Shown: piece by piece, positions 1 to 64,000 of the stretch | Layout of the letters: the number at the start of each line of letters is the position of its first letter | Numbering within the stretch: position 1 is the stretch's first letter | IMG/VR virus record: IMGVR_UViG_3300028580_000125 | Coordinates: 27,623-91,622 of that record | Strand: one strand, 5' to 3' | From: a virus | Lineage: Duplodnaviria; Caudoviricetes | DNA length: 64,000 nt | The notes under the pieces: model-generated | What the model saw: only the letters and a program-made list of their open reading frames with translations | Database searches by the model: none | Told to the model about the DNA's origin: nothing | Made by a program: the position numbers and the translations under genes

Positions 1-1
1 C

Positions 2-1249
2 TTCCCAGGATTTGACGCAGAGTTGATCAAAGACCACATGGCGGCCAACGAGGACGGCGACGCGCAGCTTTCTGATTGGGAAGTGCAGGTGCGCGAGCTC
101 AATGACGACAATATTTCCAACGGCCAGCCACTTAAAAAGCGGTTTCGCGTCTACGAACGGTGGGGTTTTCTTTCCGGCAAAGACCTCGCGTCTGCTGGTG
201 TCGAGATTGCCGCAGAGGACATGACCAAGATTTATTCCTCCTGCATCTGGATTCTAGGTAACTCCATTATCAAGGCCTCGGTGAACCCGTTGGAAGGCGT
301 AGATATCCCCTACCACTTCTACCCCTACCAAGACGACGATTCATCGTTTTGGCCCGAGGGTATCGCCTACCAACTGCGCACGCCGCAATCCGGCATTAAT
401 GCTGCCGTCAGGGCCATGCAAGATAATGCTGGTGCATCTTCCGGCCCAATTTATGGAATCAACACGCAGGCTCTTGACGACACTCAGTCCGTTGACGAGA
501 TGCGCGCCAATAAGCTGTTCCTGTTTGCCAAGTCTGGCATCAACCTTTCTCAGGCATTCCAAGCGGTAACGGTCCCGTCAGCGATTGAACACAACATGAC
601 CCTGCAAAACTTTTGGCAGCAGGTTGGTGACGAGGTTTCCACGCCGCGCTTCAATCAGGGCGACGGCAACATCGCGGGCGCAGGTAAGACAGCCAGCGGC
701 CTTTCTATGCTTATGGGCGCGTCCAACATCCTGCTCAAGGATCACGTCAAAGATTTTGACGACTTCGTTGTGGCTCCCTTCATTCGGGCCATGTTCCGCT
801 GGAATATGCAGTGGAACCCGCGCGAGGACATCAAGGGCGACTTTGAAGTTGTCGCCTCTGGCAGTCAGTCACTCATAGCCAAAGAGGTACGCGCACAGCA
901 GGTTCCGGCGCTGATCGGCTATCTCGGAATCCCCGCCTTTGAACCATACCTCAAGGCAAAAGAGCTACTTGAGGTTGCCCTTGAGCAGACAGACCTGCCA
1001 GCAGAACGGCTCCTGCGCTCCGATGACGAGGCAAAGCAATATCAGCAACAGATGATGCTCGACCAGGCCAAGGCCCAAGCTCAGGCCCAGGCCTCGGCGC
1101 TTGTTGAACAGCTTGAACGCCAAGGCCTGCCCCCTGAACAAATCCAGCAGCAGTTGTTGATGCTCCTATCGAAAACCGTTCCAGCCACAATGGGCCCAGG
1201 CGGCCAGCAGCCAGGCGCAGCAATGCCGCCGCAAGGAGCGATGCAATGA
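2..1249 (+). CDS. Phage portal protein, C-terminal part (5' end outside window)
   Basis: Frame open from base 2. Podovirus portal-like motifs (YERWG, IPYHFYPY, FWPEGI, TASGLSMLMGA, IKGDFEVVASG) and Q-rich tail; lies upstream of scaffold and capsid. Confidence 0.8.
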   Translation, partial: FPGFDAELIKDHMAANEDGDAQLSDWEVQVRELNDDNISNGQPLKKRFRVYERWGFLSGKDLASAGVEIAAEDMTKIYSSCIWILGNSIIKASVNPLEGVDIPYHFYPYQDDDSSFWPEGIAYQLRTPQSGINAAVRAMQDNAGASSGPIYGINTQALDDTQSVDEMRANKLFLFAKSGINLSQAFQAVTVPSAIEHNMTLQNFWQQVGDEVSTPRFNQGDGNIAGAGKTASGLSMLMGASNILLKDHVKDFDDFVVAPFIRAMFRWNMQWNPREDIKGDFEVVASGSQSLIAKEVRAQQVPALIGYLGIPAFEPYLKAKELLEVALEQTDLPAERLLRSDDEAKQYQQQMMLDQAKAQAQAQASALVEQLERQGLPPEQIQQQLLMLLSKTVPATMGPGGQQPGAAMPPQGAMQ

Positions 1250-1467
1250 GCGCTCGAAGCTCAAAGGATGCGTCCATAAGAACGCTTCGCTCATGCAATG
1301 GGCAAGGTGTCTATACAGCACTCACAGATTTGCTGAGTTCAGTAATTGTCGAGGCCCATGAAGAGATGGAATCGGCAACTGACAATATCACCATTTGGCG
1401 CGCTCAGGGTAAGGCCACCGCAGCCAGAGACCTGATAGCCGCCATAAAACCGCGTGACGCGGAATAA
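1246..1467 (+). CDS. Small phage protein downstream of portal
   Basis: ATGA overlap with portal stop, AAGGAG SD, IWRAQG motif typical of small ORFs after podophage portals. Confidence 0.65.
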   Translation: MSARSSKDASIRTLRSCNGQGVYTALTDLLSSVIVEAHEEMESATDNITIWRAQGKATAARDLIAAIKPRDAE

Positions 1468-1477
1468 GGAGGAGATC

Positions 1478-2383
1478 ATGAGCCAGGTTAATGAAAACGA
1501 TCTGCAGCAGGGAGTTGAAACCCCCGTTGACGACGAAGAGACCCAATTCGATCAGGGCTTTTCCCTCGGCGAAGACGAAGCAGAAGCCAAGGGCAGTGCT
1601 GAAAATGGCCAGGAGCAGGAAGCCAACAGCGAAGGAAATGAAGCCGCTGGTTCCCAGGAACCCGCCAAGGCTGATGAAGGCAAGCAGCCCAATGTTCAGA
1701 ATGAACAGCCGCCGGCCGCAGAACAGCCCCAGCAGCCCCAACCGCAGATGGAACAGCCGCGCGAAAGCGCACCGGCAGAACCTGAGCCGCCGAAAAAAAT
1801 TGAAGTCCCTGAAAACCTCACTGAGGAATTTGCGACCCTCAAAAAACTGAACCCGGCCGCAGCAGAGCTTGCGCTTGAGGACTCGCCAGAAGGCGAACGG
1901 CTCAGGAGCCGAATGGAAGAATACGGGGCCGAGATGGCCCTTGATCGCGCTGAAGTCGTTCTTGATAAGCGCAACCGTGATGTTGCCACGCGCAAGGCTG
2001 ACTTTGAGCGCCAGCAGCAGGCAGTGCAGGAACACAATAATCGCTTCATGTCCACGCTCAAGCAAACGCACCCTGACTATGCGGCCATGATTACTGACCC
2101 GGCCAGGCGCGACGAAGCGGTCAAAAAGCAGAACGAAATCATCGAATGGATCAACGGCAAGCCATACGCTGAAGGCGCAAGGCTTATGCAGGTTGCAAAG
2201 TCGGGGCGCGACCCGAACGAAATATGCGCCCTGCTCACCCAATTTGAGAGCGAACGTCAGGCGAAGCCGAAGCTGGCTGATCCAACGGGAGCTCTCGCTG
2301 TGCCAGGAAGGGGTGCGCCCGCCGCGCCCGCAGGCATCGGAGATAAGGACGACTTCGATGCTGGATGGAACCTCGAAAAATAG
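1478..2383 (+). CDS. Putative capsid scaffolding protein
   Basis: TAAGGAGG SD before ATG 1478; acidic, Q/P-rich disordered N-terminus then coiled coil; directly precedes the capsid gene. Confidence 0.65.
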   Translation: MSQVNENDLQQGVETPVDDEETQFDQGFSLGEDEAEAKGSAENGQEQEANSEGNEAAGSQEPAKADEGKQPNVQNEQPPAAEQPQQPQPQMEQPRESAPAEPEPPKKIEVPENLTEEFATLKKLNPAAAELALEDSPEGERLRSRMEEYGAEMALDRAEVVLDKRNRDVATRKADFERQQQAVQEHNNRFMSTLKQTHPDYAAMITDPARRDEAVKKQNEIIEWINGKPYAEGARLMQVAKSGRDPNEICALLTQFESERQAKPKLADPTGALAVPGRGAPAAPAGIGDKDDFDAGWNLEK

Positions 2384-2404
2384 TCCAAGAAAGCGAGTTC
2401 AGTT

Positions 2405-3436
2405 ATGCCTATTACTACCACCGGCGACATCTCGTACCGCACTGCTGGTTACATGTCGAAAGAGCTTCTCAAGCGGGCTCAGCCCCTGCTCTGTGTAACC
2501 CGCCTTGGGCATCCCAAGCCGCTGCCCAAGAACTCCACACGAACCATCAAGTTCCGCGGCTATCAGCACATTGCCAGCCAGCCCAAAGTGTTGGTTGAAG
2601 GCGTGACCCCTGAGGCCAGCAAGCCTGAATTCAGGGATGTGTTCTGCACCGTTGAGCAGTATGGCGACTGGGTTGAATTGACTGACGTCATCAAGGACAC
2701 CCACGAAGACCCCATTCTCAACGAATTCACTGACATGCTTGGCGAACAGAGCGCCATCATGTTGGAGCGCGTTACCATCGGCAAGGTGCTTGCCGGTACC
2801 AACGTTTACTACAGCGGGACCACCGGCGGCGTGATTGCGACGAAGCGCAGCAGCGTCAACAAGCCCCTGAACATCAACCTGCAGCGCAGCGTGCGCCGTG
2901 GCCTTGAACGGCAGTTGGCAAAGCCGATCACCAAGATTGTGAGCGCGTCTCCCAATTTCAACACGTCGCCTATTCCCCAGGGCTTTATCGCCGTTTGCCA
3001 TACGGATTTGGACTCCGATATCCGCGACATGCCCGGCTTCATCCCTGTGGAAAAATACGCCCAGCAGCAGATCCTCCCTGGCGAAATCGGCACCGTGGAA
3101 AACATCCGCTACGTCGGCACCACGCTCCTTGAGCCGTTTGCTGACGCTGGCGCTGCGAGCGAAGCTGGCCAGAAGGCCGTTCTTTCTACGAGCGGTGCCT
3201 GCGCCGACGTCTACCCCATTCTCTTCTTCGGCCAGGACGCTTTTGGCGTCATTCCCCTGGCGCGTGAAAAGAGTGGTGCTTCTCCCATTACTCCCATGGT
3301 TCTTAACCCCGGCGTTCCCCGCAGTGGCGACCCCCTCGGTCAGCGCGGAAGCGTAAGCTGGAAGGCTTACCACGGCGCCGTCATCCTTTACGACTTCTAC
3401 ATGGCGCGCGTTGAAGTGGCCGCCTCCGCCCTCTAG
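2405..3436 (+). CDS. Major capsid protein, N4-gp56 family
   Basis: Motifs LPKNSTRTIKFR, LVEGVTP, QYGDWVELTD, GEIG, DVYPILFFGQDAFG, DPLGQRGSVSWK. Confidence 0.9.
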   Translation: MPITTTGDISYRTAGYMSKELLKRAQPLLCVTRLGHPKPLPKNSTRTIKFRGYQHIASQPKVLVEGVTPEASKPEFRDVFCTVEQYGDWVELTDVIKDTHEDPILNEFTDMLGEQSAIMLERVTIGKVLAGTNVYYSGTTGGVIATKRSSVNKPLNINLQRSVRRGLERQLAKPITKIVSASPNFNTSPIPQGFIAVCHTDLDSDIRDMPGFIPVEKYAQQQILPGEIGTVENIRYVGTTLLEPFADAGAASEAGQKAVLSTSGACADVYPILFFGQDAFGVIPLAREKSGASPITPMVLNPGVPRSGDPLGQRGSVSWKAYHGAVILYDFYMARVEVAASAL

Positions 3437-3451
3437 GCAAAGGATCGAATC

Positions 3452-3904
3452 ATGCCCAAGGACAAAGATATGACCAACACCCAGGAAGGAACCGAAACGG
3501 GTGCCGCCGACACCAGCGCAGAAGTGAAGGGCGTGGACGATGCCCCGTCTACCGATGCAACGGTTGCGCAGCGCGAACGGATGTCAACGAACCAGGTTCG
3601 CAAGGGACGCTGGGTAAGAATCGTTCTGGCAAGCGGCCAGGAAGAAGCCGAACGCGCCCCAGTGCCGATTGCCGTTAATGGCTACCAGTGCCTGCTCAAA
3701 CGCGACGAGGAAGGGATTATTCCCGAATCCCTTCTGAACGTGCTTGAAGACGCAGTTGAAACGCGCCCGGTTGTCGTCGAAGAAGGCGGCTCCCGCAAAG
3801 TTACCTGGAAGAAGATCAAGCGGTTTTCGTACATGGTTGTCGGCTCTTACGACACCAAGGCCGAAGCCGAAGCGGCTGCGGAAGCTGCGAAGGACAGCCA
3901 GTAA
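3452..3904 (+). CDS. Phage hypothetical protein following the capsid gene
   Basis: AAGGA SD; VPIAVNG...LLNVLEDA motif recalled from post-capsid ORFs of such phages. Confidence 0.6.
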   Translation: MPKDKDMTNTQEGTETGAADTSAEVKGVDDAPSTDATVAQRERMSTNQVRKGRWVRIVLASGQEEAERAPVPIAVNGYQCLLKRDEEGIIPESLLNVLEDAVETRPVVVEEGGSRKVTWKKIKRFSYMVVGSYDTKAEAEAAAEAAKDSQ

Positions 3905-4617
3905 TGCGCGCCGCCGAGGTATTGCGCTTGGTTTCTGGCGCGCTGCAAGACCTCGAACCAGGCCTCGAATCAAGATGGCCTTGGGAAGGTGGAGACGACG
4001 GACGTATTGGACTCCTTGATTTCCTCAATGAGTCCATGCGTGTTGTCGTCATGCAACGCCCAGACGCCTTTGCGATTACAGAGCCTATCCGGCTCGAGCC
4101 TGGTATGCGGCAACGCATGCCGAGCAAAAAGCGCAACTCGGCATCGCGCAACGCTGCAACGCTTATTGAGCTTGTGCGCAACCTTGGACAGGACGGGGAC
4201 ACCCCTGGACAGGCCATTGTGTCTGCGCAGCCATCCCTGCTGCTGGCATGGGCCGATGCCACACGCGCTGCGCGCAGTGTGGAAAATTTCGCCTATGACC
4301 GTCTCACTAACCCCAACATTTACTACGTCTACCCAGCCGTGTGCGAAGACGCTGACGTGTGGGTCGAAGCCACATACAGCGCGGCCCCGGAAGCCATAAC
4401 CAGCCCAGAGCAGGAGATTGGTTTGCCAGAGGGCTACGCAGCGGCGCTGAAACACCATATTCTGGCGAGTATTTTGTCTGGGGATAACGAAAGCAGCAAC
4501 GCCAGCAAGGCATCCCTCCACCTGCAACTCTATGCGCAGATCCTCGGGATCAAGTTGCAGGTGGACGCCGGATGGCCAAAGGCAAAATCAACCGCGCCCG
4601 CAGGAGGTGCAGCATGA
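3904..4617 (+). CDS. Putative head-tail adaptor protein (DUF6682-like)
   Basis: TAATG coupling to upstream gene; RW...LLDFLNE...RPDA and YYVYP motifs. Confidence 0.6.
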   Translation: MRAAEVLRLVSGALQDLEPGLESRWPWEGGDDGRIGLLDFLNESMRVVVMQRPDAFAITEPIRLEPGMRQRMPSKKRNSASRNAATLIELVRNLGQDGDTPGQAIVSAQPSLLLAWADATRAARSVENFAYDRLTNPNIYYVYPAVCEDADVWVEATYSAAPEAITSPEQEIGLPEGYAAALKHHILASILSGDNESSNASKASLHLQLYAQILGIKLQVDAGWPKAKSTAPAGGAA

Positions 4618-5186
4618 TGAACAGAATGGAACAGCTTGGAGTCCTTGTGCCAAGGGTTCTGCCACAAGTTCTGCCGTGCCCCCGCAGCATGGTTATTGAT
4701 GCCCTGCAATACATTGCGGGCGATTTTTGCGGAAAGACTGGCGTGTGGTCCATGACCCTGCAAGAAGACGCAATCAAAGGGGATAGCGGAATACGGCTCA
4801 ATCCTCCAAAGGGCGTTGCTATTTCCAGAGTCGAGTCTGTCTACATTGATGGCTCGTACATTGACAAAGATGAGTATCGCTCAACGGCAAACGACATCCT
4901 GCTTGGATTTGTGCCACAGCGTGATGCCATTGCCACAATCATGTGCACCGTGAGGCCGTCCCGTAATGCGGAATCCTTACCAGAAGAGATTGCCGAGGAA
5001 TGGGGCGACACAATCGCATATGGGGCCCTGGCAAAAGTTAAGGCCATGAGCGGAAACAATATCGAGTGGACAGATGCCCAAGGGGCCAAATTAGCCCTTG
5101 AACTATACAACGAGGGCTGCGCGCGAGCGAGGGCCAAAATGATACGCCGCAAGCACGGCGACAGCCTTTTTGTGGGGGATCTATGA
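4614..5186 (+). CDS. Putative adaptor / tail tubular A-like protein
   Basis: AGGAGG SD and ATGA overlap; DFCGKTGVW and TIAYGALA motifs. Confidence 0.55.
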   Translation: MMNRMEQLGVLVPRVLPQVLPCPRSMVIDALQYIAGDFCGKTGVWSMTLQEDAIKGDSGIRLNPPKGVAISRVESVYIDGSYIDKDEYRSTANDILLGFVPQRDAIATIMCTVRPSRNAESLPEEIAEEWGDTIAYGALAKVKAMSGNNIEWTDAQGAKLALELYNEGCARARAKMIRRKHGDSLFVGDL

Positions 5187-6832
5187 GCAACACAATACCC
5201 ACAGTCAAAGTAACCGCAAGATTCGTTGACCAGCTTGGCGCGCCTGTCTGCAAGGCTGTTGTGACCATGCGGCTTACTACAACGGAACGCTATGCCGGGT
5301 ACATTGTTCCGCGCGAGGCGCGGGCTGTGACCGATGCAATGGGCGTTGCCGTGCTGCAGGTATGGCCCAATGAACTGGGCACTGAAAGCAGCGAGTATGC
5401 CGTTTCTGTCACATTCCCAGATGCTTGCGCTGCAAACAGCAGCATAGCGCCAATGCGCAGCATCAGGGGAAACTGCGTTGTTCCAAACGCAGATTGCAAC
5501 CTGCAAGACATAATGGAGTTGCCCGCTTACGAGCCGCGCAGTGCTGGACAGGCTGTAGAAACAGAGGTCGCGCACTGGGCGTCTTTGGCTGCCCAGTATT
5601 CGGAAGGTGCCAGGGCTTCAATGCAGGGTGCGCAGTCCGTTGAGACCAGGCTTAATGCCACAGCTGACGTGGCATCTGCCTCGCGGCTGGCGGCGCAAGA
5701 GGCCGCACAGTCAGCAAGCGCATCTGCTACGCGGGCGCAAGGTCTTGTCGATGGAGTTTCAAGCACCATAAGCCACTTCCAAAACTCTGTTGTCGAACAA
5801 ACAGCAGAAACAGTGGAACGGCTTACGGTTGATGCGACAACTTCCATCGGCCAGCACAAAGCCTCTGCCATCGACGAGATCGGCGCCAAGGTTGAAGCGA
5901 CTATGGATGAATCCATAGCCACTTTGACGCAGGCCAGATCAGAATCAATGCAGGCCGTATCAGGCGCAAAGCAGGCTGGCCTTGATCAAATATCAACGGC
6001 CGGGGCCACTCAGCTTTTGGCGCTACGCAATGAGGCCGCACTCTTTGGCGAGGACTTTGAAAACCTCACCGAACGCGCGGAATCCGCAGCAAAGAAAGCC
6101 GGGTGTTCATCTGCCGCAGCGGCCAATGCTGAGAGCGTAGCAACATCCGCGGCTTCGCGGGCCGAAAGTGCAGCACAATGGCTTGAGAGGCACAGGGACG
6201 ATGCCTTGTCTGCTGCCACCAGGGCCGTCGCTGCAGCACAAACCGTTGACGCGGCAGCAAACACAGCCACGGCCAAAGCAACCTTGGCCGTGAATGCCGC
6301 AGCGGAAGTGGCCACAGCTCACCAGTCAATATCTCAAAGTGAGCAGTCTGCAGCTGCCAGCGCACAGGTGGCCACGGCAGCGAAGAATGCCACCGCAGCA
6401 AATGCCGAGGCGGTGGCCACGGCAACTGCCAACATGGAACAGTCCATAGCGGCTGCGGCTGGCAAGCTTGTGAACGAAGACATTGTAAACGCAGCAGTAT
6501 CCCAGGCAACTGCAAGCGCAACGGCTGCCGCGACAGCGGCAACCAATGCGGCAACGTCTGCTGGACAAGCTGCTTCTGTCGTCGAAACACACGCCGCTGA
6601 GGTCGCAACGGCTACCGCAAGGGTGGTTGATATCGCCGGACAAATGACCCTGGGGCTAAACGTTGAGAAGTCGACAATCGAAATGGCCGCATCGGTCATA
6701 CGACTCACCGATCACTCAACGCAGCTTCAGGTTGATAACCTCACTGCTTCTGTGTCTGGGGTTGATATGGCCACTGAGCTTGCGCGCCTTTCCGGCAGGG
6801 TAACGCGCCTGGAACTGCAAGGGGCATCCTAA
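5183..6832 (+). CDS. Tail fibre-like protein with long Ala-rich coiled coil
   Basis: N-terminal beta domain (TDAMGVAVLQVWPNELG) followed by ~400 aa of Ala/Ser/Thr-rich helical sequence. Confidence 0.6.
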   Translation: MSNTIPTVKVTARFVDQLGAPVCKAVVTMRLTTTERYAGYIVPREARAVTDAMGVAVLQVWPNELGTESSEYAVSVTFPDACAANSSIAPMRSIRGNCVVPNADCNLQDIMELPAYEPRSAGQAVETEVAHWASLAAQYSEGARASMQGAQSVETRLNATADVASASRLAAQEAAQSASASATRAQGLVDGVSSTISHFQNSVVEQTAETVERLTVDATTSIGQHKASAIDEIGAKVEATMDESIATLTQARSESMQAVSGAKQAGLDQISTAGATQLLALRNEAALFGEDFENLTERAESAAKKAGCSSAAAANAESVATSAASRAESAAQWLERHRDDALSAATRAVAAAQTVDAAANTATAKATLAVNAAAEVATAHQSISQSEQSAAASAQVATAAKNATAANAEAVATATANMEQSIAAAAGKLVNEDIVNAAVSQATASATAAATAATNAATSAGQAASVVETHAAEVATATARVVDIAGQMTLGLNVEKSTIEMAASVIRLTDHSTQLQVDNLTASVSGVDMATELARLSGRVTRLELQGAS

Positions 6833-6917
6833 ATACTGATCAGGCTGACCCTGAATTGATGCCGCTATTTCATAGCTGAGGCCAGTGGCCCCGGCTTCAA
6901 CAAGCAACGGAGTTCAT

Positions 6918-8810
6918 ATGAGCCAAACCACAGAAGATCAGCCGACCAATGCAGAATTGGTTGCCGCTGTTACCGGCGCTGTAAGCGCTGTGCAGGATGC
7001 TCAGACGACGGTGGTGAATGCCACCAAAAATCTTACGACGCACCTTTCTGACCCCAACGCGCACGGCGCAGAAACGAAAGCAAACATTGAGGCCGCTGTA
7101 CCCAAACCCATATGGGCAGGAACGCGCCTTTCCTTTGCGAGCGACAATGGCAGCATTGCAACGACATCTGTCAACCTCAAGGGCGAAAAGGGGGACAAAG
7201 GCGATAAGGGTGACGCAGGCACAGCGGGCACGACTGGCCCGCGCCCTGCCCATAAATGGGTTGGCACGTCCCTGTTCGTCCAGTCGCCCGATGGGACATA
7301 CCCTGAAACCGGCACTGATCTTAAGGGTGAGAAAGGAGATCAGGGCGAGAAAGGTGACAAGGGCGACAAAGGCGACACTGGCATCCAAGGGCCAGCTGGC
7401 GGCCCCAAAGGTGACAAGGGCGATAAGGGTGATACCGGCCCGATGCCAGAACATCTGTGGGACGGAACGTCCGTCATGTTCCAGAAAGCGGATGGTTCGT
7501 GGCCTACCCAATATGTCAACCTCAAGGGCGAAAAGGGGGACAAGGGCGATACCGGCGCTGCTGGTATTGACGGTGCCGTGACCAACCTTTCGGACGCCAT
7601 CAACTCCAGCGACAGCACCAAGGCGGCAAGCTCCAAGGCAGTCAAGGACGCGACGGACACGCATAACTCGGCTTCTGACGCACACGGGATCAACAATCCC
7701 GAAAGCGGCTTCCGCGCTTCAATCGTAGCCATTGCTGCGGCTCAGGCCCAAAAGGCTGCGGCTGACGCAGTGGCCAGCCTCGAAATTGTTTCTGCAAGCC
7801 CGATCTTTGGTATCTGCCGCGTTCGCACTGGTGGCGGTAGCGGCCTGTTCTTCCAGACTGACGACAAGGGCAACCCGCAAAACCTTGTTACGGATTATTT
7901 TGACCGGCACCCGGTTTACAGCGCCATCAAGCGCGTCATCGTTGACGGCCAGGTAATGAACGAAATTCCTCAGTTCTTCGTGAAGAACTACACCCCTACG
8001 GAAGGAACGTTTGCCAACTGCCCTATCACCATGATCTCTCCCGTTGCCGCTGACGGGTTCCACATCCACCCTGCGTTCATGAACAACAGCGCCCAGATCA
8101 GCAAGTTTATGCTCGGCTGCTACAAGGGCAGTTTGGACAGTACACTCACGAAGGTTCAGAGCGTCCCCGGCGTATATCCTGCCGTGTCCAAGGACTTCTC
8201 CACATTCAAGGCCCTTTGCACAAACAGAAACGTCAGCGGCGTTGCAGGCTTCATGATGCAGGATGTGTATCAGCGCGCTGCCCTGCAACTGCTCATGCTT
8301 GCAGAATTTGCCAATTCCAACATGCAGTCTGTTCTTGGCGCCGGGCACACAGCCGGTTCTGCTGCCGTGACGGTGGACAACGCCGCAAACCATAAGCCCT
8401 GGCGAAACTTCCACGGCGTGTACGGGAACGTCTGGGAAATGGTCGATGGCGTTCGCGCAGACGGAAGTAAAAAGCTTGAAATCTATCGCAATGACGGAAC
8501 GCGGGCATATCTCGCAACGAATCTCACCATACCTGTGTTTGGCTCCGGCATGACCGGGTGGACGGTGGATATGCTGAGCGATGTGGCTGACGGCTACGAC
8601 ATGCGCGACGCCTTCATTCCCAAAACACTGGACGCGACAGAAACGAACGGCACCTACAGCGATGGCATGTGGGGCGCAGTGGCAAACGGCGTTTGCTATA
8701 CCGGCGGCTGCTGGGGCGATGGTTCAGCCGCAGGCCTGTTCTCCTGCAACTTCAACTACGTTGCTTCCTACTCGGACGCGTACATCGGGTGCCGCCTCGC
8801 AAAAGTGTAG
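6918..8810 (+). CDS. DGR target: collagen-like tail fibre / receptor-binding protein with C-terminal C-type-lectin (FGE-like) fold
   Basis: GGAG SD before ATG 6918; GEKGDKG repeats; GNVWEMVDG and GGxW...IGCRL motifs; its 3' end is the VR matching the TR. Confidence 0.9.
   Translation: MSQTTEDQPTNAELVAAVTGAVSAVQDAQTTVVNATKNLTTHLSDPNAHGAETKANIEAAVPKPIWAGTRLSFASDNGSIATTSVNLKGEKGDKGDKGDAGTAGTTGPRPAHKWVGTSLFVQSPDGTYPETGTDLKGEKGDQGEKGDKGDKGDTGIQGPAGGPKGDKGDKGDTGPMPEHLWDGTSVMFQKADGSWPTQYVNLKGEKGDKGDTGAAGIDGAVTNLSDAINSSDSTKAASSKAVKDATDTHNSASDAHGINNPESGFRASIVAIAAAQAQKAAADAVASLEIVSASPIFGICRVRTGGGSGLFFQTDDKGNPQNLVTDYFDRHPVYSAIKRVIVDGQVMNEIPQFFVKNYTPTEGTFANCPITMISPVAADGFHIHPAFMNNSAQISKFMLGCYKGSLDSTLTKVQSVPGVYPAVSKDFSTFKALCTNRNVSGVAGFMMQDVYQRAALQLLMLAEFANSNMQSVLGAGHTAGSAAVTVDNAANHKPWRNFHGVYGNVWEMVDGVRADGSKKLEIYRNDGTRAYLATNLTIPVFGSGMTGWTVDMLSDVADGYDMRDAFIPKTLDATETNGTYSDGMWGAVANGVCYTGGCWGDGSAAGLFSCNFNYVASYSDAYIGCRLAKV
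7169..7543 (+). repeat. Collagen-like repeat units, including an identical 30-bp direct repeat (7169-7198 and 7514-7543)
   Basis: tgtcaacctcaagggcgaaaagggggacaa occurs twice; three W-x-GT...LKGEKG(DKG)n protein units. Confidence 0.85.
8701..8803 (+). repeat. DGR variable repeat (VR)
   Basis: 103-nt ungapped match to 10322-10424 with 10 mismatches, all opposite TR adenines. Confidence 0.97.
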
Positions 8811-8838
8811 CCTGAACCCTGAAACACGTTTCCTGCTC

Positions 8839-8858
8839 TGGCCGCCGATAGGCGGCCA
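8839..8858 (+). other. DGR target-recognition hairpin/cruciform downstream of VR
   Basis: tggccgcc-GATA-ggcggcca: perfect 8-bp GC-rich stem with a GRNA-type tetraloop, 28 nt after the target stop codon. Confidence 0.85.
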
Positions 8859-8881
8859 TGGCCAGGGAAAAGGATTGCCAT

Positions 8882-9151
8882 ATGAAGATCATTTTTACCC
8901 ACAACGAAAAGACCATCGAAATTGAATACCTGGGAACGGGCAATGGCGAAGCGAAGCTTTACGGCGTTCCCACCGATTACAGCGAAGACGGGTACTACGT
9001 TTCCGCTTGGCAAAAAACTGAAATCGAACCCGTCCCGGCCTGCGCCGTGAGTGACGCTCACCTGCTTTGCCACGTCAACATCGAGAAGGATCGGGAAAGC
9101 TTTGTGCTGAAAACTGTCAAGACCACCGAGGGGGCCGACTGCCATGCCTAA
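8882..9151 (+). CDS. Hypothetical protein (tail-fibre associated)
   Basis: AAGGA SD, ATG 8882, overlaps next gene by 8 nt. Confidence 0.6.
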   Translation: MKIIFTHNEKTIEIEYLGTGNGEAKLYGVPTDYSEDGYYVSAWQKTEIEPVPACAVSDAHLLCHVNIEKDRESFVLKTVKTTEGADCHA

Positions 9152-9545
9152 GACAGAAACAGGGATCAACCATGTGACCATGCTTGGCGGGATTGAGAGC
9201 GCCAAGGCTGTGAAGCTCAACGAAATAAACAACAAGTGCGAGCTCGCCCTGCGCAGCCTCACGGACAATTACCCCGACACGGAACGCCTGACCTTTGATC
9301 AGCAGAAGGCAGAAGCGGCAGCCTACCAGGCCAACAACACTGCATCCTGCCCGATGCTCACCACTCTTGCCCAGGCACGCGGGATAACGATTGAAGATTT
9401 GGCCGCCAGGGTTTTGGAAAAGGCGGCAGCGTTTTCAAAGGCATCTGGTGCGCTCATTGGCACACGCCAGAAGTTTGAAGATACGCTTGACGGCTGCACA
9501 AGCATCCAGGCCGTTGAATCAATCTTTGTGGATTACGCACTGTAG
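9144..9545 (+). CDS. Putative tail fibre assembly/chaperone-like protein
   Basis: YPDTERLTFDQQKAEAAAY...LAQARGIT...LIGTRQ motif, recalled from ORFs downstream of tail fibre genes. Confidence 0.65.
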   Translation: MPKTETGINHVTMLGGIESAKAVKLNEINNKCELALRSLTDNYPDTERLTFDQQKAEAAAYQANNTASCPMLTTLAQARGITIEDLAARVLEKAAAFSKASGALIGTRQKFEDTLDGCTSIQAVESIFVDYAL

Positions 9546-9554
9546 GGCTTGGCC

Positions 9555-9872
9555 ATGAACCGCTTTCAAGTCTTGCTCCACAACGGACGGCAGATGTTGA
9601 TCTCCATAGATCAGGGTGCCAACGCCGCATTCGGCCTCATGATTGCCACGCTCTGCATGATCCCTTTCATTCCAAAGGCCGGGCTGTGGTGGGCAGATGA
9701 AACAATCAGCGCCCATTGCTGGCGGTGGCATATTAACGGCGTGCGCAGTTGGCCACGCAAGGTTGTAGATGCTTTGGCGCTCCTGTTTGGCGACAAGGAC
9801 CACTGCCAACAGAGCTATGAGAGTGAACGCCTCGGGCGGCAACTGCCGCCTGAAGAACGAACATCAAAATAA
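9555..9872 (+). CDS. Conserved phage hypothetical protein
   Basis: LISIDQ...WADETISA.CWR...DHCQQSYESE motif recalled from tail-region ORFs of proteobacterial phages. Confidence 0.65.
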   Translation: MNRFQVLLHNGRQMLISIDQGANAAFGLMIATLCMIPFIPKAGLWWADETISAHCWRWHINGVRSWPRKVVDALALLFGDKDHCQQSYESERLGRQLPPEERTSK

Positions 9873-9882
9873 AGAAGGACAC

Positions 9883-10296
9883 ATGAGCGGTGAAAGCCTG
9901 GCAATGCTGGAAAAGATGGAAGACGTCAGCGCATATTCCAGAATCGCCATGCGACAGTTCCCACGCTACGAGAAGTTTCTTTTGGCCGCCGAGATCAGGA
10001 CGGCAATCTCTGAAATAAAGCGCCTGCTCATACGGGCTGCGAAACGTTATTACAAAAAAACCACCCTGGAAGACTTGGACATTGAGCTTGAACTGCTCCG
10101 CTCTCTCATACGAGAGGCAGTAAAGCTCAAATACATAGACGTGCACCGCTATGAGGTCTGGTCTTTGAAAATAAGCGAAGTCGGCAAAATGACCGGGGCA
10201 TGGATGAAGAAGGTGCGAAGCGCACAGGAATCCAGCGCGCGAACTGGTCAGAGAGGTGGTCGCACAACTTTCCCATTGAACCCGAACGACGGGTAA
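9883..10296 (+). CDS. avd: DGR accessory variability determinant Avd
   Basis: AAGGA SD; 137-aa basic helical protein with QFPRYEKFLLAAEIR, LEDLDIELELLRSLIR and EVGKMTGAW; immediately upstream of TR. Confidence 0.9.
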   Translation: MSGESLAMLEKMEDVSAYSRIAMRQFPRYEKFLLAAEIRTAISEIKRLLIRAAKRYYKKTTLEDLDIELELLRSLIREAVKLKYIDVHRYEVWSLKISEVGKMTGAWMKKVRSAQESSARTGQRGGRTTFPLNPNDG

Positions 10297-10585
10297 GTGG
10301 GATAAGGGCAGCGACCTACATCCGGCGGCAACTGGGACAATGGTTCAGCCGCAGGCCTGTTCTACTGCAACTTCAACAACGTTGCTTCCAACTCGAACAC
10401 GAACATCGGGTGCCGCCTCGCAAATATAGCCCACAAGCCAGAAGGCGAATGCCCAAGGGTATTCATCCAGTGCTTTATTTGGGGCCGCTGTCCTTCTCGG
10501 TAAGCCGGGAAAAGAACAAAACCGTGGCAGGCGGCAAGTAGCTGCTGCAAAAGCGGCCTGCCACACCCTCAAGGGGTATGAACGT
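10297..10585 (+). ncRNA. Putative DGR template RNA (TR plus structured 3' spacer)
   Basis: Intergenic avd-RT region containing TR and stem gtggcaggc (10524-10532) / gcctgccac (10556-10564); boundaries are inferred. Confidence 0.6.
10322..10424 (+). repeat. DGR template repeat (TR)
   Basis: Non-coding copy of VR, rich in AAC triplets, between avd and RT. Confidence 0.97.
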
Positions 10586-11635
10586 ATGCCAAAGACAATC
10601 AGGGACATCTGGCCGCGCATAACCTGCTTCGACAATCTCGTTGCTGCCTGGGAGGATGCACGGCGCGGAAAGAGGTTTCTTCCGTCTGTCCTCAAATTCA
10701 GCGGCAGCGTTGAAGAGAATCTACTCGATATTCAAGGCAGACTCCTCCATAGGACTTGGCGGCCTGGCCCATGGCGCGAGTTCATATCCAACGATCCAAA
10801 ACCACGCCTCATTCAAGCCCCGCAGTTTGGGGATCGCGTTGTGCACCATGCGCTCGTGCGGGTTATAGGCCCGGCATTTGAGCGCAGATTCATCAATGAT
10901 AGCTACGCTTGCCGCAAGGGGCTTGGTAATTTGTCGGCCAGTGACCGGCTTACTGATTTTCTCAGGGCTTCAACGTCTGAAACGAGAAAGTCTGGGCGTA
11001 AAATTTACGCTCTCAAGGCCGATGTGCGGAAGTATTTCCCGAACATTGACCACGACATCCTCCTTGGCGTTTTGAAGCGCACAGTGGGCGACGAGGGCGC
11101 GTTATGGCTCATAGAGAAAATTGTCAAAGACAATGGATTTGAGCAGCGCGGCCTACCTATCGGCGCACTGACAAGCCAACTTTTCGCAAACGCCTACCTG
11201 GACGTTCTGGATCACTACGTCAAGGACGAGCTCGGCGTTCGTTTCTACGTCAGGTATATGGATGATTTCATCATCTTGCATACCGACAAGCGCCACCTTC
11301 ACGATCTCCAAACACTTATCGGCTCTGTTCTTTGGGAGCGGTTAAAGCTTCAGTTCAACCCTAAGACGAGCATCTTCCCTGCGTCGCACGGAATTGACTT
11401 CGCCGGGTATCGCCACTGGGTATCGTACCGCCTCCCGCGAAAGCGAAATATCAAGCGGACTCGCAGAAAATTCAAAGAGATCAGGAAGCTTTATGCCGAA
11501 GGAAGGATGGACGTGGCGCAGGTAAGGTCAAGGGTCGCCTCTTTTGTTGGATACACAAAGCACTGCAAGGCTTCGAGAACCGTAAAGGGAGTTCTCGACG
11601 AATTAGTTTTGCAGCGCGGTGGAGGTGCAGAATGA
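10586..11635 (+). CDS. brt: DGR reverse transcriptase
   Basis: 349 aa; DRVVHHAL, LKADVRKYFPNIDH, GLPIGALTSQ (DGR-type IGxxxSQ), YVRYMDDF, GIDFAGY; no maturase or endonuclease extension. Confidence 0.95.
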   Translation: MPKTIRDIWPRITCFDNLVAAWEDARRGKRFLPSVLKFSGSVEENLLDIQGRLLHRTWRPGPWREFISNDPKPRLIQAPQFGDRVVHHALVRVIGPAFERRFINDSYACRKGLGNLSASDRLTDFLRASTSETRKSGRKIYALKADVRKYFPNIDHDILLGVLKRTVGDEGALWLIEKIVKDNGFEQRGLPIGALTSQLFANAYLDVLDHYVKDELGVRFYVRYMDDFIILHTDKRHLHDLQTLIGSVLWERLKLQFNPKTSIFPASHGIDFAGYRHWVSYRLPRKRNIKRTRRKFKEIRKLYAEGRMDVAQVRSRVASFVGYTKHCKASRTVKGVLDELVLQRGGGAE

Positions 11636-12033
11636 TTTTTTACGGGCTTCACTTTGTCGGTGACGACAAAGTTCCAGTTCAAGTGCGGATAAGCACCAGC
11701 AATCAGCAGATATGGGCGCGGTCAGCACCCAATGGCGAATGGACTGAATGGCGCAGGCTTGACGTAATACGAAATTTGGACGGCACCCTGGCAGAAGAAG
11801 TGACAGAGGCAACGCACGCAAAATCAGCTGACGCAGCGGGAAGGCTCAAGAACCAAGTGAAGATCACGTTCTCGGGTGATGTTTCTGGAAGCGTGAGCTT
11901 CGATGGATCTGCAAGCGTTGCGTGTGCATTGTCAATTGCAGGCCTTGGCTCATTGAGCAGTCGTATCTCAAGCCTTGAAGACAGAATCAACAACCTCGGA
12001 ACTGGCAGCAATACCAACTACGGATCAAGCTAA
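11632..12033 (+). CDS. Short tail-fibre-like protein
   Basis: GGAGG SD, ATGA overlap with RT stop; IWARS..NGEWTEW and ITFSGDVSGSVSFDGS fibre motifs. Confidence 0.6.
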   Translation: MIFYGLHFVGDDKVPVQVRISTSNQQIWARSAPNGEWTEWRRLDVIRNLDGTLAEEVTEATHAKSADAAGRLKNQVKITFSGDVSGSVSFDGSASVACALSIAGLGSLSSRISSLEDRINNLGTGSNTNYGSS

Positions 12034-13817
12034 TGGCCACTATCACAATACCAACGTTTGGCGGCGAGATACCCCGCACGGCCCCAAGGCTGCTTGAGGA
12101 CACACAGGCATCCGTTGCCGTTAACTGCCAATTGCAACGCGGAGCCCTTGAAGCCTTGCGTGGCCCGGTGGAGGTCGCAGGCTTGAGCGCCAGTTCTAAA
12201 ACAATCTTCAAGCATGCCCAGGACGGTTGGCTGTCATGGCCCGGCGCAGTCGATGTGGTCAAGTCTGCCGTAACGGACATCTCTGGTGAAACCCCTCTTG
12301 GTCATCTTTTTATAACCGGCGACAGGGCTTACCCGACGCAATACATGAGTGGTGGCAAGATACACCGCCTCGGCATTCCAAGGCCTGGCAAGGCGCCATC
12401 TGTGGCCGTAACCAAGGGCGCGGCAGATGCTACCGTCGCCTGTTATGCCTTTGGCGCAAACTCAGAATCCGAAATACCGCCACGTTACGGGTATGAAGAC
12501 ACCCTTTCGACCGTTCAAGAAGACAACGTGAGCGTGGCTGTTACGGCTGAAACAGTTGAGGACACAACATCGACGGATAGCGGCATAGCCCGTTCATCCG
12601 CTTACTGCTACACGATTGTCCAATCCCTTGCAGACGGGATTTTCCAGCAAGAATCTGCGCCGTCACCGGCGTCTGAAGTTGTTGATGTGCTTGATGGGGA
12701 CGGCGTGACCATCAGCGATTTTGAAATTCCAGAGCTTGAAGGTCTGGAAATTTCCCATATCCGCATTTACCGCACGGTATCCGGCACAACGACGAGCGAG
12801 TTTCATTTCCTAGTTGAGCTTCCACTGCCCGTCACATCCCATGTGGACACGGTAAATGACGTGGACATCTCCACTGACGTTATGGCCACAACGACATGGG
12901 ACGCGATACCCGATGACGCGCGCGGCCTTATCAAGACTGACAACGGCATCTACGCGGCATTTCGCGGGAATGAGCTTCTTATTTCTGAACCGTTCTATGG
13001 CTATGTCTTCCCAGAGAGCTACCGCCTGACAACCGAGGACCCCATTGTGGCCCTTGGGCATGTCGATGGCACGATTGTCGTGCTGACCACCGGGCGGCCC
13101 TACCTGGCAACAGGCTCAGAACCTGAAAGCCTGCAATTCACTCACCTTCCCATTGAACAAAGTTGTGTGTCAGCGGGAAGCGTCGGCAGCCTGCCTGGCG
13201 GCGTTGTGTATGCAAGCCCTGATGGCCTCATGCTGTTCACCAGCAGCGACCAGAGCCTTCTTACTGCTCAGACCTTCACCCGCGACCAATGGCAAGCAAT
13301 GCACCCTGAGAACCTTATGGGAACTGTGCATGACGGGCGGTATGTCGCTTTCTTTTCTGGGACGAATACGGGGATGCTTATCAGCGTCGGCGCAAAGGAT
13401 TTGGTGCGCGTTGAACTCCCAGAAGATTGGAAGGTCCGCGCCGTTTACCACCATTCAGAGGACGATGCCGTTTACCTGGCCGTGGACACCAAAGAAGGGA
13501 GCCAAATCTACCAGCTAGAGGCTGGCGCGCCCATGACATACACATGGCGCTCAAAGCCCTTCTTCACTTCCTCGCTCCTGTGCATGTCCGTTATCCGTAT
13601 TGAAGGTGATTTTTCAGCCGACGCTTCTGTTCGGGCATCCTTGTTTGGCCCAAATGAAAATAGGCCTCGTGCGCGCATGAAGGTTTCTGACAGCAGGGCG
13701 AAACGCCTTCCAACTGGCCGTGCTGAAAAAGTATGGAGCCTAGAGCTCACTGGGACTGCAACCGCCTATGAAGTTCGGATGGGCGGGAGTGTTGAGGGGG
13801 TTGAATATGGCAACTGA
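12033..13817 (+). CDS. Tail tubular/nozzle (stabilisation) protein
   Basis: FGGEIPRTAPRLL N-terminus, IRIYRT, VYASPDGL, YTWRSKPF motifs of podophage tail nozzle-like proteins. Confidence 0.7.
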   Translation: MATITIPTFGGEIPRTAPRLLEDTQASVAVNCQLQRGALEALRGPVEVAGLSASSKTIFKHAQDGWLSWPGAVDVVKSAVTDISGETPLGHLFITGDRAYPTQYMSGGKIHRLGIPRPGKAPSVAVTKGAADATVACYAFGANSESEIPPRYGYEDTLSTVQEDNVSVAVTAETVEDTTSTDSGIARSSAYCYTIVQSLADGIFQQESAPSPASEVVDVLDGDGVTISDFEIPELEGLEISHIRIYRTVSGTTTSEFHFLVELPLPVTSHVDTVNDVDISTDVMATTTWDAIPDDARGLIKTDNGIYAAFRGNELLISEPFYGYVFPESYRLTTEDPIVALGHVDGTIVVLTTGRPYLATGSEPESLQFTHLPIEQSCVSAGSVGSLPGGVVYASPDGLMLFTSSDQSLLTAQTFTRDQWQAMHPENLMGTVHDGRYVAFFSGTNTGMLISVGAKDLVRVELPEDWKVRAVYHHSEDDAVYLAVDTKEGSQIYQLEAGAPMTYTWRSKPFFTSSLLCMSVIRIEGDFSADASVRASLFGPNENRPRARMKVSDSRAKRLPTGRAEKVWSLELTGTATAYEVRMGGSVEGVEYGN

Positions 13818-14424
13818 TCGCGGAATCCCAGCTGTGCCTCGCGGGCTTGACCGCACCCTTACAAACTATCTGCAATCGCTGCAAAGCATTGTCTTGCGCC
13901 TATCAGGCATGGTGCGCGGGTCAGACGAATCTCGAGCGGTGCGCGTTTCAGATGGCTCGGTATCAACCGGCACTGCAACCGCGAGCATTGGTCAGGGATC
14001 GATCCTTACCCAGCATATAGCGGATAATGCCATTACATCGGCAAAGATTACGGACGGCGCAGTCACAGACACAAAGCTTTCCGCAAGTTCCGTAACGGGC
14101 AGAGCCATTGCCGCAGGCGCTGTGGAAACCATGGCCCTGGCCGGGATGTGCGTTACCGCAGAAAAGATTGCCGATGGCGTACTGCCGACGGTGGTTGATG
14201 GGGAAGCCGTTGACGGAGAGGAAGTGCTGATACCTGGTAAATGGCTTTCAAAGCCATGGATAATGCTTTCTTCCGTAAGCCAGCCCCAGGCAACGACAGG
14301 GGCATTCGGGGCAACTGGGCTCCAAGAAATTTTGGATATGGATGGAAAGGGAACAGGCGAATGGAAATTCACAGCCGCGGGCAGTTTTGCTTGGCTGGCA
14401 CTGGGGAATGCGAATGAGCAATAA
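13807..14424 (+). CDS. Virion structural protein with 10-residue (V/I)TxxKIxxxA repeats
   Basis: IADNAITSAKITDGAVTDTKLSASSVT...VTAEKIADG; overlaps the upstream stop. Confidence 0.55.
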   Translation: MATDRGIPAVPRGLDRTLTNYLQSLQSIVLRLSGMVRGSDESRAVRVSDGSVSTGTATASIGQGSILTQHIADNAITSAKITDGAVTDTKLSASSVTGRAIAAGAVETMALAGMCVTAEKIADGVLPTVVDGEAVDGEEVLIPGKWLSKPWIMLSSVSQPQATTGAFGATGLQEILDMDGKGTGEWKFTAAGSFAWLALGNANEQ

Positions 14425-14962
14425 CGACGTGTGCAAAGATTTCTTCATGCAATACCTGAACTATCTCGACAGTAACAGTGAGCTTGTAGTTCGTTGCGTT
14501 TACATGCGGATGGAAGACGAAAACCTGCTCAAATCAACACTTTACGGGATGCACAATAGGAACGTTGATGCGTTTGTAGCCCTCGTTCTCAGGAATGGCA
14601 CCCTCCCTTATCTGCTTATGGATGGAGATCGCCTCATTGGCTTCGCTTGGTACGACGCCTTCGCAGCAAAATCGTGCATCGGGCATGTTGTGTTTTTCAA
14701 AGAAGCTTGGGGCAATGCACGCCAATTCGGAAAGCAAGTTTACAGGCAGCTTCTTTCATACAGCGATGGGATGGGTCACCTGTTTGACTGCGTGATGGGC
14801 CTGACGCCCATAAACAACCCACTCGCATGGCGCGGCGCGGTTGCTTGTGGGGCTTCAAAAATTGGCGTGATCCCAAAGGCGTTGTTCGACGCTGAAAGCG
14901 GTGAAAGCATTGACGCTGTGCTCACCGTTGCCACGCGAGAAATCATTGGCGCAGAGGCATAA
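14414..14962 (+). CDS. GNAT-fold-like phage protein (tail/ejection assembly)
   Basis: LIGFAW...GHVVFF..AWG and GLTPINN.LA...G..KIG.IP pattern; lies between tail and ejection genes. Confidence 0.5.
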   Translation: MSNNDVCKDFFMQYLNYLDSNSELVVRCVYMRMEDENLLKSTLYGMHNRNVDAFVALVLRNGTLPYLLMDGDRLIGFAWYDAFAAKSCIGHVVFFKEAWGNARQFGKQVYRQLLSYSDGMGHLFDCVMGLTPINNPLAWRGAVACGASKIGVIPKALFDAESGESIDAVLTVATREIIGAEA

Positions 14963-14965
14963 TTC

Positions 14966-15631
14966 ATGAAGATATACACCAGAGTAGAAATCAACATGGA
15001 AACCATGGCCGTCACGCACGAAGAGTTCATCGAGTATGACGGATGGGTTTCACAGTGCGGCGGCGGTAGCGGTGGCGGCAGTTCCACCACAAACACTGTG
15101 GACTATGCGTATAACTCACGCATGGCCGCCCTTTCAGAAGAGCAGCAAACCTGGGCGCGCGATTATTACAATATGTGGTCTACATACACCAAGCCGTATG
15201 AGATCGCGCAGGCGCAGGCAAACCTTGAAACCTTGCCCCTGGAAACGAATCTCTACAAGCAGGCTCTTACTTCTGCCACGCAACTGCTGCCGCAGCAGAC
15301 GGCAGCCGCCCAGAAGTTTTTGACGGCATCCACAACCGGCGTTGATGTCAATGAGCGCATGGCGCTGGCAACTGCGGATGCGGCCAACGCATGGAAGGAC
15401 ACCAAGGCAGCCAGCAACAGGGCGCAGGCAAGGCTTGGGGTAAATCCCAATTCCGGCAGGTACCAGGGCATTGCTGCTGCACAGCAAACCACGCAGGCCG
15501 CACAGCTTGCTGGTGCGCGGACGCAAGCCAGGGTTGGCGCGGAACAGGAAAACTATGACCGGCTGAAAAGCGCTGCGTCGTACAATGCCACTGGCGGCGT
15601 GTTGCAGGGCATCAATCTGCTGAAAAGCTAA
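14966..15631 (+). CDS. Putative internal virion / DNA ejection protein
   Basis: MKIYT...EYDG.V..CGGG leader, RLGVNPNSGRY motif, Ala/Gln-rich helices. Confidence 0.6.
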   Translation: MKIYTRVEINMETMAVTHEEFIEYDGWVSQCGGGSGGGSSTTNTVDYAYNSRMAALSEEQQTWARDYYNMWSTYTKPYEIAQAQANLETLPLETNLYKQALTSATQLLPQQTAAAQKFLTASTTGVDVNERMALATADAANAWKDTKAASNRAQARLGVNPNSGRYQGIAAAQQTTQAAQLAGARTQARVGAEQENYDRLKSAASYNATGGVLQGINLLKS

Positions 15632-15647
15632 TCCGTGAGGTGCAATT

Positions 15648-16613
15648 ATGCCTTTATATAGACCAGAAAATCCTTATTCGATGGGCCAAAAGGCCATGGG
15701 CCAAGCGAGCAGCACCATGGCATCGCAAACGAAGGAAGGGCCCCGCACTGAAGTCGAGGCATCCTCTCCGTCAGCCGGACAGATGGGCATGACAGGCCTA
15801 TCTTTGCTTGGTGCCGGTGAGCAGGCATGGAAGTACGGCAGCAAGGGATATGATTTTTTGCAATCAAAATGGGGTACCCCCGATGCGGCTTCACAGGCCG
15901 CAAACGCTGGGTCTGGCGCTGCTCCTGCTGGGGGTGCTGTTCAAGCTCAACAAGCCGCGGATGCTGTCGCTCCCAGCGTACAGCTTCAGACAGGGGCGCA
16001 TGCAGCGGCCACGGACGCAACATCGGCAGCAACTGGGGCAACAGCACAGGAAGGCATTACGGCAGGATCACAGCAGGCAATGCAGGGCATTGCTGGTACG
16101 CCTGCTGCTGGCACTACCGCCACAGAAGGCGGGGCATCATCTGGCGCATCTGCCGCATCAAGCAGCGCGGCGTACCCCTGGGCTTCTACCGCTGGCTCTC
16201 TCGCTGGCGGTGTTGGTGGTGGACTCGCGGGGCGCGAGCTTGGTAAGGCCATCGGCGGCGACACTGGCGGGAAGATTGGCGGCATTGCTGGCAGTCTCGG
16301 CGGCAGCTATCTCGGCGGTCTAGCTGGGTCTGCGGTAAGCAGCGGCCTCGGCGCGTCTGCAGGAACAGTGGCGGGAACAGCCGCAACCGCAGCTGCAACA
16401 TCCGCAGCTACCACGGCGGCCACCACAGCAGCCGGTGCAGGGGCTGGCGTTGCCGCAGGTGCTGCTGGTGGTGCCGCAGCAGGGACAGCAGCGGGCGCTG
16501 GTGCCGGGGCGGCTGGCGGCGCTGCTGCTGGCGCAACGGCTGGTTCGGTGGTTCCAGGCGTCGGAACGCTTATTGGCGCTGGCGTCGGCGTCCTTGCGTC
16601 TTTTTTCCTCTAG
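15648..16613 (+). CDS. Gly/Ala-rich putative ejection (membrane-penetrating) protein
   Basis: GAGG SD; glycine-zipper segments and hydrophobic C-terminus (VPGVGTLIGAGVGVLASFFL). Confidence 0.6.
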   Translation: MPLYRPENPYSMGQKAMGQASSTMASQTKEGPRTEVEASSPSAGQMGMTGLSLLGAGEQAWKYGSKGYDFLQSKWGTPDAASQAANAGSGAAPAGGAVQAQQAADAVAPSVQLQTGAHAAATDATSAATGATAQEGITAGSQQAMQGIAGTPAAGTTATEGGASSGASAASSSAAYPWASTAGSLAGGVGGGLAGRELGKAIGGDTGGKIGGIAGSLGGSYLGGLAGSAVSSGLGASAGTVAGTAATAAATSAATTAATTAAGAGAGVAAGAAGGAAAGTAAGAGAGAAGGAAAGATAGSVVPGVGTLIGAGVGVLASFFL

Positions 16614-16622
16614 GAGATTGTC

Positions 16623-18308
16623 ATGCCTCTTTATAAGCCAAGCAACACTGCTGAATTGGCCCAATCTGCCATGAATGGCGCGACGCAGGCCGCAGCTGCG
16701 CAGACAAAGCAAACTGGAACTAAAACCGAAAAAGAAAGCAACTTCTGGGACGATCTCAACAAGGGAGCCGCAGCCGTTGCCTATGTTGGGCGTGGCCTTG
16801 ACGGCCTCACAAAGGCCGCCGACGGCGCATGGAATATGTATGACAAGTACAAGCTCCGCGACGCCTACGATAACGTTGACAAGGCCTACAGCGAAGGTGG
16901 CATAGACGCCATTCAGAATAACCCTGACATGCAGGATTATTGGCATTCAAAGGCATTCGGACAGTTCATGCTAGACCGGGCCAGTAACGAAAAGGGTCGC
17001 CTGGAAATGATGCAGAACATGGATGCCGCTGCTGATAAGATGTATCAGGACTGGCGCATACAGGCCATGGGAGTTCGTCAGGCGTACACATCTGGCGACA
17101 CGCAAAAATTCATGCCGATGATGCAGCAGCTTTCAACCAACTCTCCCCTGCCCTACAAGCTTGAGCCGACAAATGACGGCAATTTCAAGGTTCTGTTCCG
17201 CTCCGATGAAAAAGGTGGATGGGCAGATACCGGCAGGACGATGACGCAGCAAGAAGCCATGGGCGAGGTCGACAATGTGCTACGCGGCGAGCAGTCAATG
17301 CTCCGTGGCGTAGACGGCAAAACCGTGCCCGTTAACCTCGCCTTCAACAAGGCGGCCGTAAGGTCGTATTGGTTGACGCAAATAGGGAACGCAGAAAACA
17401 GGACTGACCCAAAGCGACAGATCCCACTCTACAACTCTGAAGGAAAGCCAACCGGCATCGGCATTGTCCAGAATCCCCTCGATGACTACAGCGTAGGGCC
17501 AAAGCTCCTTGTGTATGGGAATGGTGGTCGGCAGATCGGAACATTTGACGGGTATGATGGGGCAATGAAGGCTGGATATATCCCCTTTGCGCCCCCAAAG
17601 GGTAAGGGTGGTGCAAAAGGCGGGGCCGCTGGGGAAGGCGGTGGTTATTCTCTGACGCAGGGCGATATTGGTGCCCTTCAAAAATATGCCACCTCTGAAA
17701 ACGAGATGGGTGAAAAGTCTGTTGATTATGAAAAAGCTGCGTTCCTAGAACAATTTGTGAGAACAACTGGCCTATCTCCGCTGCAGGCCATTGCCGCGTA
17801 TGATGGAAATATCAAGCGTGCAATGGAGATGGGGGCAAGTCGTGGACAAGCAGAAAGGGCTACTATGTCTCTCCTTGCCCAGCGTATTTCTGGCGGGCAA
17901 CGGGGGCAATCTCCGCAACATGGTCAATCAGAGCAATCTCCGCAGCAGTCACCTTCGCAGCAACAACAGAACCCCAAGGTTCGAGGAAGAATACAGGGTA
18001 TACTTGGCCTTGCACCGCAAGAAGATCAGCAAGGTGGGGCAAGCGGTGGTTATGGCGGCGCGCCTGCAACGCTTAGCGGAAATTACCGCGACAATCTAGA
18101 ACGCCAGGCAACTACTCGACAGGCACTCGCAGAAAGCGGCGATTACCCAACGGAAATTGTTGGGCTGCCGGGGCTGGGCATTAACAGCGGCGCTCTTGTT
18201 GAGGGCGACAATGTTCGCGGCCAAGGCATGCTGAGTGGCATTGGCCTCAGGCCGTCACCGTTTGGGCAGACAGAAAGTCAAAAATGGCGGCAGCATTTCA
18301 ACAGGTAA
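16623..18308 (+). CDS. Putative internal virion / ejection protein
   Basis: AGGAG SD; 561 aa; between ejection genes; N-terminus resembles the preceding gene. Confidence 0.55.
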   Translation: MPLYKPSNTAELAQSAMNGATQAAAAQTKQTGTKTEKESNFWDDLNKGAAAVAYVGRGLDGLTKAADGAWNMYDKYKLRDAYDNVDKAYSEGGIDAIQNNPDMQDYWHSKAFGQFMLDRASNEKGRLEMMQNMDAAADKMYQDWRIQAMGVRQAYTSGDTQKFMPMMQQLSTNSPLPYKLEPTNDGNFKVLFRSDEKGGWADTGRTMTQQEAMGEVDNVLRGEQSMLRGVDGKTVPVNLAFNKAAVRSYWLTQIGNAENRTDPKRQIPLYNSEGKPTGIGIVQNPLDDYSVGPKLLVYGNGGRQIGTFDGYDGAMKAGYIPFAPPKGKGGAKGGAAGEGGGYSLTQGDIGALQKYATSENEMGEKSVDYEKAAFLEQFVRTTGLSPLQAIAAYDGNIKRAMEMGASRGQAERATMSLLAQRISGGQRGQSPQHGQSEQSPQQSPSQQQQNPKVRGRIQGILGLAPQEDQQGGASGGYGGAPATLSGNYRDNLERQATTRQALAESGDYPTEIVGLPGLGINSGALVEGDNVRGQGMLSGIGLRPSPFGQTESQKWRQHFNR

Positions 18309-18332
18309 TCGAATTTCAAAGGAGATATCGAC

Positions 18333-21300
18333 ATGCCCAAACAAAAGGCCCCACGGCCTACGAAGACCAATACAGGCGATTACCTGCTTGATTTCGACGG
18401 GACAGATTTCAGCCAGTTCGGCGGCCAACAGGCGCAGCAGCAGGAAGAAGAACCTGGACTTATGAGCAAGATTGGCAGTTCTGCCCAGGCAATTGCTGAA
18501 GGTGCAACCATGCTGCCGGGCCAGATCGCTGATACGCTCAGGGATGCCTACCATGGCGGCGATGTGGATGTTACCGATACTGATGCCATTCGCGCGCGCC
18601 AGGCACGCGAGCAAGAGCGCGCAGACTACGGTAAAAAGTATGATGGCAAAGCCTTTGAGGGCGTAACCGATGCCATGAATTCCATGGGCTATTCCATGGG
18701 AACAATGGGTGCAAGCCTCGGCGCTGCGGCCCTGGCTTCCCCTGCCGGGCCGATTGCCGCTGGCGCAGCAGGCATGGCCGCCTCTGGCGCCATGGCATAC
18801 AGGGCAACAAAGCAGCAGTTTTTGCAGCAAATGCTTGGCGAGACGGAAAAGGTTCTTGGCCGCCTGCCAACACAGGATGAGTGGGACAAGATCGCCACAG
18901 AGTTTGACGGCGAGGCAACGCGCTACGGTGCATGGGAAGCAGGCCCGGAAGCCCTGAGCAACCTCATTATGGCAAAAATTCTCGGCCCGCTTGGAAAGGG
19001 CCTGTTGCGCGGCAGCGTGGGCCAGGGCATCAAGAGGATTGGCGGCCTGTATGGTGAAGAGCTTGCCACAGAAACAGCAACCCAGATGGGACAAGGCCAA
19101 GAAGAGGCCAATGTGGGCTTGCGCGACACAGCGCCGGGCGTCTGGGATGCGTTCAAGGAAATCGGCCCTGCTACGTTCTGGCAGACCACGCTCATGGCTG
19201 GCGGCAAGAAAGGTGCAGACATGCTTGCCAACCGCATGCGCGCACGTTCGCAACAGGTTGAAAATAATGTCGACCAGACGCAGCAACAGGGGCAAGGCAC
19301 AACGGGACTGACGAACCAAGCCGCATTGCCAATGGCGCAGGGGATATTTGCCTTGCCGCAGGGCGACGGCTCAATTCCCATGGGCAGCACAGATACGGGC
19401 CGGGGCCCCATTGCCGCAGGCGTTGTAGCTGGCCAGCAGCCAAAGCCTTTTCTCAGCGACGCTGACCATGCCGATACTGAGGCCTTTGTGCGTGCCTTTG
19501 AAGAGCGCGAGCGAAACAGGGATGACGAGGAAGCCCTTATCGAGTACGGCCAGCGTCAGGCCCGCTCGCCTGCTCAGCTTGCACTTGACCAGGGCGAAAA
19601 CGTCGACCTGCTATCGCTTCCGCAGGGTAATGCGGCCATGGCCATGGGGACCGAAGACACCGGGCGCGGCCCGATTGCCCCGCCAACTGACTATGCAGGT
19701 CAGCCCATTGCGACCCCATATACGCCACGCCCCGCCCTTCCTGAACAGACTTCGCAATCTGCGGGCATGGGCCAGTGGGCTGGCGGGCGCTCGCAGCTTG
19801 CCTACGGGCCGAAGTCTGAACCGCAGATGATGCAGGGCTTGGGCATCATGTCGCAGCAGGGAGCACCAGTTCAGCCCCAGGCAATGCCCACCTCGGCACA
19901 AATCAACAATACACAGGCCGCGCCCCGTTCGGACACAACAGCCGCAGCTAATGCCCTTGGCATGCCCTCGCCGCAGGCTGTTCCACAGGAGGCCATGGCC
20001 CCGCAGAGGGCACAGGCTTTGCCCCCAATAATGCAGGGCATAGGCGCTGCGCCTGCGCAGCCAACACCCGCCCCACAGCAAGCGTTTACCAGCCAGCCGC
20101 AGCCAGAACAAAATTCAAGAGGTCCGTGGCTTGAGGTGGTTCATATTGGCGATTCTGCCCCTAAAGCAAAGCCTCGGCCGCAACAGAGTCAGCCTGCAGG
20201 GCGTGCAGATGACTCGCGCCCAATTGGAAAGAACAGCCGCGGGCAGCAAGTGTTCGAGGACAAAAATGGAGTGCGCTCTTATGCTGACGGCGGCGTGCGA
20301 GTTTCGCAGAGCGTTGGTGTTATCCCCGGCCATGGCATAACGTTTGATGGCCCTGACGCGCTGTATAAGAGCGGAAAGCAGGAGTACCTGACCAACGACG
20401 AGGTTAAAAGCCTTTCTGGTGGCACAAGTGAGCCTGAGAGCAAAAAGCCAAGCCGCATAGAGCTCATTCGCCAACTCCCCAAAGAAGAGCAGGCTGATGC
20501 CCGCAAGCTTCCAAACTCAAAGCTGTTGGAGCGAGTTCGCCAGCTTTCAGAGGTCAATACTGCTTCCGAAGATCAGCCGGGCGTGGTAGAATCTAACCAT
20601 GCCAAGGAGGGCGAACATGCAGAAGCAAACGAAGGAAGAACGCGCGGAAATGAAGGAAAAGCTGAACCAGGTGTACGCAACCCTGACGAAGCCGTTGGAA
20701 ACCCAGCTGATGGATCACATGAAGAAGTACACGCCGAACCAGGTGAAGGAATGGCTGACGGACGACGGGCCGAAGGCGCTCGCGGACTTCATTCAGGAAC
20801 AGGTAGCGAGCGCGGAAAGCACGCGGGACGATACGGCGAAGAAGCTGATCGAAAAGGGGATGAGCGAGGGCGAAGCGTGGCCGATGGCGCGCGAAGTGGC
20901 GATGCAGGACTTTTGGCCACAAGCGGAACCCGGGCGCGAGGGGTAAAAGACTTTCGCATTTCCCCCGATGACCACATCGGAGAAGGTGGAAAGGTCGCCA
21001 AATTCAACGACAACCTTTCTGCCATTCGCACGCTCAAGGAAATTGAGCAGTCTGGCCGCCCAGCTACCGAAGACGAACAGAGAACCCTTGCCCGGTATGT
21101 TGGCTGGGGTGGCCTTCCAGAAGTGTTTGCCGAAGGCGGCAAGGCCGACCCTGCGCTGACCCGCAGGCGCGCCGAATTGCGCGAACTTCTTTCGCCAAAA
21201 GAATTTGAAGAAGCGCGCAGATCCACAACGAACGCTCACTACACTTCGCCTGAAATCATCATGGCAATGTGGGATGCCATTAAGCGTATGGGCTTTAAGG

Positions 21301-24300
21301 GCGGCAAAGTTCTTGAGCCTTCTATGGGCGTTGGCAACTTCATTGGCTTGATGCCTAATGACGTATACAAAAAGTCCCACGTCACCGGCATTGAGCTTGA
21401 TGGCATTACTGCGCGGATCGCAAAGCTGCTGTATCCGAAACAGACCATTCTTTCGCAGGGATTTGAAACTGCCAAACTGCGTGACGGCAGCTTTGACCTG
21501 GCCATATCCAACGTGCCATTCGGCGACTACAAGCTGCACGACACCCGCTACGCGAAGCACAATCTCTTCATCCACGACTATTTCATCACTCGCGCGCTCG
21601 ACCTTGTGCGCCCGGGCGGCGTGGTAGCCTTTATCACCACTTCCGGCTCACTGAACAGCGGGCGCTCAATGAATATGCGCCAGTTGGCCGCCGACAAGGC
21701 GCGCCTGCTCGGTGCTATTCGCCTGCCAGGCACATCATTCAGCAAGAATGCCCTCACGGACGTGACAACGGACATTCTGTTTTTGCAACGCCTTGGTGAG
21801 GGTGAAACCAACACCAGCCCCGCATGGAAGGATGTGGTTGATACCGACGTTGTTTCGGAGAAGACGGGCAAGCCGTTGCGGAACAACGAATACTATTCTG
21901 CGCACCCAGAAATGATGCTGGGGCAGCTGGCAGACGATAAGCTCTACCCTGGCAGGACGGCGCTTAAGGATGACGGCAGGGACATGCCGGCCGCTTTGGG
22001 TGACGCGCTGAAAACGCTCCCAGAAGGAGTGTTTTCTGGTGAAGGTCTGCGCCATGAGGATCAGAAAGCAACTGCCAATGTGCAGATGCAGGACGCCAAA
22101 GAGGGCCAGCTGCTGCTGGATGGCAAAGGCAATATCGTTCAGGTGTCTGACGGGGAACTGAAAAACTATCCGGCTGACGGAAAGAAAGCTGCGCGCATTG
22201 CCGGGATGATCGGGGTTCGTGATGCCCTGCGTTCAAACCTGCGGGCGCAGATGAACGGAGACGAAGACAGCATTGCGCACTCCCGCACGGCTCTCAACGA
22301 CGCTTACGACGCATTTGTGAAGCAGCACGGCTTCTTAAATGACAATGCCAACCGCCTGGCCATGTCAGAAGACCCCGACTTTCCCCTTTTGCAAGCCCTG
22401 GAAAACAACTACACCAAGGGAAAAAACGGTGCGCCTTCCAAGGCTGAGAAGGCCGACATCTTCACCCGCCGGACAATCGCTGAACCCAAGATTATTGAGC
22501 ACGCAGAGACGCCGCAGGATGCCCTGCACGCACAGCTTGCGGATATAGGCCGGGTTGATATTCCAGGCATTGCGAAAATGACCGGCCTTTCTGAGCAGGC
22601 CGTTATTGACGATTTACACGGAACCATCTTTCAAAACCCCAAGGGAACCCGGTGGGAAACCGCTGACGACTATCTCTCTGGGAACGTCCGCAAAAAACTT
22701 GCTGAGGCAAAGAAGGCCGCCGAAAAGGACGTGAAGTTCAAGGAGAACGTTAAGGCTCTAGAAGCCGTGCAGCCGCAGGATGTGCCGCCACAAGACATCC
22801 GCGTTGACCTGGGCGCCGGGTGGGTTCCCTCGGCGCGCGTTGAAGAATTTGCGGCAAAAGTCCTTGGCATATCGCCTTCAGACGTATCGGCACGCTATTC
22901 AAAAGAACTGGCGCAATGGTCGCTGAACGTCAAAAAAAGCGGCCTAAGCAATGAGTACGGGACGCCAGAGCGTAGCGCACTGGAACTGCTCAATGATTCG
23001 CTCAATCTGAAACAGGCAAAAATTCAGATCGACACGCCGGAAGGTGTGATCGTGAACAAGGAAGCCACCATTGCCGCCCGCGAGGCGCAACGCAAGTTGC
23101 ATGAAGAATTCTCGCGCTGGATTCTGGAGGATGAAAAGCGCGCCGCTGAATTGGCCCGCATCTACAACGACACTTACAATGCCATGCGCCTTTATGAGGC
23201 TGATGGCTCGCACCTTGTGTTGCCCGGCATTGCCGATACCATAGAGGGGAAACCCTTTGCCCTGCGCCCGCACCAGAAAAGCGCCGTGTGGAGGATTATC
23301 CAGAAGGGCAACACGCTGGTTGCCCATGCTGTTGGTGCTGGCAAAACGTATGAAATGATTGCCGCAGGCATGGAAATGAAGCGTCTTGGAATGATCAACA
23401 AGCCGCTTTACGTCGTTCCCAACCATATGCTTGAGCAGTGGTCGCGCGAGTTTTTGCAGGCCTACCCTGCCGCCAATATCCTCGTTGCATCCAAGGCTGA
23501 CCTTCAAAAGGAGAAGCGCCGCAAGTTTGTGAGCCGCATTGCCACTGGCAACTGGGATGCCGTGGTCATGACCCACTCTTCTTTTGGCCGCATTCCTATT
23601 TCAGTGGAGCGGAAAGAAAAACATATCCGCGATCAGATTGAGCAGTATGAATCTGCCCTGCGCGCCGAGAACGAAGAAAAGAAGGCTGGGCGCGGGCGTT
23701 CTGAAAACAGGCTTGTTAAGCAACTTGAAAAGCAGAAAATGCGCCTTGAAGAAAAACTTCGCACGCTGCTTGAAGACGGAAAAAATGCCAAAGATAACCA
23801 GGTGAATTTTGAAGAACTTGGCGTGGACTTCATGTTTGTCGATGAGGCCCATAACTTCAAGAATCTGAGCTACGTCACGCGGATGCAGCGCATTGCCGGT
23901 CTGCCCAATAGTCATTCCCAGCGCGCTGAGGACATGCTTCTGAAGACGCAGTACCTCGACGAATTGCACCCTGGCAGGAGCCTTGTGTTTGCCACCGGCA
24001 CGCCAATCTCCAATACCGTGGCCGAAATGTACACCATGACCAGGTATGTAGCTCCGCATCTGCTGCGCGAATCCGGCCTTGAAATGTGTGATTCTTGGGC
24101 GCGCCAGTTTGGCCGCACTGTCACCGGCATGGAAATATCGCCGGATGGCCGGAACTTCCGCGAAAATACCCGCTTCTCGCGTTTCACAAACGTGCCGGAA
24201 CTTTTGACCATGTTCCGCAGCTTTGCCGACGTGAAGACCAAGGAAGACCTCGACCTGCCGCTTCCTGACCTCAAGGGCGGCAAGCCTGAAGTTGTGTCTG

Positions 24301-27300
24301 TAAAGCCGTCCGAATCCCTCACGAATTATGTCGATGAACTTGTGGCCAGGGCTGAGAAGATACGTGGCGGTTCCGTTGATCCGCGCAAAGACAACATGCT
24401 CAAGGTGACAAGCGAGGGTCGCCTTGCTGCCCTGGACATGCGCCTGATTGACGACACGCTCCCTGCTGACCCCAATGGCAAGGTAGCGCGCGCGACTGAC
24501 AACATCTACGACATCTGGAAATCCACATCGAAGGACAGACTCGCCCAGATGGTTTTCTGCGACCTCTCTGTGCCATCAAAGCAGAGGGCCAAAGGCCTGA
24601 AGGAGGCAGAAAACCAAGATCAGGACGGCGAAGCCGCCAAGCCTGAGGCAAGTCCTGATGATTTGCTGGCTGCCGCATCTCGCGGGTCATTCAGCGTCTA
24701 CGACGAGATCAAGAACAACCTCGTCGACATGGGTGTTCCAGCAGACGAAATTGCCTTTATCCATGACTTCAACGGCGATAAGGCAAAGGCCCAGCTTTTT
24801 AAAGACGTGCGGGCGGGCAAGGTGCGGGTGCTCCTTGGTTCGACCGCTAAGATGGGAGAAGGAACGAACGTGCAGGAGCGACTTGTGGCTCTGCACCATC
24901 TGGACGCGCCCTGGAAGCCATCAGCCGTCGAACAGCGTGAAGGGCGAATTCTGCGCCAAGGCAACAAGAACAAAGAGGTGCAGATATACACCTATGTGAC
25001 CGAGAACAGCTTTGATGCCTATATGTGGCAATTGCTGGAATCGAAGGCGCGCTTTGTGGCCACATCCATGCGCAGCGGTGTCACCGAGCGAGACATGGAC
25101 GATATCAGCGTTACCGAACTTTCCGCTGCAGAAGCCAAGGCCGCCGCAACTGGAGATAAGCGCATCCTTGAAAAAGTTGGCCTGGACAACACCATATCTC
25201 GGTTGACCGTTCTGAAGCGTGAATTTGATCGCAACCAGTGGGCCAAGGGGCGCGAGGTAGCCGAATCTAAATCCCGCCTCGCCACGCTTACAGACATACT
25301 TGCTGCCGAAAAGAAAGATTTATCCCTGGCGGCAACGCTGACCGGGAAGAACTTTGCGCTCACCCTGCGCGGCAAAGAATACACGAAGTCCACGGATGCA
25401 GCCGCGGCTATAATCAGCATTGTTTCTGACAAAAGCATCCCCAGCGGCGCAGTCATCGGCAAGGCTGGCGGCTTTGATATTACCATGTGGCGCAAGGCAA
25501 CGGGCTATGAGTTTTCCCTGTCTGGGGAATCCTCGTTCAGTACCGGCGACACAACATCATCCGAAGGAGCCGTGACGCGCATCGTCAAGGGAGCCTCGCC
25601 AGAGAACAGCGCCAGCAGGATTGCGGCAACCGAAGAGGCCATTGCCAAAACAAACCGTAGACTTGATGGGGCAACGAAGTGGCTTACGAACAACAAGTCT
25701 TTCGACAGGCAAGAAGAACTGGAAACGGCCTTGGCCAGAAGCCAGGAGCTCGATGACGAGCTTGGTCTGTCTGCATCCAAGGATGCCAGCGTGATCAGCA
25801 ATGAAGCTGACAGCGACAATGATCTTATGGCCTCAAAGGTGAACCCTGGCGAATACCTCCCCCCCGTTGACGGGAAAAAGGGCATGCGCCTTGAAGACGT
25901 ACAGACCGTTGCTGACAAGATCGGGAAGCTGGCAAAAAATGCGGCAGCGTCGCGTGTCGTGCAAGGTTTTGACGAACTGCCATATTCGATCAGGGAGCGT
26001 TATTCGGACGCTAAAAACAGCGTCGAGGGCGTTTTTGACCCGCGTTCTGGCGTGGTCTGGATGGTGGCCGACAACCTCAGTGATCCAACGCGCGCGGCCG
26101 AGGTGTGGGCCCATGAACAGATTGTTCACCATGGCCTGCGCGGGCTGCTTCCGGCTGATGCCAGAAGGCGTGTGCTTAACCAGCTTTGGCTTGGTGCTGG
26201 CGGCATGAAGAACGGCATGGTGAAGGACATTGCCAGCCGTTACGGCTTGGCCCCCACCAGAAGCTTGCAAGACCGTCAAACGGTTATGGAAGAAGTCATT
26301 GCTGCCCTGGCAGAAAAGAAGGGGCAGGGGCTTCTTGAGCGCGCCGAAGGCAACCTATGGCGCAGGGTTGTTTCTGCCCTGTACCGTGCATGGAACAGCC
26401 TCGTTCGCGCCGTTTCTGGGCGAGAAGGGGCTATGAACATGGACAACATTGATGCCTTGCTCTCCGCACTCGGAAGACATGTGATTGATGGGGAATCTTC
26501 CGGCATCACCCAGAAGGCCGGGCCGTTTGAACAGGCGGTTGCGCCAGCGTCGATGTCAACTGAGGGTGACGGCGGCGTTGAATTGGCTTCCCTTTCACCG
26601 AAAGACATTCTCGGCCTTACTGGCATAAAGGCCGCAAAGATTGCTGACGCACCAGAGATTCACCATATGTTCAAGAAGGATGACTTGAGCTTGATGCAGA
26701 GCATTTTTAATCTGCCGCATTGGATTGCCAAAAAAGCGCCGGCCTTTGCCAAAGTCTATGAACGGCAGTTGCAACGCTTGGATGATCGGTCATCCGCGCT
26801 CAAGGAAAGCCTTGAAACCGCGCCGAGCATTTTCGGCAAGGACAGACTCAAGCCTGCCGACATGGACAGCCTGAAAAAGCTGCTTTGGGAGCATGAGGGC
26901 CGGGACGCATGGCAGATTGACGCTTCCGGCGTTGACAAGTTTGTCACCAAGGAAACTCTGGCCAACGGGCGAGAATTAATTTCTGTGAACCCTGAATTTT
27001 ATCGGGAGTACAAGAAATGGCTCGGCGGCCTGGAAGGCACAAAGGCTGCCAAGGACGCAATGCTTGAAATTCGCAAGAGCCTTGATGAGGACTTGGTGCG
27101 GGCTCATAACCGCATGGCTGCAATGTCTGAAATGAGCGACGACGCGATCAGGGAGTTCCGGCAAAGCATTGGCCATGTGCCGAACTACTTTCCTCACCAC
27201 CGATATGGGAACTACTTTATTCAAGCGAAGATCGGTGATGAGGTTGTTTTTAGGCAGCACTTTGATGCACTGAACACCCAAGCGGCAAAACAGCGCGCCG

Positions 27301-29276
27301 CCATGATCGCTGCTGAGCAAAAAGAAAACTACCCTGGCGCAAGCTGGACGGATGGAAAGAATGACCGTCTGCCAGATGAAATTCTTGGCGCACCGATTGA
27401 CACCGAGGCAATGGAGCAAATCATCCGTGCGGCAACATCGAAGATTGCGGACAAGGAACGTGCCGCCGAAATCAATGAACTGCTCACGTCTGGCGTTGCC
27501 GATGTGCTTAAGGCGCGTGGCTGGGGCGCGCACGGCATACAACGTAAAGGCATTCCAGGCTTTGAGCGTGAGGACATCACGCGGGTGCTCTACGACTACA
27601 AATCCGGCCTGAATGGCTGGCTTACCAAGATGGAGGCCGCAAAGGATTTCAGCGAGGCGTTGTCGGGCATTGATGCACGGCGCACTCCGAACCTTTGGAA
27701 GTACACGGCCCAATACGTCAAAGACATGCTGCGCAACTCTGATCGCGTGGACAGGATCACCGGCAATATCAAGTCTGTTGCCTTTGCCTGGTATCTTGGC
27801 GGCTCAATCAAAACTGCGTTTGTGAACGCCACCCAGAACCTTGTAGTGGGTGTGCCGCGCTTGCAGATGGATGTAACCGGCGGCGGCCGCCTCTGGCTCG
27901 ATGGTGCGCAAAAAGCAATCATTGACCGGGTGACAGGCAGCAAGGGCAAAGGCCTTTCGGACGAAGAGGCAAAGCTCGTACATGAACTTTACGGCGAGAG
28001 CGTGATCACTGACGCTTTCATGGAAGAAGTGCGCGGGCATTTGCAGGGCTTCACCGGCGCTACGCTCTGGAACAAGTTCACTAAGGCATTGGGCCTGCCC
28101 ATGAGCGAAGTTGAACGATTCAACCGGGCCAGTTTGGCCCTGGCCGCATTCCGCGCTGCGCGCAGCGGCAAGCTCAAGCAGCAGGCAAAAGAGAAGTATG
28201 GTGTCAGGGGCGAACAGGCGAATTATGACCAGGCGAAAGAATTTGCCACGGATGTAGTGCGAGATGCCCACTTTGTGTACGGCAAGTCCAACCTGCCAGA
28301 GTTCATGCGCAGCAATACTGCCGGGCGGTCAATGGCTTCGCTCTATACGTTCCGCACGTTCACACACAACATGATTTCCATGTGGGCATGGGCGCTGGAA
28401 TCGCAAGGCAAAGAAGGCGCTGCGTTTGTGGCGAAAAGCATAGGGGCCACAATGGCCCTTGGCGGCGTTACCGCCCTGCCCTTCTACGCAACCATTATGG
28501 CCTTGTGCCAGGCTGCCACCGGAGACGATGACGATTGGACAGAAAAACTCCGCTCCTGGCTGCCCAAGAACAACTTGCTGCGGGATGCTGTGTGCTACGG
28601 CACGCCAGCCATGGCCGGGGTAAACATTGGCGGCTCGCTCAAGATGGAGACGCCTATTACTGGCGGCCTTGCCAAGGGTAAGACGCCCAAAGAAATACTT
28701 ACCCAGAGCATTGGGGATATAATCGGCGTTCCATACGATTTGCTGATCGAAAAGCCCTCCAAGATGATTGAGGCTCACCGCAAGGGGAATACGTGGAGAA
28801 TGATCGAAGAGGCCATGCCGGTTGCATTCAAGAGCGGCATGCAGGCTTGGCGGCTGTACACCCATGGGCAAACAACCATGTCTGGACGGCCAATAAATGA
28901 CCCTGGAACGCCAGGTGCGCGCAAGCTTTCGTCAAGTGAGGCCATAGGCAAGGCTCTTGGATTCCAGCCAGTCAGTAGCACAAAGAGCTATGATGCGTAT
29001 GCCGCATCGCAGCATTCGAAACAGGTGCGCGACGACAAGCTTGATGACCTTACGGCCATGGCGCTGAAAACAGTCGATACTGGGGACCCGGCGGGCAGAA
29101 AGGAAATGCTCAAGGACCTCAAAAATTGGAACAGTCGCATGAAGGAAGAGGGCAAGCCCAATATGCTCATTGCACCCAAAGAAGTTATTCGCAGGGTGAA
29201 GGCACGCAGGCGCGAGAACAGGCCGACGCCAAAGAACCTGCGCGAAAAGGCACGGCTGCAGGCGTCTTGGAACTAA
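18333..29276 (+). CDS. Giant DarB-like polyvalent protein: N6-adenine MTase, SNF2 helicase, zincin-like peptidase motif, PLxRFG-like C-terminal region
   Basis: AAGGAG SD; VLEPSMGVG (~21309), NVPF (~21510), HAVGAGKT (~23330), DEAH (23841), QREGRILRQGN, HEQIVHH (~26112), YFPHHRYG (~27186). Confidence 0.85.
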   Translation: MPKQKAPRPTKTNTGDYLLDFDGTDFSQFGGQQAQQQEEEPGLMSKIGSSAQAIAEGATMLPGQIADTLRDAYHGGDVDVTDTDAIRARQAREQERADYGKKYDGKAFEGVTDAMNSMGYSMGTMGASLGAAALASPAGPIAAGAAGMAASGAMAYRATKQQFLQQMLGETEKVLGRLPTQDEWDKIATEFDGEATRYGAWEAGPEALSNLIMAKILGPLGKGLLRGSVGQGIKRIGGLYGEELATETATQMGQGQEEANVGLRDTAPGVWDAFKEIGPATFWQTTLMAGGKKGADMLANRMRARSQQVENNVDQTQQQGQGTTGLTNQAALPMAQGIFALPQGDGSIPMGSTDTGRGPIAAGVVAGQQPKPFLSDADHADTEAFVRAFEERERNRDDEEALIEYGQRQARSPAQLALDQGENVDLLSLPQGNAAMAMGTEDTGRGPIAPPTDYAGQPIATPYTPRPALPEQTSQSAGMGQWAGGRSQLAYGPKSEPQMMQGLGIMSQQGAPVQPQAMPTSAQINNTQAAPRSDTTAAANALGMPSPQAVPQEAMAPQRAQALPPIMQGIGAAPAQPTPAPQQAFTSQPQPEQNSRGPWLEVVHIGDSAPKAKPRPQQSQPAGRADDSRPIGKNSRGQQVFEDKNGVRSYADGGVRVSQSVGVIPGHGITFDGPDALYKSGKQEYLTNDEVKSLSGGTSEPESKKPSRIELIRQLPKEEQADARKLPNSKLLERVRQLSEVNTASEDQPGVVESNHAKEGEHAEANEGRTRGNEGKAEPGVRNPDEAVGNPADGSHEEVHAEPGEGMADGRRAEGARGLHSGTGSERGKHAGRYGEEADRKGDERGRSVADGARSGDAGLLATSGTRARGVKDFRISPDDHIGEGGKVAKFNDNLSAIRTLKEIEQSGRPATEDEQRTLARYVGWGGLPEVFAEGGKADPALTRRRAELRELLSPKEFEEARRSTTNAHYTSPEIIMAMWDAIKRMGFKGGKVLEPSMGVGNFIGLMPNDVYKKSHVTGIELDGITARIAKLLYPKQTILSQGFETAKLRDGSFDLAISNVPFGDYKLHDTRYAKHNLFIHDYFITRALDLVRPGGVVAFITTSGSLNSGRSMNMRQLAADKARLLGAIRLPGTSFSKNALTDVTTDILFLQRLGEGETNTSPAWKDVVDTDVVSEKTGKPLRNNEYYSAHPEMMLGQLADDKLYPGRTALKDDGRDMPAALGDALKTLPEGVFSGEGLRHEDQKATANVQMQDAKEGQLLLDGKGNIVQVSDGELKNYPADGKKAARIAGMIGVRDALRSNLRAQMNGDEDSIAHSRTALNDAYDAFVKQHGFLNDNANRLAMSEDPDFPLLQALENNYTKGKNGAPSKAEKADIFTRRTIAEPKIIEHAETPQDALHAQLADIGRVDIPGIAKMTGLSEQAVIDDLHGTIFQNPKGTRWETADDYLSGNVRKKLAEAKKAAEKDVKFKENVKALEAVQPQDVPPQDIRVDLGAGWVPSARVEEFAAKVLGISPSDVSARYSKELAQWSLNVKKSGLSNEYGTPERSALELLNDSLNLKQAKIQIDTPEGVIVNKEATIAAREAQRKLHEEFSRWILEDEKRAAELARIYNDTYNAMRLYEADGSHLVLPGIADTIEGKPFALRPHQKSAVWRIIQKGNTLVAHAVGAGKTYEMIAAGMEMKRLGMINKPLYVVPNHMLEQWSREFLQAYPAANILVASKADLQKEKRRKFVSRIATGNWDAVVMTHSSFGRIPISVERKEKHIRDQIEQYESALRAENEEKKAGRGRSENRLVKQLEKQKMRLEEKLRTLLEDGKNAKDNQVNFEELGVDFMFVDEAHNFKNLSYVTRMQRIAGLPNSHSQRAEDMLLKTQYLDELHPGRSLVFATGTPISNTVAEMYTMTRYVAPHLLRESGLEMCDSWARQFGRTVTGMEISPDGRNFRENTRFSRFTNVPELLTMFRSFADVKTKEDLDLPLPDLKGGKPEVVSVKPSESLTNYVDELVARAEKIRGGSVDPRKDNMLKVTSEGRLAALDMRLIDDTLPADPNGKVARATDNIYDIWKSTSKDRLAQMVFCDLSVPSKQRAKGLKEAENQDQDGEAAKPEASPDDLLAAASRGSFSVYDEIKNNLVDMGVPADEIAFIHDFNGDKAKAQLFKDVRAGKVRVLLGSTAKMGEGTNVQERLVALHHLDAPWKPSAVEQREGRILRQGNKNKEVQIYTYVTENSFDAYMWQLLESKARFVATSMRSGVTERDMDDISVTELSAAEAKAAATGDKRILEKVGLDNTISRLTVLKREFDRNQWAKGREVAESKSRLATLTDILAAEKKDLSLAATLTGKNFALTLRGKEYTKSTDAAAAIISIVSDKSIPSGAVIGKAGGFDITMWRKATGYEFSLSGESSFSTGDTTSSEGAVTRIVKGASPENSASRIAATEEAIAKTNRRLDGATKWLTNNKSFDRQEELETALARSQELDDELGLSASKDASVISNEADSDNDLMASKVNPGEYLPPVDGKKGMRLEDVQTVADKIGKLAKNAAASRVVQGFDELPYSIRERYSDAKNSVEGVFDPRSGVVWMVADNLSDPTRAAEVWAHEQIVHHGLRGLLPADARRRVLNQLWLGAGGMKNGMVKDIASRYGLAPTRSLQDRQTVMEEVIAALAEKKGQGLLERAEGNLWRRVVSALYRAWNSLVRAVSGREGAMNMDNIDALLSALGRHVIDGESSGITQKAGPFEQAVAPASMSTEGDGGVELASLSPKDILGLTGIKAAKIADAPEIHHMFKKDDLSLMQSIFNLPHWIAKKAPAFAKVYERQLQRLDDRSSALKESLETAPSIFGKDRLKPADMDSLKKLLWEHEGRDAWQIDASGVDKFVTKETLANGRELISVNPEFYREYKKWLGGLEGTKAAKDAMLEIRKSLDEDLVRAHNRMAAMSEMSDDAIREFRQSIGHVPNYFPHHRYGNYFIQAKIGDEVVFRQHFDALNTQAAKQRAAMIAAEQKENYPGASWTDGKNDRLPDEILGAPIDTEAMEQIIRAATSKIADKERAAEINELLTSGVADVLKARGWGAHGIQRKGIPGFEREDITRVLYDYKSGLNGWLTKMEAAKDFSEALSGIDARRTPNLWKYTAQYVKDMLRNSDRVDRITGNIKSVAFAWYLGGSIKTAFVNATQNLVVGVPRLQMDVTGGGRLWLDGAQKAIIDRVTGSKGKGLSDEEAKLVHELYGESVITDAFMEEVRGHLQGFTGATLWNKFTKALGLPMSEVERFNRASLALAAFRAARSGKLKQQAKEKYGVRGEQANYDQAKEFATDVVRDAHFVYGKSNLPEFMRSNTAGRSMASLYTFRTFTHNMISMWAWALESQGKEGAAFVAKSIGATMALGGVTALPFYATIMALCQAATGDDDDWTEKLRSWLPKNNLLRDAVCYGTPAMAGVNIGGSLKMETPITGGLAKGKTPKEILTQSIGDIIGVPYDLLIEKPSKMIEAHRKGNTWRMIEEAMPVAFKSGMQAWRLYTHGQTTMSGRPINDPGTPGARKLSSSEAIGKALGFQPVSSTKSYDAYAASQHSKQVRDDKLDDLTAMALKTVDTGDPAGRKEMLKDLKNWNSRMKEEGKPNMLIAPKEVIRRVKARRRENRPTPKNLREKARLQASWN
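20617..20946 (+). CDS. Nested (+1 frame) 109-aa helical protein, TnpV/DUF1896-like
   Basis: AAGGAGG at 20604-20610, 6 nt before ATG 20617. The product looks like a folded helical protein, while the host frame here is low-complexity G/R/E/A. Confidence 0.6.
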   Translation: MQKQTKEERAEMKEKLNQVYATLTKPLETQLMDHMKKYTPNQVKEWLTDDGPKALADFIQEQVASAESTRDDTAKKLIEKGMSEGEAWPMAREVAMQDFWPQAEPGREG

Positions 29277-29312
29277 ACGCAACATTGCCAAATTGCGAAA
29301 TCTGTCAATTTT

Positions 29313-29350
29313 GGGCCGGGGGACACAACGCCTCCGGCCTTTGCTTTTTT
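29313..29350 (+). terminator. Rho-independent terminator of the phage late operon
   Basis: gggccggggg...cctccggcct stem followed by ttgctttttt, 36 nt after the giant gene stop. Confidence 0.65.
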
Positions 29351-29375
29351 TGCCGGATCATTTAGATTTTGCTTC

Positions 29376-29654
29376 ATGGCAACAATGATTGACCCTCTCG
29401 TGAAGCTCGCAGCGCTTGGGGCATACCCCCATCTTGAGGTGAGTACAGACGGTTCAAAAAATGTCACACTGACCTTTGCGAGATCATCAACGCATAAGGC
29501 GCAACAACAGGCACAGGCGTTGCTAAAACGCTATGGAAGGTTGCTCCTCATGCAACTGGACGTAAAGCCTAGTTGCATTCCAAGGACAGTTCAGCAGTTG
29601 GTTGCCAGTGGCAAGATCAGAATAGAGAACGGAAAATTCAAGTTGGTGATTTAA
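29376..29654 (+). CDS. Hypothetical protein at the prophage end
   Basis: 92-aa ORF with plausible composition; no clear SD or recognisable family. Confidence 0.4.
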   Translation: MATMIDPLVKLAALGAYPHLEVSTDGSKNVTLTFARSSTHKAQQQAQALLKRYGRLLLMQLDVKPSCIPRTVQQLVASGKIRIENGKFKLVI

Positions 29655-29690
29655 AGCCAGACATGGACGAGGTGGGATTGATGGCGGGTT

Positions 29691-29749
29691 CCTGTACAGG
29701 TATTTTGTACAGGTTGTATGTGGCATATTGTGGGTATTTTGTACAGGTT
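29691..29749. repeat. Putative integrase arm-binding repeats
   Basis: ggtattttgtacaggtt at 29699-29715 and 29733-29749; three TGTACAGG copies; ~60 bp from the att core. Confidence 0.55.
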
Positions 29750-29806
29750 TTGGACACATTGCACGCAAAATACCACAATAAAAACAGAAGATTATGCTTA
29801 AAATAA

Positions 29807-29856
29807 CCGCCCTTACAAGGCGGGGGCCACAGGTTCAAGTCCTGTACTGCCCACCA
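29807..29856 (+). pseudogene. 3' fragment of tRNA-Val(TAC), prophage attachment-site core (attR)
   Basis: Anticodon arm ccgcc-ctTACaa-ggcgg, T arm acagg-ttcaagt-cctgt, acceptor 3' strand actgccc-a-cca; D arm and 5' acceptor strand are absent upstream. Confidence 0.9.
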
Positions 29857-29864
29857 AATAAATC

Positions 29865-29903
29865 GAAGGGTTACAGCTTTTGCTGTAACCCTTCTTTATT
29901 TTT
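29865..29903 (+). terminator. Rho-independent terminator after the tRNA 3' end
   Basis: gaagggttacagc-tttt-gctgtaacccttc 13-bp stem followed by a T-rich tract. Confidence 0.8.
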
Positions 29904-30273
29904 CCCAACACCATTCCCAACACGCGCACTAAAAAACAGAAACAACCAGTACAAGTCTCTCAGGCGAGATGCTCTTCTTTTTGGAGGAACTGAACAACTC
30001 GCAGCTGGTTCCTATCCTCACCCCCTCACCCCCTTCCACCATTTCGCTCTACTCACTTTTCGCTTGAATCATCGGTGCCACTCTAAACGCTGGCCTTCTG
30101 GAGTTGTGTAACTCTAGTGGGCCATTTTTTGTTTTTTCCAGGTATGGCTCGAGATGCCAAAACTCAAAAATATCCTAGAGCCGCGCGCCCTCGCCGTTTT
30201 TCAAAAATCGGCGTCATTGCACATGACTTAACCTCAGAGTACTCGCGAGAACTTTTTGTGGAGGAATAAGGAC

Positions 30274-30495
30274 ATGAACGAACGAAGCGCGGTGGTGAAT
30301 GAAAAGGATCAAAATCAATGGCTGACTGAAGTAGAAGTTAGCCTACTCACGAAGTTAAGTTTGTCAACGCTTAGGGCGCATAGGTTTTACCGCAAGGGTA
30401 TGCCGTACTCAAAGGTGGGAAGATCTGTGCGGTACAGCTTGGCGGATGTAGCGGCTTTCATGGAATCTCGTCGGGTAACCATTGAAAACGCGTAA
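30274..30495 (+). CDS. AlpA/excisionase-like HTH protein
   Basis: WLTEVEVS...LSLSTLRAHR...GMPYSKVGRSVRYSLADV winged-helix pattern; AAGGA SD. Confidence 0.8.
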   Translation: MNERSAVVNEKDQNQWLTEVEVSLLTKLSLSTLRAHRFYRKGMPYSKVGRSVRYSLADVAAFMESRRVTIENA

Positions 30496-30617
30496 CTGTG
30501 AGAAGCTTATGCTGCATGCAAGGGATCCACCGTTACCGACGATATAGTTCACAAATCAGAAATGAAAATGATAACTTCTAACCCTCCTAGAATCGAGAGG
30601 CATCTTTGGAAGCTGAT

Positions 30618-30848
30618 ATGTCTAATAAAATGATTACCCTACCTGCGGGCAACGCCAGTGCCACATGCGAAGTCAATGATACAAAAATGATGAACTCAGA
30701 GGTGCGTGATGCGCTTTCCAATCTTAAAGAAGAGATGCACGCTATGTTGCAGCTCCCACCGGAAGATCTGGCTAAAGTCGACCATATCGAGTGGAAGCTG
30801 GATTGGAAGCCTGTGTTGACCTCCCGCATTTACCCCAAAAAAGACTAA
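30618..30848 (+). CDS. Small hypothetical protein
   Basis: Co-oriented ORF between the HTH and helicase genes; start uncertain. Confidence 0.35.
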   Translation: MSNKMITLPAGNASATCEVNDTKMMNSEVRDALSNLKEEMHAMLQLPPEDLAKVDHIEWKLDWKPVLTSRIYPKKD

Positions 30849-30903
30849 GCCTATTACGAGGAGAAGCAGGGACTGCCTGCTTCTCCTGCTTTTGGAGGTA
30901 ACA

Positions 30904-33360
30904 ATGACTTTTGATTATCGAAAAATGGTCAAGGAAGCGACGGAAACAGGCCAACCAGTCACCAGAGTTCGCCATCTAGTTTGTCAAGGCAATACTTCTG
31001 CCCCGGTTGCAGCAAAAACTATTGATACAACGGCAAAGGTTGTGCCTTCACACGACTATTCACAAACACCTTCTCTTGATGTGCTTGACTATGCCCGGCG
31101 ACGGAAGCTGCCGCCTTCCAAGACCATGATCTTTGTTTCAGCAAGCAAAAAAAAACATCCTTTCGAGATAACCCCGGAAAAGGTGGCTGAGACCATCCAG
31201 CAAATGGATCGCTTCGGCATTCCCGCATGCATGATGGACAGCCAGCAGGCTTACTTCTATATATCGCTGGTCGGCTACGAGTTTACTTCCCTGAACGGAT
31301 GGACGAAAATTAGAATCATTCGTGCCGTTGGCGGCAATGATGCTGATGCCAGGTTTTGGCAGTCTCATTTACGCTTGGAAGATTTCTTGCCGTGGGTCGT
31401 GAAAAAGTTGAATCGTGGCCCTGTGATTTCAGCCTTGGTTCTGGGAAGACTGATGTGTTTGAAGCCGGAATTTTGTTTTAGCGCATTTCCTGAAACCACC
31501 CAGCAGAGGGCTCAGTACTCGAAGGAAGCTCAAGTTGAGGATGCAACCCCGAAGGGCATCGTTGTGGGTGCCATCAACTTCAAACGTCTACATATGGACA
31601 TTCAGCGGGATCTAGACGACTCCATAATGCAGGCGGTGTGCCATTACTCTGATGGTAAAAATGACATATTTGCTCTCGCAGTCCGCGTTACTGGCGAGCA
31701 GGGCAAAGATTCACTAAAGATCGGCATGAAATCCGCCGTTGCGCATCTGCTGTCACGCGATATGATTGTTCGCCACCCCAAAGCCCCCGTGCTCATCTGC
31801 GTGGACATCAAAGTGGCTATTTCTTTTCGGGATGCAGCGCGTGAGGGACATGTTTTTGAACGAACTGGTGTGATCGTGTCGGGCTTTGCCGGTGGAGAAG
31901 AGACCCCAAAAGGCCTTCTGCTCAGTGATGTGGCTGGGCATTCCGTAACCATCGTCTCCACTCCTGGGCAAAAAGGCTGGGATGGGGTTGACCTGCTGGT
32001 CAAACGCTGCCTTGAGAATGGTGCTACTGACGTAAATGTTTATCCATGGCCCATAATGCAAGGGGGCGTTCCGGATATTTCCTCATATAAGCCGGGAATG
32101 CAGGATAACGTGCTTGCCAAGACGACTAACCTTGACACGCTGGAATTGCCTTCACAACTGGTTGCCCGCATCAGGCGCGAGGCCATTCCGATTGAAGATA
32201 TGACATCATGGAAAAAGAACGTGCTGCTCCTTGAAAAAGCCCCTACATGCATAGAAGGAGAACAATCCTGCCAGACGGATTTTGAAATTGTCACGTTCGA
32301 GATGCTGCCTGATGTCGTTCCTAGAGAGGATGACGTCCCTGTGGCCGTGAGGCAAATGTTTACTCCGCAGTATACCACCTTGATTTGGGGGGCTTCAAAT
32401 GCGGGAAAAAGCTGGCTGGGTATTGAACTGGCAACATCTTTGACCACGGGAACACCCTACCTCTATTTTACAGCCTCTGCTCCTTGTACGCTGTGCTACC
32501 TGGATGGCGAGGTCGGCTCTGACTTTAAGCCTAGGGTAAATCAGCTTCTGCAGGGGCGTGAAGAATTTCTTCCTCTTCTGAGAAAAAACCTCTTTGTGAT
32601 TTCTGCCAAGGGTGGGCTTAATATTCTTGACGGAGAAACGCAGAAAATCCTCATAGGCAAGCTGCAAAAATCTGGAGTCAAATGCATAGTCATCGACAAT
32701 CTGCTTTCCCTCGCCCCGACAGCTTCAAAAAGTAATTCCACTCCGTTCTTTGATTTTATCCACAGGATAGAAAAGCTTGGTATTGGCGTCATTGTGCTGC
32801 ACCATGCCGGTAAAACAGGCAAAGACTTCAAGGGGCCTGTAGATCTTGCCAGCCTGTGCCAGAATGTCATTCACCTTGAAGGCCGTGATCAGCTTGAAAA
32901 GGAAATAAGTAAAGACGATGAAGGCGATGATGAACCGTTAAGTCAGGATCTGACCGAGGCCCTTGAAGGCGACGGTCCTGTGGTACGAATGACCATTGAA
33001 AAATGTAAAATTGCCCCGGAGCTTGAACGCCGGAAGATGGTGTACAAATTGCCTGTTGGCGGAATCTGGAAGTTTGTTGAAGGGGATATGCCAGTGTTAG
33101 CACTGGACGGATCGGATGAATATCCTGAGAGGATTGGGGGCAAGCAACCTGCCGTTAACGGCAACCTCACAAAAAATCAGCAGACGGTCTACGCATTTTT
33201 CCAGCATCACCCGGAAAGGGATATCATGAATAAAGATATTCAGAATCTTCTGGGTGTTAAGGAAGGTGCAAGCCGCAATGTACTAAAGGATCTGGAACGG
33301 ATGGGTTACATTGAACGCTTTGGTAAGGACAACCAGACCATCTATCGGTTGAAAAAATAG
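30904..33360 (+). CDS. AAA_25/RepA-like replicative helicase with C-terminal winged helix
   Basis: GGAGG SD; GASNAGKS Walker A, YLDGE, IVIDN, VLHHAGK; C-terminal HTH-like segment. Confidence 0.7.
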   Translation: MTFDYRKMVKEATETGQPVTRVRHLVCQGNTSAPVAAKTIDTTAKVVPSHDYSQTPSLDVLDYARRRKLPPSKTMIFVSASKKKHPFEITPEKVAETIQQMDRFGIPACMMDSQQAYFYISLVGYEFTSLNGWTKIRIIRAVGGNDADARFWQSHLRLEDFLPWVVKKLNRGPVISALVLGRLMCLKPEFCFSAFPETTQQRAQYSKEAQVEDATPKGIVVGAINFKRLHMDIQRDLDDSIMQAVCHYSDGKNDIFALAVRVTGEQGKDSLKIGMKSAVAHLLSRDMIVRHPKAPVLICVDIKVAISFRDAAREGHVFERTGVIVSGFAGGEETPKGLLLSDVAGHSVTIVSTPGQKGWDGVDLLVKRCLENGATDVNVYPWPIMQGGVPDISSYKPGMQDNVLAKTTNLDTLELPSQLVARIRREAIPIEDMTSWKKNVLLLEKAPTCIEGEQSCQTDFEIVTFEMLPDVVPREDDVPVAVRQMFTPQYTTLIWGASNAGKSWLGIELATSLTTGTPYLYFTASAPCTLCYLDGEVGSDFKPRVNQLLQGREEFLPLLRKNLFVISAKGGLNILDGETQKILIGKLQKSGVKCIVIDNLLSLAPTASKSNSTPFFDFIHRIEKLGIGVIVLHHAGKTGKDFKGPVDLASLCQNVIHLEGRDQLEKEISKDDEGDDEPLSQDLTEALEGDGPVVRMTIEKCKIAPELERRKMVYKLPVGGIWKFVEGDMPVLALDGSDEYPERIGGKQPAVNGNLTKNQQTVYAFFQHHPERDIMNKDIQNLLGVKEGASRNVLKDLERMGYIERFGKDNQTIYRLKK

Positions 33361-33413
33361 CATCCAGAGAAATTAGGGGTGCATGACTCAATGAAGGTTA
33401 GCACCATTTTTGC

Positions 33414-33442
33414 AAATCCCCGGCCTCACCGGGGATTTTTTT
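33414..33442 (+). terminator. Rho-independent terminator between convergent genes
   Basis: aaatccccgg-cctca-ccggggattt followed by tttt. Confidence 0.75.
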
Positions 33443-33572
33443 GGCGATACTATACTTGCATAGAAGGGCAAGGTATTGAAGCCTAAATGCCCAGCTTTTC
33501 AACCACATGCAATAGCCGCTTTGAAACAGGAAGCTGAGATGGACTGTTGCTTACTTGACAGGTACAATCATA

Positions 33573-36233
33573 TCAGAACTCATATTTCTCCTTGCGTTGA
33601 ATAAAAGCGCTCCGTCCGCCCTCCAGAATGCTGGCAACCTGATCACGAATCGTCGGGACATCAATAGAACCCTGTGCATCTAGTCCGAGGCAACCGTGGT
33701 TCTCCGCTGCCGTAAATACACCGATCCATTCAGCGTCGCCAAACACTGGGATGTTAGCGTTGTGTGTCGCAAACAGGAACTGTCGGCTGATCTTGGCTTC
33801 TCTGAGCTCGACGACGATCCGATCTGCGATGAAGGCGTTGTCTAGGTTGTCCTCCGGCTGATCCATCAATAGTGGGTCGACGTTCTCAAGCAGCAGCATG
33901 TGCAGGATTGCCGTGCACTGCTGGCCCGTAGAGAGCTTATTGAGCGGCCGGAATACCGGATCGGCTTGGCCGTGAGCGACATTCAAAAAGATGTCCACGC
34001 GATGCTCCAACTCCAAGGCCTCCAGCTCCATGAGCTGAGACGACTGGAGCTGGGTGAGTGCGTCGGCGACCATCTGCGTGACCCCCCAATCGAGTTGCAC
34101 GTCGGCAGAGCCTTTCTTAATCGACTGGGCCAACGACAACGGGCTGATCGTCTCGGCGTCCTCTATGAACGCTAGCCGCTTTTCGCCCACACCGTCCAGC
34201 TTGCACCCAAGCAGGAATGCCATCAATGGCGTACGGTCAGCCTCTGGCACGATTTCCACCTTGAGCTTGCCTTCAAGTCGCCTGTTCAACTTCCTCGCGG
34301 CCTTCTGCAATGCCTGTATGCGTTGCCCACGCAAATCAGACAGCTCGGCCAACAGATTGCGCCGTTCCTGGCGTAAGGTCTCGCGCTGAGACTCGTGGGT
34401 AGTCGCCCGCGACTTCATGGGCTTGATGCGCTCGATCTCCCCCATCAACTTTTGATAGGCAATACCGACCTCTTGCCCGCTCTTACCAGCAGTGGCGGGC
34501 AACGTCCGCAGCGCCTTTTCCAACTCGGCATCGTGCTCCTGAATAGCCTGCTGCCATGCGCCGTGCTGGGTAGTGAACTGTCCTGCCCGGTCATCAAGCA
34601 AGGCCTGCATGACGGTCAGATGGTCGGTGAACCCCTTCTTGAGTCCATCCAGTGTGGCGCGCATAGCGAGCAACTGGGCAGCATCAGGCAATCCATCAAG
34701 GGCCTCGTCGTTGATGAAGTCGAGATCAGGCAATCCGTCACGCAGGCCTGAAAGCACGTCGCGAAAGCTTTGCACGCCATCGGTCGCGGTCTTGGCAATC
34801 TCTCGCTCTCGCGCAAGTAATGAGGTCTTGGCCAGCTTCTCCTTGATCCCCAGCTCGTCGAACCCGCGAAGCTGCTCTTCCAGTTTGGGCAAGCGCTCGA
34901 TCTGTACATTCAGCTCGTCAAGGTTGGTCAGGGATTTCGTGAGGTTCTGCTGGTTGTCCTTCAAGCGTCTATACACGTCGGCGCTCTTCGCCTCGTATTC
35001 CCGGTCTTGAGGAAGAAAACGATCCAGCAACTGCATCCGGCTGGTTACATCTTGGGCCAGCTCGTAGATTTCGTTCTGCCCATAGATGTCGATGCCCGGC
35101 AGCAAGTCGCGCGGGAGCAGGGTGGAGACATTGCCATCAATGTCACGCACCATCGGCGGCTCGCCATGACGGCGCGATATGGTGTATTGCTTGCCGTTCT
35201 GGGCAGAAGACATCACTGTCAGATCAACCCGTCCGGCCGAGCGACCAAGGTTCTCCTTGATGATCTCATGGTGGAGCTTCTGAGCCTGCTTGCCTTTGGG
35301 TGGAAAGTCTAAGGCGAAGCGCAGGCATTCGAGTAAGGTTGACTTCCCCGTTCCACGGCCACCGATTACCGTATTGAGATGGTCGGAAAAATCCACCTGG
35401 ACACCATCAAGATAGCCACCAGCCACCGTCATACGCACTACCTTGCCAACCGGGCTTTGGGCTTGCTGAGAGTTAAGTCGGACTCGCGATCCCGGGTCGA
35501 GGAAGGCAACCTTGAACGCAGCGAAAGTGGGTCGTGTCATCTTTATGAAGCACGTTGCGCTCGGCTGATCCAAGTCTTCAGGCTTGGCAACATCCTTGGC
35601 GTTGATTGCTGCTACAGGGCGCTCACGCCGGTAGCTATCGTCCTTGTTCAAGAACACTTTGCGGTAGAAGTCGCCTTCAATGCTCGTTAGGTCATCTATC
35701 GCCCCCGGGATTTGGGCCGCCCGTAACTTTGGGTGCTTCCATACGTGGTTCAGACGGTTTCTCAGCAGGCCGCTCTCTTGTGTGCAATGAGCCGCATAGA
35801 CGAACCCACCGAGTCGATCAACTTCATCAATCAGTTCCTCCGAACTCAGGCGGGACGGCCGAATACCGTCGGCTGGGTCATGCAATTTGAGGTTACCAAG
35901 GTAGCGATCAAGCTGCTGCACCGTGGTATCCTCGGCGAAGAGACAGACGTAATGAGTCTTGTCGTTCGAGGCGATCTCGAAGCCGGGAAACACCGTGATC
36001 CCATGCGGCTTCAGCACGTTTCGTAGAGTATCGATGCTGTCGACGCAACCGTGATCTGCCAAGCCAATAACAGAGATATCCATCTCAAGGCATTTTCGAA
36101 GCAATGCTTGGTTATACCCATCCTCATCAAAACCATGATCGCCACCCCGGTACGCTTCGTTGTAGCCCACCGGGTTTACTTGTAACGCACAGCGCCAGAA
36201 CCTTGCACAGGTAAATCGTGAAATATCGCTCAT
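33573..36233 (-). CDS. PHP phosphoesterase-ABC/SMC-type ATPase fusion (TrlF-like; Ppl-type anti-phage protein)
   Basis: N-terminal PHP-like motifs (LADH, GFEI, AAH), Walker A GGRGTGKST, long coiled coil, LSTGQ signature, LLMDQPEDNLD, FATHN. Confidence 0.8.
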   Translation of the reverse strand: MSDISRFTCARFWRCALQVNPVGYNEAYRGGDHGFDEDGYNQALLRKCLEMDISVIGLADHGCVDSIDTLRNVLKPHGITVFPGFEIASNDKTHYVCLFAEDTTVQQLDRYLGNLKLHDPADGIRPSRLSSEELIDEVDRLGGFVYAAHCTQESGLLRNRLNHVWKHPKLRAAQIPGAIDDLTSIEGDFYRKVFLNKDDSYRRERPVAAINAKDVAKPEDLDQPSATCFIKMTRPTFAAFKVAFLDPGSRVRLNSQQAQSPVGKVVRMTVAGGYLDGVQVDFSDHLNTVIGGRGTGKSTLLECLRFALDFPPKGKQAQKLHHEIIKENLGRSAGRVDLTVMSSAQNGKQYTISRRHGEPPMVRDIDGNVSTLLPRDLLPGIDIYGQNEIYELAQDVTSRMQLLDRFLPQDREYEAKSADVYRRLKDNQQNLTKSLTNLDELNVQIERLPKLEEQLRGFDELGIKEKLAKTSLLAREREIAKTATDGVQSFRDVLSGLRDGLPDLDFINDEALDGLPDAAQLLAMRATLDGLKKGFTDHLTVMQALLDDRAGQFTTQHGAWQQAIQEHDAELEKALRTLPATAGKSGQEVGIAYQKLMGEIERIKPMKSRATTHESQRETLRQERRNLLAELSDLRGQRIQALQKAARKLNRRLEGKLKVEIVPEADRTPLMAFLLGCKLDGVGEKRLAFIEDAETISPLSLAQSIKKGSADVQLDWGVTQMVADALTQLQSSQLMELEALELEHRVDIFLNVAHGQADPVFRPLNKLSTGQQCTAILHMLLLENVDPLLMDQPEDNLDNAFIADRIVVELREAKISRQFLFATHNANIPVFGDAEWIGVFTAAENHGCLGLDAQGSIDVPTIRDQVASILEGGRSAFIQRKEKYEF

Positions 36234-36451
36234 TTTCGTCTGTGCTCCGGTTCACCTTTGATAAATGGAGCCGTCTTGTTTGGAATGTCTGTAATTACTG
36301 AAATGGCAGACTCGAAGGCATCTTTGCACCCTTCTACGCCCTGCAGCATTGCCACTTCAATAAAACGCTGCGACGGCTCTGGATCGTCAGCACAAGGCTT
36401 TTGACTTCGATTTTCGGCCACGTTTCTTCCCCTTTCGCGCAGGTTCCTCAT
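36230..36451 (-). CDS. Small ORF coupled to the PHP-ATPase gene (possibly degenerate)
   Basis: ATGA overlap with 36233; DDPEPSQRFIE...DAFESA resembles small ORFs recalled downstream of some IS1595 transposases. Confidence 0.4.
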   Translation of the reverse strand: MRNLRERGRNVAENRSQKPCADDPEPSQRFIEVAMLQGVEGCKDAFESAISVITDIPNKTAPFIKGEPEHRRK

Positions 36452-37045
36452 TGAGCTGTTGTTTCATACGTAAGACGTTTGCCAACCTCGCCCTTCAAAA
36501 GCCGTTCAGCACGTCCGCTGTCCTCAATTCAAGCGCCTTACGGTTGCTACACCGAAAATCGAATCGGCCAGGTACGCCAAGTCTACAAGCCCATCGTAGC
36601 CGCGCCAGCCGTCAGAATGGATAATGCTTTCGAGTTCAACCCGAGCACGGATTATTCCATAGAGTGTAGCCTTTGGCAGTCGGGGACAACCTATGTGTAG
36701 ACTCGGCCATTTCGTTTGAACAGGCCAAAAACTATGGTTTTTCTTTTGGCGCAACGGCCTCGAAATCCCCTAACTCGGCGAGTGCCAAAGTAGCTTTCGT
36801 CAACCTCAACTTCGCCCTTGCAGAAATGGGCAATGCGCTCGCGAAATGCAGCTAAATATCTACTCACGGTATTTCTGTTCACACATGCGATTTCCGCAAT
36901 CTGTAACGCAGCCAAATTAACGGCAGACAGACTCACAATTTGCCGGATTTTGGCCTCTGAAATTTTTGAACGAGTTGCATACTTTTTTTTCATTGGTATA
37001 CATAGCCTTATAGCCAATTATGAATGGCTTAGCTAGACAGGACCC
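36448..37045 (-). mobile_element. Degraded IS1595-family element(s), transposase pseudogene
   Basis: RSKISEAK, EVEVDESYFG, KTIVFGLFKRNG, IIHSDGWRGYDGLVD and a C-terminal LLKGEVGKRLTY, broken by stops and frameshifts; terminal-repeat-like gggtcctgtctagctaagcc at 37045-37026. Confidence 0.8.
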
Positions 37046-37669
37046 ACAGGTTTTTATGTCGCATGATCCCTCAACTTCATGCCGCAGATTCCTTCAACCT
37101 TCTTGCATTTTTCCCGCAGGCGATCCCTCATCGCCTCCCCTATTGCATCCCACATGAGGGATCTCGGAGTGGACAGTCAAATTTTTATCAAATAAAATAA
37201 GACTATTAACTAGATGGCGATTGTCTATTTCTACATAATCAACCACAAATGTATAGCACGCGAAATGTTGAACTGGCTGCCATTTTCATGGACGGACAAA
37301 AAGACGTTGTCAGTCAGGTATAGCCTTTGGGCCGATGGTGCCATAACGCCCAAGCATTCGTTGATTAATGGACGACACCTTTTCGGCTCTCTGTTGCACA
37401 GCAGGCCCAAGGGCCAAGGACTCATCTGCTGCGAATACCTCCTCACGACCTCATAACCTTGCCGCTGGCGCTAAACCAAAGAACAGCAGTAAAGGCTATG
37501 GCTCCCGGTCATAGCTCATGCTGACCGCTCACTCCGATAATTGCCGAATATGCTTGCTCAATCGGGCAAGACAAACCCCATGCCCTTGGCTGCGAAACTG
37601 TGGCTGGCATAAGACCCGCTCAAATTTAATGTCCTGAGAGCCTTAAAACTTCGTGCCTCAGCTTCTTAC

Positions 37670-37820
37670 CGCACATGACTGCGAGACCCCGCACAGATGA
37701 CGCTGTTCGACATTTTGACCTAATGCCTAACCTTTTCCTAACGTTATGAACTTCCGCACAGCTCGCACACGCCGCACAGCACAGAAGTACGCATTTCCAA
37801 AAAAAATTAAACAATACATT
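37670..37820. repeat. Iteron-like CGCACA repeats with AT-rich tract (putative origin)
   Basis: CGCACA at 37670, 37690, 37755, 37764 and 37773, followed by an A/T-rich stretch at ~37793-37820. Confidence 0.45.
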
Positions 37821-37906
37821 TCCGCTGGTTAGTATATGTGTAATAGCCCGATGCAGACCATTGTGGCCCTGAACGACTATCACACGCATACTCAGTAGGA
37901 TTTATC

Positions 37907-40816
37907 ATGGAAAGTTTGAATTGTTCACTTACGCCAACAGGGCAGAAGGAAAATAGGATAGTCTACGCGGGCCATGCCGACCAAGAGCACGCAGATTTTG
38001 CGGAAATGGCTCGTCAATGGCGCGTGTACCCTGCTTCAGAAGAAGGCATCAAAGAAGCTGTACGTGATGGGTATACTGCCATCTCAATCTTCGAGTTTAG
38101 CCACCCAGTGGAAAAAAGCAAAGCCCAGCCGATACGATATGGGGATATGGTGCTAGATTTTGATGCAAAGAAAGAGCTGCGTGACAACAATGGGAATTCT
38201 TTGGGCAAGGTTGGTGATATTGGCAAGGCCTTGGAAGCAGTGCGCACTTTTATCAAAATTCTTAATAAGTACGGGGTGAACCCCCAAGACCTGCAATATT
38301 ACGCCAGCGGAGGAAAAGGGTTTCATGTTGTTCTCCCCAGAAAAGTCATTGGCTCGGAAGCGGGTGATATTGAACTGCCAGCCATTTATCGGCAGATGCT
38401 GAACCAGATTCTCAACATGGTCACAAATAAGGAACTGTGGGACGGTGCCACCCTTGATGCACTCAAAGAAAGTCGTAAATTTGTCCTAGAAGACCTTTGT
38501 ATCGATCTAAACGGGTTCAAGGGCGGGAAAGGCCAACTCATCAGACTGCCCCATATTCAGCGGGCGGATGGAAATTACAAGGTGCCTGTCACATATGCCG
38601 AAATCATGCACAATGACGCTTCATTTTTTGAAGAAATCGTCAGGTCAGACCGGCATATTGAGGGTGAAGGCATTCGTGATGGTATCATGAGTGCCCCCCT
38701 GCTGGAAGAAACTTACTTACAAGCTAAAAAGTTAACTTGCCTTTCCAGCGACAGGCGTAATGCCAAAAGCCAGATTGCAAGCCTTGAAACGGATTGCGAG
38801 TTCGTGTCTTTCTGTGCCCAGCATGCGAGTAAAGTTACAGAGCCACAATGGTTTGTTCTCGCCAAAATTATGGCCCACTGTGGTGCATTAGGGCAAAAGT
38901 TATTTCACGTGTACAGCCAGCTTGATCCTCTGCGCTATAATGAGGAAGAGGCACGTAAAAAGCTGCGCAATGCATACAGCTATCCACCCGTCACTTGCAA
39001 GGAAGTCCAAAAAGTATTCCCCTGCTCAAGTGACTGCCGGGTAAAATGCCCTATGGATATTTATCGAAGAAAGCTTGCTTCTACCCTTGAGGAGGGAGCC
39101 TTTGCCGTGCTGGATGAGGGGCTTGTGTTTTACCCTGATGCCACAGACAAGACTGTCTTTGAGCTGGTCAGTTCCTATGTTGACGTAAAAGCCTCTGCTC
39201 GGGACGCCGAAAGTTGCGGATGGTCAAAAATCATCGAAGTCCGTGATCCAGATGGTGTGTTACATCAATGCCGCGTTCCTTTCACATCGTTAAACGGTAG
39301 TGGCGATGAAGCGCTTGTACTGCTCTCGGAAGCGGGACTGCAACTGGAACCAGGCAGGCAGGCCCGTCAACGGCTTCTTCAGTATCTCAACAAGGTAGAG
39401 CCTAAACAGCGGGCATTGATCGTTGAAAAGAATGGCTGGGTTGAAAAAGCCAATAAATTTGTGCCATTCGATTTAGGGGAGATTGATGTTTGCAGCGAAT
39501 ACCTTTGTTCACGCCTGCCAGTTGCGTCCAAGCTGTTTGAACAAAAAGGCACGTTGGAAGAATGGAAAAAGCATGTGGGCGTATATTGCAAGGGCAATCC
39601 GCTCCTGCAGTTGGTGACCGTTGCGGCCCTTTCTGGCCCCCTGCTAGCGTTCATGGGGCATTCTGGCTTCGGCATTCACATCTACGGCAATTCTTCCAGC
39701 GGCAAAACCACAAGTCTTCATATAGCGGGTTCCGCAACCGGTGGCGAGCTAAAATCCTGGCGAACAACAGATAATGGGCTGGAAGGTATAGCTGAGCTGC
39801 ATAACGACAATTGCCTTTTGCTTGACGAAATCAGCCAGTGCGACCCTGACGTGGTGGCGCAGGTGGCCTATATGCTTGCCAATGGCCAGGGCAAATCACG
39901 CTCTTCAAAGACTGGCGTCAGTCGGCGTGTGCCCACATGGAATTTGATCTTTTTGTCATCAGGGGAGGTATCCATATCGGACCGTGCTGACCAAGGGTAT
40001 AGAAACAAAGCAATGGCCGGACATGAAGTGCGCGTCATCAGCCTTCTTGCAGACGGCGGTTGTGATTGTGGCATATTTTCAACTGTCCCAGAAGGGATGT
40101 CGGCTGGAGGGTTGTCAGACATTCTTGTGCAAAACTGCAATCAATATCGTGGTGCCCCTTTGCGTGCTATGATTCAGCACCTCAAAGAGGGGCGGGATAA
40201 AATTTGTGATAAAATAAGCCAGGGTATTGATCAGTTTCTCATCGGGCTTGAACACACAGAATTATCGTCCCAAGCTAAGCGTGTAGCCAACCATTTTGCA
40301 CTGCTGGCTGGTGTGGGTGAAGTCGCTATAGAGCTCGGCATATTTCCCTGGTCAACAGGGGAAGCAATGACAGCAATGAAGAGTTGCTTTGAATGGTGGC
40401 GACGGGACAAAAATGGTGCTGTCGATTTTGAAATTGAAAAGGCAACTGAAAAACTTTTGTCTCTAGCTCGCAATGGATTCTATGGAAAATGTGATGATGA
40501 CTACCCAATAAAGAAACTCACGTCTGATGGAAAAGATTGTTTCTTTATCCCGCGTTCGTACGCTGTGGATGAAATCTGCAAAGAGTATCAATACAAGCCT
40601 TTTGTAGCAAATCTGAAGGATAAGGGGCTGCTGGCACTGACTAAGGATGGTGAAATTCGGGAACAATTCTGGCAGGGCGATAACAGCAACCGGCCTAGAG
40701 GTTTCGCCATTATCAGAAAAAATCTATATGACGATCCGGATACAACAGAAATTCATCAGTCTTTGGGCAAAAAAATTAACCACGAGGATAAAGACATGGA
40801 CGATAATGTTTTCTGA
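37907..40816 (+). CDS. Primase-helicase replication protein (primase-like N-terminus, DUF927 helicase)
   Basis: VLDFD and SGGKGFH (AEP-type primase motifs), EPQW...C-x-C cluster, GNSSSGKTT Walker A, SWRTTDNGLE, LLLDEI, YMLANGQGKSR. Confidence 0.8.
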   Translation: MESLNCSLTPTGQKENRIVYAGHADQEHADFAEMARQWRVYPASEEGIKEAVRDGYTAISIFEFSHPVEKSKAQPIRYGDMVLDFDAKKELRDNNGNSLGKVGDIGKALEAVRTFIKILNKYGVNPQDLQYYASGGKGFHVVLPRKVIGSEAGDIELPAIYRQMLNQILNMVTNKELWDGATLDALKESRKFVLEDLCIDLNGFKGGKGQLIRLPHIQRADGNYKVPVTYAEIMHNDASFFEEIVRSDRHIEGEGIRDGIMSAPLLEETYLQAKKLTCLSSDRRNAKSQIASLETDCEFVSFCAQHASKVTEPQWFVLAKIMAHCGALGQKLFHVYSQLDPLRYNEEEARKKLRNAYSYPPVTCKEVQKVFPCSSDCRVKCPMDIYRRKLASTLEEGAFAVLDEGLVFYPDATDKTVFELVSSYVDVKASARDAESCGWSKIIEVRDPDGVLHQCRVPFTSLNGSGDEALVLLSEAGLQLEPGRQARQRLLQYLNKVEPKQRALIVEKNGWVEKANKFVPFDLGEIDVCSEYLCSRLPVASKLFEQKGTLEEWKKHVGVYCKGNPLLQLVTVAALSGPLLAFMGHSGFGIHIYGNSSSGKTTSLHIAGSATGGELKSWRTTDNGLEGIAELHNDNCLLLDEISQCDPDVVAQVAYMLANGQGKSRSSKTGVSRRVPTWNLIFLSSGEVSISDRADQGYRNKAMAGHEVRVISLLADGGCDCGIFSTVPEGMSAGGLSDILVQNCNQYRGAPLRAMIQHLKEGRDKICDKISQGIDQFLIGLEHTELSSQAKRVANHFALLAGVGEVAIELGIFPWSTGEAMTAMKSCFEWWRRDKNGAVDFEIEKATEKLLSLARNGFYGKCDDDYPIKKLTSDGKDCFFIPRSYAVDEICKEYQYKPFVANLKDKGLLALTKDGEIREQFWQGDNSNRPRGFAIIRKNLYDDPDTTEIHQSLGKKINHEDKDMDDNVF

Positions 40817-40845
40817 GAACTATTTCAGAAATAGCAGAAATTATC

Positions 40846-40870
40846 GTGTGCGAAGTGTGCGAGTGTGCGA
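40846..40870. repeat. Three tandem GTGTGCGA repeats
   Basis: Copies at 40846, 40855 and 40863; the reverse complement TCGCACAC matches 37763-37770. Confidence 0.55.
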
Positions 40871-40884
40871 AAACACTCATAGCA

Positions 40885-40915
40885 GGGGCAGTGAAAATAA
40901 TAATTTCACTGCCCC
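40885..40915. terminator. Stem-loop (terminator or origin hairpin)
   Basis: ggggcagtgaaa / tttcactgcccc 12-bp perfect stem; no clear poly-T tract. Confidence 0.45.
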
Positions 40916-40960
40916 CTATATTATGCCCAATTTCATACTTTTCAACCCAATGAGGCCAAT

Positions 40961-41215
40961 ATGAAGGTAAGCCACTCCAGAGTCGTGGATATGTATGGTA
41001 CCGACAGTTTTTTTAATGCGTTGGAAAAAGAACTTCCGCCGGTGTTCACTCGGGATGTAGCATCAAAGTGTATGGGGGGGCTGCTGACCCCTAAAACGAT
41101 GTCCAATGCAGACGCACTGGGCACAGGCCCCTCAATACGAGTTCGACTGGGGAAAAAAATTGCATATGAGCGCACAAGTTTTATGCACTGGCTGCGTAAA
41201 CGACTCAGCGCGTGA
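40961..41215 (+). CDS. Small excisionase-like DNA-binding protein
   Basis: LPPVFTR...GGLLTPKTMSNADALGTGP...GKKIAYER...WL winged-helix pattern. Confidence 0.65.
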   Translation: MKVSHSRVVDMYGTDSFFNALEKELPPVFTRDVASKCMGGLLTPKTMSNADALGTGPSIRVRLGKKIAYERTSFMHWLRKRLSA

Positions 41216-41278
41216 TCCAGACAAAGTCCATAAGTATTGACACCTACTATGATTTGAATCAAATTTTATTTACACTCA

Positions 41279-41306
41279 GTAGCAGTTCGGTCGACCGAAC
41301 TGCTAC
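41279..41306. promoter_or_regulatory. Perfect 28-bp palindrome upstream of parB (parS/operator candidate)
   Basis: gtagcagttcggtc|gaccgaactgctac. Confidence 0.6.
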
Positions 41307-41339
41307 AATATGCTGTATTCATTTACTATCGGAGGGATT

Positions 41340-42236
41340 ATGTCTGAATCTCAAAATTGTGAATTTGAAATCGGCAAAGTATACTCAATAGATTTAAGCA
41401 AATTGATGCCTAACCCTGCGCAACCCAGAAAGTATTTTGACGAAGAAGAAATTAAGGCCCTTGCGACTGACATTGATGCTAACGGCCTTCTGCAAAACAT
41501 CACTTTTACTTGCCATGAGGGTAAGCTGATAATCATCTCTGGGGAAAGACGTGTGCGTGCGCACAAACAGTTGAAGAAGGAAACCATAGAAGGTAAATAT
41601 ATTGAAGGTGATCTACTGACTCTCGCCCTGATGGAGAATATACTCAGGTCTGACCTGACAGCTATTGAATTCGCTGAGTCTGTGGCTGCCTTGCAAAAAC
41701 AGAAGAGTTGCTTAAATGATGAGATTGCTGAAATAATTGGCAAGAAGAAAAGTACCACAAGCGAAATACTAAAAATTGCATCGCTTCCAGAAGAGATTCG
41801 CAATGACGCCAGAACAAAGCCCCTGATGACCCGTGAGCGTCTTTTGAAGGTAGCACGCCGTAGAAATGCTGATGCTCAGAAAAAGATGTATGACAAACTG
41901 TGCCATATGCTTGAAAAGCCAGAGAACACACCTAGAAAATCTTCTGAAAAATCTCACGGAAACAAGAAATCCGGCAATCGTTTTGTCAATGCGCAGATCC
42001 GTATAATTGAAGGGATGACTGCGGAACTCAATGCATCTCACGAAAAAATGCTTTCAAAGATAAAGGCTGAACTTACGGATGAAGAAAAACAGGATCTGAT
42101 AGCGGCGTTTAAAAACATGCAAGCCGCTATTAGATCTATGTGCGATAAATATAATCCGAGCATAACAGTAGAAAACACGGATAAAGGCCCTGTCTACATG
42201 AATTTAGCAGACGTGTTATCAGATCCAAATTTCTAG
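41340..42236 (+). CDS. parB: ParB/Spo0J-family protein
   Basis: GGAGG SD; PNPAQPRKYFD, GLLQNI, IISGERRVRA, ENILRSDLTAIE, HTH. Confidence 0.85.
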   Translation: MSESQNCEFEIGKVYSIDLSKLMPNPAQPRKYFDEEEIKALATDIDANGLLQNITFTCHEGKLIIISGERRVRAHKQLKKETIEGKYIEGDLLTLALMENILRSDLTAIEFAESVAALQKQKSCLNDEIAEIIGKKKSTTSEILKIASLPEEIRNDARTKPLMTRERLLKVARRRNADAQKKMYDKLCHMLEKPENTPRKSSEKSHGNKKSGNRFVNAQIRIIEGMTAELNASHEKMLSKIKAELTDEEKQDLIAAFKNMQAAIRSMCDKYNPSITVENTDKGPVYMNLADVLSDPNF

Positions 42237-42493
42237 GAGTCTGACAAATAGTCATCTGTATAAATTTGACATAGTCATGAAGCGATATGGCACCCCCCAC
42301 GGATGAAGAATTTGATGCGAACATGAAGGATGCACAAATGTATTCTTTCCAATGCTCTTTAAGGATGAGATATTGACCTGTATCCTTAGTATGTCCGGGA
42401 TTATTGGTGCCACACTGCTGAAGTAGAAAATTCATCTACTTCCTTAACTTGTAGAAAAATATGGACTATTAGTTGTGTCAGCAGGATAGCGCA

Positions 42494-43246
42494 ATGAAAA
42501 TTGTTCTGTGCATCGCCGCACTACTGCTTTGCGGATTCTATCTATCAAAATACGCTTTTGATCGTCCTCCGTTGCGCGGTATGGGACAGGAAGGCACGGC
42601 TGATATGCCTGTGCTTGTTTCGCGAGCGCGGCCAGTCGTCACTTTTGCGCCAGCCAAGGATATGAGCTTGACCGCCGCGGGGTGGTGCAGCCTGAGTCCA
42701 GAAACACGCCTTTCCGTGCCAGGGAACGGTCGGCTGTGGTTTAGCGCCTACAAAAACGGCGTTGGCCTGCTTATTACGGCATTGGCTGAAGCTGAATCCC
42801 CCTGGCTCTGGGAGGCAGCACACCATCACCCCTTTCCGGTGCTGAGGGTCGGAACAATCCCCTACACGGGGGAAACACTGCATGAGACGTTGTATACGCT
42901 TTCCGCCGATGCCGACCCCTTTTACCCTCTGCAAGCTGCTGCCCTTAATGTCCCCTGCCTTGTGTACCGGGCAAAACTTCTGTTGGATTTCCAGCAGATG
43001 CAGGTGATTATTGAATATCACGAGCCTATAACTCAAGAACAAGCGCGAGATATAGCCTATGATCTGCCCTACCTGAACGCCTTTCAGGAACGCGGCAGAG
43101 CCGCATGCTCCATTGTGCTGCCGGGAAAGAGCAGTGAAAATGTGCTTCCAAGCCGCATTGAAAAAATGCCTGTAGCTGACAAAGCCATTTCACGAATAAA
43201 GCTTTCTCGCTGGACAGGGGAAATGCAACGTTTGGGAAAACTCTAA
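42494..43246 (+). CDS. Exported hypothetical protein (DUF4851-like)
   Basis: Hydrophobic N-terminal anchor; PPLRG...VSRARP and IIEYHEP...AFQERGRAA motifs. Confidence 0.5.
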   Translation: MKIVLCIAALLLCGFYLSKYAFDRPPLRGMGQEGTADMPVLVSRARPVVTFAPAKDMSLTAAGWCSLSPETRLSVPGNGRLWFSAYKNGVGLLITALAEAESPWLWEAAHHHPFPVLRVGTIPYTGETLHETLYTLSADADPFYPLQAAALNVPCLVYRAKLLLDFQQMQVIIEYHEPITQEQARDIAYDLPYLNAFQERGRAACSIVLPGKSSENVLPSRIEKMPVADKAISRIKLSRWTGEMQRLGKL

Positions 43247-43254
43247 AGAGAAAA

Positions 43255-43493
43255 AATGGGGCACATTCAAATTGTTAACGAAAAATTCCGGGATGAATAT
43301 TTAGATCAGAACGTGCTTCTTTCCCTGTATGATACCCGTGGGACGGTTGAGACATGGTGGCCGGATTACAACCACTACGACCACACAGCTCATTGGGCTG
43401 GCTAACTCCGGAAGAGTTCCGTGAAAAGAATACAGCCTGCAACCCATTGGGAATCAGTAACTTACAAACGGTATCAGCAGTGGGGTAAGGGCA
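43255..43493 (+). mobile_element. IS3-family remnant (3' end of transposase and right end)
   Basis: Frameshifted NEKFRDEYL...DYNH / RPHSSLGWLTPEEF integrase-core C-terminus, followed by an end terminating in CA. Confidence 0.75.
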
Positions 43494-43588
43494 CACCGAA
43501 TGGCAAGCAAAATTCAGAGCACGATACCGCGAAGCCAACTTGACCGATAGAATCAAATTCAGCACTTTTTTGGTAAAGGAGCGTGGAT

Positions 43589-43864
43589 ATGCAACTTAGC
43601 ATCGCAGTACGCCCAATTAGTGCGGTCAAGGCGCACCTTACAGAAATCATTCGCACTTTCAGCGAAGAAGCTGCGCCGCCCGTTGTGATCACCCATAATG
43701 GCAAGGCCAAGGCCGTGCTCATGGGCATTCATGAATATGAGCGCAATCAGGAAACCCTTGCCATTCTCAAGGCCCTAAGTCTTTCCTGCAAGAGCTTTGC
43801 GGCTGGCAATGGACGCTCTGCTCGAGAAGTTTTCGCAGGCATGCGTGCAGTGGAGGAACGATGA
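43589..43864 (+). CDS. Phd/YefM-family antitoxin
   Basis: AAGGAG SD; VRPISAVKAH...PVVITHNGKAKAVLMGIHEYE. Confidence 0.85.
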   Translation: MQLSIAVRPISAVKAHLTEIIRTFSEEAAPPVVITHNGKAKAVLMGIHEYERNQETLAILKALSLSCKSFAAGNGRSAREVFAGMRAVEER

Positions 43865-44190
43865 CCCTTTCCATTGGGGCGCACACCAGTAAGCCTTGCT
43901 CGCCTTAGAGGCGAGCAAGGCTTGTGTATCTACATATGTGCAGCGGCCAATGCCGAGCAGGAACAATCTGATACGATTCTAGGTAAACTTGATCAGGCCA
44001 CCCTCGCTCTGGAAAGTTTCCCTCTGTGTAGCAATGTCCCCTCAGAACTTGAAATAGTGGACATCACCCGTTACCGTGAAATACATGCCCAGACATGGCG
44101 CAAAATCTACGAAGTGCTTGAAGCCGTGGTGCATGCCCATTAGGTTTTCGAATCTCGATGCAATGTGACAGGGCCATTTGCGCAAAAGAT
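43861..44190 (+). pseudogene. RelE/ParE-family toxin pseudogene
   Basis: ATGA-coupled start with early frameshift/stop; a different frame gives LESFP...VPSEL...YREIH...IYEV, with a further stop at 44141-44143. Confidence 0.7.
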
Positions 44191-44273
44191 ATTGCGGGGG
44201 CGTGCTACCCCGAGCACATCGAGCCAATTGCAATATGTAACTATTTAATACGTGTTCACCAGGGATTTTTTTC

Positions 44274-44867
44274 ATGCTGAAGATGATGATGTTTAATACA
44301 ATCGCCTTTATTTCGTCAGTTTTGTCACCGTTGGCTCTGGCTGTCGCCGCAGACCCCATTTTGAGTAATGGCAGTTACATCATTCAGATGTCCAATAGTG
44401 ACATGACTGCGGCAGCCACCAGTGAAGCTGGCAATTCTCCCATGATTCTTTGGCCATATCGGCCAAGCGCAACGTGGGCGTTTCAGCATGTTGGCAACAA
44501 CGTTTACACTATCAGAACGAACTCCACTCTTTTAAGCGGCAGTGGTGGCGAGGGTTCATCCGCCACCATCACCCGTGCGAATAAAAGCGATGAGCAAAAA
44601 TGGAAGTTAAAACGCGTGGGTGCGATGTATCAGATCATCAACCAGAAAACAGGCCTTGCCCTGACGCTGAACAATGGAAAGCGTGTAAAGGGCAGCAAAT
44701 TGCGCACAGAACAGGTAAATACTGAAGATGCGCAACTTTTCTGCATTCAAAAACCATCAGGCCCCCGCTACTGTGGTGGCTCTAATGGCAGAGATGACTA
44801 CCCTGACAGCAACAAGTATGATAAGGAAATTAAGATAAAGTCATACACCAATAAGCCTAGTCGATAG
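44274..44867 (+). CDS. Secreted ricin-B (beta-trefoil) lectin-like protein
   Basis: Signal-peptide-like N-terminus; (Q)xW-type repeats ATWAF, EQKWKL, AQLF; YQIINQKTGLAL. Confidence 0.65.
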   Translation: MLKMMMFNTIAFISSVLSPLALAVAADPILSNGSYIIQMSNSDMTAAATSEAGNSPMILWPYRPSATWAFQHVGNNVYTIRTNSTLLSGSGGEGSSATITRANKSDEQKWKLKRVGAMYQIINQKTGLALTLNNGKRVKGSKLRTEQVNTEDAQLFCIQKPSGPRYCGGSNGRDDYPDSNKYDKEIKIKSYTNKPSR

Positions 44868-44935
44868 CACTCGTTTTGAATAAAACGTTTGCGATCCTTT
44901 TTTTGTCCAGGAAAAAGAAAAGTACGAGCTTCTAT

Positions 44936-47900
44936 ATGCAGATGCCGGAAATGCTCGATAATGTGGGCAGAACCGTTAAAGATGAATTAACGGTGACCAT
45001 AGCCAAGGGCGACAGACTGTCGATAGCGGCAGCTTGTTTCTCCATTTACGCATACCAAGCCCTTAAGAAGCAGCTTGATGGCATTGCTGAGTTGCGCTTT
45101 ATTTTTACGTCCCCGACTTTTTTGCAAGAAAAAGCTCCCAAAGCCAAACGGGAGTTTTACATACCTCAACTTGACCGCGAGCGTTCACTTTATGGCACAA
45201 AATTTGAGGTCCAACTTCGCAACGAACTGACCCAAAAGGCTATTGCCCGCGAATGCGCCGACTGGATTCGCAAGAAGGCGCGGTTTCGCTCCAACCTAAC
45301 TGGCGGCAACATCAGCGGGTTTATGAACGTGGTCAGCGCAGAAGCCGTGACCTATATGCCACTCCATGGATTTACCACGTCGGATATCGGCTGCGAGCGC
45401 GGCAACAACATTATCAACCCGGTCAATAAACTGTACGCCCCGTTGTCGAATGAGTATGTACGCATGTTCGACCAGATCTGGAATGATAAAAGCTTAATGC
45501 GGGACGTAACCGAGCAGGTTATCGACGGCATCACTGCCGCCTATAACGAAAATGCGCCGGAGTTTATCTACTTCGTGGCGATATACAATCTTTTCAATGA
45601 GTTTCTGGAGGATATCTCCGAAGATGTTCTACCGAATGAGGCGACGGGGTTTAAGGAAACAAAGATCTGGAACAAGCTGTATGACTTCCAGAGGGACGCC
45701 ACACTCGCAATTATCAACAAACTCGAAAAGTTCAACGGATGTATCCTCGCCGACAGCGTGGGGCTGGGCAAGACTTTCACAGCGTTGTCGGTGATTAAGT
45801 ATTACGAACTTCGCAATCGCACGGTACTAGTGCTTTGCCCGAAAAAGCTGGGCGACAACTGGCATACCTTTAAGGAGAATTATCTCAACAACCCAATAGC
45901 TGCCGACCGCCTGCGGTACGATGTGCTTTACCATACGGACCTGTCACGCGACTACGGCCTGTCAGGCAGTACCGACCTCGCCAAACTGAATTGGGGCAAC
46001 TACGACCTCGTGGTCATAGACGAGTCGCACAACTTTCGTAATGGCGGCGATTATTCTGGTCGTGGAAACGACAAACGCGAGAACCGCTACTTCCAACTGC
46101 TGAACAGGGTTATACGCAAAGGCGTTAAAACAAAAGTTCTGATGCTCTCGGCGACCCCCGTGAACAATGACTTCTCCGACCTGCGCCACCAACTTGAACT
46201 CGCCTATGAGGGCAACCCCTCGTTGATAAACGACAAGCTGGACACCGCGAAGCCAATTGACATTATCTTCCGCAATGCCCAAACATCTTTCAACCGTTGG
46301 AGTAAGCTTAAACCCGAAGAGCGCACGACAGAGAACCTTTTGCGGTCCCTTGACTTTGACTTCTTTACGATGCTTGACAGCGTGACGTTAGCCCGTTCAC
46401 GCAAGCACATAGAGATGTATTACAACACCGCAGAAATAGGCAAATTCCCGGAACGAATGAAGCCTATCACCCTCCGTCCAAAGATGACCGACCTCGAATC
46501 GGCAATTGACTACGACGATATTTACGACCAGCTAATGAAGCTGAACCTTGCTGTCTACATCCCGACGGACTTCCTTTTGGAAAGCCGTCGGTCGAAGTAT
46601 GTAGACCCCAGCAAGAATATTGATCGTGCCGGGCGTGAAATCGGTATTCGCCGCTTGATGTGTATCAATCTCTTGAAGCGCCTGGAAAGCTCGGTCTACT
46701 CTTTCCGTATCACTATTGACCGTGTAAGGGCCGTGATAAACGGAACAATTGCCGCTATCGACGCCTATGTAAGTGGGACGCAGCGGATCATCACCACGCA
46801 GGAATTTTCAGAGGACGACCTTGACGGCGATGACCGCAACACCGAATTCTTTGAAATCACGGGCAAGAAACTGGATATTGATCTCGCCGATATGGACTAT
46901 GTTTCGTGGCGGACGAAACTCGTCGAGGACTCTAAAACCCTCGAACAGCTATCTCTACTGATTGAAAACATCACACCCGAACATGACACAAAGCTGCAAA
47001 CTCTTTTGAGGCTTATTACTGAAAAGGTGCAAAAACCATTCAACGTAGGTAACAAAAAGATACTTCTCTTCTCTGCATTCTCCGATACAGTTGACTACCT
47101 ATATAAAGAAGTTGCGCCGTTCGTGCAGTCACGCTTTGGGCTGAATACGGCCATGATAACCGGCACGACCGAAGGAAGGACGACCGTCAAGCTGAAGCGC
47201 ATCGATATGAACACCATCCTGACGCTGTTCTCGCCACTGTCTAAGGGCAAGGAACTGCTGATGCCCGACAATCCCGCTGAAATCGACATACTGATTGCGA
47301 CGGACTGCATTTCGGAAGGACAGAATTTGCAGGACTGCGACTACTGCATCAATTACGACATTCATTGGAATCCCGTGCGGATTATCCAACGGTTCGGTAG
47401 GATTGACCGTATCGGCAGCCGCAATGACCAGATTCAGCTTGTAAACTTCTGGCCGAATATTGACCTCGACAAATACCTCGAACTCAAGGGGCGTGTTGAG
47501 ACCAGAATGAAGGCTTCAGTTATGACCGCCACGGGTGACGACAACCCCATCGACCCCGAAGAACAGGGTGACCTCGAATACCGCAAGGCGCAGCTTGAAA
47601 AATTACAAAATGAGGTTGTGGACATAGAGGAAATGCAGTCCGGCATTTCCATTATGGATTTAGGGCTGAATGAATTTAGGCTTGACCTGCTTGAATACGT
47701 TAAGCAGCACGGCGAATTAGACGGCGCTCCATTTGGACTTCATGCCGTGGTCGAGGGCAACGCTGATGCGCCCCAGGGCACGATTTTTATCCTAAAAAAT
47801 CGTAATGCCAAGATAAATGTTCACAACCAGAACCAGTTACACCCGTTTTACATGGTCTACGTAGTGGACGGCGAAAACCCCGGCGATGAGCCAACGGTGT

Positions 47901-48190
47901 ACATTGACCACCTACAGCCCAAAAAGCTGCTCGATTCGCTCCGACAACTTTGCAAGGGCAAGGAAAAACCGCTCGAAGAATTCTGCCGTGCATTCAATGC
48001 CGAGACAAAAGACGGAAGAAATATGCGGCACTACTCCGACCTGCTCTGCTTTGCCGTAAAGTCTATTGTGGACCTCAATGAGGACGACTCAATCAACAGT
48101 TTCATCTCTGGCAAGCAGATGTCCCTTGCTGCAGACTCAATTGACGGGCTGGACGATTTTGAACTGGTCTGTTTCGTGACCGTGAAGTGA
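44936..48190 (+). CDS. SNF2-family helicase associated with type III R-M
   Basis: DSVGLGKT, VIDESHNFRN, LSATPVNN, SEGQNLQD, QRFGRIDRIGS. Confidence 0.85.
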   Translation: MQMPEMLDNVGRTVKDELTVTIAKGDRLSIAAACFSIYAYQALKKQLDGIAELRFIFTSPTFLQEKAPKAKREFYIPQLDRERSLYGTKFEVQLRNELTQKAIARECADWIRKKARFRSNLTGGNISGFMNVVSAEAVTYMPLHGFTTSDIGCERGNNIINPVNKLYAPLSNEYVRMFDQIWNDKSLMRDVTEQVIDGITAAYNENAPEFIYFVAIYNLFNEFLEDISEDVLPNEATGFKETKIWNKLYDFQRDATLAIINKLEKFNGCILADSVGLGKTFTALSVIKYYELRNRTVLVLCPKKLGDNWHTFKENYLNNPIAADRLRYDVLYHTDLSRDYGLSGSTDLAKLNWGNYDLVVIDESHNFRNGGDYSGRGNDKRENRYFQLLNRVIRKGVKTKVLMLSATPVNNDFSDLRHQLELAYEGNPSLINDKLDTAKPIDIIFRNAQTSFNRWSKLKPEERTTENLLRSLDFDFFTMLDSVTLARSRKHIEMYYNTAEIGKFPERMKPITLRPKMTDLESAIDYDDIYDQLMKLNLAVYIPTDFLLESRRSKYVDPSKNIDRAGREIGIRRLMCINLLKRLESSVYSFRITIDRVRAVINGTIAAIDAYVSGTQRIITTQEFSEDDLDGDDRNTEFFEITGKKLDIDLADMDYVSWRTKLVEDSKTLEQLSLLIENITPEHDTKLQTLLRLITEKVQKPFNVGNKKILLFSAFSDTVDYLYKEVAPFVQSRFGLNTAMITGTTEGRTTVKLKRIDMNTILTLFSPLSKGKELLMPDNPAEIDILIATDCISEGQNLQDCDYCINYDIHWNPVRIIQRFGRIDRIGSRNDQIQLVNFWPNIDLDKYLELKGRVETRMKASVMTATGDDNPIDPEEQGDLEYRKAQLEKLQNEVVDIEEMQSGISIMDLGLNEFRLDLLEYVKQHGELDGAPFGLHAVVEGNADAPQGTIFILKNRNAKINVHNQNQLHPFYMVYVVDGENPGDEPTVYIDHLQPKKLLDSLRQLCKGKEKPLEEFCRAFNAETKDGRNMRHYSDLLCFAVKSIVDLNEDDSINSFISGKQMSLAADSIDGLDDFELVCFVTVK

Positions 48191-48200
48191 GGATACGCCG

Positions 48201-48818
48201 ATGCTAGGACTACCGAGGGCGACCGAGTTATCCAAAGCCCTCCCCAAAAAAGCAATATTCGACCGTTTCAAACCATCGCCCACCGACCGCAGGCTGTTTG
48301 ACGAACAGATTAACCGAATGTCCATCGTCGCGGAAATATCGCCGCAGACAGTGGCATTGAAAGCTAGCGAAGATATTTCTGCAGTATATGTCATACTGGT
48401 GGCGTTGAAAACCAACCAGTGCGACAAGAAGAACATCGCGCTGCTTTCAAAGCTGATAGACCAGCGCATGTTGTTCGTGCTGCAATCAGGCGAAAATGCC
48501 AGGCTCGCCGTATACCACGCAGGTAGGGTACTGATGTCGGAAAGTACCCCCCTCACAGACTGGAAGCTGAACCTCAGTGGGCTTGACCTTGAAGCGGTGT
48601 GGGAGAACGCCATCGCCCAGATAGGCGGCATAGATCTCGCGGGAGGCAAAGCCCTCAACGCGACCATCGCCGAGAATGACCGACGAGAAAAGCTGACAAA
48701 ACAAATTACAGCACTTGAAAAGAAAGCAATGACAGAACGCCAGGCCCGCAAAAAATGGGAACTTGCAGAGGAAATTAGGCGGCTCAAAATAGAATTAGGA
48801 GAAACAGCAAATGTCTAA
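48201..48818 (+). CDS. DUF4391-family protein
   Basis: MLGLP..TE..K.LPKK N-terminus, C-terminal coiled coil with E.Q..KK; lies between the SNF2 gene and mod. Confidence 0.75.
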   Translation: MLGLPRATELSKALPKKAIFDRFKPSPTDRRLFDEQINRMSIVAEISPQTVALKASEDISAVYVILVALKTNQCDKKNIALLSKLIDQRMLFVLQSGENARLAVYHAGRVLMSESTPLTDWKLNLSGLDLEAVWENAIAQIGGIDLAGGKALNATIAENDRREKLTKQITALEKKAMTERQARKKWELAEEIRRLKIELGETANV

Positions 48819-50733
48819 TCCAGTAAAACTCGCAATGAGAACTCCGTCCCTCGCGGACAAAAACTTTGCCGCGCTTGCCGCCTTATTCCCGAATGCCGTG
48901 ACTGAAACGATGGACGAGAACGGCGCGGTCGTCCGCGCCATCGACAAGGACGTGCTGGCTCAGGAGATTAACGCCCACGTCGTCGAGGGCAGAGAGGAAC
49001 GCTACCAATTCACCTGGCCGGACAAGCGTAAGAGTATTCTGCTTGCCAACGCGCCCATTGCCGCCGCTCTGCGCCCCTGCCGAGAAGAAAGCGTGGACTT
49101 TGACACTACCGAGAACCTCTACATTGAGGGTGACAACCTCGATGTGCTGAAATTGCTGCGGGAGACGTATCTCAACCGCGTGAAAATGATATATATTGAC
49201 CCTCCGTATAACACTTCAAACGACTTCATATACGAAGATGACTTTTCGGAGACCGCTGATTCATTTTTGAGTCGTGATGGCCAGTTTGACGACCAAGGCA
49301 ACCGCCTTGTGAAAAAACTCGACAGCAACGGACGATTTCATACGGATTGGCTGAATATGCTCTATCCCCGCTTGCGGATTGCGCGGGATTTTCTCACAGA
49401 AGATGGCGTTATCTTCATCAGCATCGATGACAATGAAGTTGAGAACTTGAAGAAAATTTGCAATGAAATATTCGGCGAAAACAATTTTGTCTCAGACTTA
49501 GTGTGGCAATCTACAGCTGGTTCAAATACTGGCACTGATATAGTTACTGTTACAGAATACATCCTTGTTTACACGAAAAACAGGAGCATGTTCGTATTCG
49601 ATGGCAAGCCGTCTGGCGACGGTAATAGTTACTCACTTTCAGATGAATATGAGGATGAAAGAGGAAAGCATGCACTGGATAAAATGGATAGGCGACGAGT
49701 TGCCAACCATTATTCAGAAGCACTGAACTATGCTATCGAAATGCCTGACGGCACGATGCGCTATCCCGGGGGCAGCACCGAAAAATCTACCGAGGGATGG
49801 AATTATCTGTGGAGTAAGAAGAAAGTCGAATGGGGCATTGCCAATGGCTTTATTGAGTTCAAAAAGAATGGTAGTGAATGGAGCGTTTACAATAAGCGAT
49901 ACGCAAAGATTGACAATGAGGGAAACCATGTCGAAAGAACTATACCTTATCGAAATCTTATAACATCCGACCAATGCAACACGGCACAAGGCACAACTGA
50001 ATTGCGTTCACTGTTTGAATTCAGACCTTTTGATTTCCCGAAACCATCTGGACTAATAAGGCATCTTTTGGCGACTGCCATTCGGAGTGACAACGAAGCC
50101 ATTGTACTCGACTTTTTCTCCGGCTCTGCTACGACTGCCCATGCCGTTATGCAGCTCAATGCTGAAGACGGCGGCAAACGCAAATTTATTATGGTGCAGC
50201 TACCGGAAGTGTGCGCCGAAGGTTCGGAAGCCGCAAAAGCTGGCTACACAAACATCTGCGAAATCGGCAAAGAGCGAATCCGCCGCGCCGGGGCTAAAAT
50301 CAAAACCGACAGCCCTCTGACTACGGGCAGGCTTGATGTGGGTTTCCGCGTCCTCAAACTGGACTCTTCCAACATGAAGGGCGTGTATTACACGCCTGAA
50401 GAATACGCGAAGATGGGTTTTGACCTTTCAGGGTTTAAGGACAACATCAAAAAAGATCGCTCTGACGAAGACTTGCTCTTCCAAGTGATGCTTGATCTTG
50501 GTATCCCGCTATCGGCAAAAATTCGGCAGATCGGCGACGTTTACCATGTGAACGACACTTATCTTATCGCCTGCTTCAAGCAGGTCGATACCGCCCTGAT
50601 TACGAAAATCGCCAAGCAAAAACCGTACTACGCTATTTTCCGTGACAGTAGCTTCACCTCCGACTCCGCGATGGTCAACTTTGAGCAGGTGTTCAACACC
50701 TACAGCCCGAATACCATAAGGAGGGTGCTGTAA
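48811..50733 (+). CDS. mod: Type III R-M methyltransferase Mod
   Basis: NLYIEGDNL, IYIDPPYN, FPKP, VLDFFSGSATT. Confidence 0.92.
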   Translation: MSNPVKLAMRTPSLADKNFAALAALFPNAVTETMDENGAVVRAIDKDVLAQEINAHVVEGREERYQFTWPDKRKSILLANAPIAAALRPCREESVDFDTTENLYIEGDNLDVLKLLRETYLNRVKMIYIDPPYNTSNDFIYEDDFSETADSFLSRDGQFDDQGNRLVKKLDSNGRFHTDWLNMLYPRLRIARDFLTEDGVIFISIDDNEVENLKKICNEIFGENNFVSDLVWQSTAGSNTGTDIVTVTEYILVYTKNRSMFVFDGKPSGDGNSYSLSDEYEDERGKHALDKMDRRRVANHYSEALNYAIEMPDGTMRYPGGSTEKSTEGWNYLWSKKKVEWGIANGFIEFKKNGSEWSVYNKRYAKIDNEGNHVERTIPYRNLITSDQCNTAQGTTELRSLFEFRPFDFPKPSGLIRHLLATAIRSDNEAIVLDFFSGSATTAHAVMQLNAEDGGKRKFIMVQLPEVCAEGSEAAKAGYTNICEIGKERIRRAGAKIKTDSPLTTGRLDVGFRVLKLDSSNMKGVYYTPEEYAKMGFDLSGFKDNIKKDRSDEDLLFQVMLDLGIPLSAKIRQIGDVYHVNDTYLIACFKQVDTALITKIAKQKPYYAIFRDSSFTSDSAMVNFEQVFNTYSPNTIRRVL

Positions 50734-53700
50734 GTGAAATTCCAATTTAAGATTCAGCCGTTTCAGACGGAAGCCGCCGAAAGCGTTGTGCGCGTGTTTG
50801 CGGGACAGCCAAATGTCGGAACGTCGAAGTACCGCCGCGATATCGGCAGCGAAAAAGAGCTGACCAATGACGAGCGCCTCTCGCGCAGGGGCTACTTAGC
50901 ACTCACTTTTTCCACCTTGAGCGAAGAGGAAAAGCGGGCAGTCGAAGAAGAGTACGAAGCCGCCTTCCGCAATGAGAAGGTACAACTTTCCAAAGAGGAA
51001 CTGCTGAAGAATATCCGCACCGTTCAAACAGCAAACAACATCAAATATTCCGACGATCTTGCCGCAGGGCTTGGCGCGGTGTCACTCGACGTGGAGATGG
51101 AAACAGGCACAGGCAAGACCTACGTTTATATCAAGACGATGTTCGAACTTCACAAGGCATACGGCTGGAGCAAGTTTATCGTTGTCGTGCCGAGCATTGC
51201 CATCCGTGAGGGCGTGAAAAAGTCTTTTGAAATGCTTGAAGATCACTTTATGCAGATTTACGGGCTGAAAGCCCGCTATTTCATCTACAATTCCTCGAAC
51301 CTGCACCAACTTGACGAATTTTCGCAAAATAGCGGCATCAACGTCATGATAATCAACACGCAGGCGTTCAACACCTCGATGAACGAGGATAAGAGCGTCG
51401 AGGGCAGAAGCGGCAACGAGGCAGCGAGGATTATCTACACCAAGCGCGACGAATTTGGCAGCCGCCGTCCGATTGATGTTATCAAAGCGAACCATCCGAT
51501 AATCATCCTCGACGAACCGCAGAAAATGGGGGGCACGGCGACACAGACCGCCTTGAAAAAAAACTTCAATCCACTGTTTTCGCTGAATTATTCTGCAACT
51601 CACAAGACAAGCCACAATCTTGTCTATGTTCTTGACTCACTCGACGCTTTCAAAAAAAAGCTGGTCAAGAAAATTGAGGTCAAGGGATTTGAGCTAAAAA
51701 ACCTCGGCGGTACAAATCGATATATGTACCTTGCTGCCGTAGTCATAGATCGCAAAAAGCCGCCCCGTGCAAGGCTTGAGTTCGAAGTCAGCCGCGCGGC
51801 GGGCTCGCCTAAGCGAGAAACCCACCTGCTCGAAGTGGGCGATAGCCTTTATACCGCTTCCAAGGGCCTGGAAGAATACAAGGGAATCTCCATAGCCGAC
51901 ATTGACCCGATTCGGATGACGGTGACATTTAGCAACGGTGATACGCTCACGGCTGGCGAAGCCACCGGCAACGTTAATGAAGATGATATCCGCCGTATCC
52001 AAATCCGCGAGACCATCAACTCCCACTTCGACAAGGAGGAAAAACTGTTCGAACAGGGCATCAAATGCTTGTCGCTGTTCTTTATCGGCGAAGTGGCGAA
52101 GTACCGCCAATATGACGCTGATGGTCAGGAAATCCTCGGTGAGTATGGCCGCATCTTTGAAGAAGAATATATTGCCGCCTTAAATGAACGGCTGACATTG
52201 TTCCCGACAGCGTACCAAACTTATCTACGCGGCATCGACACTGCCGACACGCACAAGGGCTATTTCTCCATAGACAAAAAAGGGCGCGCCATAAACAGCG
52301 CGGTCAAGAGAGGCTCTAACGAGTCTGACGATATTTCAGCTTACGACCTCATCCTGAAGCGGAAGGAAGTCCTGCTCTCGTTTGAGGAGCCAACGCGGTT
52401 TATATTTTCTCACTCTGCTTTGCGCGAAGGCTGGGACAACCCGAATGTGTTTCAGATTTGCACTTTAAAGCACTCCGATGACGCTACGACTAAGAGGCAG
52501 GAAGTCGGGCGGGGCTTACGCCTTTGCGTGAATAGCCTTGGCGAGCGTCAGGATTTGGAAGCCTGTGGCGATTCGCTGGTGCAAAGCGTAAATTTGCTCA
52601 CTGTCGTGGCAAGCGAAAGCTATGCCGGGTTTGTCGCCGAATTGCAGAGCCAAATCAAAGCTGACCTCTACGATCGTCCGACAAAAGCCAGTGTTGACTA
52701 CTTCAACGGCAAGATCATTTATCTCTCGGACGAACAACCGCATCCCCTTACAAATGCGGAAGCAACAGCGGTCTACAATTACCTCGTCCGTAACGAGTAT
52801 GTGGACGATAACGGTGGCGTTACTGATACATACAGAGCCGCTGCCGAAACAGGAAACTTTGCCCCGCTGAAACCGGAACTCGCTCCGCTTGCCGAGGGCG
52901 TCCATAAACTGGTTCAGGCTATCTTTGACCCGTCTATCCTTAATGAAATGGCAGGCAATGGACGCGAAACAAAAATCAAAGACAACCCGCTGAACGAGAA
53001 TTGGGCAGCATTCAAGGGTTTGTGGGAGCGGATAAACAAGCGGTATGCCTATGCCGTGGAATTTAATGGCGACGAACTCATTAAAAAGTCCATAGCCGCC
53101 ATCGATGGGGAGTTGAAGGTCGCCCGTTTATCCTACACCCTTACTAAAGGGTCACAGGAAGGTACGGAATTCACTGTTGAACGCACTGAAACCAAAAATC
53201 TCGAACGAGCGCACGGCGGACTTGCAGCCTATGACATCATCGGCAAGATAGCCGGAGGCACAAATCTTACACGCCGTACGGTCACAGCTATTCTTGAGGG
53301 CATCAAAAAGGAACAGCTCTGGCTGTTCTGCGAAAATCCCGAAGAATTCATCGCCAAGATTGTTGTTATTATCAACAGGCAGAAAGCCTCCGTCGTCGTG
53401 GAGCATATCACCTATACCCCAAGTGCCGAGGAACCGTATTCGCAGGACATATTCAATATGAGTCGTGCCTCAGATGAATATGCCAAGGCGTTCAAGGCGA
53501 AACACGCCATACAAGATTATATTTTCACCGATGGCTCAACGGCTAACAGCGTTGAACGGCGATTTGCCGAGGACTTGGATGTTGCCGATGAAGTGATCGT
53601 CTATGCCAAATTGCCAAGAGGCCCTCGAGGGTTCTACATCCCAACGCCCGTAGGCAAATACTCCCCGGACTGGGCAATTTCGTTCAAGAAAGGGAAGGTG

Positions 53701-53880
53701 AAACACATCTTCTTTATCGCCGAAACCAAAGGCACAATGGACAGTCTTGAACTGCGCCCGATAGAGCAAGCGAAAATATCCTGCGCAAAAAAACTGTTTA
53801 ATGAAATAAGTACCACAGGTGTGAAGTATCACGATGTGGACTGCTATCAGAGTTTGTTGACGGTGATGGAAACGCTGTAA
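50734..53880 (+). CDS. res: Type III R-M endonuclease Res
   Basis: METGTGKT, DEPQ, LREGWDNPNVFQIC, QEVGRGLR, C-terminal PDW...AETK nuclease motif. Confidence 0.92.
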   Translation: MKFQFKIQPFQTEAAESVVRVFAGQPNVGTSKYRRDIGSEKELTNDERLSRRGYLALTFSTLSEEEKRAVEEEYEAAFRNEKVQLSKEELLKNIRTVQTANNIKYSDDLAAGLGAVSLDVEMETGTGKTYVYIKTMFELHKAYGWSKFIVVVPSIAIREGVKKSFEMLEDHFMQIYGLKARYFIYNSSNLHQLDEFSQNSGINVMIINTQAFNTSMNEDKSVEGRSGNEAARIIYTKRDEFGSRRPIDVIKANHPIIILDEPQKMGGTATQTALKKNFNPLFSLNYSATHKTSHNLVYVLDSLDAFKKKLVKKIEVKGFELKNLGGTNRYMYLAAVVIDRKKPPRARLEFEVSRAAGSPKRETHLLEVGDSLYTASKGLEEYKGISIADIDPIRMTVTFSNGDTLTAGEATGNVNEDDIRRIQIRETINSHFDKEEKLFEQGIKCLSLFFIGEVAKYRQYDADGQEILGEYGRIFEEEYIAALNERLTLFPTAYQTYLRGIDTADTHKGYFSIDKKGRAINSAVKRGSNESDDISAYDLILKRKEVLLSFEEPTRFIFSHSALREGWDNPNVFQICTLKHSDDATTKRQEVGRGLRLCVNSLGERQDLEACGDSLVQSVNLLTVVASESYAGFVAELQSQIKADLYDRPTKASVDYFNGKIIYLSDEQPHPLTNAEATAVYNYLVRNEYVDDNGGVTDTYRAAAETGNFAPLKPELAPLAEGVHKLVQAIFDPSILNEMAGNGRETKIKDNPLNENWAAFKGLWERINKRYAYAVEFNGDELIKKSIAAIDGELKVARLSYTLTKGSQEGTEFTVERTETKNLERAHGGLAAYDIIGKIAGGTNLTRRTVTAILEGIKKEQLWLFCENPEEFIAKIVVIINRQKASVVVEHITYTPSAEEPYSQDIFNMSRASDEYAKAFKAKHAIQDYIFTDGSTANSVERRFAEDLDVADEVIVYAKLPRGPRGFYIPTPVGKYSPDWAISFKKGKVKHIFFIAETKGTMDSLELRPIEQAKISCAKKLFNEISTTGVKYHDVDCYQSLLTVMETL

Positions 53881-53935
53881 ATAGTGACGTCATTATTGAA
53901 ATGATCAGATCCATTCCTGCTCATTAGGAGGCGAG

Positions 53936-54943
53936 ATGGCTGACAAGTTGAAGTCTTGGCGTGATAATGTGCTCAAATATCTCAATGAGATTTGCAGCCC
54001 CGATGGGAGGGTACCCGGCGATGTGGCGAAGAAGCTCGTTGAGGGCAGTGCATGGTGGGAATCCCACCCCTCTGGGCCTGTTCGTGCGCCAAGGCACGCT
54101 GACCGGATTAAAGGCTGTGAGAAAAATTGGTCTGTCGAGTTCGGGGCAAACTCATTCTTGGTGTCTGCGGCGGTTCATAGTTGCTGCCAGTGCATTCGGC
54201 GGTGGATTCAGCAGCAACAGGCACAGCCAACTTATGAGGCCTGGACAAATCTTAACAAGATGCTTCAGGACATTGTGCGTAGTTCAGTCGCAAATTATCG
54301 TGGGGACAGGTATTCTGGCTACGGACATGGCACGCAGAGTAAGCTGATTTTTGGAGCGCAAGCCATAGATGTGAATGACTTTGTGGGTGGCATTGCTAGG
54401 TATCTGAAGACTCCAGCCCTAAACACTTTTCAGAAACGCATGGCGTCAACACCGCCACAGGTCAAAGGAAACGTTAAGGCTTCCATAAATCCTACAATCT
54501 GCCCGCAATGCCGAACAGAGGTCAACGCGTCCAATTTAGAAAGTCATATGCGTGAGCGCTGTCCAAAACGCGAGGGCAAAACCGCCGCTGTTCCCACAAT
54601 GTCAAAGCCTTCGATTAATCCTCCAGTCAATGCATCTCTGACCACCAAGCTTGGCTCGGGGTATGTGCTCTGCCCACGATGCCAGCGCCCTGTGAAGGCG
54701 GAGCATTTGAAAGCGCACCTAGAAAGGGCCGGCACGTGCTGTTCCCCAAAAAAATCTCGGAAAAAGACCTCATCAACGACAGATGCCTCACCAGTGCTGC
54801 AACAGATGCCGCGACCGCTGGGGAAAAACGAGGTCGTTTGCCCATGGTGCAACACTAGAATGAATAAAGCGACCCTCGCAAGTCATCAGTCTGACAGGTG
54901 CCCTAACCGCCCGTCACTTACTGCAAAAATCTCTGGACGTTAA
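53936..54943 (+). CDS. Hypothetical protein with three C2HC zinc-finger-like repeats
   Basis: AGGAGG SD; CPQC-x11-H...C, CPRC-x11-H...C, CPWC-x11-H...C. Confidence 0.7.
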   Translation: MADKLKSWRDNVLKYLNEICSPDGRVPGDVAKKLVEGSAWWESHPSGPVRAPRHADRIKGCEKNWSVEFGANSFLVSAAVHSCCQCIRRWIQQQQAQPTYEAWTNLNKMLQDIVRSSVANYRGDRYSGYGHGTQSKLIFGAQAIDVNDFVGGIARYLKTPALNTFQKRMASTPPQVKGNVKASINPTICPQCRTEVNASNLESHMRERCPKREGKTAAVPTMSKPSINPPVNASLTTKLGSGYVLCPRCQRPVKAEHLKAHLERAGTCCSPKKSRKKTSSTTDASPVLQQMPRPLGKNEVVCPWCNTRMNKATLASHQSDRCPNRPSLTAKISGR

Positions 54944-55050
54944 GGATTGCCAATGCCCCTTGCTATTCAGTCAACAGTCATCCAGTTGAAACCATACAAG
55001 ATTGGGTTAAGGCTGGGGAGATCTCCATTCTGAGATTCAGCTCCCCTTCG

Positions 55051-55263
55051 TCAGTTAGAAAAACCAATTTTCGCTCTGAGTTTTATCGTTTCGTCGTCCA
55101 CTTGCTCGAACTTAACAGCTCCAAAACAAATGCGTGATTTTGCAGCTGCGCAAACGGCCATAGGAATGCCTCTTTTGGGCAGGAACGCGTTGCAGTCCAG
55201 TCGCCCAGTTTTCTCCCCTGCAAAATGTTTGCACTCAAAGCACTTAAACCACGCCACCATCAT
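55051..55263 (-). CDS. Small Cys-rich protein (CxxCKH...CxAF...GIP)
   Basis: AGAGGAG SD upstream on the minus strand; metal-binding-like motif. Confidence 0.5.
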   Translation of the reverse strand: MMVAWFKCFECKHFAGEKTGRLDCNAFLPKRGIPMAVCAAAKSRICFGAVKFEQVDDETIKLRAKIGFSN

Positions 55264-55290
55264 AATTTTGCAACTCCTCTATTACCCGTG

Positions 55291-55372
55291 TCTAATGGGA
55301 TGGCCTCGCCCGAACAAATCGGCCATGCATAGGAAAAACAGACAACCATGCAAAGGAGGCCATCCCATTAGA
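55291..55372. repeat. 17-bp perfect inverted repeat with 48-nt spacer
   Basis: tctaatgggatggcctc (55291-55307) / gaggccatcccattaga (55356-55372). Confidence 0.7.
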
Positions 55373-55612
55373 TAAAAGCCATTACCGGGAACTACTTTTT
55401 AAGCCAAACTTGCGTGAAAATCGTTCGACCTTATACCGCACTTCCATCTTTTGAAAAACATGTCTGGAAATCAATGATAGCGTTTGCGAGAAGAGTGTGG
55501 CTGCACAGTTCATGCTCAAAACACCCTTGATATACGATGTGTTAAACAGTTTTTATCGCATACATCTGGGAGATTTTGAACATGCTTCCTAACTTTTAGC
55601 TGACAAGATTGA

Positions 55613-57379
55613 TTAATCCACATCATTCAATAGCTGGTTCAGCTCCAGGGTTTTTCCCTCGCATACGAACCTCGCCGCCTTTGCCAGGATCTCTGCCCTA
55701 GCCAAAAGGAAGGCTTCATAGTCGTTTTTTACCCGAGCACACCGCACATCGTCGGTTATGCCGTCATAGCCAACAGCCAGTTGGTGATAGGGTATGAGAT
55801 GAGTTTTCAACCGTCGCTTCATCTCCTCTTTCCCAAGGGCACAGTTGTCCGCCCGTTCTTTCAGGTAGGTAATAGGATCCTTGTCCGAGATGGTGCGGTT
55901 TGTCCGCCAAGTCACCAGCGCACAGTTAAGCGCCCTGAAAATCTGAGCATCAGGGATACCCGCATCATCAAGCGTCGCGACCGGAAAGAGGTGATGATAC
56001 TCTCGAGGATGTTCTTTGGATGTGATGGTGGCGACAGTCGCTCGCGCACCGTCGGCTAGGTCTTCAGCACCGCACTTGAGCTGCAGCGACAACAATCCAC
56101 GGCCAAGGATGGTTTTGCGCTTCGGCCAGTCGGCCTGCAGCACCATTTCCTTCGTGGGAAGCGGATACGATTCCTGGTTTAAAATCGGCACAACATCCTC
56201 GGTGCCACGATCGCAAAGCACCTTTAGTAATCCTCGGTAATCCTGCAAAGCGCTCGATGTGGATGACTGCTCATAACGCGATGTTAGAAAAGCCCGCCAG
56301 AGGTATTTGCGCAAGAGGAGTCTGGCGTTACCCAACTTGTCCGGCTGCGTCGGCAGATGCTCCCAGAGCGCGGCGATAATGGGGATGGCAGTGTAGCTTG
56401 GAAGCCGCTGGGCGTCGAAAATACTCTCGTCTTCGAGAAAACTCACCATACCACTGATGCCTTTAACGACCGTTTCCCACTCGTTGAGCATCTGGGGGTA
56501 ATCGATTCCCCGGTATCCCGCTTGGCTTGGGATGCGATCCTGGCGCAAAGCCACCACGTCCAATACCAGCCCCGGTAGGTCAGCGTATTCCGCTGCCCGC
56601 GGAACGGCTATGCTCAGGGCGTCCACATGTTCGTGTAGCGACTTCCCAGTTTCTTCTTCGACAAGCGCAACCACGATGTCGTAGGTGGATAGATGTACCG
56701 AATTGGTGTTCATTTTGATGAAGACGTCCAGCGCTACTTCCTTGGGCGTCTTGGCTGGCAGGGCCAGATACGGCAGATTGAATTCCTTTACCTTATCACG
56801 CAGCGCGATGATCTCGTCGAACAGCTTGTCTTTCTGCTCATGATCATTTTCGACAGCAGCAGCAATCCATTGACGAATCTCCGGGAGAATATCTTCCGGG
56901 CGCAACAAGGTGATCGGGATAAATCCTCGACCCCAGCACTCTTTCGGATCATCCACCCACATGGGGTAGTGGCTGCCATTCTTGTTCCAGCGGGCTTGGC
57001 CGTAGACATAAGGCAGCTTCGTGCCCTCATCACTGGGGTCATCCTCGAAGCCAATCAGGTAGCTTCGGTCCGAGTACTTATCGTGAAAACTGCGCCACAG
57101 GGCCGTCAACCTCTGTTGACCGTCCAGGAGTTGTTCCGTCACTTTTGCACCCGACTCCGGTGCGTCGACCATGGTGCGACTCTTGAATTTCTCCTCATCG
57201 CCGACCTCTAGGATCAGCGTCGCGCCTGAAGGCAGACCGCGTAAAACCGTCGTCAAAAATCCGGAGACCTCTCCATGTCCCCAGGCCAAGAATCTCTGGA
57301 ACCGGGGCAACGTGATTTGTCGCGAACGAATTCGTTCAAACCATTCATGCAGAAATCTATCATGCGCATGCATGGGCAA
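55613..57379 (-). CDS. DUF262 plus HNH-like (GmrSD-type) modification-dependent nuclease
   Basis: LPRFQR, LLDGQQRLT, VFIKMN; C-terminal EYHHLFP...N...TN..I. Confidence 0.8.
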   Translation of the reverse strand: MPMHAHDRFLHEWFERIRSRQITLPRFQRFLAWGHGEVSGFLTTVLRGLPSGATLILEVGDEEKFKSRTMVDAPESGAKVTEQLLDGQQRLTALWRSFHDKYSDRSYLIGFEDDPSDEGTKLPYVYGQARWNKNGSHYPMWVDDPKECWGRGFIPITLLRPEDILPEIRQWIAAAVENDHEQKDKLFDEIIALRDKVKEFNLPYLALPAKTPKEVALDVFIKMNTNSVHLSTYDIVVALVEEETGKSLHEHVDALSIAVPRAAEYADLPGLVLDVVALRQDRIPSQAGYRGIDYPQMLNEWETVVKGISGMVSFLEDESIFDAQRLPSYTAIPIIAALWEHLPTQPDKLGNARLLLRKYLWRAFLTSRYEQSSTSSALQDYRGLLKVLCDRGTEDVVPILNQESYPLPTKEMVLQADWPKRKTILGRGLLSLQLKCGAEDLADGARATVATITSKEHPREYHHLFPVATLDDAGIPDAQIFRALNCALVTWRTNRTISDKDPITYLKERADNCALGKEEMKRRLKTHLIPYHQLAVGYDGITDDVRCARVKNDYEAFLLARAEILAKAARFVCEGKTLELNQLLNDVD

Positions 57380-57972
57380 TTTTTCCTTGGATCGTCATCA
57401 TGAGTTTTCTCCTATGTAAGTGCCTAGGTTGAGGTAATTCTGAGCCTTTGTCAGTCTCTTGACACGCAGACAGAAGTGATCCCCGTTGCTCAGGCAGGAA
57501 ACCGTGGGGCTTTAGCTTACCTTTTTCCTCATTAAGCTGCCTTTAATAGCCATTGTTGATAGCAGCTCTCTAGAGTTGTCCCATCCAGGCTGCTGTGCGA
57601 GCGGGTCTGATTGTAAATGTTGATCCATCTGTAGATGCGATGTAGCTCTAAAGACGATATGGAAAAGGCCAACAAAAGAAAGGATAACCCCGCTTTCCAT
57701 ACGTCCGAAACGACGGAGATTGGACCCGACGCGGAACGTGCTGGTCATCCCCTCTCTGCAAAAATTGTTAGTAATACTGCGGCTGTTGTCAATAAAAGCG
57801 CGCAGGCCACTTCTCCAACTTCTGAATATGGAACAATGTTACTCATCAATTTTCAAGAATATATTACACTTACAAGAACACCAGAATAACATTTCAAATC
57901 ACCCCAACAGCCCTGTCCAGCACTACGCCGGGCGGGGCTTCGTCGTTCTGTTATCATCAGAAGGAGTTCCAT

Positions 57973-58674
57973 ATGACCCCTTATCAATCCGAAAATATCA
58001 CAGAATTGGCTAAGGCCCTGCTAACCGTTCAACGAACCGTGCAACCGGTTACAAAAGACGCTGAAAATTCCTTTACCAAAAGTTGGTACGCCAGCCTCAA
58101 CAGTGTTATGGACGCCTGCCGCGACGCGCTCATCGAAAATGGTATCTGGCTGTGCCAGTATCCTGTGCCTGTGGAGCAGCCCAACTCCTTAGGGTTGGTT
58201 ACCAAACTGACGCACGCAGAGTCTGGCCAGTGGCAAAGCTCCCTTGCAGTTGTTCCTCTGCCGAAGGCCGACCCGCAAGGGATGGGGTCGGCAATGACAT
58301 ACGCTCGCCGCTATGCTCTAACCGCCATGTTGGGCATGGTAACTGAAGATGACGATGGTGAAGGGGCTAAAAATGGCAAAAAATCACCCACACGTCCCAA
58401 ACTGCCCGTAATTACCCCTGAATCACAAAAAGCACGCCAACGCGAACCATCCACCGCAAACAACATTTCAGCGCCCTCAAATTGCCCGTCAGCAAGCCTT
58501 GACAATCTCCCACCGCTAGAAGGCATCACCTACCAGCAGGTCACAGCTCAGGATGGGCGTCCATGCATCATTGCCACCGGCAACACACAGGCGAAAAAGG
58601 AATTGCTTACCGGTTCGGGCTTCCGCTGGAACCCGCAGAGAAAATTGTGGTGGAAGTATGTTGACGTCGCATAG
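57973..58674 (+). CDS. ERF-family single-strand annealing protein
   Basis: KDAENSFTKSWYASL, TKLTHAESGQW, PQGMGSAMTYARRYAL, EDDDG. Confidence 0.9.
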   Translation: MTPYQSENITELAKALLTVQRTVQPVTKDAENSFTKSWYASLNSVMDACRDALIENGIWLCQYPVPVEQPNSLGLVTKLTHAESGQWQSSLAVVPLPKADPQGMGSAMTYARRYALTAMLGMVTEDDDGEGAKNGKKSPTRPKLPVITPESQKARQREPSTANNISAPSNCPSASLDNLPPLEGITYQQVTAQDGRPCIIATGNTQAKKELLTGSGFRWNPQRKLWWKYVDVA

Positions 58675-58742
58675 CAAAAATAAAAATACCGAGTGAGAGG
58701 GCTGCCTGATGGCGGCCCTTTCGCTTTTATGGAGGCTAAACC

Positions 58743-59906
58743 ATGGAACAGAAGGACCGCACGGAAGGATTACGGGCGTTAATTCGGCAAGGCCTGCAAG
58801 CCGTTGCCCACAAAGACACACTGGCCCATCTGGGTGACCGCACCAGTTACATTGGTATGAGCGACATCGGCCAGCACTGGGAATGCCCACGAGCTGCGTT
58901 GGCCAGAAAGGTGCTCCCCACCACAAACAGCCTGGAGCGTCTGCTTACGCTGCAGCGCGGGCACTGGTTCGAATCTGGGGTTGGGCAAGCTCTGGCATCG
59001 CAGGGCCTGCATGTATTGCCCCAGCTTGAAATCAGCTGGCAGCATCAGGGCGTGCCCATTAAAGCCCATCTTGATTTTGTGCTGGTCTGGGGTGCGCCCG
59101 TCAATGCCATACGCATTCTGGAAGTGAAGAGCACTGACAAACTGCCTACTTCGCCACATGATTCCCACCTGCTACAGCTACACGGACAAATCGGCCTTCT
59201 GACAAAAGCTTGGAATAAACCCGTCTTCAGCCTCCGAGCTGAGGACGGCACGCTTATGCATGACAAAATGACATTCTCTCAGATTTGTCGTGCCCATTTC
59301 GGCCTTGAGATGCCCACAACTGCTGCCAAGACAAGCATAGAAGCATGGTTGCTGTGCCTTTCCATGAAAGAGGTAAGGGCGTTTGGCCCCTATGGCTTCA
59401 ATCAGGCCATGCTCGATACGGCCCTTGACCATGCGGCACAGCTGTGGGCTGAGCTAACAGCATTTCGTGCAGGGCACACAACTCTGGCACGTGTGGATTG
59501 CGCTCAAGGCTTTTACCCATTGTGCGCATACTGCGAACACAACAGCGGCTGCCCTAAATTCCCGCAGGGCGTGCAAATGCCGCAATGGGAACCAGCTCTG
59601 GAAAAGCTGGCGGCCCTCAAGGAACAGCGCACTGCCTTAGATAATGAAATCAAAGAAATGGAGACGGTGCTCAAGCTTGTTCACCGCCAGGCTGGCACAC
59701 GAGATTGGGTAGACACTGGCACCTATCGCTTCCGCATGTCTGTGGCAGCAGGGCGCACCACTTTAGACAAGGATGCACTACGGGAGGAGTTGACCGAGAT
59801 TTTTCACTCTAAGCACCAGGGCGACATCAACGTGGACACCTTGCTGGCCCGTTGCGAGCGCACCGGTTCACCTTTCGAAAAACTGAGCATTTCGCCCATA
59901 AACTAA
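58743..59906 (+). CDS. Cas4/AddB-like PD-(D/E)XK exonuclease with 4-Cys cluster
   Basis: ECPR...HLDF...LEVKS...QL..Q...CAYC...CP. Confidence 0.7.
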   Translation: MEQKDRTEGLRALIRQGLQAVAHKDTLAHLGDRTSYIGMSDIGQHWECPRAALARKVLPTTNSLERLLTLQRGHWFESGVGQALASQGLHVLPQLEISWQHQGVPIKAHLDFVLVWGAPVNAIRILEVKSTDKLPTSPHDSHLLQLHGQIGLLTKAWNKPVFSLRAEDGTLMHDKMTFSQICRAHFGLEMPTTAAKTSIEAWLLCLSMKEVRAFGPYGFNQAMLDTALDHAAQLWAELTAFRAGHTTLARVDCAQGFYPLCAYCEHNSGCPKFPQGVQMPQWEPALEKLAALKEQRTALDNEIKEMETVLKLVHRQAGTRDWVDTGTYRFRMSVAAGRTTLDKDALREELTEIFHSKHQGDINVDTLLARCERTGSPFEKLSISPIN

Positions 59907-59997
59907 AAAATGGGGTGCTCATGACCACCCCCTCACTTTTATCACGTTCCCCACAACAGCCCCGCCATGGGGCAGTTTTCGTTTTAAGGAGCTAGGC

Positions 59998-61326
59998 ATG
60001 AATAATATCGACGACCTCAGTAACCTGCAGCCCACCGATCTTGATGCAGGCCAGGTATTCAGTGGCAAGCCCTCTGGCACCACGGTCAGGGGCTACGCCG
60101 TTCCCTCGGCCTACACCCCGGCCATTGACCACGACTATATGTTCCATGAGTCCAGCCGCGATGTTGTGGTCTGGTTTCTCAACGCGCAGGAACCGCTATA
60201 CATTTTCGGTCCTACAGGCTGTGGCAAGACGACATGCATCAAGCAACTGGCAGCCCGCCTAAACTATCCAGTCTTTGAGGTTACTGGGCACGGGCGGCTG
60301 GAGTTTGCCGACCTGGTTGGTCACCTGACAGTAAAAAATGGCAGCATGACCTTCGAGTACGGCCCTCTTGCGCTTGCCATGCGTTACGGGGCGATAATCT
60401 TGCTGAACGAAATTGATCTGACCTCGCCAGAAATTGCAGCAGGCTTGAATAGCGTGCTGGACGGCTCCCCCCTATGCATTGCGGAAAACGGCGGCAAACT
60501 GATTGCGCCGCACCCCATGTTTCGTCTGGTTGCCACGGCCAATACCAATGGCGGTGGCGATGACACTGGCCTCTACCAGGGAACGCAGCGGCAAAACCTC
60601 GCTTGGCTTGACCGTTTCACCATCTGTGAAGTGGGCTACCCATCTGCTGATGTGGAAAAAAGCCTGCTTGCCCGGCGCTTCCCATCGCTACCCGAATCGT
60701 TGTGCGCCACCATGGTGGACTATGCCAATGAGGTTCGAAAACTCTTCATGGGTGAGGCTACCACCAGCAATCTGACCAGCACCATAGAAGTAACATTCTC
60801 CACACGCAGTTTGCTGCGCTGGGGTGATCTGACCGTTCGTTTTCAGCCGTTGGCCAACCAGGGCATACAGCCCATCACCTACGCCCTTGACCGGGCGCTG
60901 GCATTCCGTGCAAGCCGTGAAACCCGTGCCATGTTGCACGAACTGGCCCAACGCATGTTCCCGCAGCAGATGGAAGATGAGACCCCCAAAACAGGAACGC
61001 CTGAAGCAGAAATTCTGCAAGGCGAGCAAGCCCTACGCTTCATGCGTGGCCATCTGCACCACACACCTACGGTGGCCAAGCCCCTCGTTCATCTTCAGGT
61101 AATCCACAACCTGTCTGGCAAAAAACAGGACGGCAAGTTTTGGATCGGCGAAGCCAGCCCTGTGGGCCTCACGCTAAAGTGGGGCAAGCCAGATACCGTT
61201 GGACAGCAGCACTTTATTCCCGCCGAAAGCTGTGAAGGTAACAATTCCGTGATGGAGCTTGAAGCCCGCGCAGAAAAGAAAATCAAAGAAGGCTACTCCC
61301 TCAATACAACAAAAAGATCATTCTAG
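59998..61326 (+). CDS. MoxR/CbbQ/CobS-like AAA+ ATPase with C-terminal WGR-like domain
   Basis: GPTGCGKT, LLNEID, ATANT, DRF, STR; C-terminus KFW...KWGK...GQ...KIKEGY. Confidence 0.8.
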   Translation: MNNIDDLSNLQPTDLDAGQVFSGKPSGTTVRGYAVPSAYTPAIDHDYMFHESSRDVVVWFLNAQEPLYIFGPTGCGKTTCIKQLAARLNYPVFEVTGHGRLEFADLVGHLTVKNGSMTFEYGPLALAMRYGAIILLNEIDLTSPEIAAGLNSVLDGSPLCIAENGGKLIAPHPMFRLVATANTNGGGDDTGLYQGTQRQNLAWLDRFTICEVGYPSADVEKSLLARRFPSLPESLCATMVDYANEVRKLFMGEATTSNLTSTIEVTFSTRSLLRWGDLTVRFQPLANQGIQPITYALDRALAFRASRETRAMLHELAQRMFPQQMEDETPKTGTPEAEILQGEQALRFMRGHLHHTPTVAKPLVHLQVIHNLSGKKQDGKFWIGEASPVGLTLKWGKPDTVGQQHFIPAESCEGNNSVMELEARAEKKIKEGYSLNTTKRSF

Positions 61327-61335
61327 GAGGCTACT

Positions 61336-62373
61336 ATGGCACAACTTGTTTCTGACATCCGTATTCTTGATAACTTGCTGGCCCTCAACCTTAACGTCAG
61401 CTTGTGGTCGGCCCGTCGTAAAATGAGCCAAGAAGACCTGGGCGGCGCAGAACTGCCCCCTGAAGATTTGGCCTCGCTGGGCTCAAAGCGCATTGCCGAC
61501 CCGGAGAACCTCAAGGTGTTCGGCACGCTCAAGGCCCGTGCCTTCAACTACCTTGACCGGCACGGGGTGCGGTTCATGTCTGGCTGGGCCATACCCGAAG
61601 AAAAGGCCGGCGAGATCGTGCAGGAGCTGCTCAGCATCCGCACCGAGTTCCAGAAAGAAAAGGAAGCTTTTCTGGCTGACTATGACCAAAATGTGCAGGC
61701 ATGGATTGAGAAGCACCATCAGTGGGGCGAAATTATCCGCAACTCCCTTGTGGGGCCTGACTATGTACGCGCCCGCATGGATTTTCGCTGGCAGTTGTAC
61801 AAGGTGGCCCCGCTTGAGCAGCACGCAGACAACACCGCTGTGCTGGAAGCCGGGCTGGCGGAAGAGGTGCAGGGCCTCGGCGGCACCCTGTTTGATGAGG
61901 TAGCCAAGTCTGCCGATGATATATGGCGCAGGGTCTACCATGGCAAGACGGAAGTGACCCACAAGGCGCTCTCGCCGCTGCGCACCCTGCATGCCAAGCT
62001 CACGGGCTTGTCTTTCGTAGAGCCGCATGTGGCCCCAGTGGCTGACATCGTGCAGGCTGCACTGCAGCGCATGCCCAAGAAGGGCAACATCTCCGGTACA
62101 GACCTGCTGCTGTTGCAAGGGCTGGTCTGCCTGCTCAAGGACAGCGTGGCTCTTGTGGGACACGCTCAGAAAGTTATTGAGGGCTATGGCCCGGCCTTTG
62201 TGCTGGATGCCCTGCTGGTTGGTCCGGGCGTTATCCACGAGCTGGACGGCCCTGTTGGACAGATGGATGGCACCGTGGACGGGGATATGGATGATGAGCC
62301 CGTTCTGCCTGATATTCCTGTGGCAGATAGCGCGTTGTCGCATCCTGCCATACCCAGCCTGGGCCTGTGGTGA
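61336..62373 (+). CDS. DUF3150-family protein
   Basis: SLWSARRK, LPPEDLASLGSKRIADP, GVRFMSGWAIP, LSFVEP. Confidence 0.75.
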   Translation: MAQLVSDIRILDNLLALNLNVSLWSARRKMSQEDLGGAELPPEDLASLGSKRIADPENLKVFGTLKARAFNYLDRHGVRFMSGWAIPEEKAGEIVQELLSIRTEFQKEKEAFLADYDQNVQAWIEKHHQWGEIIRNSLVGPDYVRARMDFRWQLYKVAPLEQHADNTAVLEAGLAEEVQGLGGTLFDEVAKSADDIWRRVYHGKTEVTHKALSPLRTLHAKLTGLSFVEPHVAPVADIVQAALQRMPKKGNISGTDLLLLQGLVCLLKDSVALVGHAQKVIEGYGPAFVLDALLVGPGVIHELDGPVGQMDGTVDGDMDDEPVLPDIPVADSALSHPAIPSLGLW

Positions 62374-62377
62374 CGCC

Positions 62378-64000
62378 ATGGTACGCACAAAAGACGTTCT
62401 CAACTGTCTGCCCCTGCTGGCGTCCATCCTTGGCGACCGCTATGGGGTGCAGGTGCGTATCGGCGGCAAGGAAGCCTGCACCAACGGTAAGGTGATTCAT
62501 TTGCCCGCGTTGCCTATGGATTGTGAGCCTGAATTGCTGGCGCTGGCCAAAGGGTTCACAGACCATGAGGCTGCCCATATTCGGCACACAGATTTTAGTG
62601 TGCTAAAATCTGCAAACCTTGATCCTGTGACCTTCAACCTGTTTAACTGTCTTGAGGACTGGCGTGTTGAAAAGAAGCTGTCGGGTCTTTTCCCCGGCTG
62701 CCGGAAAAACCTGAACTGGCTCATACGACGATTCTTTGTAGAGCAAGCACTACCAAGGGCCAGGGATGATTCCCCGGCCCTTGCTGTTTTGGACTATGTG
62801 CTTCTGACTGTGCGGGCTTGGGATGTGGATGAGGTGACCCCGGCACGCCAAAACGCGGCAAGCATCATGGAGCAACATTTCCCCAGCTTGAAAGAAGCTC
62901 TGGATGCCATCTTGGTCAAGGCTTACATCCATTGTCCAGATACAAAGGCAGCAGTCGAATACGCTCGACAAATTGCCAAATGCATCAGGCAGTGGGAACG
63001 GCCTCGACAGGCTTCAACTAGCAAACGCGCGAGTACGAACGACCAGGGAACCACTCCTAGGGCTACAGGGGAGGCCAACGATTCTGCCACACAAATCAAC
63101 CAGCAATCTGAACCGGTCCAACCGTCGAGTGATTTACCACTCAAGGCCCTTTTCCATGCGGAGAGGCAGGATCTACCCCAGCAACTCGGCGAAATCATTG
63201 CGATTGAGCTTGCCAATAACAGCGCAGAATCCGCTGGTGACGCATTGACCGTGGCCGTGGAAGGCACCCGACATGCAACCCCCTTGCCAGCAGAGCAAAA
63301 GCTGCAAGCCCTTCAGGCCAGCATTGCGCTGCGTACACGCCTTCAGGGTTTCCTGCAGGCGCAAACGCAAAGGCGATGCAGCATTGGGCGCAAGGGCACA
63401 CTGCACGTCAATTCGCTACATCGTCTGCAGGTTGGCAATGCTCGTGTTTTCCAAAAAGAGTCTGTGCACCAAGGTCTTAACACGGCTGTCCATATCCTGC
63501 TGGACGTAAGCGGCAGCATGGCTGGCGCACCGATTAATCTTGCCAATCGGGCATGCTTTGCCGTGGCAACGGCGCTGAGCCATATCCGTGGCGTGAATTC
63601 AGCCGTGACGGCCTATCCAGCAGTTTCGGTGACCAATTCAGTATTCCCAATCATGCGGCATGGGCAGGCGATGCCAGATGTGTTCAACATTCAGGCTTCT
63701 GGCGGTACACCCCTGGCTGGAGCCTTGTGGTGGGTTTTGCAAACCATGCTGCCTCTCAAAGAGCAGCGCAAGATGATTTTAGTTATCACTGACGGCATGC
63801 CGGACAACCCGCTCGCTGCAAACAATGCCATAGGGGTGGCCCAAAAACTTGGCTTTGAAGTTTATGGCCTTGGCATTCGGGATGAACACATCACGTATCT
63901 GCTGCCGCACACCAGCAGAGTGGTCAACAGCTTGTCCGAGCTAGTGCCTGCCATGTTTACAATGCTGCAGGCCGCATTGCTCAAGGGTGGTTCGGTATGA
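62378..64000 (+). CDS. vWA-domain (CobT-like) protein with N-terminal HExxH metallopeptidase-like motif
   Basis: DHEAAHIRHT, LEDWRVE, MIDAS DVSGS, GGTP, VITDG. Confidence 0.8.
   Translation: MVRTKDVLNCLPLLASILGDRYGVQVRIGGKEACTNGKVIHLPALPMDCEPELLALAKGFTDHEAAHIRHTDFSVLKSANLDPVTFNLFNCLEDWRVEKKLSGLFPGCRKNLNWLIRRFFVEQALPRARDDSPALAVLDYVLLTVRAWDVDEVTPARQNAASIMEQHFPSLKEALDAILVKAYIHCPDTKAAVEYARQIAKCIRQWERPRQASTSKRASTNDQGTTPRATGEANDSATQINQQSEPVQPSSDLPLKALFHAERQDLPQQLGEIIAIELANNSAESAGDALTVAVEGTRHATPLPAEQKLQALQASIALRTRLQGFLQAQTQRRCSIGRKGTLHVNSLHRLQVGNARVFQKESVHQGLNTAVHILLDVSGSMAGAPINLANRACFAVATALSHIRGVNSAVTAYPAVSVTNSVFPIMRHGQAMPDVFNIQASGGTPLAGALWWVLQTMLPLKEQRKMILVITDGMPDNPLAANNAIGVAQKLGFEVYGLGIRDEHITYLLPHTSRVVNSLSELVPAMFTMLQAALLKGGSV

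Follow-up and report, generated by a model that had tools for sequence, protein, structure and literature searches.

An apparently complete diversity-generating retroelement and its second, distal target in a prophage most probably of gut Desulfovibrio

Analysis of a 64,000-nt stretch of viral DNA (hereafter the window) indicates that its positions 6918-11635 very probably comprise a canonical, complete diversity-generating retroelement (DGR) of the BPP-1 type, located in the late (tail) operon of a prophage. We are highly confident that the carrier is a temperate, podovirus-like prophage of ~57 kb, and that its host is a human-gut Desulfovibrio of the D. desulfuricans group. A preliminary description of this DNA had listed a target gene with a 3' variable repeat (VR), a downstream hairpin, avd, a template repeat (TR) and an intact reverse transcriptase (RT), all co-oriented within the tail module. 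We located each of these components, and all the DGR genes indeed lie on the + strand, flanked by tail-fibre and internal-virion-protein genes. While the DGR reading is supported, the picture of a single target turned out to be incomplete, as the TR also has a second, non-adjacent target beyond the window. With this element, the phages of sulfate-reducing gut bacteria gain a well-documented and apparently active DGR; to our knowledge, almost no phages of this host group have been characterised. The element leaves the known picture of DGR biology unchanged; both its mechanism and its arrangement with two targets were known before from other phages (Wu et al. 2018; Benler et al. 2021). Searched by megablast against 50,697 phage records, the cassette as a whole gave zero matches.

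The first target gene (T1; 6918..8810, + strand) encodes a collagen-like tail fibre of 630 aa with a C-terminal variable domain. Its open reading frame spans 6885-8810, and we regard the ATG at 6918 as the most likely true start because the natural homologues are 630 aa long. That the target is a collagen-like tail fibre, as originally proposed, is borne out by matches to the Pfam families Collagen (1.8e-8) and Phage_fiber_2 and to the PHROG tail-protein family phrog_5302 (residues 353-639). Pfam and NCBIfam searches gave no lectin or FGE match in T1 or in the second target (T2), and a PDB sequence search with T1 returned collagen peptides only, so the fold had to come from modelling. The AlphaFold (AF2) model of T2 (pLDDT 95.6) matches the DGR variable proteins TaqVP (1e-14), TvpA and Mtd, as well as FGE, and T2 is thereby predicted to have the C-type-lectin (FGE-type) fold of DGR variable proteins. 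The C-terminal half of T1 (residues 307-641) is 37 % identical to T2 (E 7e-59) and would, by this homology, have a lectin fold too. Directly 5' of T1, outside the DGR core, lies a gene for an Ala-rich fibre or anchor protein of 549 aa (5183..6832, + strand), for which Pfam and PHROG searches gave nothing; over its first ~120 aa it shares 41 % identity with the N-terminus of a 906-aa tailspike from the relative L082, as would fit a virion-attachment domain.

The variable repeat of T1 (VR1; 8701..8803, + strand, 103 nt) covers codons 595-629 of the 630-aa protein and aligns without gaps to the TR (10322..10424, + strand). All ten mismatches replace a TR adenine with another base; the hypergeometric probability that all 10 fall among the 25 adenines of the 103 positions is 1.4e-7. 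In VR2, which forms the end of the T2 gene, 13 of 13 mismatches are likewise at TR adenines and none at other bases (P = 4.9e-10). The TR contains twelve codons with A at position 1 or 2 (eight of them AAY), which would allow a theoretical repertoire of up to 6.6e11 proteins per target, with stop codons unreachable. After the repeat, VR1 and VR2 continue with a common AGTGTAGCCTG, whereas the TR has TATAGCCCACA; this contrast is as expected for IMH versus IMH*. By analogy with BPP-1, the segment 8786..8821 (+ strand), composed of the GC-rich 3' end of the VR and its VR-specific continuation, may function as the IMH. A putative target-recognition hairpin with an 8-bp GC stem and a GATA loop (8839..8858, + strand) lies 35 nt 3' of VR1 and has a DNA fold z of -3.0; nothing comparable follows the TR (z = 0.0). 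Hairpins with GNNA loops are also present 30-37 nt 3' of VR2 and of the VRs of the relatives L083 and L198. The IMH/IMH* and VR-only hairpin features are seen at the sequence level in both VRs as well as in L083 and L198, with a putative function. What the old paralogues T1 and T2, at 37 % identity, share is limited to the VR, the hairpin and the IMH-like sequence, and these signals provide a natural minimal definition of the cis-signals required for targeting.

Three small ORFs, all on the + strand, separate T1 from avd. The one encoding 97 aa (8858..9151) has no family match in Pfam, PHROG or NCBIfam; its DNA is kept in L083 and is missing, along with T1, from L082. The 133-aa product of the next ORF (9144..9545) contains a tail-module domain (phrog_2618, 8.6e-31), whose homologues reside inside phage tail modules, including those of the non-DGR Bordetella phage PHB09 and of Helicobacter prophages, and is probably fibre-associated and outside the DGR core. 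The third (107 aa, 9549..9872; phrog_3342, 1.1e-13) co-travels with T1 and is also missing from L082. A block of three small genes separates the target from avd in L198 as well. We considered these ORFs as candidate DGR accessory genes and rejected them, given the presence of the 133-aa domain in non-DGR tail modules and the loss of the block together with T1 in L082. The 137-aa avd ORF (accessory variability determinant; 9883..10296, + strand) is kept in L082. It matches Pfam bAvd (4.2e-25), phrog_3206 "Avd protein of DGR" (3e-35) and NCBIfam NF033474 DivGenRetAVD (111.5 bits, cut-off 80), and probably starts at 9883 rather than at 9769. Between the TR and the RT gene there is a structured spacer of the DGR RNA (10432..10565, + strand), which matches the Rfam family RF02921 RT-14 with 51.5 bits (gathering score 48.1, E 1.4e-5); in an RNAalifold analysis of 13 relatives, 24 of its 29 base pairs remain paired despite changes on both sides. 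RT-14 appears to correspond to the "Sp" element of BPP-1.

The RT gene (10586..11635, + strand) is an uninterrupted ORF of 349 aa with the motifs IGALTSQ and YMDD, whose stop codon overlaps the following virion gene, which starts at 11632. The protein matches RVT_1 (1.6e-16) and phrog_1423 (1.9e-122), and its best PDB match is the BPP-1 bRT (8ub7, E 7e-50), with group II RTs at 1e-15. The nearest RT from an isolated phage is just 42 % identical. In the mechanism that we propose, a transcript comprising the 3' end of avd, the TR and the structured spacer would be bound by an RT-Avd complex, and the RT would copy the TR into cDNA, misincorporating opposite adenines. The cDNA would then supplant the VR of any target that carries an IMH and a downstream GNNA-loop hairpin, that is, the predicted lectin-fold domain at the fibre tip encoded beside the cassette (T1) and the stand-alone paralogue 31 kb away (T2). 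If BPP-1 is a guide, diversification of T1 may alter receptor specificity or host range.

To assess natural variation, A-to-N pattern scans were carried out, which yielded only L082 from IMG/VR and three stretches from the JGI metagenomes; since DNA-level population data were so thin, we resorted to protein clusters. The clusters at 90 % identity contain 40 (T1) and 62 (T2) member sequences, and among the 14-15 distinct members that we compared, most differences fall at codons with TR adenines. Variation at these positions had been proposed beforehand as a test of activity, and it is pronounced: among natural copies of T1 that are >90 % identical, the entropy is 1.93 bits per column at TR-adenine codons versus 0.06 elsewhere, and T2 reaches 2.22 bits, with 0.06-0.09 elsewhere across both targets. 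VR1 sequences from three independent copies differ from one another nearly exclusively at TR-adenine positions. The metagenome contig JGI20225J20221_1000342 (L195), with a 98 % identical backbone, carries a single substitution, A26T, in its TR and T26 in both of its VRs; its VR1 has one non-A mismatch. Because the VRs are hypervariable at TR-adenine codons and a change in the TR is found in both VRs, the element appears to be active, or to have been so until lately. Retrohoming may well continue in this particular lysogen; the variation between samples could also date from earlier activity. Proteins in the >=90 % identity clusters of both targets have two named carriers, Desulfovibrio sp. QI0442 and an uncultured Desulfovibrio, so the cultured type strain D. 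faecalis QI0442T probably harbours a close relative of the prophage, judging from these protein sequences. Should a TR and an RT be confirmed there, bench tests of tropism switching and of the role of distal non-structural targets would become possible.

Two alternative explanations concern the nature and the state of the cassette. The RT could derive from a group II intron, a retron or a defence system, with the pair of repeats a coincidental duplication of the end of the fibre gene. Database annotations of the relatives frequently say "retron-type", and the best named NCBIfam RT model for the protein is the group II RT/maturase; this match is weak, with 116 bits against a cut-off of 300, the scores for the retron and Drt models are even lower, and all lie below their cut-offs. 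A FastTree phylogeny (259 columns, 59 RTs) unites the window RT, BPP-1 Brt and 44 relatives in one clade with SH-like support of 0.98 and leaves outside four group II RTs, six retron-type RTs (chosen by the YxDD motif, as phmmer with the window RT missed them at 1e-3) and three others. The preliminary description had held that grouping outside the DGR clade would refute its reading, and the placement agrees with that reading. An Rfam scan of 8600-10700 found intron and msr/msd RNA structures absent, and the Avd protein, the RT-14 spacer and mismatches confined to adenines are DGR-specific; an intron or retron origin is therefore unsupported and exceedingly improbable. Somewhat less remote, yet still quite unlikely, is a fossil DGR, in which the parts look intact, retrohoming has ceased and the VR differences are inherited relics. 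The relative L082 speaks for it to some extent: its TR is identical to that of the window, and the same avd-TR-RT follows the 906-aa tailspike, which stands in place of the whole block that includes the genes for the 549-aa protein and T1. We found no VR on its 7.9-kb contig; therefore, either an avd-TR-RT cassette can persist without an adjacent target, or the contig is chimeric. Against a fossil argue the intactness of every ORF, the aforementioned transfer of a TR point change to both VRs of the same element, the concentration of differences at A-codons among the cluster members, and the fact that backbones 96-98 % identical bear VRs that diverge at many A positions with the non-A positions fixed.

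The T2 gene (G000 5113-6111, outside the window) lies on the opposite strand, 31 kb upstream, in an early operon near the integrase, among genes for Lar, ASCH, DUF5131, exonuclease, RecT-like and radical-SAM proteins. The 332-aa protein is homologous along its full length to the binding-domain half of T1; it matches phrog_5302, annotated in PHROG as "tail protein", and a search against phage records gave only three weak matches. The two-target layout is also found in L198, a distant prophage with a T2 homologue of 45 % identity, and T2-type placement recurs in two other contexts, in prophages just 45-49 % identical; for the L083 provirus, a BLAST search for a second VR found none. T2 could be a second receptor-binding protein of the virion, a globular Mtd-like unit that docks on the fibres and is encoded away from the tail genes by chance, so that both targets would serve host-range switching. 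The homology to the receptor-binding half of T1 and the PHROG annotation favour this explanation, as does BPP-1 Mtd, which is also stand-alone and without a signal peptide. We nevertheless consider it rather unlikely, in view of the integrase-proximal location on the opposite strand, the similar placement of the homologues, the lack of a collagen-like stalk or any other N-terminal extension, and the non-structural interpretation of a comparable distal target in Quimbyvirus (PMC8008677). Since T2 has no signal peptide, no fibre-attachment region and a site in an early operon, its role seems to lie beyond the tail-fibre paradigm, and it may work off the virion, possibly in phage-host conflict. 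More speculatively, and with a low probability, T2-type proteins might form one conserved class of cytoplasmic binding proteins outside the virion that are diversified by DGRs, are produced from the early operons of prophages and track variable molecules of hosts or competitors (e.g. defence proteins or superinfecting phages). The traits cited for such a class are the missing signal peptide, the Lar, exonuclease, RecT-like and radical-SAM neighbours, and the recurrent placement at 45-49 % identity; if it exists, targeted hypermutation would serve counter-defence or exclusion instead of adsorption.

Among known systems, BPP-1 offers the closest parallel to the adjacent part of the element: the gene order is the same (fibre, bbp9; variable protein, mtd with the VR; avd; TR; RT, brt), the VR is at the 3' end of a lectin-fold gene, TR/VR differences are adenine-only, an IMH-like end and a hairpin with a 4-nt loop lie 3' of the VR, and the RTs are 35.5 % identical over 301 aa. 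In BPP-1, Mtd is free and the host is Bordetella; the present element, whose host is Desulfovibrio, has its variable domain joined to a collagen-like fibre, three additional small genes between target and avd, and a second, distal target. Kinship of the virion with BPP-1 (Rauchvirus) was rejected; when 21 proteins of the window were compared by tblastn with BPP-1 positions 1-30000, the RT was the sole match. The two-target arrangement resembles that of Quimbyvirus ("Quimbyviridae"), a Bacteroides phage described by Benler et al. 2021, in which a single TR supplies two targets, one within the structural module and a second, with a lectin fold, that is distal, on the opposite strand and amid defence or counter-defence-type genes (PMC8008677). 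This comparison is by description and concerns another phage lineage and another host phylum; the Quimbyvirus RT is split across three frames, whereas the present RT is one ORF, and T2 here is paralogous over its full length to the T1 binding domain. Wu et al. 2018 reported DGRs associated with phages that have an adjacent target and, within 50 kb, a non-adjacent one; Desulfovibrio has no occurrence in the main text of that survey, which leaves the role of the second target unaddressed (PMC5758913).

The best structural match of the T2 model is TaqVP from a Thermus aquaticus prophage (PDB 5vf4; Foldseek E 1.3e-14, TM 0.57), which has an FGE-type C-type-lectin fold and a C-terminal VR as well, but is only 16-17 % identical in sequence and is the adjacent target of its own DGR. 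The DGRs of Mu-like prophages of Desulfovibrio piger share the host genus and habitat with the present element and have an accessory protein resembling Avd, with FGE-sulfatase or tail-fibre proteins as targets; they differ in belonging to myovirus-type prophages and in that no second target has been reported (PMC12724379). An RT fragment from D. piger (L059) is merely 56 % identical to the window RT.

Repeat finding in the window pairs a 103-nt segment at 8701-8803 (the variable repeat VR1) with a directly repeated copy at 10322-10424 (the template repeat, TR). Their gap-free comparison reveals 10 mismatches, and in 10/10 cases it is a TR adenine that is changed in the VR (P = 1.4e-7 by chance, with 25 A among 103 positions). 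The DGR parts placed by the preliminary description at 6918-11635, i.e. the target, the Avd-like ORF, the TR/VR repeat and the RT, were all found in one block on the + strand, and the element is a real, complete DGR. According to the ORF listing, the + strand encodes a 549-aa Ala-rich protein (5183-6832), the 641-aa ORF of the target T1 (6885-8810), three small ORFs (8858-9151, 9144-9545 and 9549-9872), the Avd-like ORF, which most likely starts at 9883 to give a product of 137 aa, as in the related contig L082, and the RT (349 aa, 10586-11635). The next virion gene begins at 11632, in overlap with the RT stop, and the cassette thus lies within the late operon. The 133-aa ORF at 9144-9545, which separates the target from avd, contains the phrog_2618 domain; this domain is also found within tail modules of unrelated phages, e.g. 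the non-DGR Bordetella phage PHB09 and DGR-bearing Helicobacter canis prophages.

T1 exhibits matches to Pfam Collagen, Phage_fiber_2 and PHROG tail families, and because its natural homologues are 630 aa long, its most likely start is ATG 6918, the position proposed earlier. The avd product scores 111.5 bits against the NCBIfam model DivGenRetAVD (cut-off 80). For the RT, the closest solved structure is BPP-1 bRT (8ub7, E 7e-50), followed by group II intron RTs at 1e-15, and it scores far below what the group II, retron and Drt models require. In a tree of the window RT, BPP-1 Brt, 44 relatives, 4 group II, 6 retron-type and 3 other RTs, the window RT and Brt fall into one clade (SH-like support 0.98) that contains no outsiders and is separate from the group II and retron-type RTs, in agreement with the earlier assignment to the DGR type. 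The 161-nt spacer between TR and RT has a hit to Rfam RT-14 (RF02921) that exceeds the gathering score (match 10432-10565), and in 13 relatives it folds into helices, with 24 of 29 pairs retained despite double changes. We infer from these sequence comparisons that it is the spacer segment of the RNA of this DGR; the Rfam RT-14 "RT" motif itself seems to represent a DGR RNA spacer.

The window corresponds to positions 27623-91622 of the IMG/VR provirus record G000 (91,622 nt). A scan of this entire record with the TR, with changes tolerated at A only, revealed a third copy of the repeat, VR2, on the minus strand at G000 5120-5222; this position is 31 kb upstream, beyond the window. VR2 differs from the TR by 13 A mismatches and 0 non-A mismatches (P = 4.9e-10) and lies at the end of a 332-aa ORF, T2 (G000 5113-6111, minus strand), whose whole length aligns with T1 residues 307-641 (37 % identity, E 7e-59). 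Examination of the T2 protein sequence revealed neither a collagen-like stalk nor a signal-peptide-like N-terminus. Just beyond the repeat, AGTGTAGCCTG is common to VR1 and VR2, and the TR differs there. The hairpin described downstream of the T1 VR is present at 8839-8858, 35 nt past VR1, with an 8-bp GC stem and a GATA loop; a hairpin (10 bp, GAAA loop) lies downstream of VR2 as well, and no comparable one was found in the sequence downstream of the TR. The AlphaFold2 model of T2, built from a 38-sequence alignment (pLDDT = 95.6), has as its top PDB folds the DGR variable proteins TaqVP (E 1.3e-14), TvpA and Mtd, with FGE enzymes after them.

T2 is located in a leftward operon adjoining the integrase, among genes for Lar, ASCH, DUF5131, a radical-SAM protein, an RNase T-type exonuclease, DUF1351 and a RecT-like protein, and it is the role of this conserved, stand-alone early-operon target on which interest centres. 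Beside T2, a 123-aa early protein (L162:6208-6579, minus strand; phrog_2428) shows a weak, sub-threshold match to the Pfam Acb2/Tad1 hairpin domain (E 4e-4, 20.8 bits, cut-off 27); if this match were real, T2 would adjoin an anti-defence sponge.

The two-target design is kept in a distant prophage, L198 (JGI 3300027566 Ga0209639_1000356, 1-12606), whose T2 homologue is 45 % identical: its cassette comprises an adjacent 471-aa fibre target, three small genes, bAvd, TR and RT, and a stand-alone lectin-fold target of 332 aa is found 5.5 kb beyond, next to CI-like, Phage_CP76, PAPS-reductase-like and integrase genes. One TR matches both VRs with differences at A only, and each VR is followed by a GNNA-loop hairpin. 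A third T2 homologue (49 % identical) is likewise located among small early genes. The L083 provirus (71 % RT identity) shares the gene order of the window, from the fibre target through three small ORFs and avd to the TR and RT, and carries a single VR, as BLAST found no second one. In L082 the TR is identical and the RT 100 % identical to those of the window element, and a 906-aa tailspike (L082:662-3382), retaining just the N-terminal ~120 aa (anchor) of the 549-aa protein, stands in place of window block 5206-9878 (fibre, T1 and three small ORFs), with no VR alongside avd-TR-RT within its 7.9-kb contig. This arrangement may be either a natural swap of the receptor-binding module or an assembly chimera.

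The mechanism of the window DGR is that of BPP-1; of 21 window proteins compared with BPP-1, none except the RT shows a resemblance. The closest RT of an isolated phage is 42 % identical, and no phage record matched the cassette at the nucleotide level. DGRs are known in Mu-like prophages of Desulfovibrio piger (PMC12724379). Wu et al. (2018; PMC5758913) described many DGRs of phages that pair an adjacent target with a non-adjacent one within a single prophage, and Benler et al. (2021; PMC8008677) reported Quimbyvirus, in which one target is structural and the other is distal, on the opposite strand and in defence-related surroundings. The two-target layout is therefore already published, and this DGR is a further case.

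At 90 % identity, the T1 cluster has 40 member sequences and the T2 cluster 62; among them are proteins from Desulfovibrio sp. QI0442 and from an uncultured Desulfovibrio with both targets on one contig. QI0442T, a human faecal strain with a G+C content of 56.9 %, is the D. faecalis type strain (PMC13609909). Column entropy, computed over 14-15 distinct cluster members, reaches 1.93 bits (T1) and 2.22 bits (T2) for VR codons whose first or second position is an adenine in the TR, compared to 0.06 and 0.08-0.09 bits for the remaining columns, so that the anticipated variation at TR-adenine positions is seen among natural copies from different samples, with little elsewhere. The VR1 DNAs of G000 and of two natural copies (L194 and L195) are all distinct, each departing from the TR at 0-1 non-A positions. 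In contig JGI20225J20221_1000342 (backbone 98 % identical) the TR carries A26T and T26 recurs in both its VRs; sequence information thus passes from the TR into each of the two VRs. We consider the DGR very probably active, on the evidence of variation between samples.

Elsewhere in the window, a single ORF of 3647 aa (18333-29276) closes the virion/ejection gene block. In the region 30000-58000 the G+C content falls from ~56 % to 44-50 %; its genes encode an AAA_25 protein, an SMC/AAA_23 ATPase, a DUF927 primase-like protein, ParB and an SNF2 helicase, as well as an N6/N4 methylase with a ResIII-endonuclease (type III R-M-like) and GmrSD. This region resembles a mobile or defence island in its own right, and the IMG/VR "provirus" record probably runs beyond the phage end, near 29.3-30 kb.

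What the first reader, a model, noticed from the sequence alone, without database searches (positions are those of the whole stretch)
20604..20946. Hidden overprinted gene inside the giant DarB-like gene, directly ahead of the MTase domain
Seen: a perfect AAGGAGG 6 nt before ATG 20617 opens a 109-codon +1-frame ORF (MQKQTKEERAEMKEKLNQVYATLTKPLETQLMDHMKKYTPNQVKEWL...KKLIEKGMSEGEAWPMAREVAMQDFWP) with amphipathic helical character. Over the same interval the host frame reads like off-frame sequence (G/R/E/A-rich). The nested stop falls where the MTase-proximal folded region begins (KDFRI). From memory it resembles TnpV/DUF1896-type small proteins, which are found as separate genes near MTase-helicase genes in conjugative elements. 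Inference: a two-gene module (small partner plus MTase-helicase) was captured by in-frame fusion to a virion protein, and the partner was kept as a nested gene. It may regulate or inhibit the enzyme, or allow re-initiation of a shorter MTase-helicase. Standard annotation would miss it.
Basis: partly seen in the sequence, partly recalled or inferred. Interest (0 to 1): 0.75.

Follow-up and report, generated by a model that had tools for sequence, protein, structure and literature searches.

The report
Hidden gene inside giant phage gene
A real, unannotated gene for a small acidic helical protein is written one base out of frame inside the floppy linker of this prophage's 3,647-codon DarB-like methylase-helicase gene; the same layout recurs in at least 14 phages and 2 plasmids, but its function is unknown.

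Summary
AAGGAGG (20604-20610) sits 6 nt before ATG 20617, followed by 109 codons and TAA at 20944-20946. This is the +1 frame of the giant ORF 18333-29276, and it ends where the methylase domain (KDFRI) begins.

ORF length and the Shine-Dalgarno motif alone are no more than chance. The evidence that it is a gene:
- **Substitution phase.** Against two close relatives, substitutions move to the third position of the nested frame only in this stretch. Five same-frame control ORFs in the same gene do not show this.
- **Host frame kept open.** It has no stops, although synonymous recoding predicts about 5 (P = 0.003).
- **Fold.** The +1 product folds confidently (pLDDT 87, five helices). The host-frame reading is predicted coil (pLDDT 34-43).
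- **Recurrence.** A +1 ORF with its own SD and ATG sits at the same place in 13 other phages.
- **TnpV link.** A bona fide TnpV gene (PF14198, 85 bits) is nested the same way in a Clostridium perfringens plasmid gene.

The window's protein is a divergent relative. It fails the Pfam TnpV threshold and links only through a profile comparison (E 3e-5).

Function is unknown, and a role as partner of the enzyme is inferred from position only. I found no paper describing this. Earlier notes of this scan report the same nesting on other DNA.

The parts
18333..29276 (+). Giant host gene (3647 aa): DarB-like polyvalent virion-type protein. It has an N-terminal region, a linker, an N6-MTase, an SNF2 helicase, an HExxH motif and a C-terminal PLxRFG-type region.
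   Evidence: One open frame. phrog_10089 'DarB-like antirestriction' at E 0. Pfam SNF2-rel_dom, ResIII, Helicase_C and Eco57I. Motifs located.
20604..20610 (+). Shine-Dalgarno sequence AAGGAGG, 6 nt upstream of the nested ATG.
   Evidence: Read directly. Invariant in L002 and L003. An SD-like GGAG, GAGG or AGGAGG sits 5-10 nt before the homologous ATG in most of the 13 other phages; it is weaker in POI1126 and 8P.
20617..20946 (+). Nested gene in the +1 frame: 109 codons plus TAA. The product is an acidic (pI 4.96) five-helix protein, a divergent TnpV-like family member.
   Evidence: Translation. Phase switch of substitutions. Intact in L002 and L003. Free-standing 121-aa homologue P0033 at 42% identity, E 1e-11. 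AF2 pLDDT 87.1, pTM 0.74. pI.
20616..20945 (+). Host-frame reading of the same bases (giant aa 762-871): a low-complexity disordered linker that is kept open but barely constrained in sequence.
   Evidence: Changed host-frame codons are 11 nonsynonymous against 4 synonymous versus L002. AF2 pLDDT 34-43 and no secondary structure over giant aa 747-889. No stops although about 5 are expected.
20946..21953 (+). N6-adenine MTase domain of the giant protein (aa 872 to about 1207). It starts at the last base of the nested stop codon.
   Evidence: KDFRISP at 20946, RYVGWGG at 21093, NVPFG at 21510. phrog_37568 and Pfam Eco57I. tblastn finds 91 phage and 1388 plasmid records starting at this point.
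23187..24962 (+). SNF2/DEAD-type helicase domains of the giant protein (aa 1619-2210).
   Evidence: Pfam SNF2-rel_dom, ResIII, DEAD and Helicase_C. GAGKT at 23334 and DEAHNFKN at 23841.

Best explanation
Bases 20617-20946 are a real same-strand nested gene.

**Expression (inferred).** The late mRNA of the giant DarB-like gene most likely carries it; the scan found no sigma-70-like promoter nearby. Ribosomes start independently at the internal AAGGAGG-N6-ATG and read the +1 frame.

**Product.** A 109-residue acidic five-helix protein, a divergent member of a TnpV-like family.

**Host frame.** Ribosomes translating the giant gene read the same bases in frame 0 as a disordered G/R/E/A-rich linker between the N-terminal region and the methylase domain. 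Selection acts on the amino-acid sequence of the nested frame. On the host frame it mainly keeps the frame open.

**Distribution.** The layout is shared with methylase-helicase genes of many phages and of two of the three plasmids examined. It is therefore probably older than this prophage rather than specific to it.

**Function (inferred, weak).** The small gene is always placed directly before the methylase domain, so the two proteins are made together. It most likely serves the methylase-helicase module as an accessory factor, for example in folding, regulation or loading. About 0.3 of my belief goes to that role and the rest to an unrelated function.

Shown here: the ORF, the SD, selection on both frames, a confident predicted fold, and recurrence. 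Not shown: translation, binding, or any activity.
For: 1. **Phase switch.** In 20617-20943 the differences by host codon position are [10,1,4] against L002 and [11,8,6] against L003. The rest of the gene gives [47,36,422] and [126,84,630]. Fisher p is 2e-7 to 6e-4. Five control +1 ORFs in the same gene keep the host pattern.
2. **Same switch in distant phage pairs.** For example Pavtok versus LASTA gives nested positions [18,13,38].
3. **Host frame open in all 15 loci.** Synonymous recoding predicts 0.9-17 stops per locus. P is 0.003 for the window and the summed log10 P is -28, although the lineages are not all independent.
4. **Same position and frame elsewhere.** tblastn of the L004 nested product hits 12 phages, always inside the annotated giant CDS. 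The offset is +1 by coordinate arithmetic in 7 of the 9 opened records. PBC5 and Itty13 are the exceptions. Gervaise, CSP3 and 8P also have +1 ORFs ending at the MTase start.
5. **Conserved start.** The ATG is conserved, with an SD-like motif before it in most loci.
6. **Bona fide TnpV nested the same way.** PF14198 at 84.9 bits, E 4.7e-24, in Clostridium perfringens plasmid NZ_CP102305.
7. **Fold contrast.** AF2 gives pLDDT 87 for the +1 product and 34-43 for the host-frame reading.
8. **Independent homologue.** P0033, 121 aa, 42% identity.
Against: - No direct evidence of translation.
- The window's protein has no Pfam, PHROG or PDB match. Its tie to the other nested proteins rests on a moderate hhalign score (probability 73%) plus position.
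- Three low-GC faecal phage contigs and one Rhizobium plasmid have the methylase-helicase without any nested ORF. The small protein is therefore not obligatory for the enzyme.
- Free-standing tnpV genes exist in Tn4451, Tn6104 and related elements (PMC3158075). The protein may therefore have a function of its own.
- Phase counts on two close relatives are few: 15 and 25 substitutions.
Confidence: 0.85

Rival explanations
1. Programmed +1 ribosomal frameshifting. Ribosomes translating the N-terminal part of the giant gene slip into the +1 frame near 20600. This would make a truncated N-terminal protein ending in the TnpV-like domain. The small protein would then not be made on its own.
For: In Sinorhizobium phage PBC5 the N-terminal part is in frame with the nested ORF and ends at its stop. 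An N-terminal/TnpV-like fusion is therefore at least tolerated, or is a sequencing error. From general knowledge, internal SD sequences are known stimulators of frameshifting, as in prfB and dnaX.
Against: An ATG is conserved at the homologous first codon in all loci, with an SD-like motif at initiation spacing in most. In Pavtok, PEp14 and LASTA a +1-frame stop lies only 2 codons before that ATG, and 9 codons before it in the window. This leaves almost no room for a shift site. I made no systematic search for a shared slippery motif; none was evident in the upstream sequences printed.
Confidence: 0.05
2. The giant ORF is not one gene. An upstream virion gene, the small gene and a methylase-helicase gene would be separate, and the frame-0 read-through of the small gene would be accidental.
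For: The host-frame reading is unconstrained in sequence and is predicted disordered. PBC5 as deposited is split at this point.
Against: The host frame is open in all 15 loci against expectation, with P 0.003 in the window alone. Frame 0 has no stop ending an upstream gene. The methylase part has no ATG with an SD, only GTG 20877 and TTG 20913 without one. In L004 all 9 nested codons ending in T are followed by C, which avoids host-frame stops (read directly).
Confidence: 0.04
3. Chance ORF. A G/E/A/R-rich linker has G at codon position 1. This makes the +1 frame poor in T at position 3 and so free of stops, with a fortuitous SD and ATG.
For: AAGGAGG frequency equals chance. Five other +1 ORFs of similar length exist in the same gene. 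Composition alone cannot tell which frame drives the G enrichment.
Against: The phase switch is specific to this ORF. There is a 42%-identical free-standing homologue and a confident fold. The layout recurs with a conserved start in distant phages and plasmids, including a full-score TnpV.
Confidence: 0.03

Closest known systems
TnpV (Pfam PF14198), small protein of Tn4451/Tn4453 and Tn6104-6106
   Same: It is small (about 110-125 aa), helical and carried by mobile elements. A full-score TnpV is nested in the same frame and position in a Clostridium perfringens plasmid methylase-helicase gene. The phage counterparts hit the TnpV model weakly.
   Different: The window's protein does not match PF14198 at all and is linked only through profile comparison and position. 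Classic TnpV genes are free-standing. TnpV is postulated, not shown, to act like lambda Xis in excision (PMC3158075). Nothing here points to excision.
Embedded spanin gene Rz1 inside Rz of phage lambda; phiX174 genes B, K and E; comS inside srfAB (from my own knowledge, not tested here)
   Same: A complete gene with its own ribosome-binding site lies wholly inside another gene on the same strand, out of frame. Both products are made from one mRNA.
   Different: In this case the host frame over the overlap is only a disordered linker. The cost of dual coding is therefore small, and the nested frame carries nearly all the constraint. The pair is conserved across phages and plasmids of different phyla. 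The nested protein belongs to a family that also exists free-standing, so it was probably not created de novo by overprinting.
P1 DarB and the polyvalent proteins of phages and conjugative elements (Iyer et al. 2017, PMC5512222)
   Same: The host gene has the MTase plus SNF2-helicase core, an HExxH motif and large size.
   Different: The paper's main text contains none of the words TnpV, overlapping or frameshift. From my own knowledge, P1 DarB has no N-terminal extension and so no linker to host such a gene.

Membership tests
TnpV (Pfam PF14198) | Score at or above the Pfam gathering threshold (27 bits) | tested here: not met
   P0001 has no TnpV hit even at E up to 10. The L004 counterpart scores 22.9 bits, E 8.8e-5. 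Four of 10 phage counterparts hit at E up to 0.01, all below threshold.
TnpV (Pfam PF14198) | Profile-level homology to recognised or near-recognised members | tested here: inconclusive
   hhalign of A2 (window family) against A3 (phage counterparts) gives probability 72.7%, E 3.2e-5 over 59 columns, with matching motifs. A2 and A3 against the single Clostridium perfringens TnpV are not significant. The Atlas feature search lists a TnpV cluster at 0.78, which is a lead only.
TnpV (Pfam PF14198) | Small all-helical protein of a mobile element, in the same genomic position as a bona fide member | tested here: met
   109 aa with five helices. It sits in the +1 frame directly before the MTase domain, as does the 84.9-bit TnpV in NZ_CP102305.
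Same-strand nested (embedded) genes, Rz/Rz1 type | Complete ORF with its own start codon and SD, wholly inside another ORF in a different frame | tested here: met
Same-strand nested (embedded) genes, Rz/Rz1 type | Both frames kept intact in relatives, with purifying selection on the embedded frame | tested here: met
Same-strand nested (embedded) genes, Rz/Rz1 type | Both products shown to be made | not testable with these tools
   This needs ribosome profiling or proteomics.
DUF1896 (PG0816, PDB 2apl) | Sequence or fold similarity to PG0816 | tested here: inconclusive
   Foldseek gives E 0.7, TM 0.32. VIA gives Z 4.3, rmsd 2.8 over 57 residues at rank 27. There is no sequence hit in the PDB.
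DarB-like polyvalent MTase-helicase (host gene) | N6-MTase domain followed by an SNF2-type helicase in one polypeptide | tested here: met
   phrog_10089 at E 0. Pfam Eco57I, SNF2-rel_dom, ResIII and Helicase_C. Motifs NVPFG, GAGKT and DEAH.

The most novel reading that the evidence does not exclude
The nested TnpV-like gene and the methylase-helicase form one ancient two-frame unit. It would be conserved from Firmicute plasmids to proteobacterial, cyanobacterial and Desulfovibrio-type phages. The small acidic protein would be a dedicated cofactor of the injected or transferred anti-restriction enzyme, for example a chaperone, an inhibitor until packaging, or a DNA mimic. Nesting would enforce co-inheritance and co-expression.
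Probability: 0.3. Interest if true: 0.85.

Novelty: new variant of a known kind. Interest (0 to 1): 0.7.

Why it matters
Same-strand nested genes that are conserved over large distances are rare in bacteria and their large phages. This one sits in one of the largest and least understood classes of phage and plasmid proteins.

- **A missing component.** If the small protein is made, every study of DarB-like or polyvalent anti-restriction proteins has overlooked a co-encoded component. Deletions or truncations of the linker would have hit two genes at once.
- **Annotation.** None of the nine annotated phage records opened here lists the small gene.
- **Evolution.** It gives a clear natural case of how a disordered linker can carry a second, folded protein at little cost.
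- **Testability.** Cultured phages (Pavtok, PEp14, LASTA, Atu_ph08, VvAW1, Gervaise) carry the same layout, so the function can be tested directly.

Tried and rejected
- **Contig look-up.** I could not see the contigs of P0003, P0004 or the 42%-identical homologue P0033. Whether P0033 stands alone or is nested is unknown.
- **Locus scans with P0001, P0033 or alignment A2.** Viral contigs and genome contigs gave nothing. Metagenome contigs gave only the two close relatives L002 and L003.
- **tblastn of P0001 against phages.** No match.
- **Representative library hits.** Matches to a saposin-repeat protein and a TPR-like protein (P0034, P0035) are repeat noise.
- **Fold and sequence searches of the P0001 model.** No convincing relative. 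Foldseek PDB best E 0.7. VIA best Z 6.1, in the range usual for helical bundles. No PDB sequence match.
- **Complex prediction.** P0001 with giant aa 872-1610 returned no verdict (score 0.00). This is neither for nor against binding.
- **tnpV as a separate neighbour gene in plasmids.** Not seen in the three loci opened. Two of them have a nested +1 ORF instead.
- **Own promoter.** The scan found no sigma-70-like site in 20200-21200.
- **hhalign of the Gervaise/CSP3/8P group against A3 and A2.** Weak, at E 0.002 and 0.018.
- **Composition alone.** G at nested position 3 equals G at host position 1, so composition cannot decide which frame codes.

Full report
**What is in the window**

The giant ORF runs from 18333 to 29276 (3647 aa). 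It matches PHROG 10089 'DarB-like antirestriction' at E 0. It carries Eco57I-type N6-MTase and SNF2/ResIII/Helicase_C domains. Genes upstream encode internal virion and tail-fibre-like proteins. The window is part of a 91.6-kb IMG/VR provirus record.

Inside the gene, AAGGAGG (20604-20610) lies 6 nt before ATG 20617. This opens 109 codons in the +1 frame, ending in TAA at 20944-20946. The conserved start of the MTase domain, KDFRISP, begins at 20946.

**Is it more than chance?**

Not by length or by the SD alone. AAGGAGG occurs 7 times in the window against 7.05 expected. The giant gene contains five other +1-frame ORFs of 89-120 codons. Composition cannot decide either, because the excess of G at nested position 3 is the same thing as G at host position 1. 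The decisive evidence is comparative.

**Close relatives**

Two metagenome contigs, L002 and L003, carry the same gene. Their nested proteins are 95% and 90% identical to the window's, and they align without gaps. In both, the nested ORF and its SD/ATG are intact and the giant frame is open, at 3655 and 3846 aa.

| Region | Differences by host codon position, vs L002 | vs L003 |
|---|---|---|
| Giant gene downstream of the overlap | [47,36,422] | [126,84,630] |
| 20617-20943 | [10,1,4] | [11,8,6] |

Outside the overlap, substitutions fall at host position 3. Inside it, they move to host position 1, which is nested position 3. Fisher p ranges from 2e-7 to 6e-4. All five control +1 ORFs keep the host pattern. 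Changed codons are 10 synonymous and 5 nonsynonymous in the nested frame, against 4 and 11 in the host frame (L002). Purifying selection therefore acts on the +1 frame in this stretch.

**The host frame is also selected, but only to stay open**

I recoded the nested protein synonymously with the giant gene's codon usage. This gives a mean of 5 host-frame stops, and the frame is open in only 0.3% of trials. The host-frame peptide (aa 762-871) is 9% hydrophobic. AF2 predicts coil with pLDDT 34-43 across aa 747-889. The +1 product, with an alignment of only six sequences, gives pLDDT 87.1, pTM 0.74 and five helices.

**Homologues of the product**

The exact 109-aa sequence and near-identical variants are in the public protein collection. 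They are unnamed, and most were called on short contigs. A full HMMER scan of 1.84 billion representatives found one real distant homologue. This is P0033, 121 aa, 42% identical, E 1e-11, with shared motifs such as PLE.QL..HM and M.DFWP. No Pfam, PHROG or PDB relative was found.

**The same layout elsewhere**

- **L004.** This provirus has an MTase domain 54% identical to the window's. It has a 75-codon +1 ORF with GGAG before its ATG, ending 39 nt before the MTase homology. It hits Pfam TnpV at 22.9 bits, E 8.8e-5, below the 27-bit cut-off.
- **Twelve cultured or deposited phages.** tblastn with the L004 product finds Erwinia Pavtok, PEp14 and Stean; Pseudomonas Itty13; Agrobacterium Atu_ph08; Klebsiella LASTA, SJM3 and SopranoGao; Sinorhizobium PBC5; Microcystis Mwe-JY07; Ochrobactrum POI1126; and Vibrio VvAW1. 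E-values run from 7e-17 to 3e-7. The match is always inside the annotated giant CDS and is never annotated on its own.
- **Frame.** Coordinate arithmetic puts the match in the +1 frame in 7 of the 9 opened records. The exceptions are PBC5, where it is in frame, and Itty13, where the annotated CDSs lie on the other strand.
- **Start.** All begin with MNLNNW-like sequences at a conserved ATG. Most have GGAG or GAGG 6-10 nt upstream.
- **More distant phages.** Ralstonia phage Gervaise, Burkholderia phage CSP3 and Pseudomonas phage 8P have more diverged +1 ORFs at the same place. AGGAGG or AAGGAGG precedes the ATG in Gervaise and CSP3, and a weaker AAGGGA in 8P.
- **Selection.** Pairs of these phages show the same phase switch. 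The host frame is open in all of them against expectation, with summed log10 P of -28 over 15 loci, not all independent.
- **Charge.** The 11 phage nested proteins analysed are acidic, with pI 4.4-5.9.

The window's family aligns to this phage family by hhalign with probability 73% and E 3.2e-5, over the conserved motifs.

**Plasmids**

The MTase domain is found in 1388 plasmid records. I opened three loci.

- The Clostridium perfringens plasmid NZ_CP102305 has a full-length, 84.9-bit TnpV (E 4.7e-24). It is nested in the +1 frame inside the 'helicase-related protein' gene, about 100 nt before the MTase domain.
- A Campylobacter jejuni pTet plasmid has a 158-codon +1 ORF at the same place.
- A Rhizobium plasmid, whose enzyme has only a 75-aa extension, has none.

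Three low-GC faecal phage contigs also lack it and have folded-looking sequence there instead. I opened the plasmid loci in this frame-aware way after earlier notes of this scan reported the same nesting in other genomes. Those notes are leads. The results above are my own tests.

**Interpretation**

The most economical reading is a real nested gene, translated by internal initiation on the giant gene's mRNA, in a stretch where the host protein needs only a flexible tether. The nested protein belongs, at least distantly, to a family that also exists as free-standing genes. TnpV of Tn4451 and Tn6104-6106 is postulated to be Xis-like (PMC3158075). The layout therefore probably arose when flanking genes fused by reading through an intervening small gene in another frame, not by de novo overprinting. 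That step is inference.

The layout is shared by Firmicute and Campylobacter plasmids and by phages of Proteobacteria and cyanobacteria. It is therefore unlikely to be an invention of this prophage.

What the protein does is unknown. Its fixed position before the MTase domain suggests a link to the enzyme. However, enzymes without it and tnpV genes without the enzyme both exist. A complex prediction gave no verdict.

**Rivals**

- *Frameshifting into the +1 frame.* PBC5 suggests it: a 1-nt deletion about 45 nt upstream puts the N-terminal part in the nested frame. It is made unlikely by the conserved ATG and by +1-frame stops 2-9 codons upstream of it.
- *Three separate genes.* This is contradicted by the maintained host frame and by the lack of a start with an SD for the MTase part.
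- *Chance.* This is contradicted by the ORF-specific phase switch and the recurrence.

**Novelty**

Full-text searches for TnpV, for DarB with overlapping genes, for PLxRFG, and for overprinting with anti-restriction found no description. The main text of the main paper on polyvalent proteins contains none of the words TnpV, overlapping or frameshift. Nested genes and TnpV are both known kinds. This conserved pairing inside polyvalent methylase-helicase genes appears to be unreported in the literature I could search.

Noticed in passing
L011 (Sinorhizobium phage PBC5, NC_003324) about 1455-1501: Relative to Agrobacterium phage Atu_ph08, PBC5 has a 1-nt deletion (GTCGAAGC to GTCGAGC) and a 12-nt insertion just upstream of the nested ATG. 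The N-terminal part of the giant gene is therefore in frame with the nested ORF and stops with it. The MTase part is left unannotated in RefSeq. This is either a real split or an old sequencing error.
   Followed up: partly
L007 (Pseudomonas phage Itty13, NC_070969) 1-3222: The two annotated 'hypothetical protein' CDSs lie on the strand opposite to an open frame of more than 1074 codons. That frame carries the MTase homology and the nested ORF. The giant gene seems to be annotated on the wrong strand.
   Followed up: no
protein cluster of P0004: The 90%-identity cluster mixes the nested protein with an unrelated membrane-protein-like sequence. The link is a 196-aa chimera (P0028) that joins the two, probably from a chimeric assembly.
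   Followed up: no
window 26112-26132: An HExxH motif (HEQIVHH, giant aa 2594-2600) lies downstream of the helicase. It fits the embedded zincin-like peptidases described for polyvalent proteins. Such a peptidase could cut the polyprotein, perhaps in linkers like the one that hosts the nested gene.
   Followed up: no
L004 5735-5962: All 9 nested codons that end in T are followed by a codon starting with C. The host frame therefore reads TCN (Ser) and never forms a stop. This is a visible footprint of stop avoidance in the host frame.
   Followed up: partly
L023 (Campylobacter jejuni pTet plasmid NZ_AP028391) 2013-2489: A 158-codon +1 ORF with no Pfam match is nested before the MTase domain of the SNF2-related gene. 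The same MTase domain was hit in 212 Campylobacter plasmid records, so this could be a further, unrecognised branch of the nested family.
   Followed up: partly
window 19468-19830, 18991-19311, 21358-21627, 24658-24999, 25867-26208: Five other +1-frame ORFs of 89-120 codons lie inside the giant gene. Their substitutions follow the host frame, so they are not genes. They are useful negative controls.
   Followed up: yes
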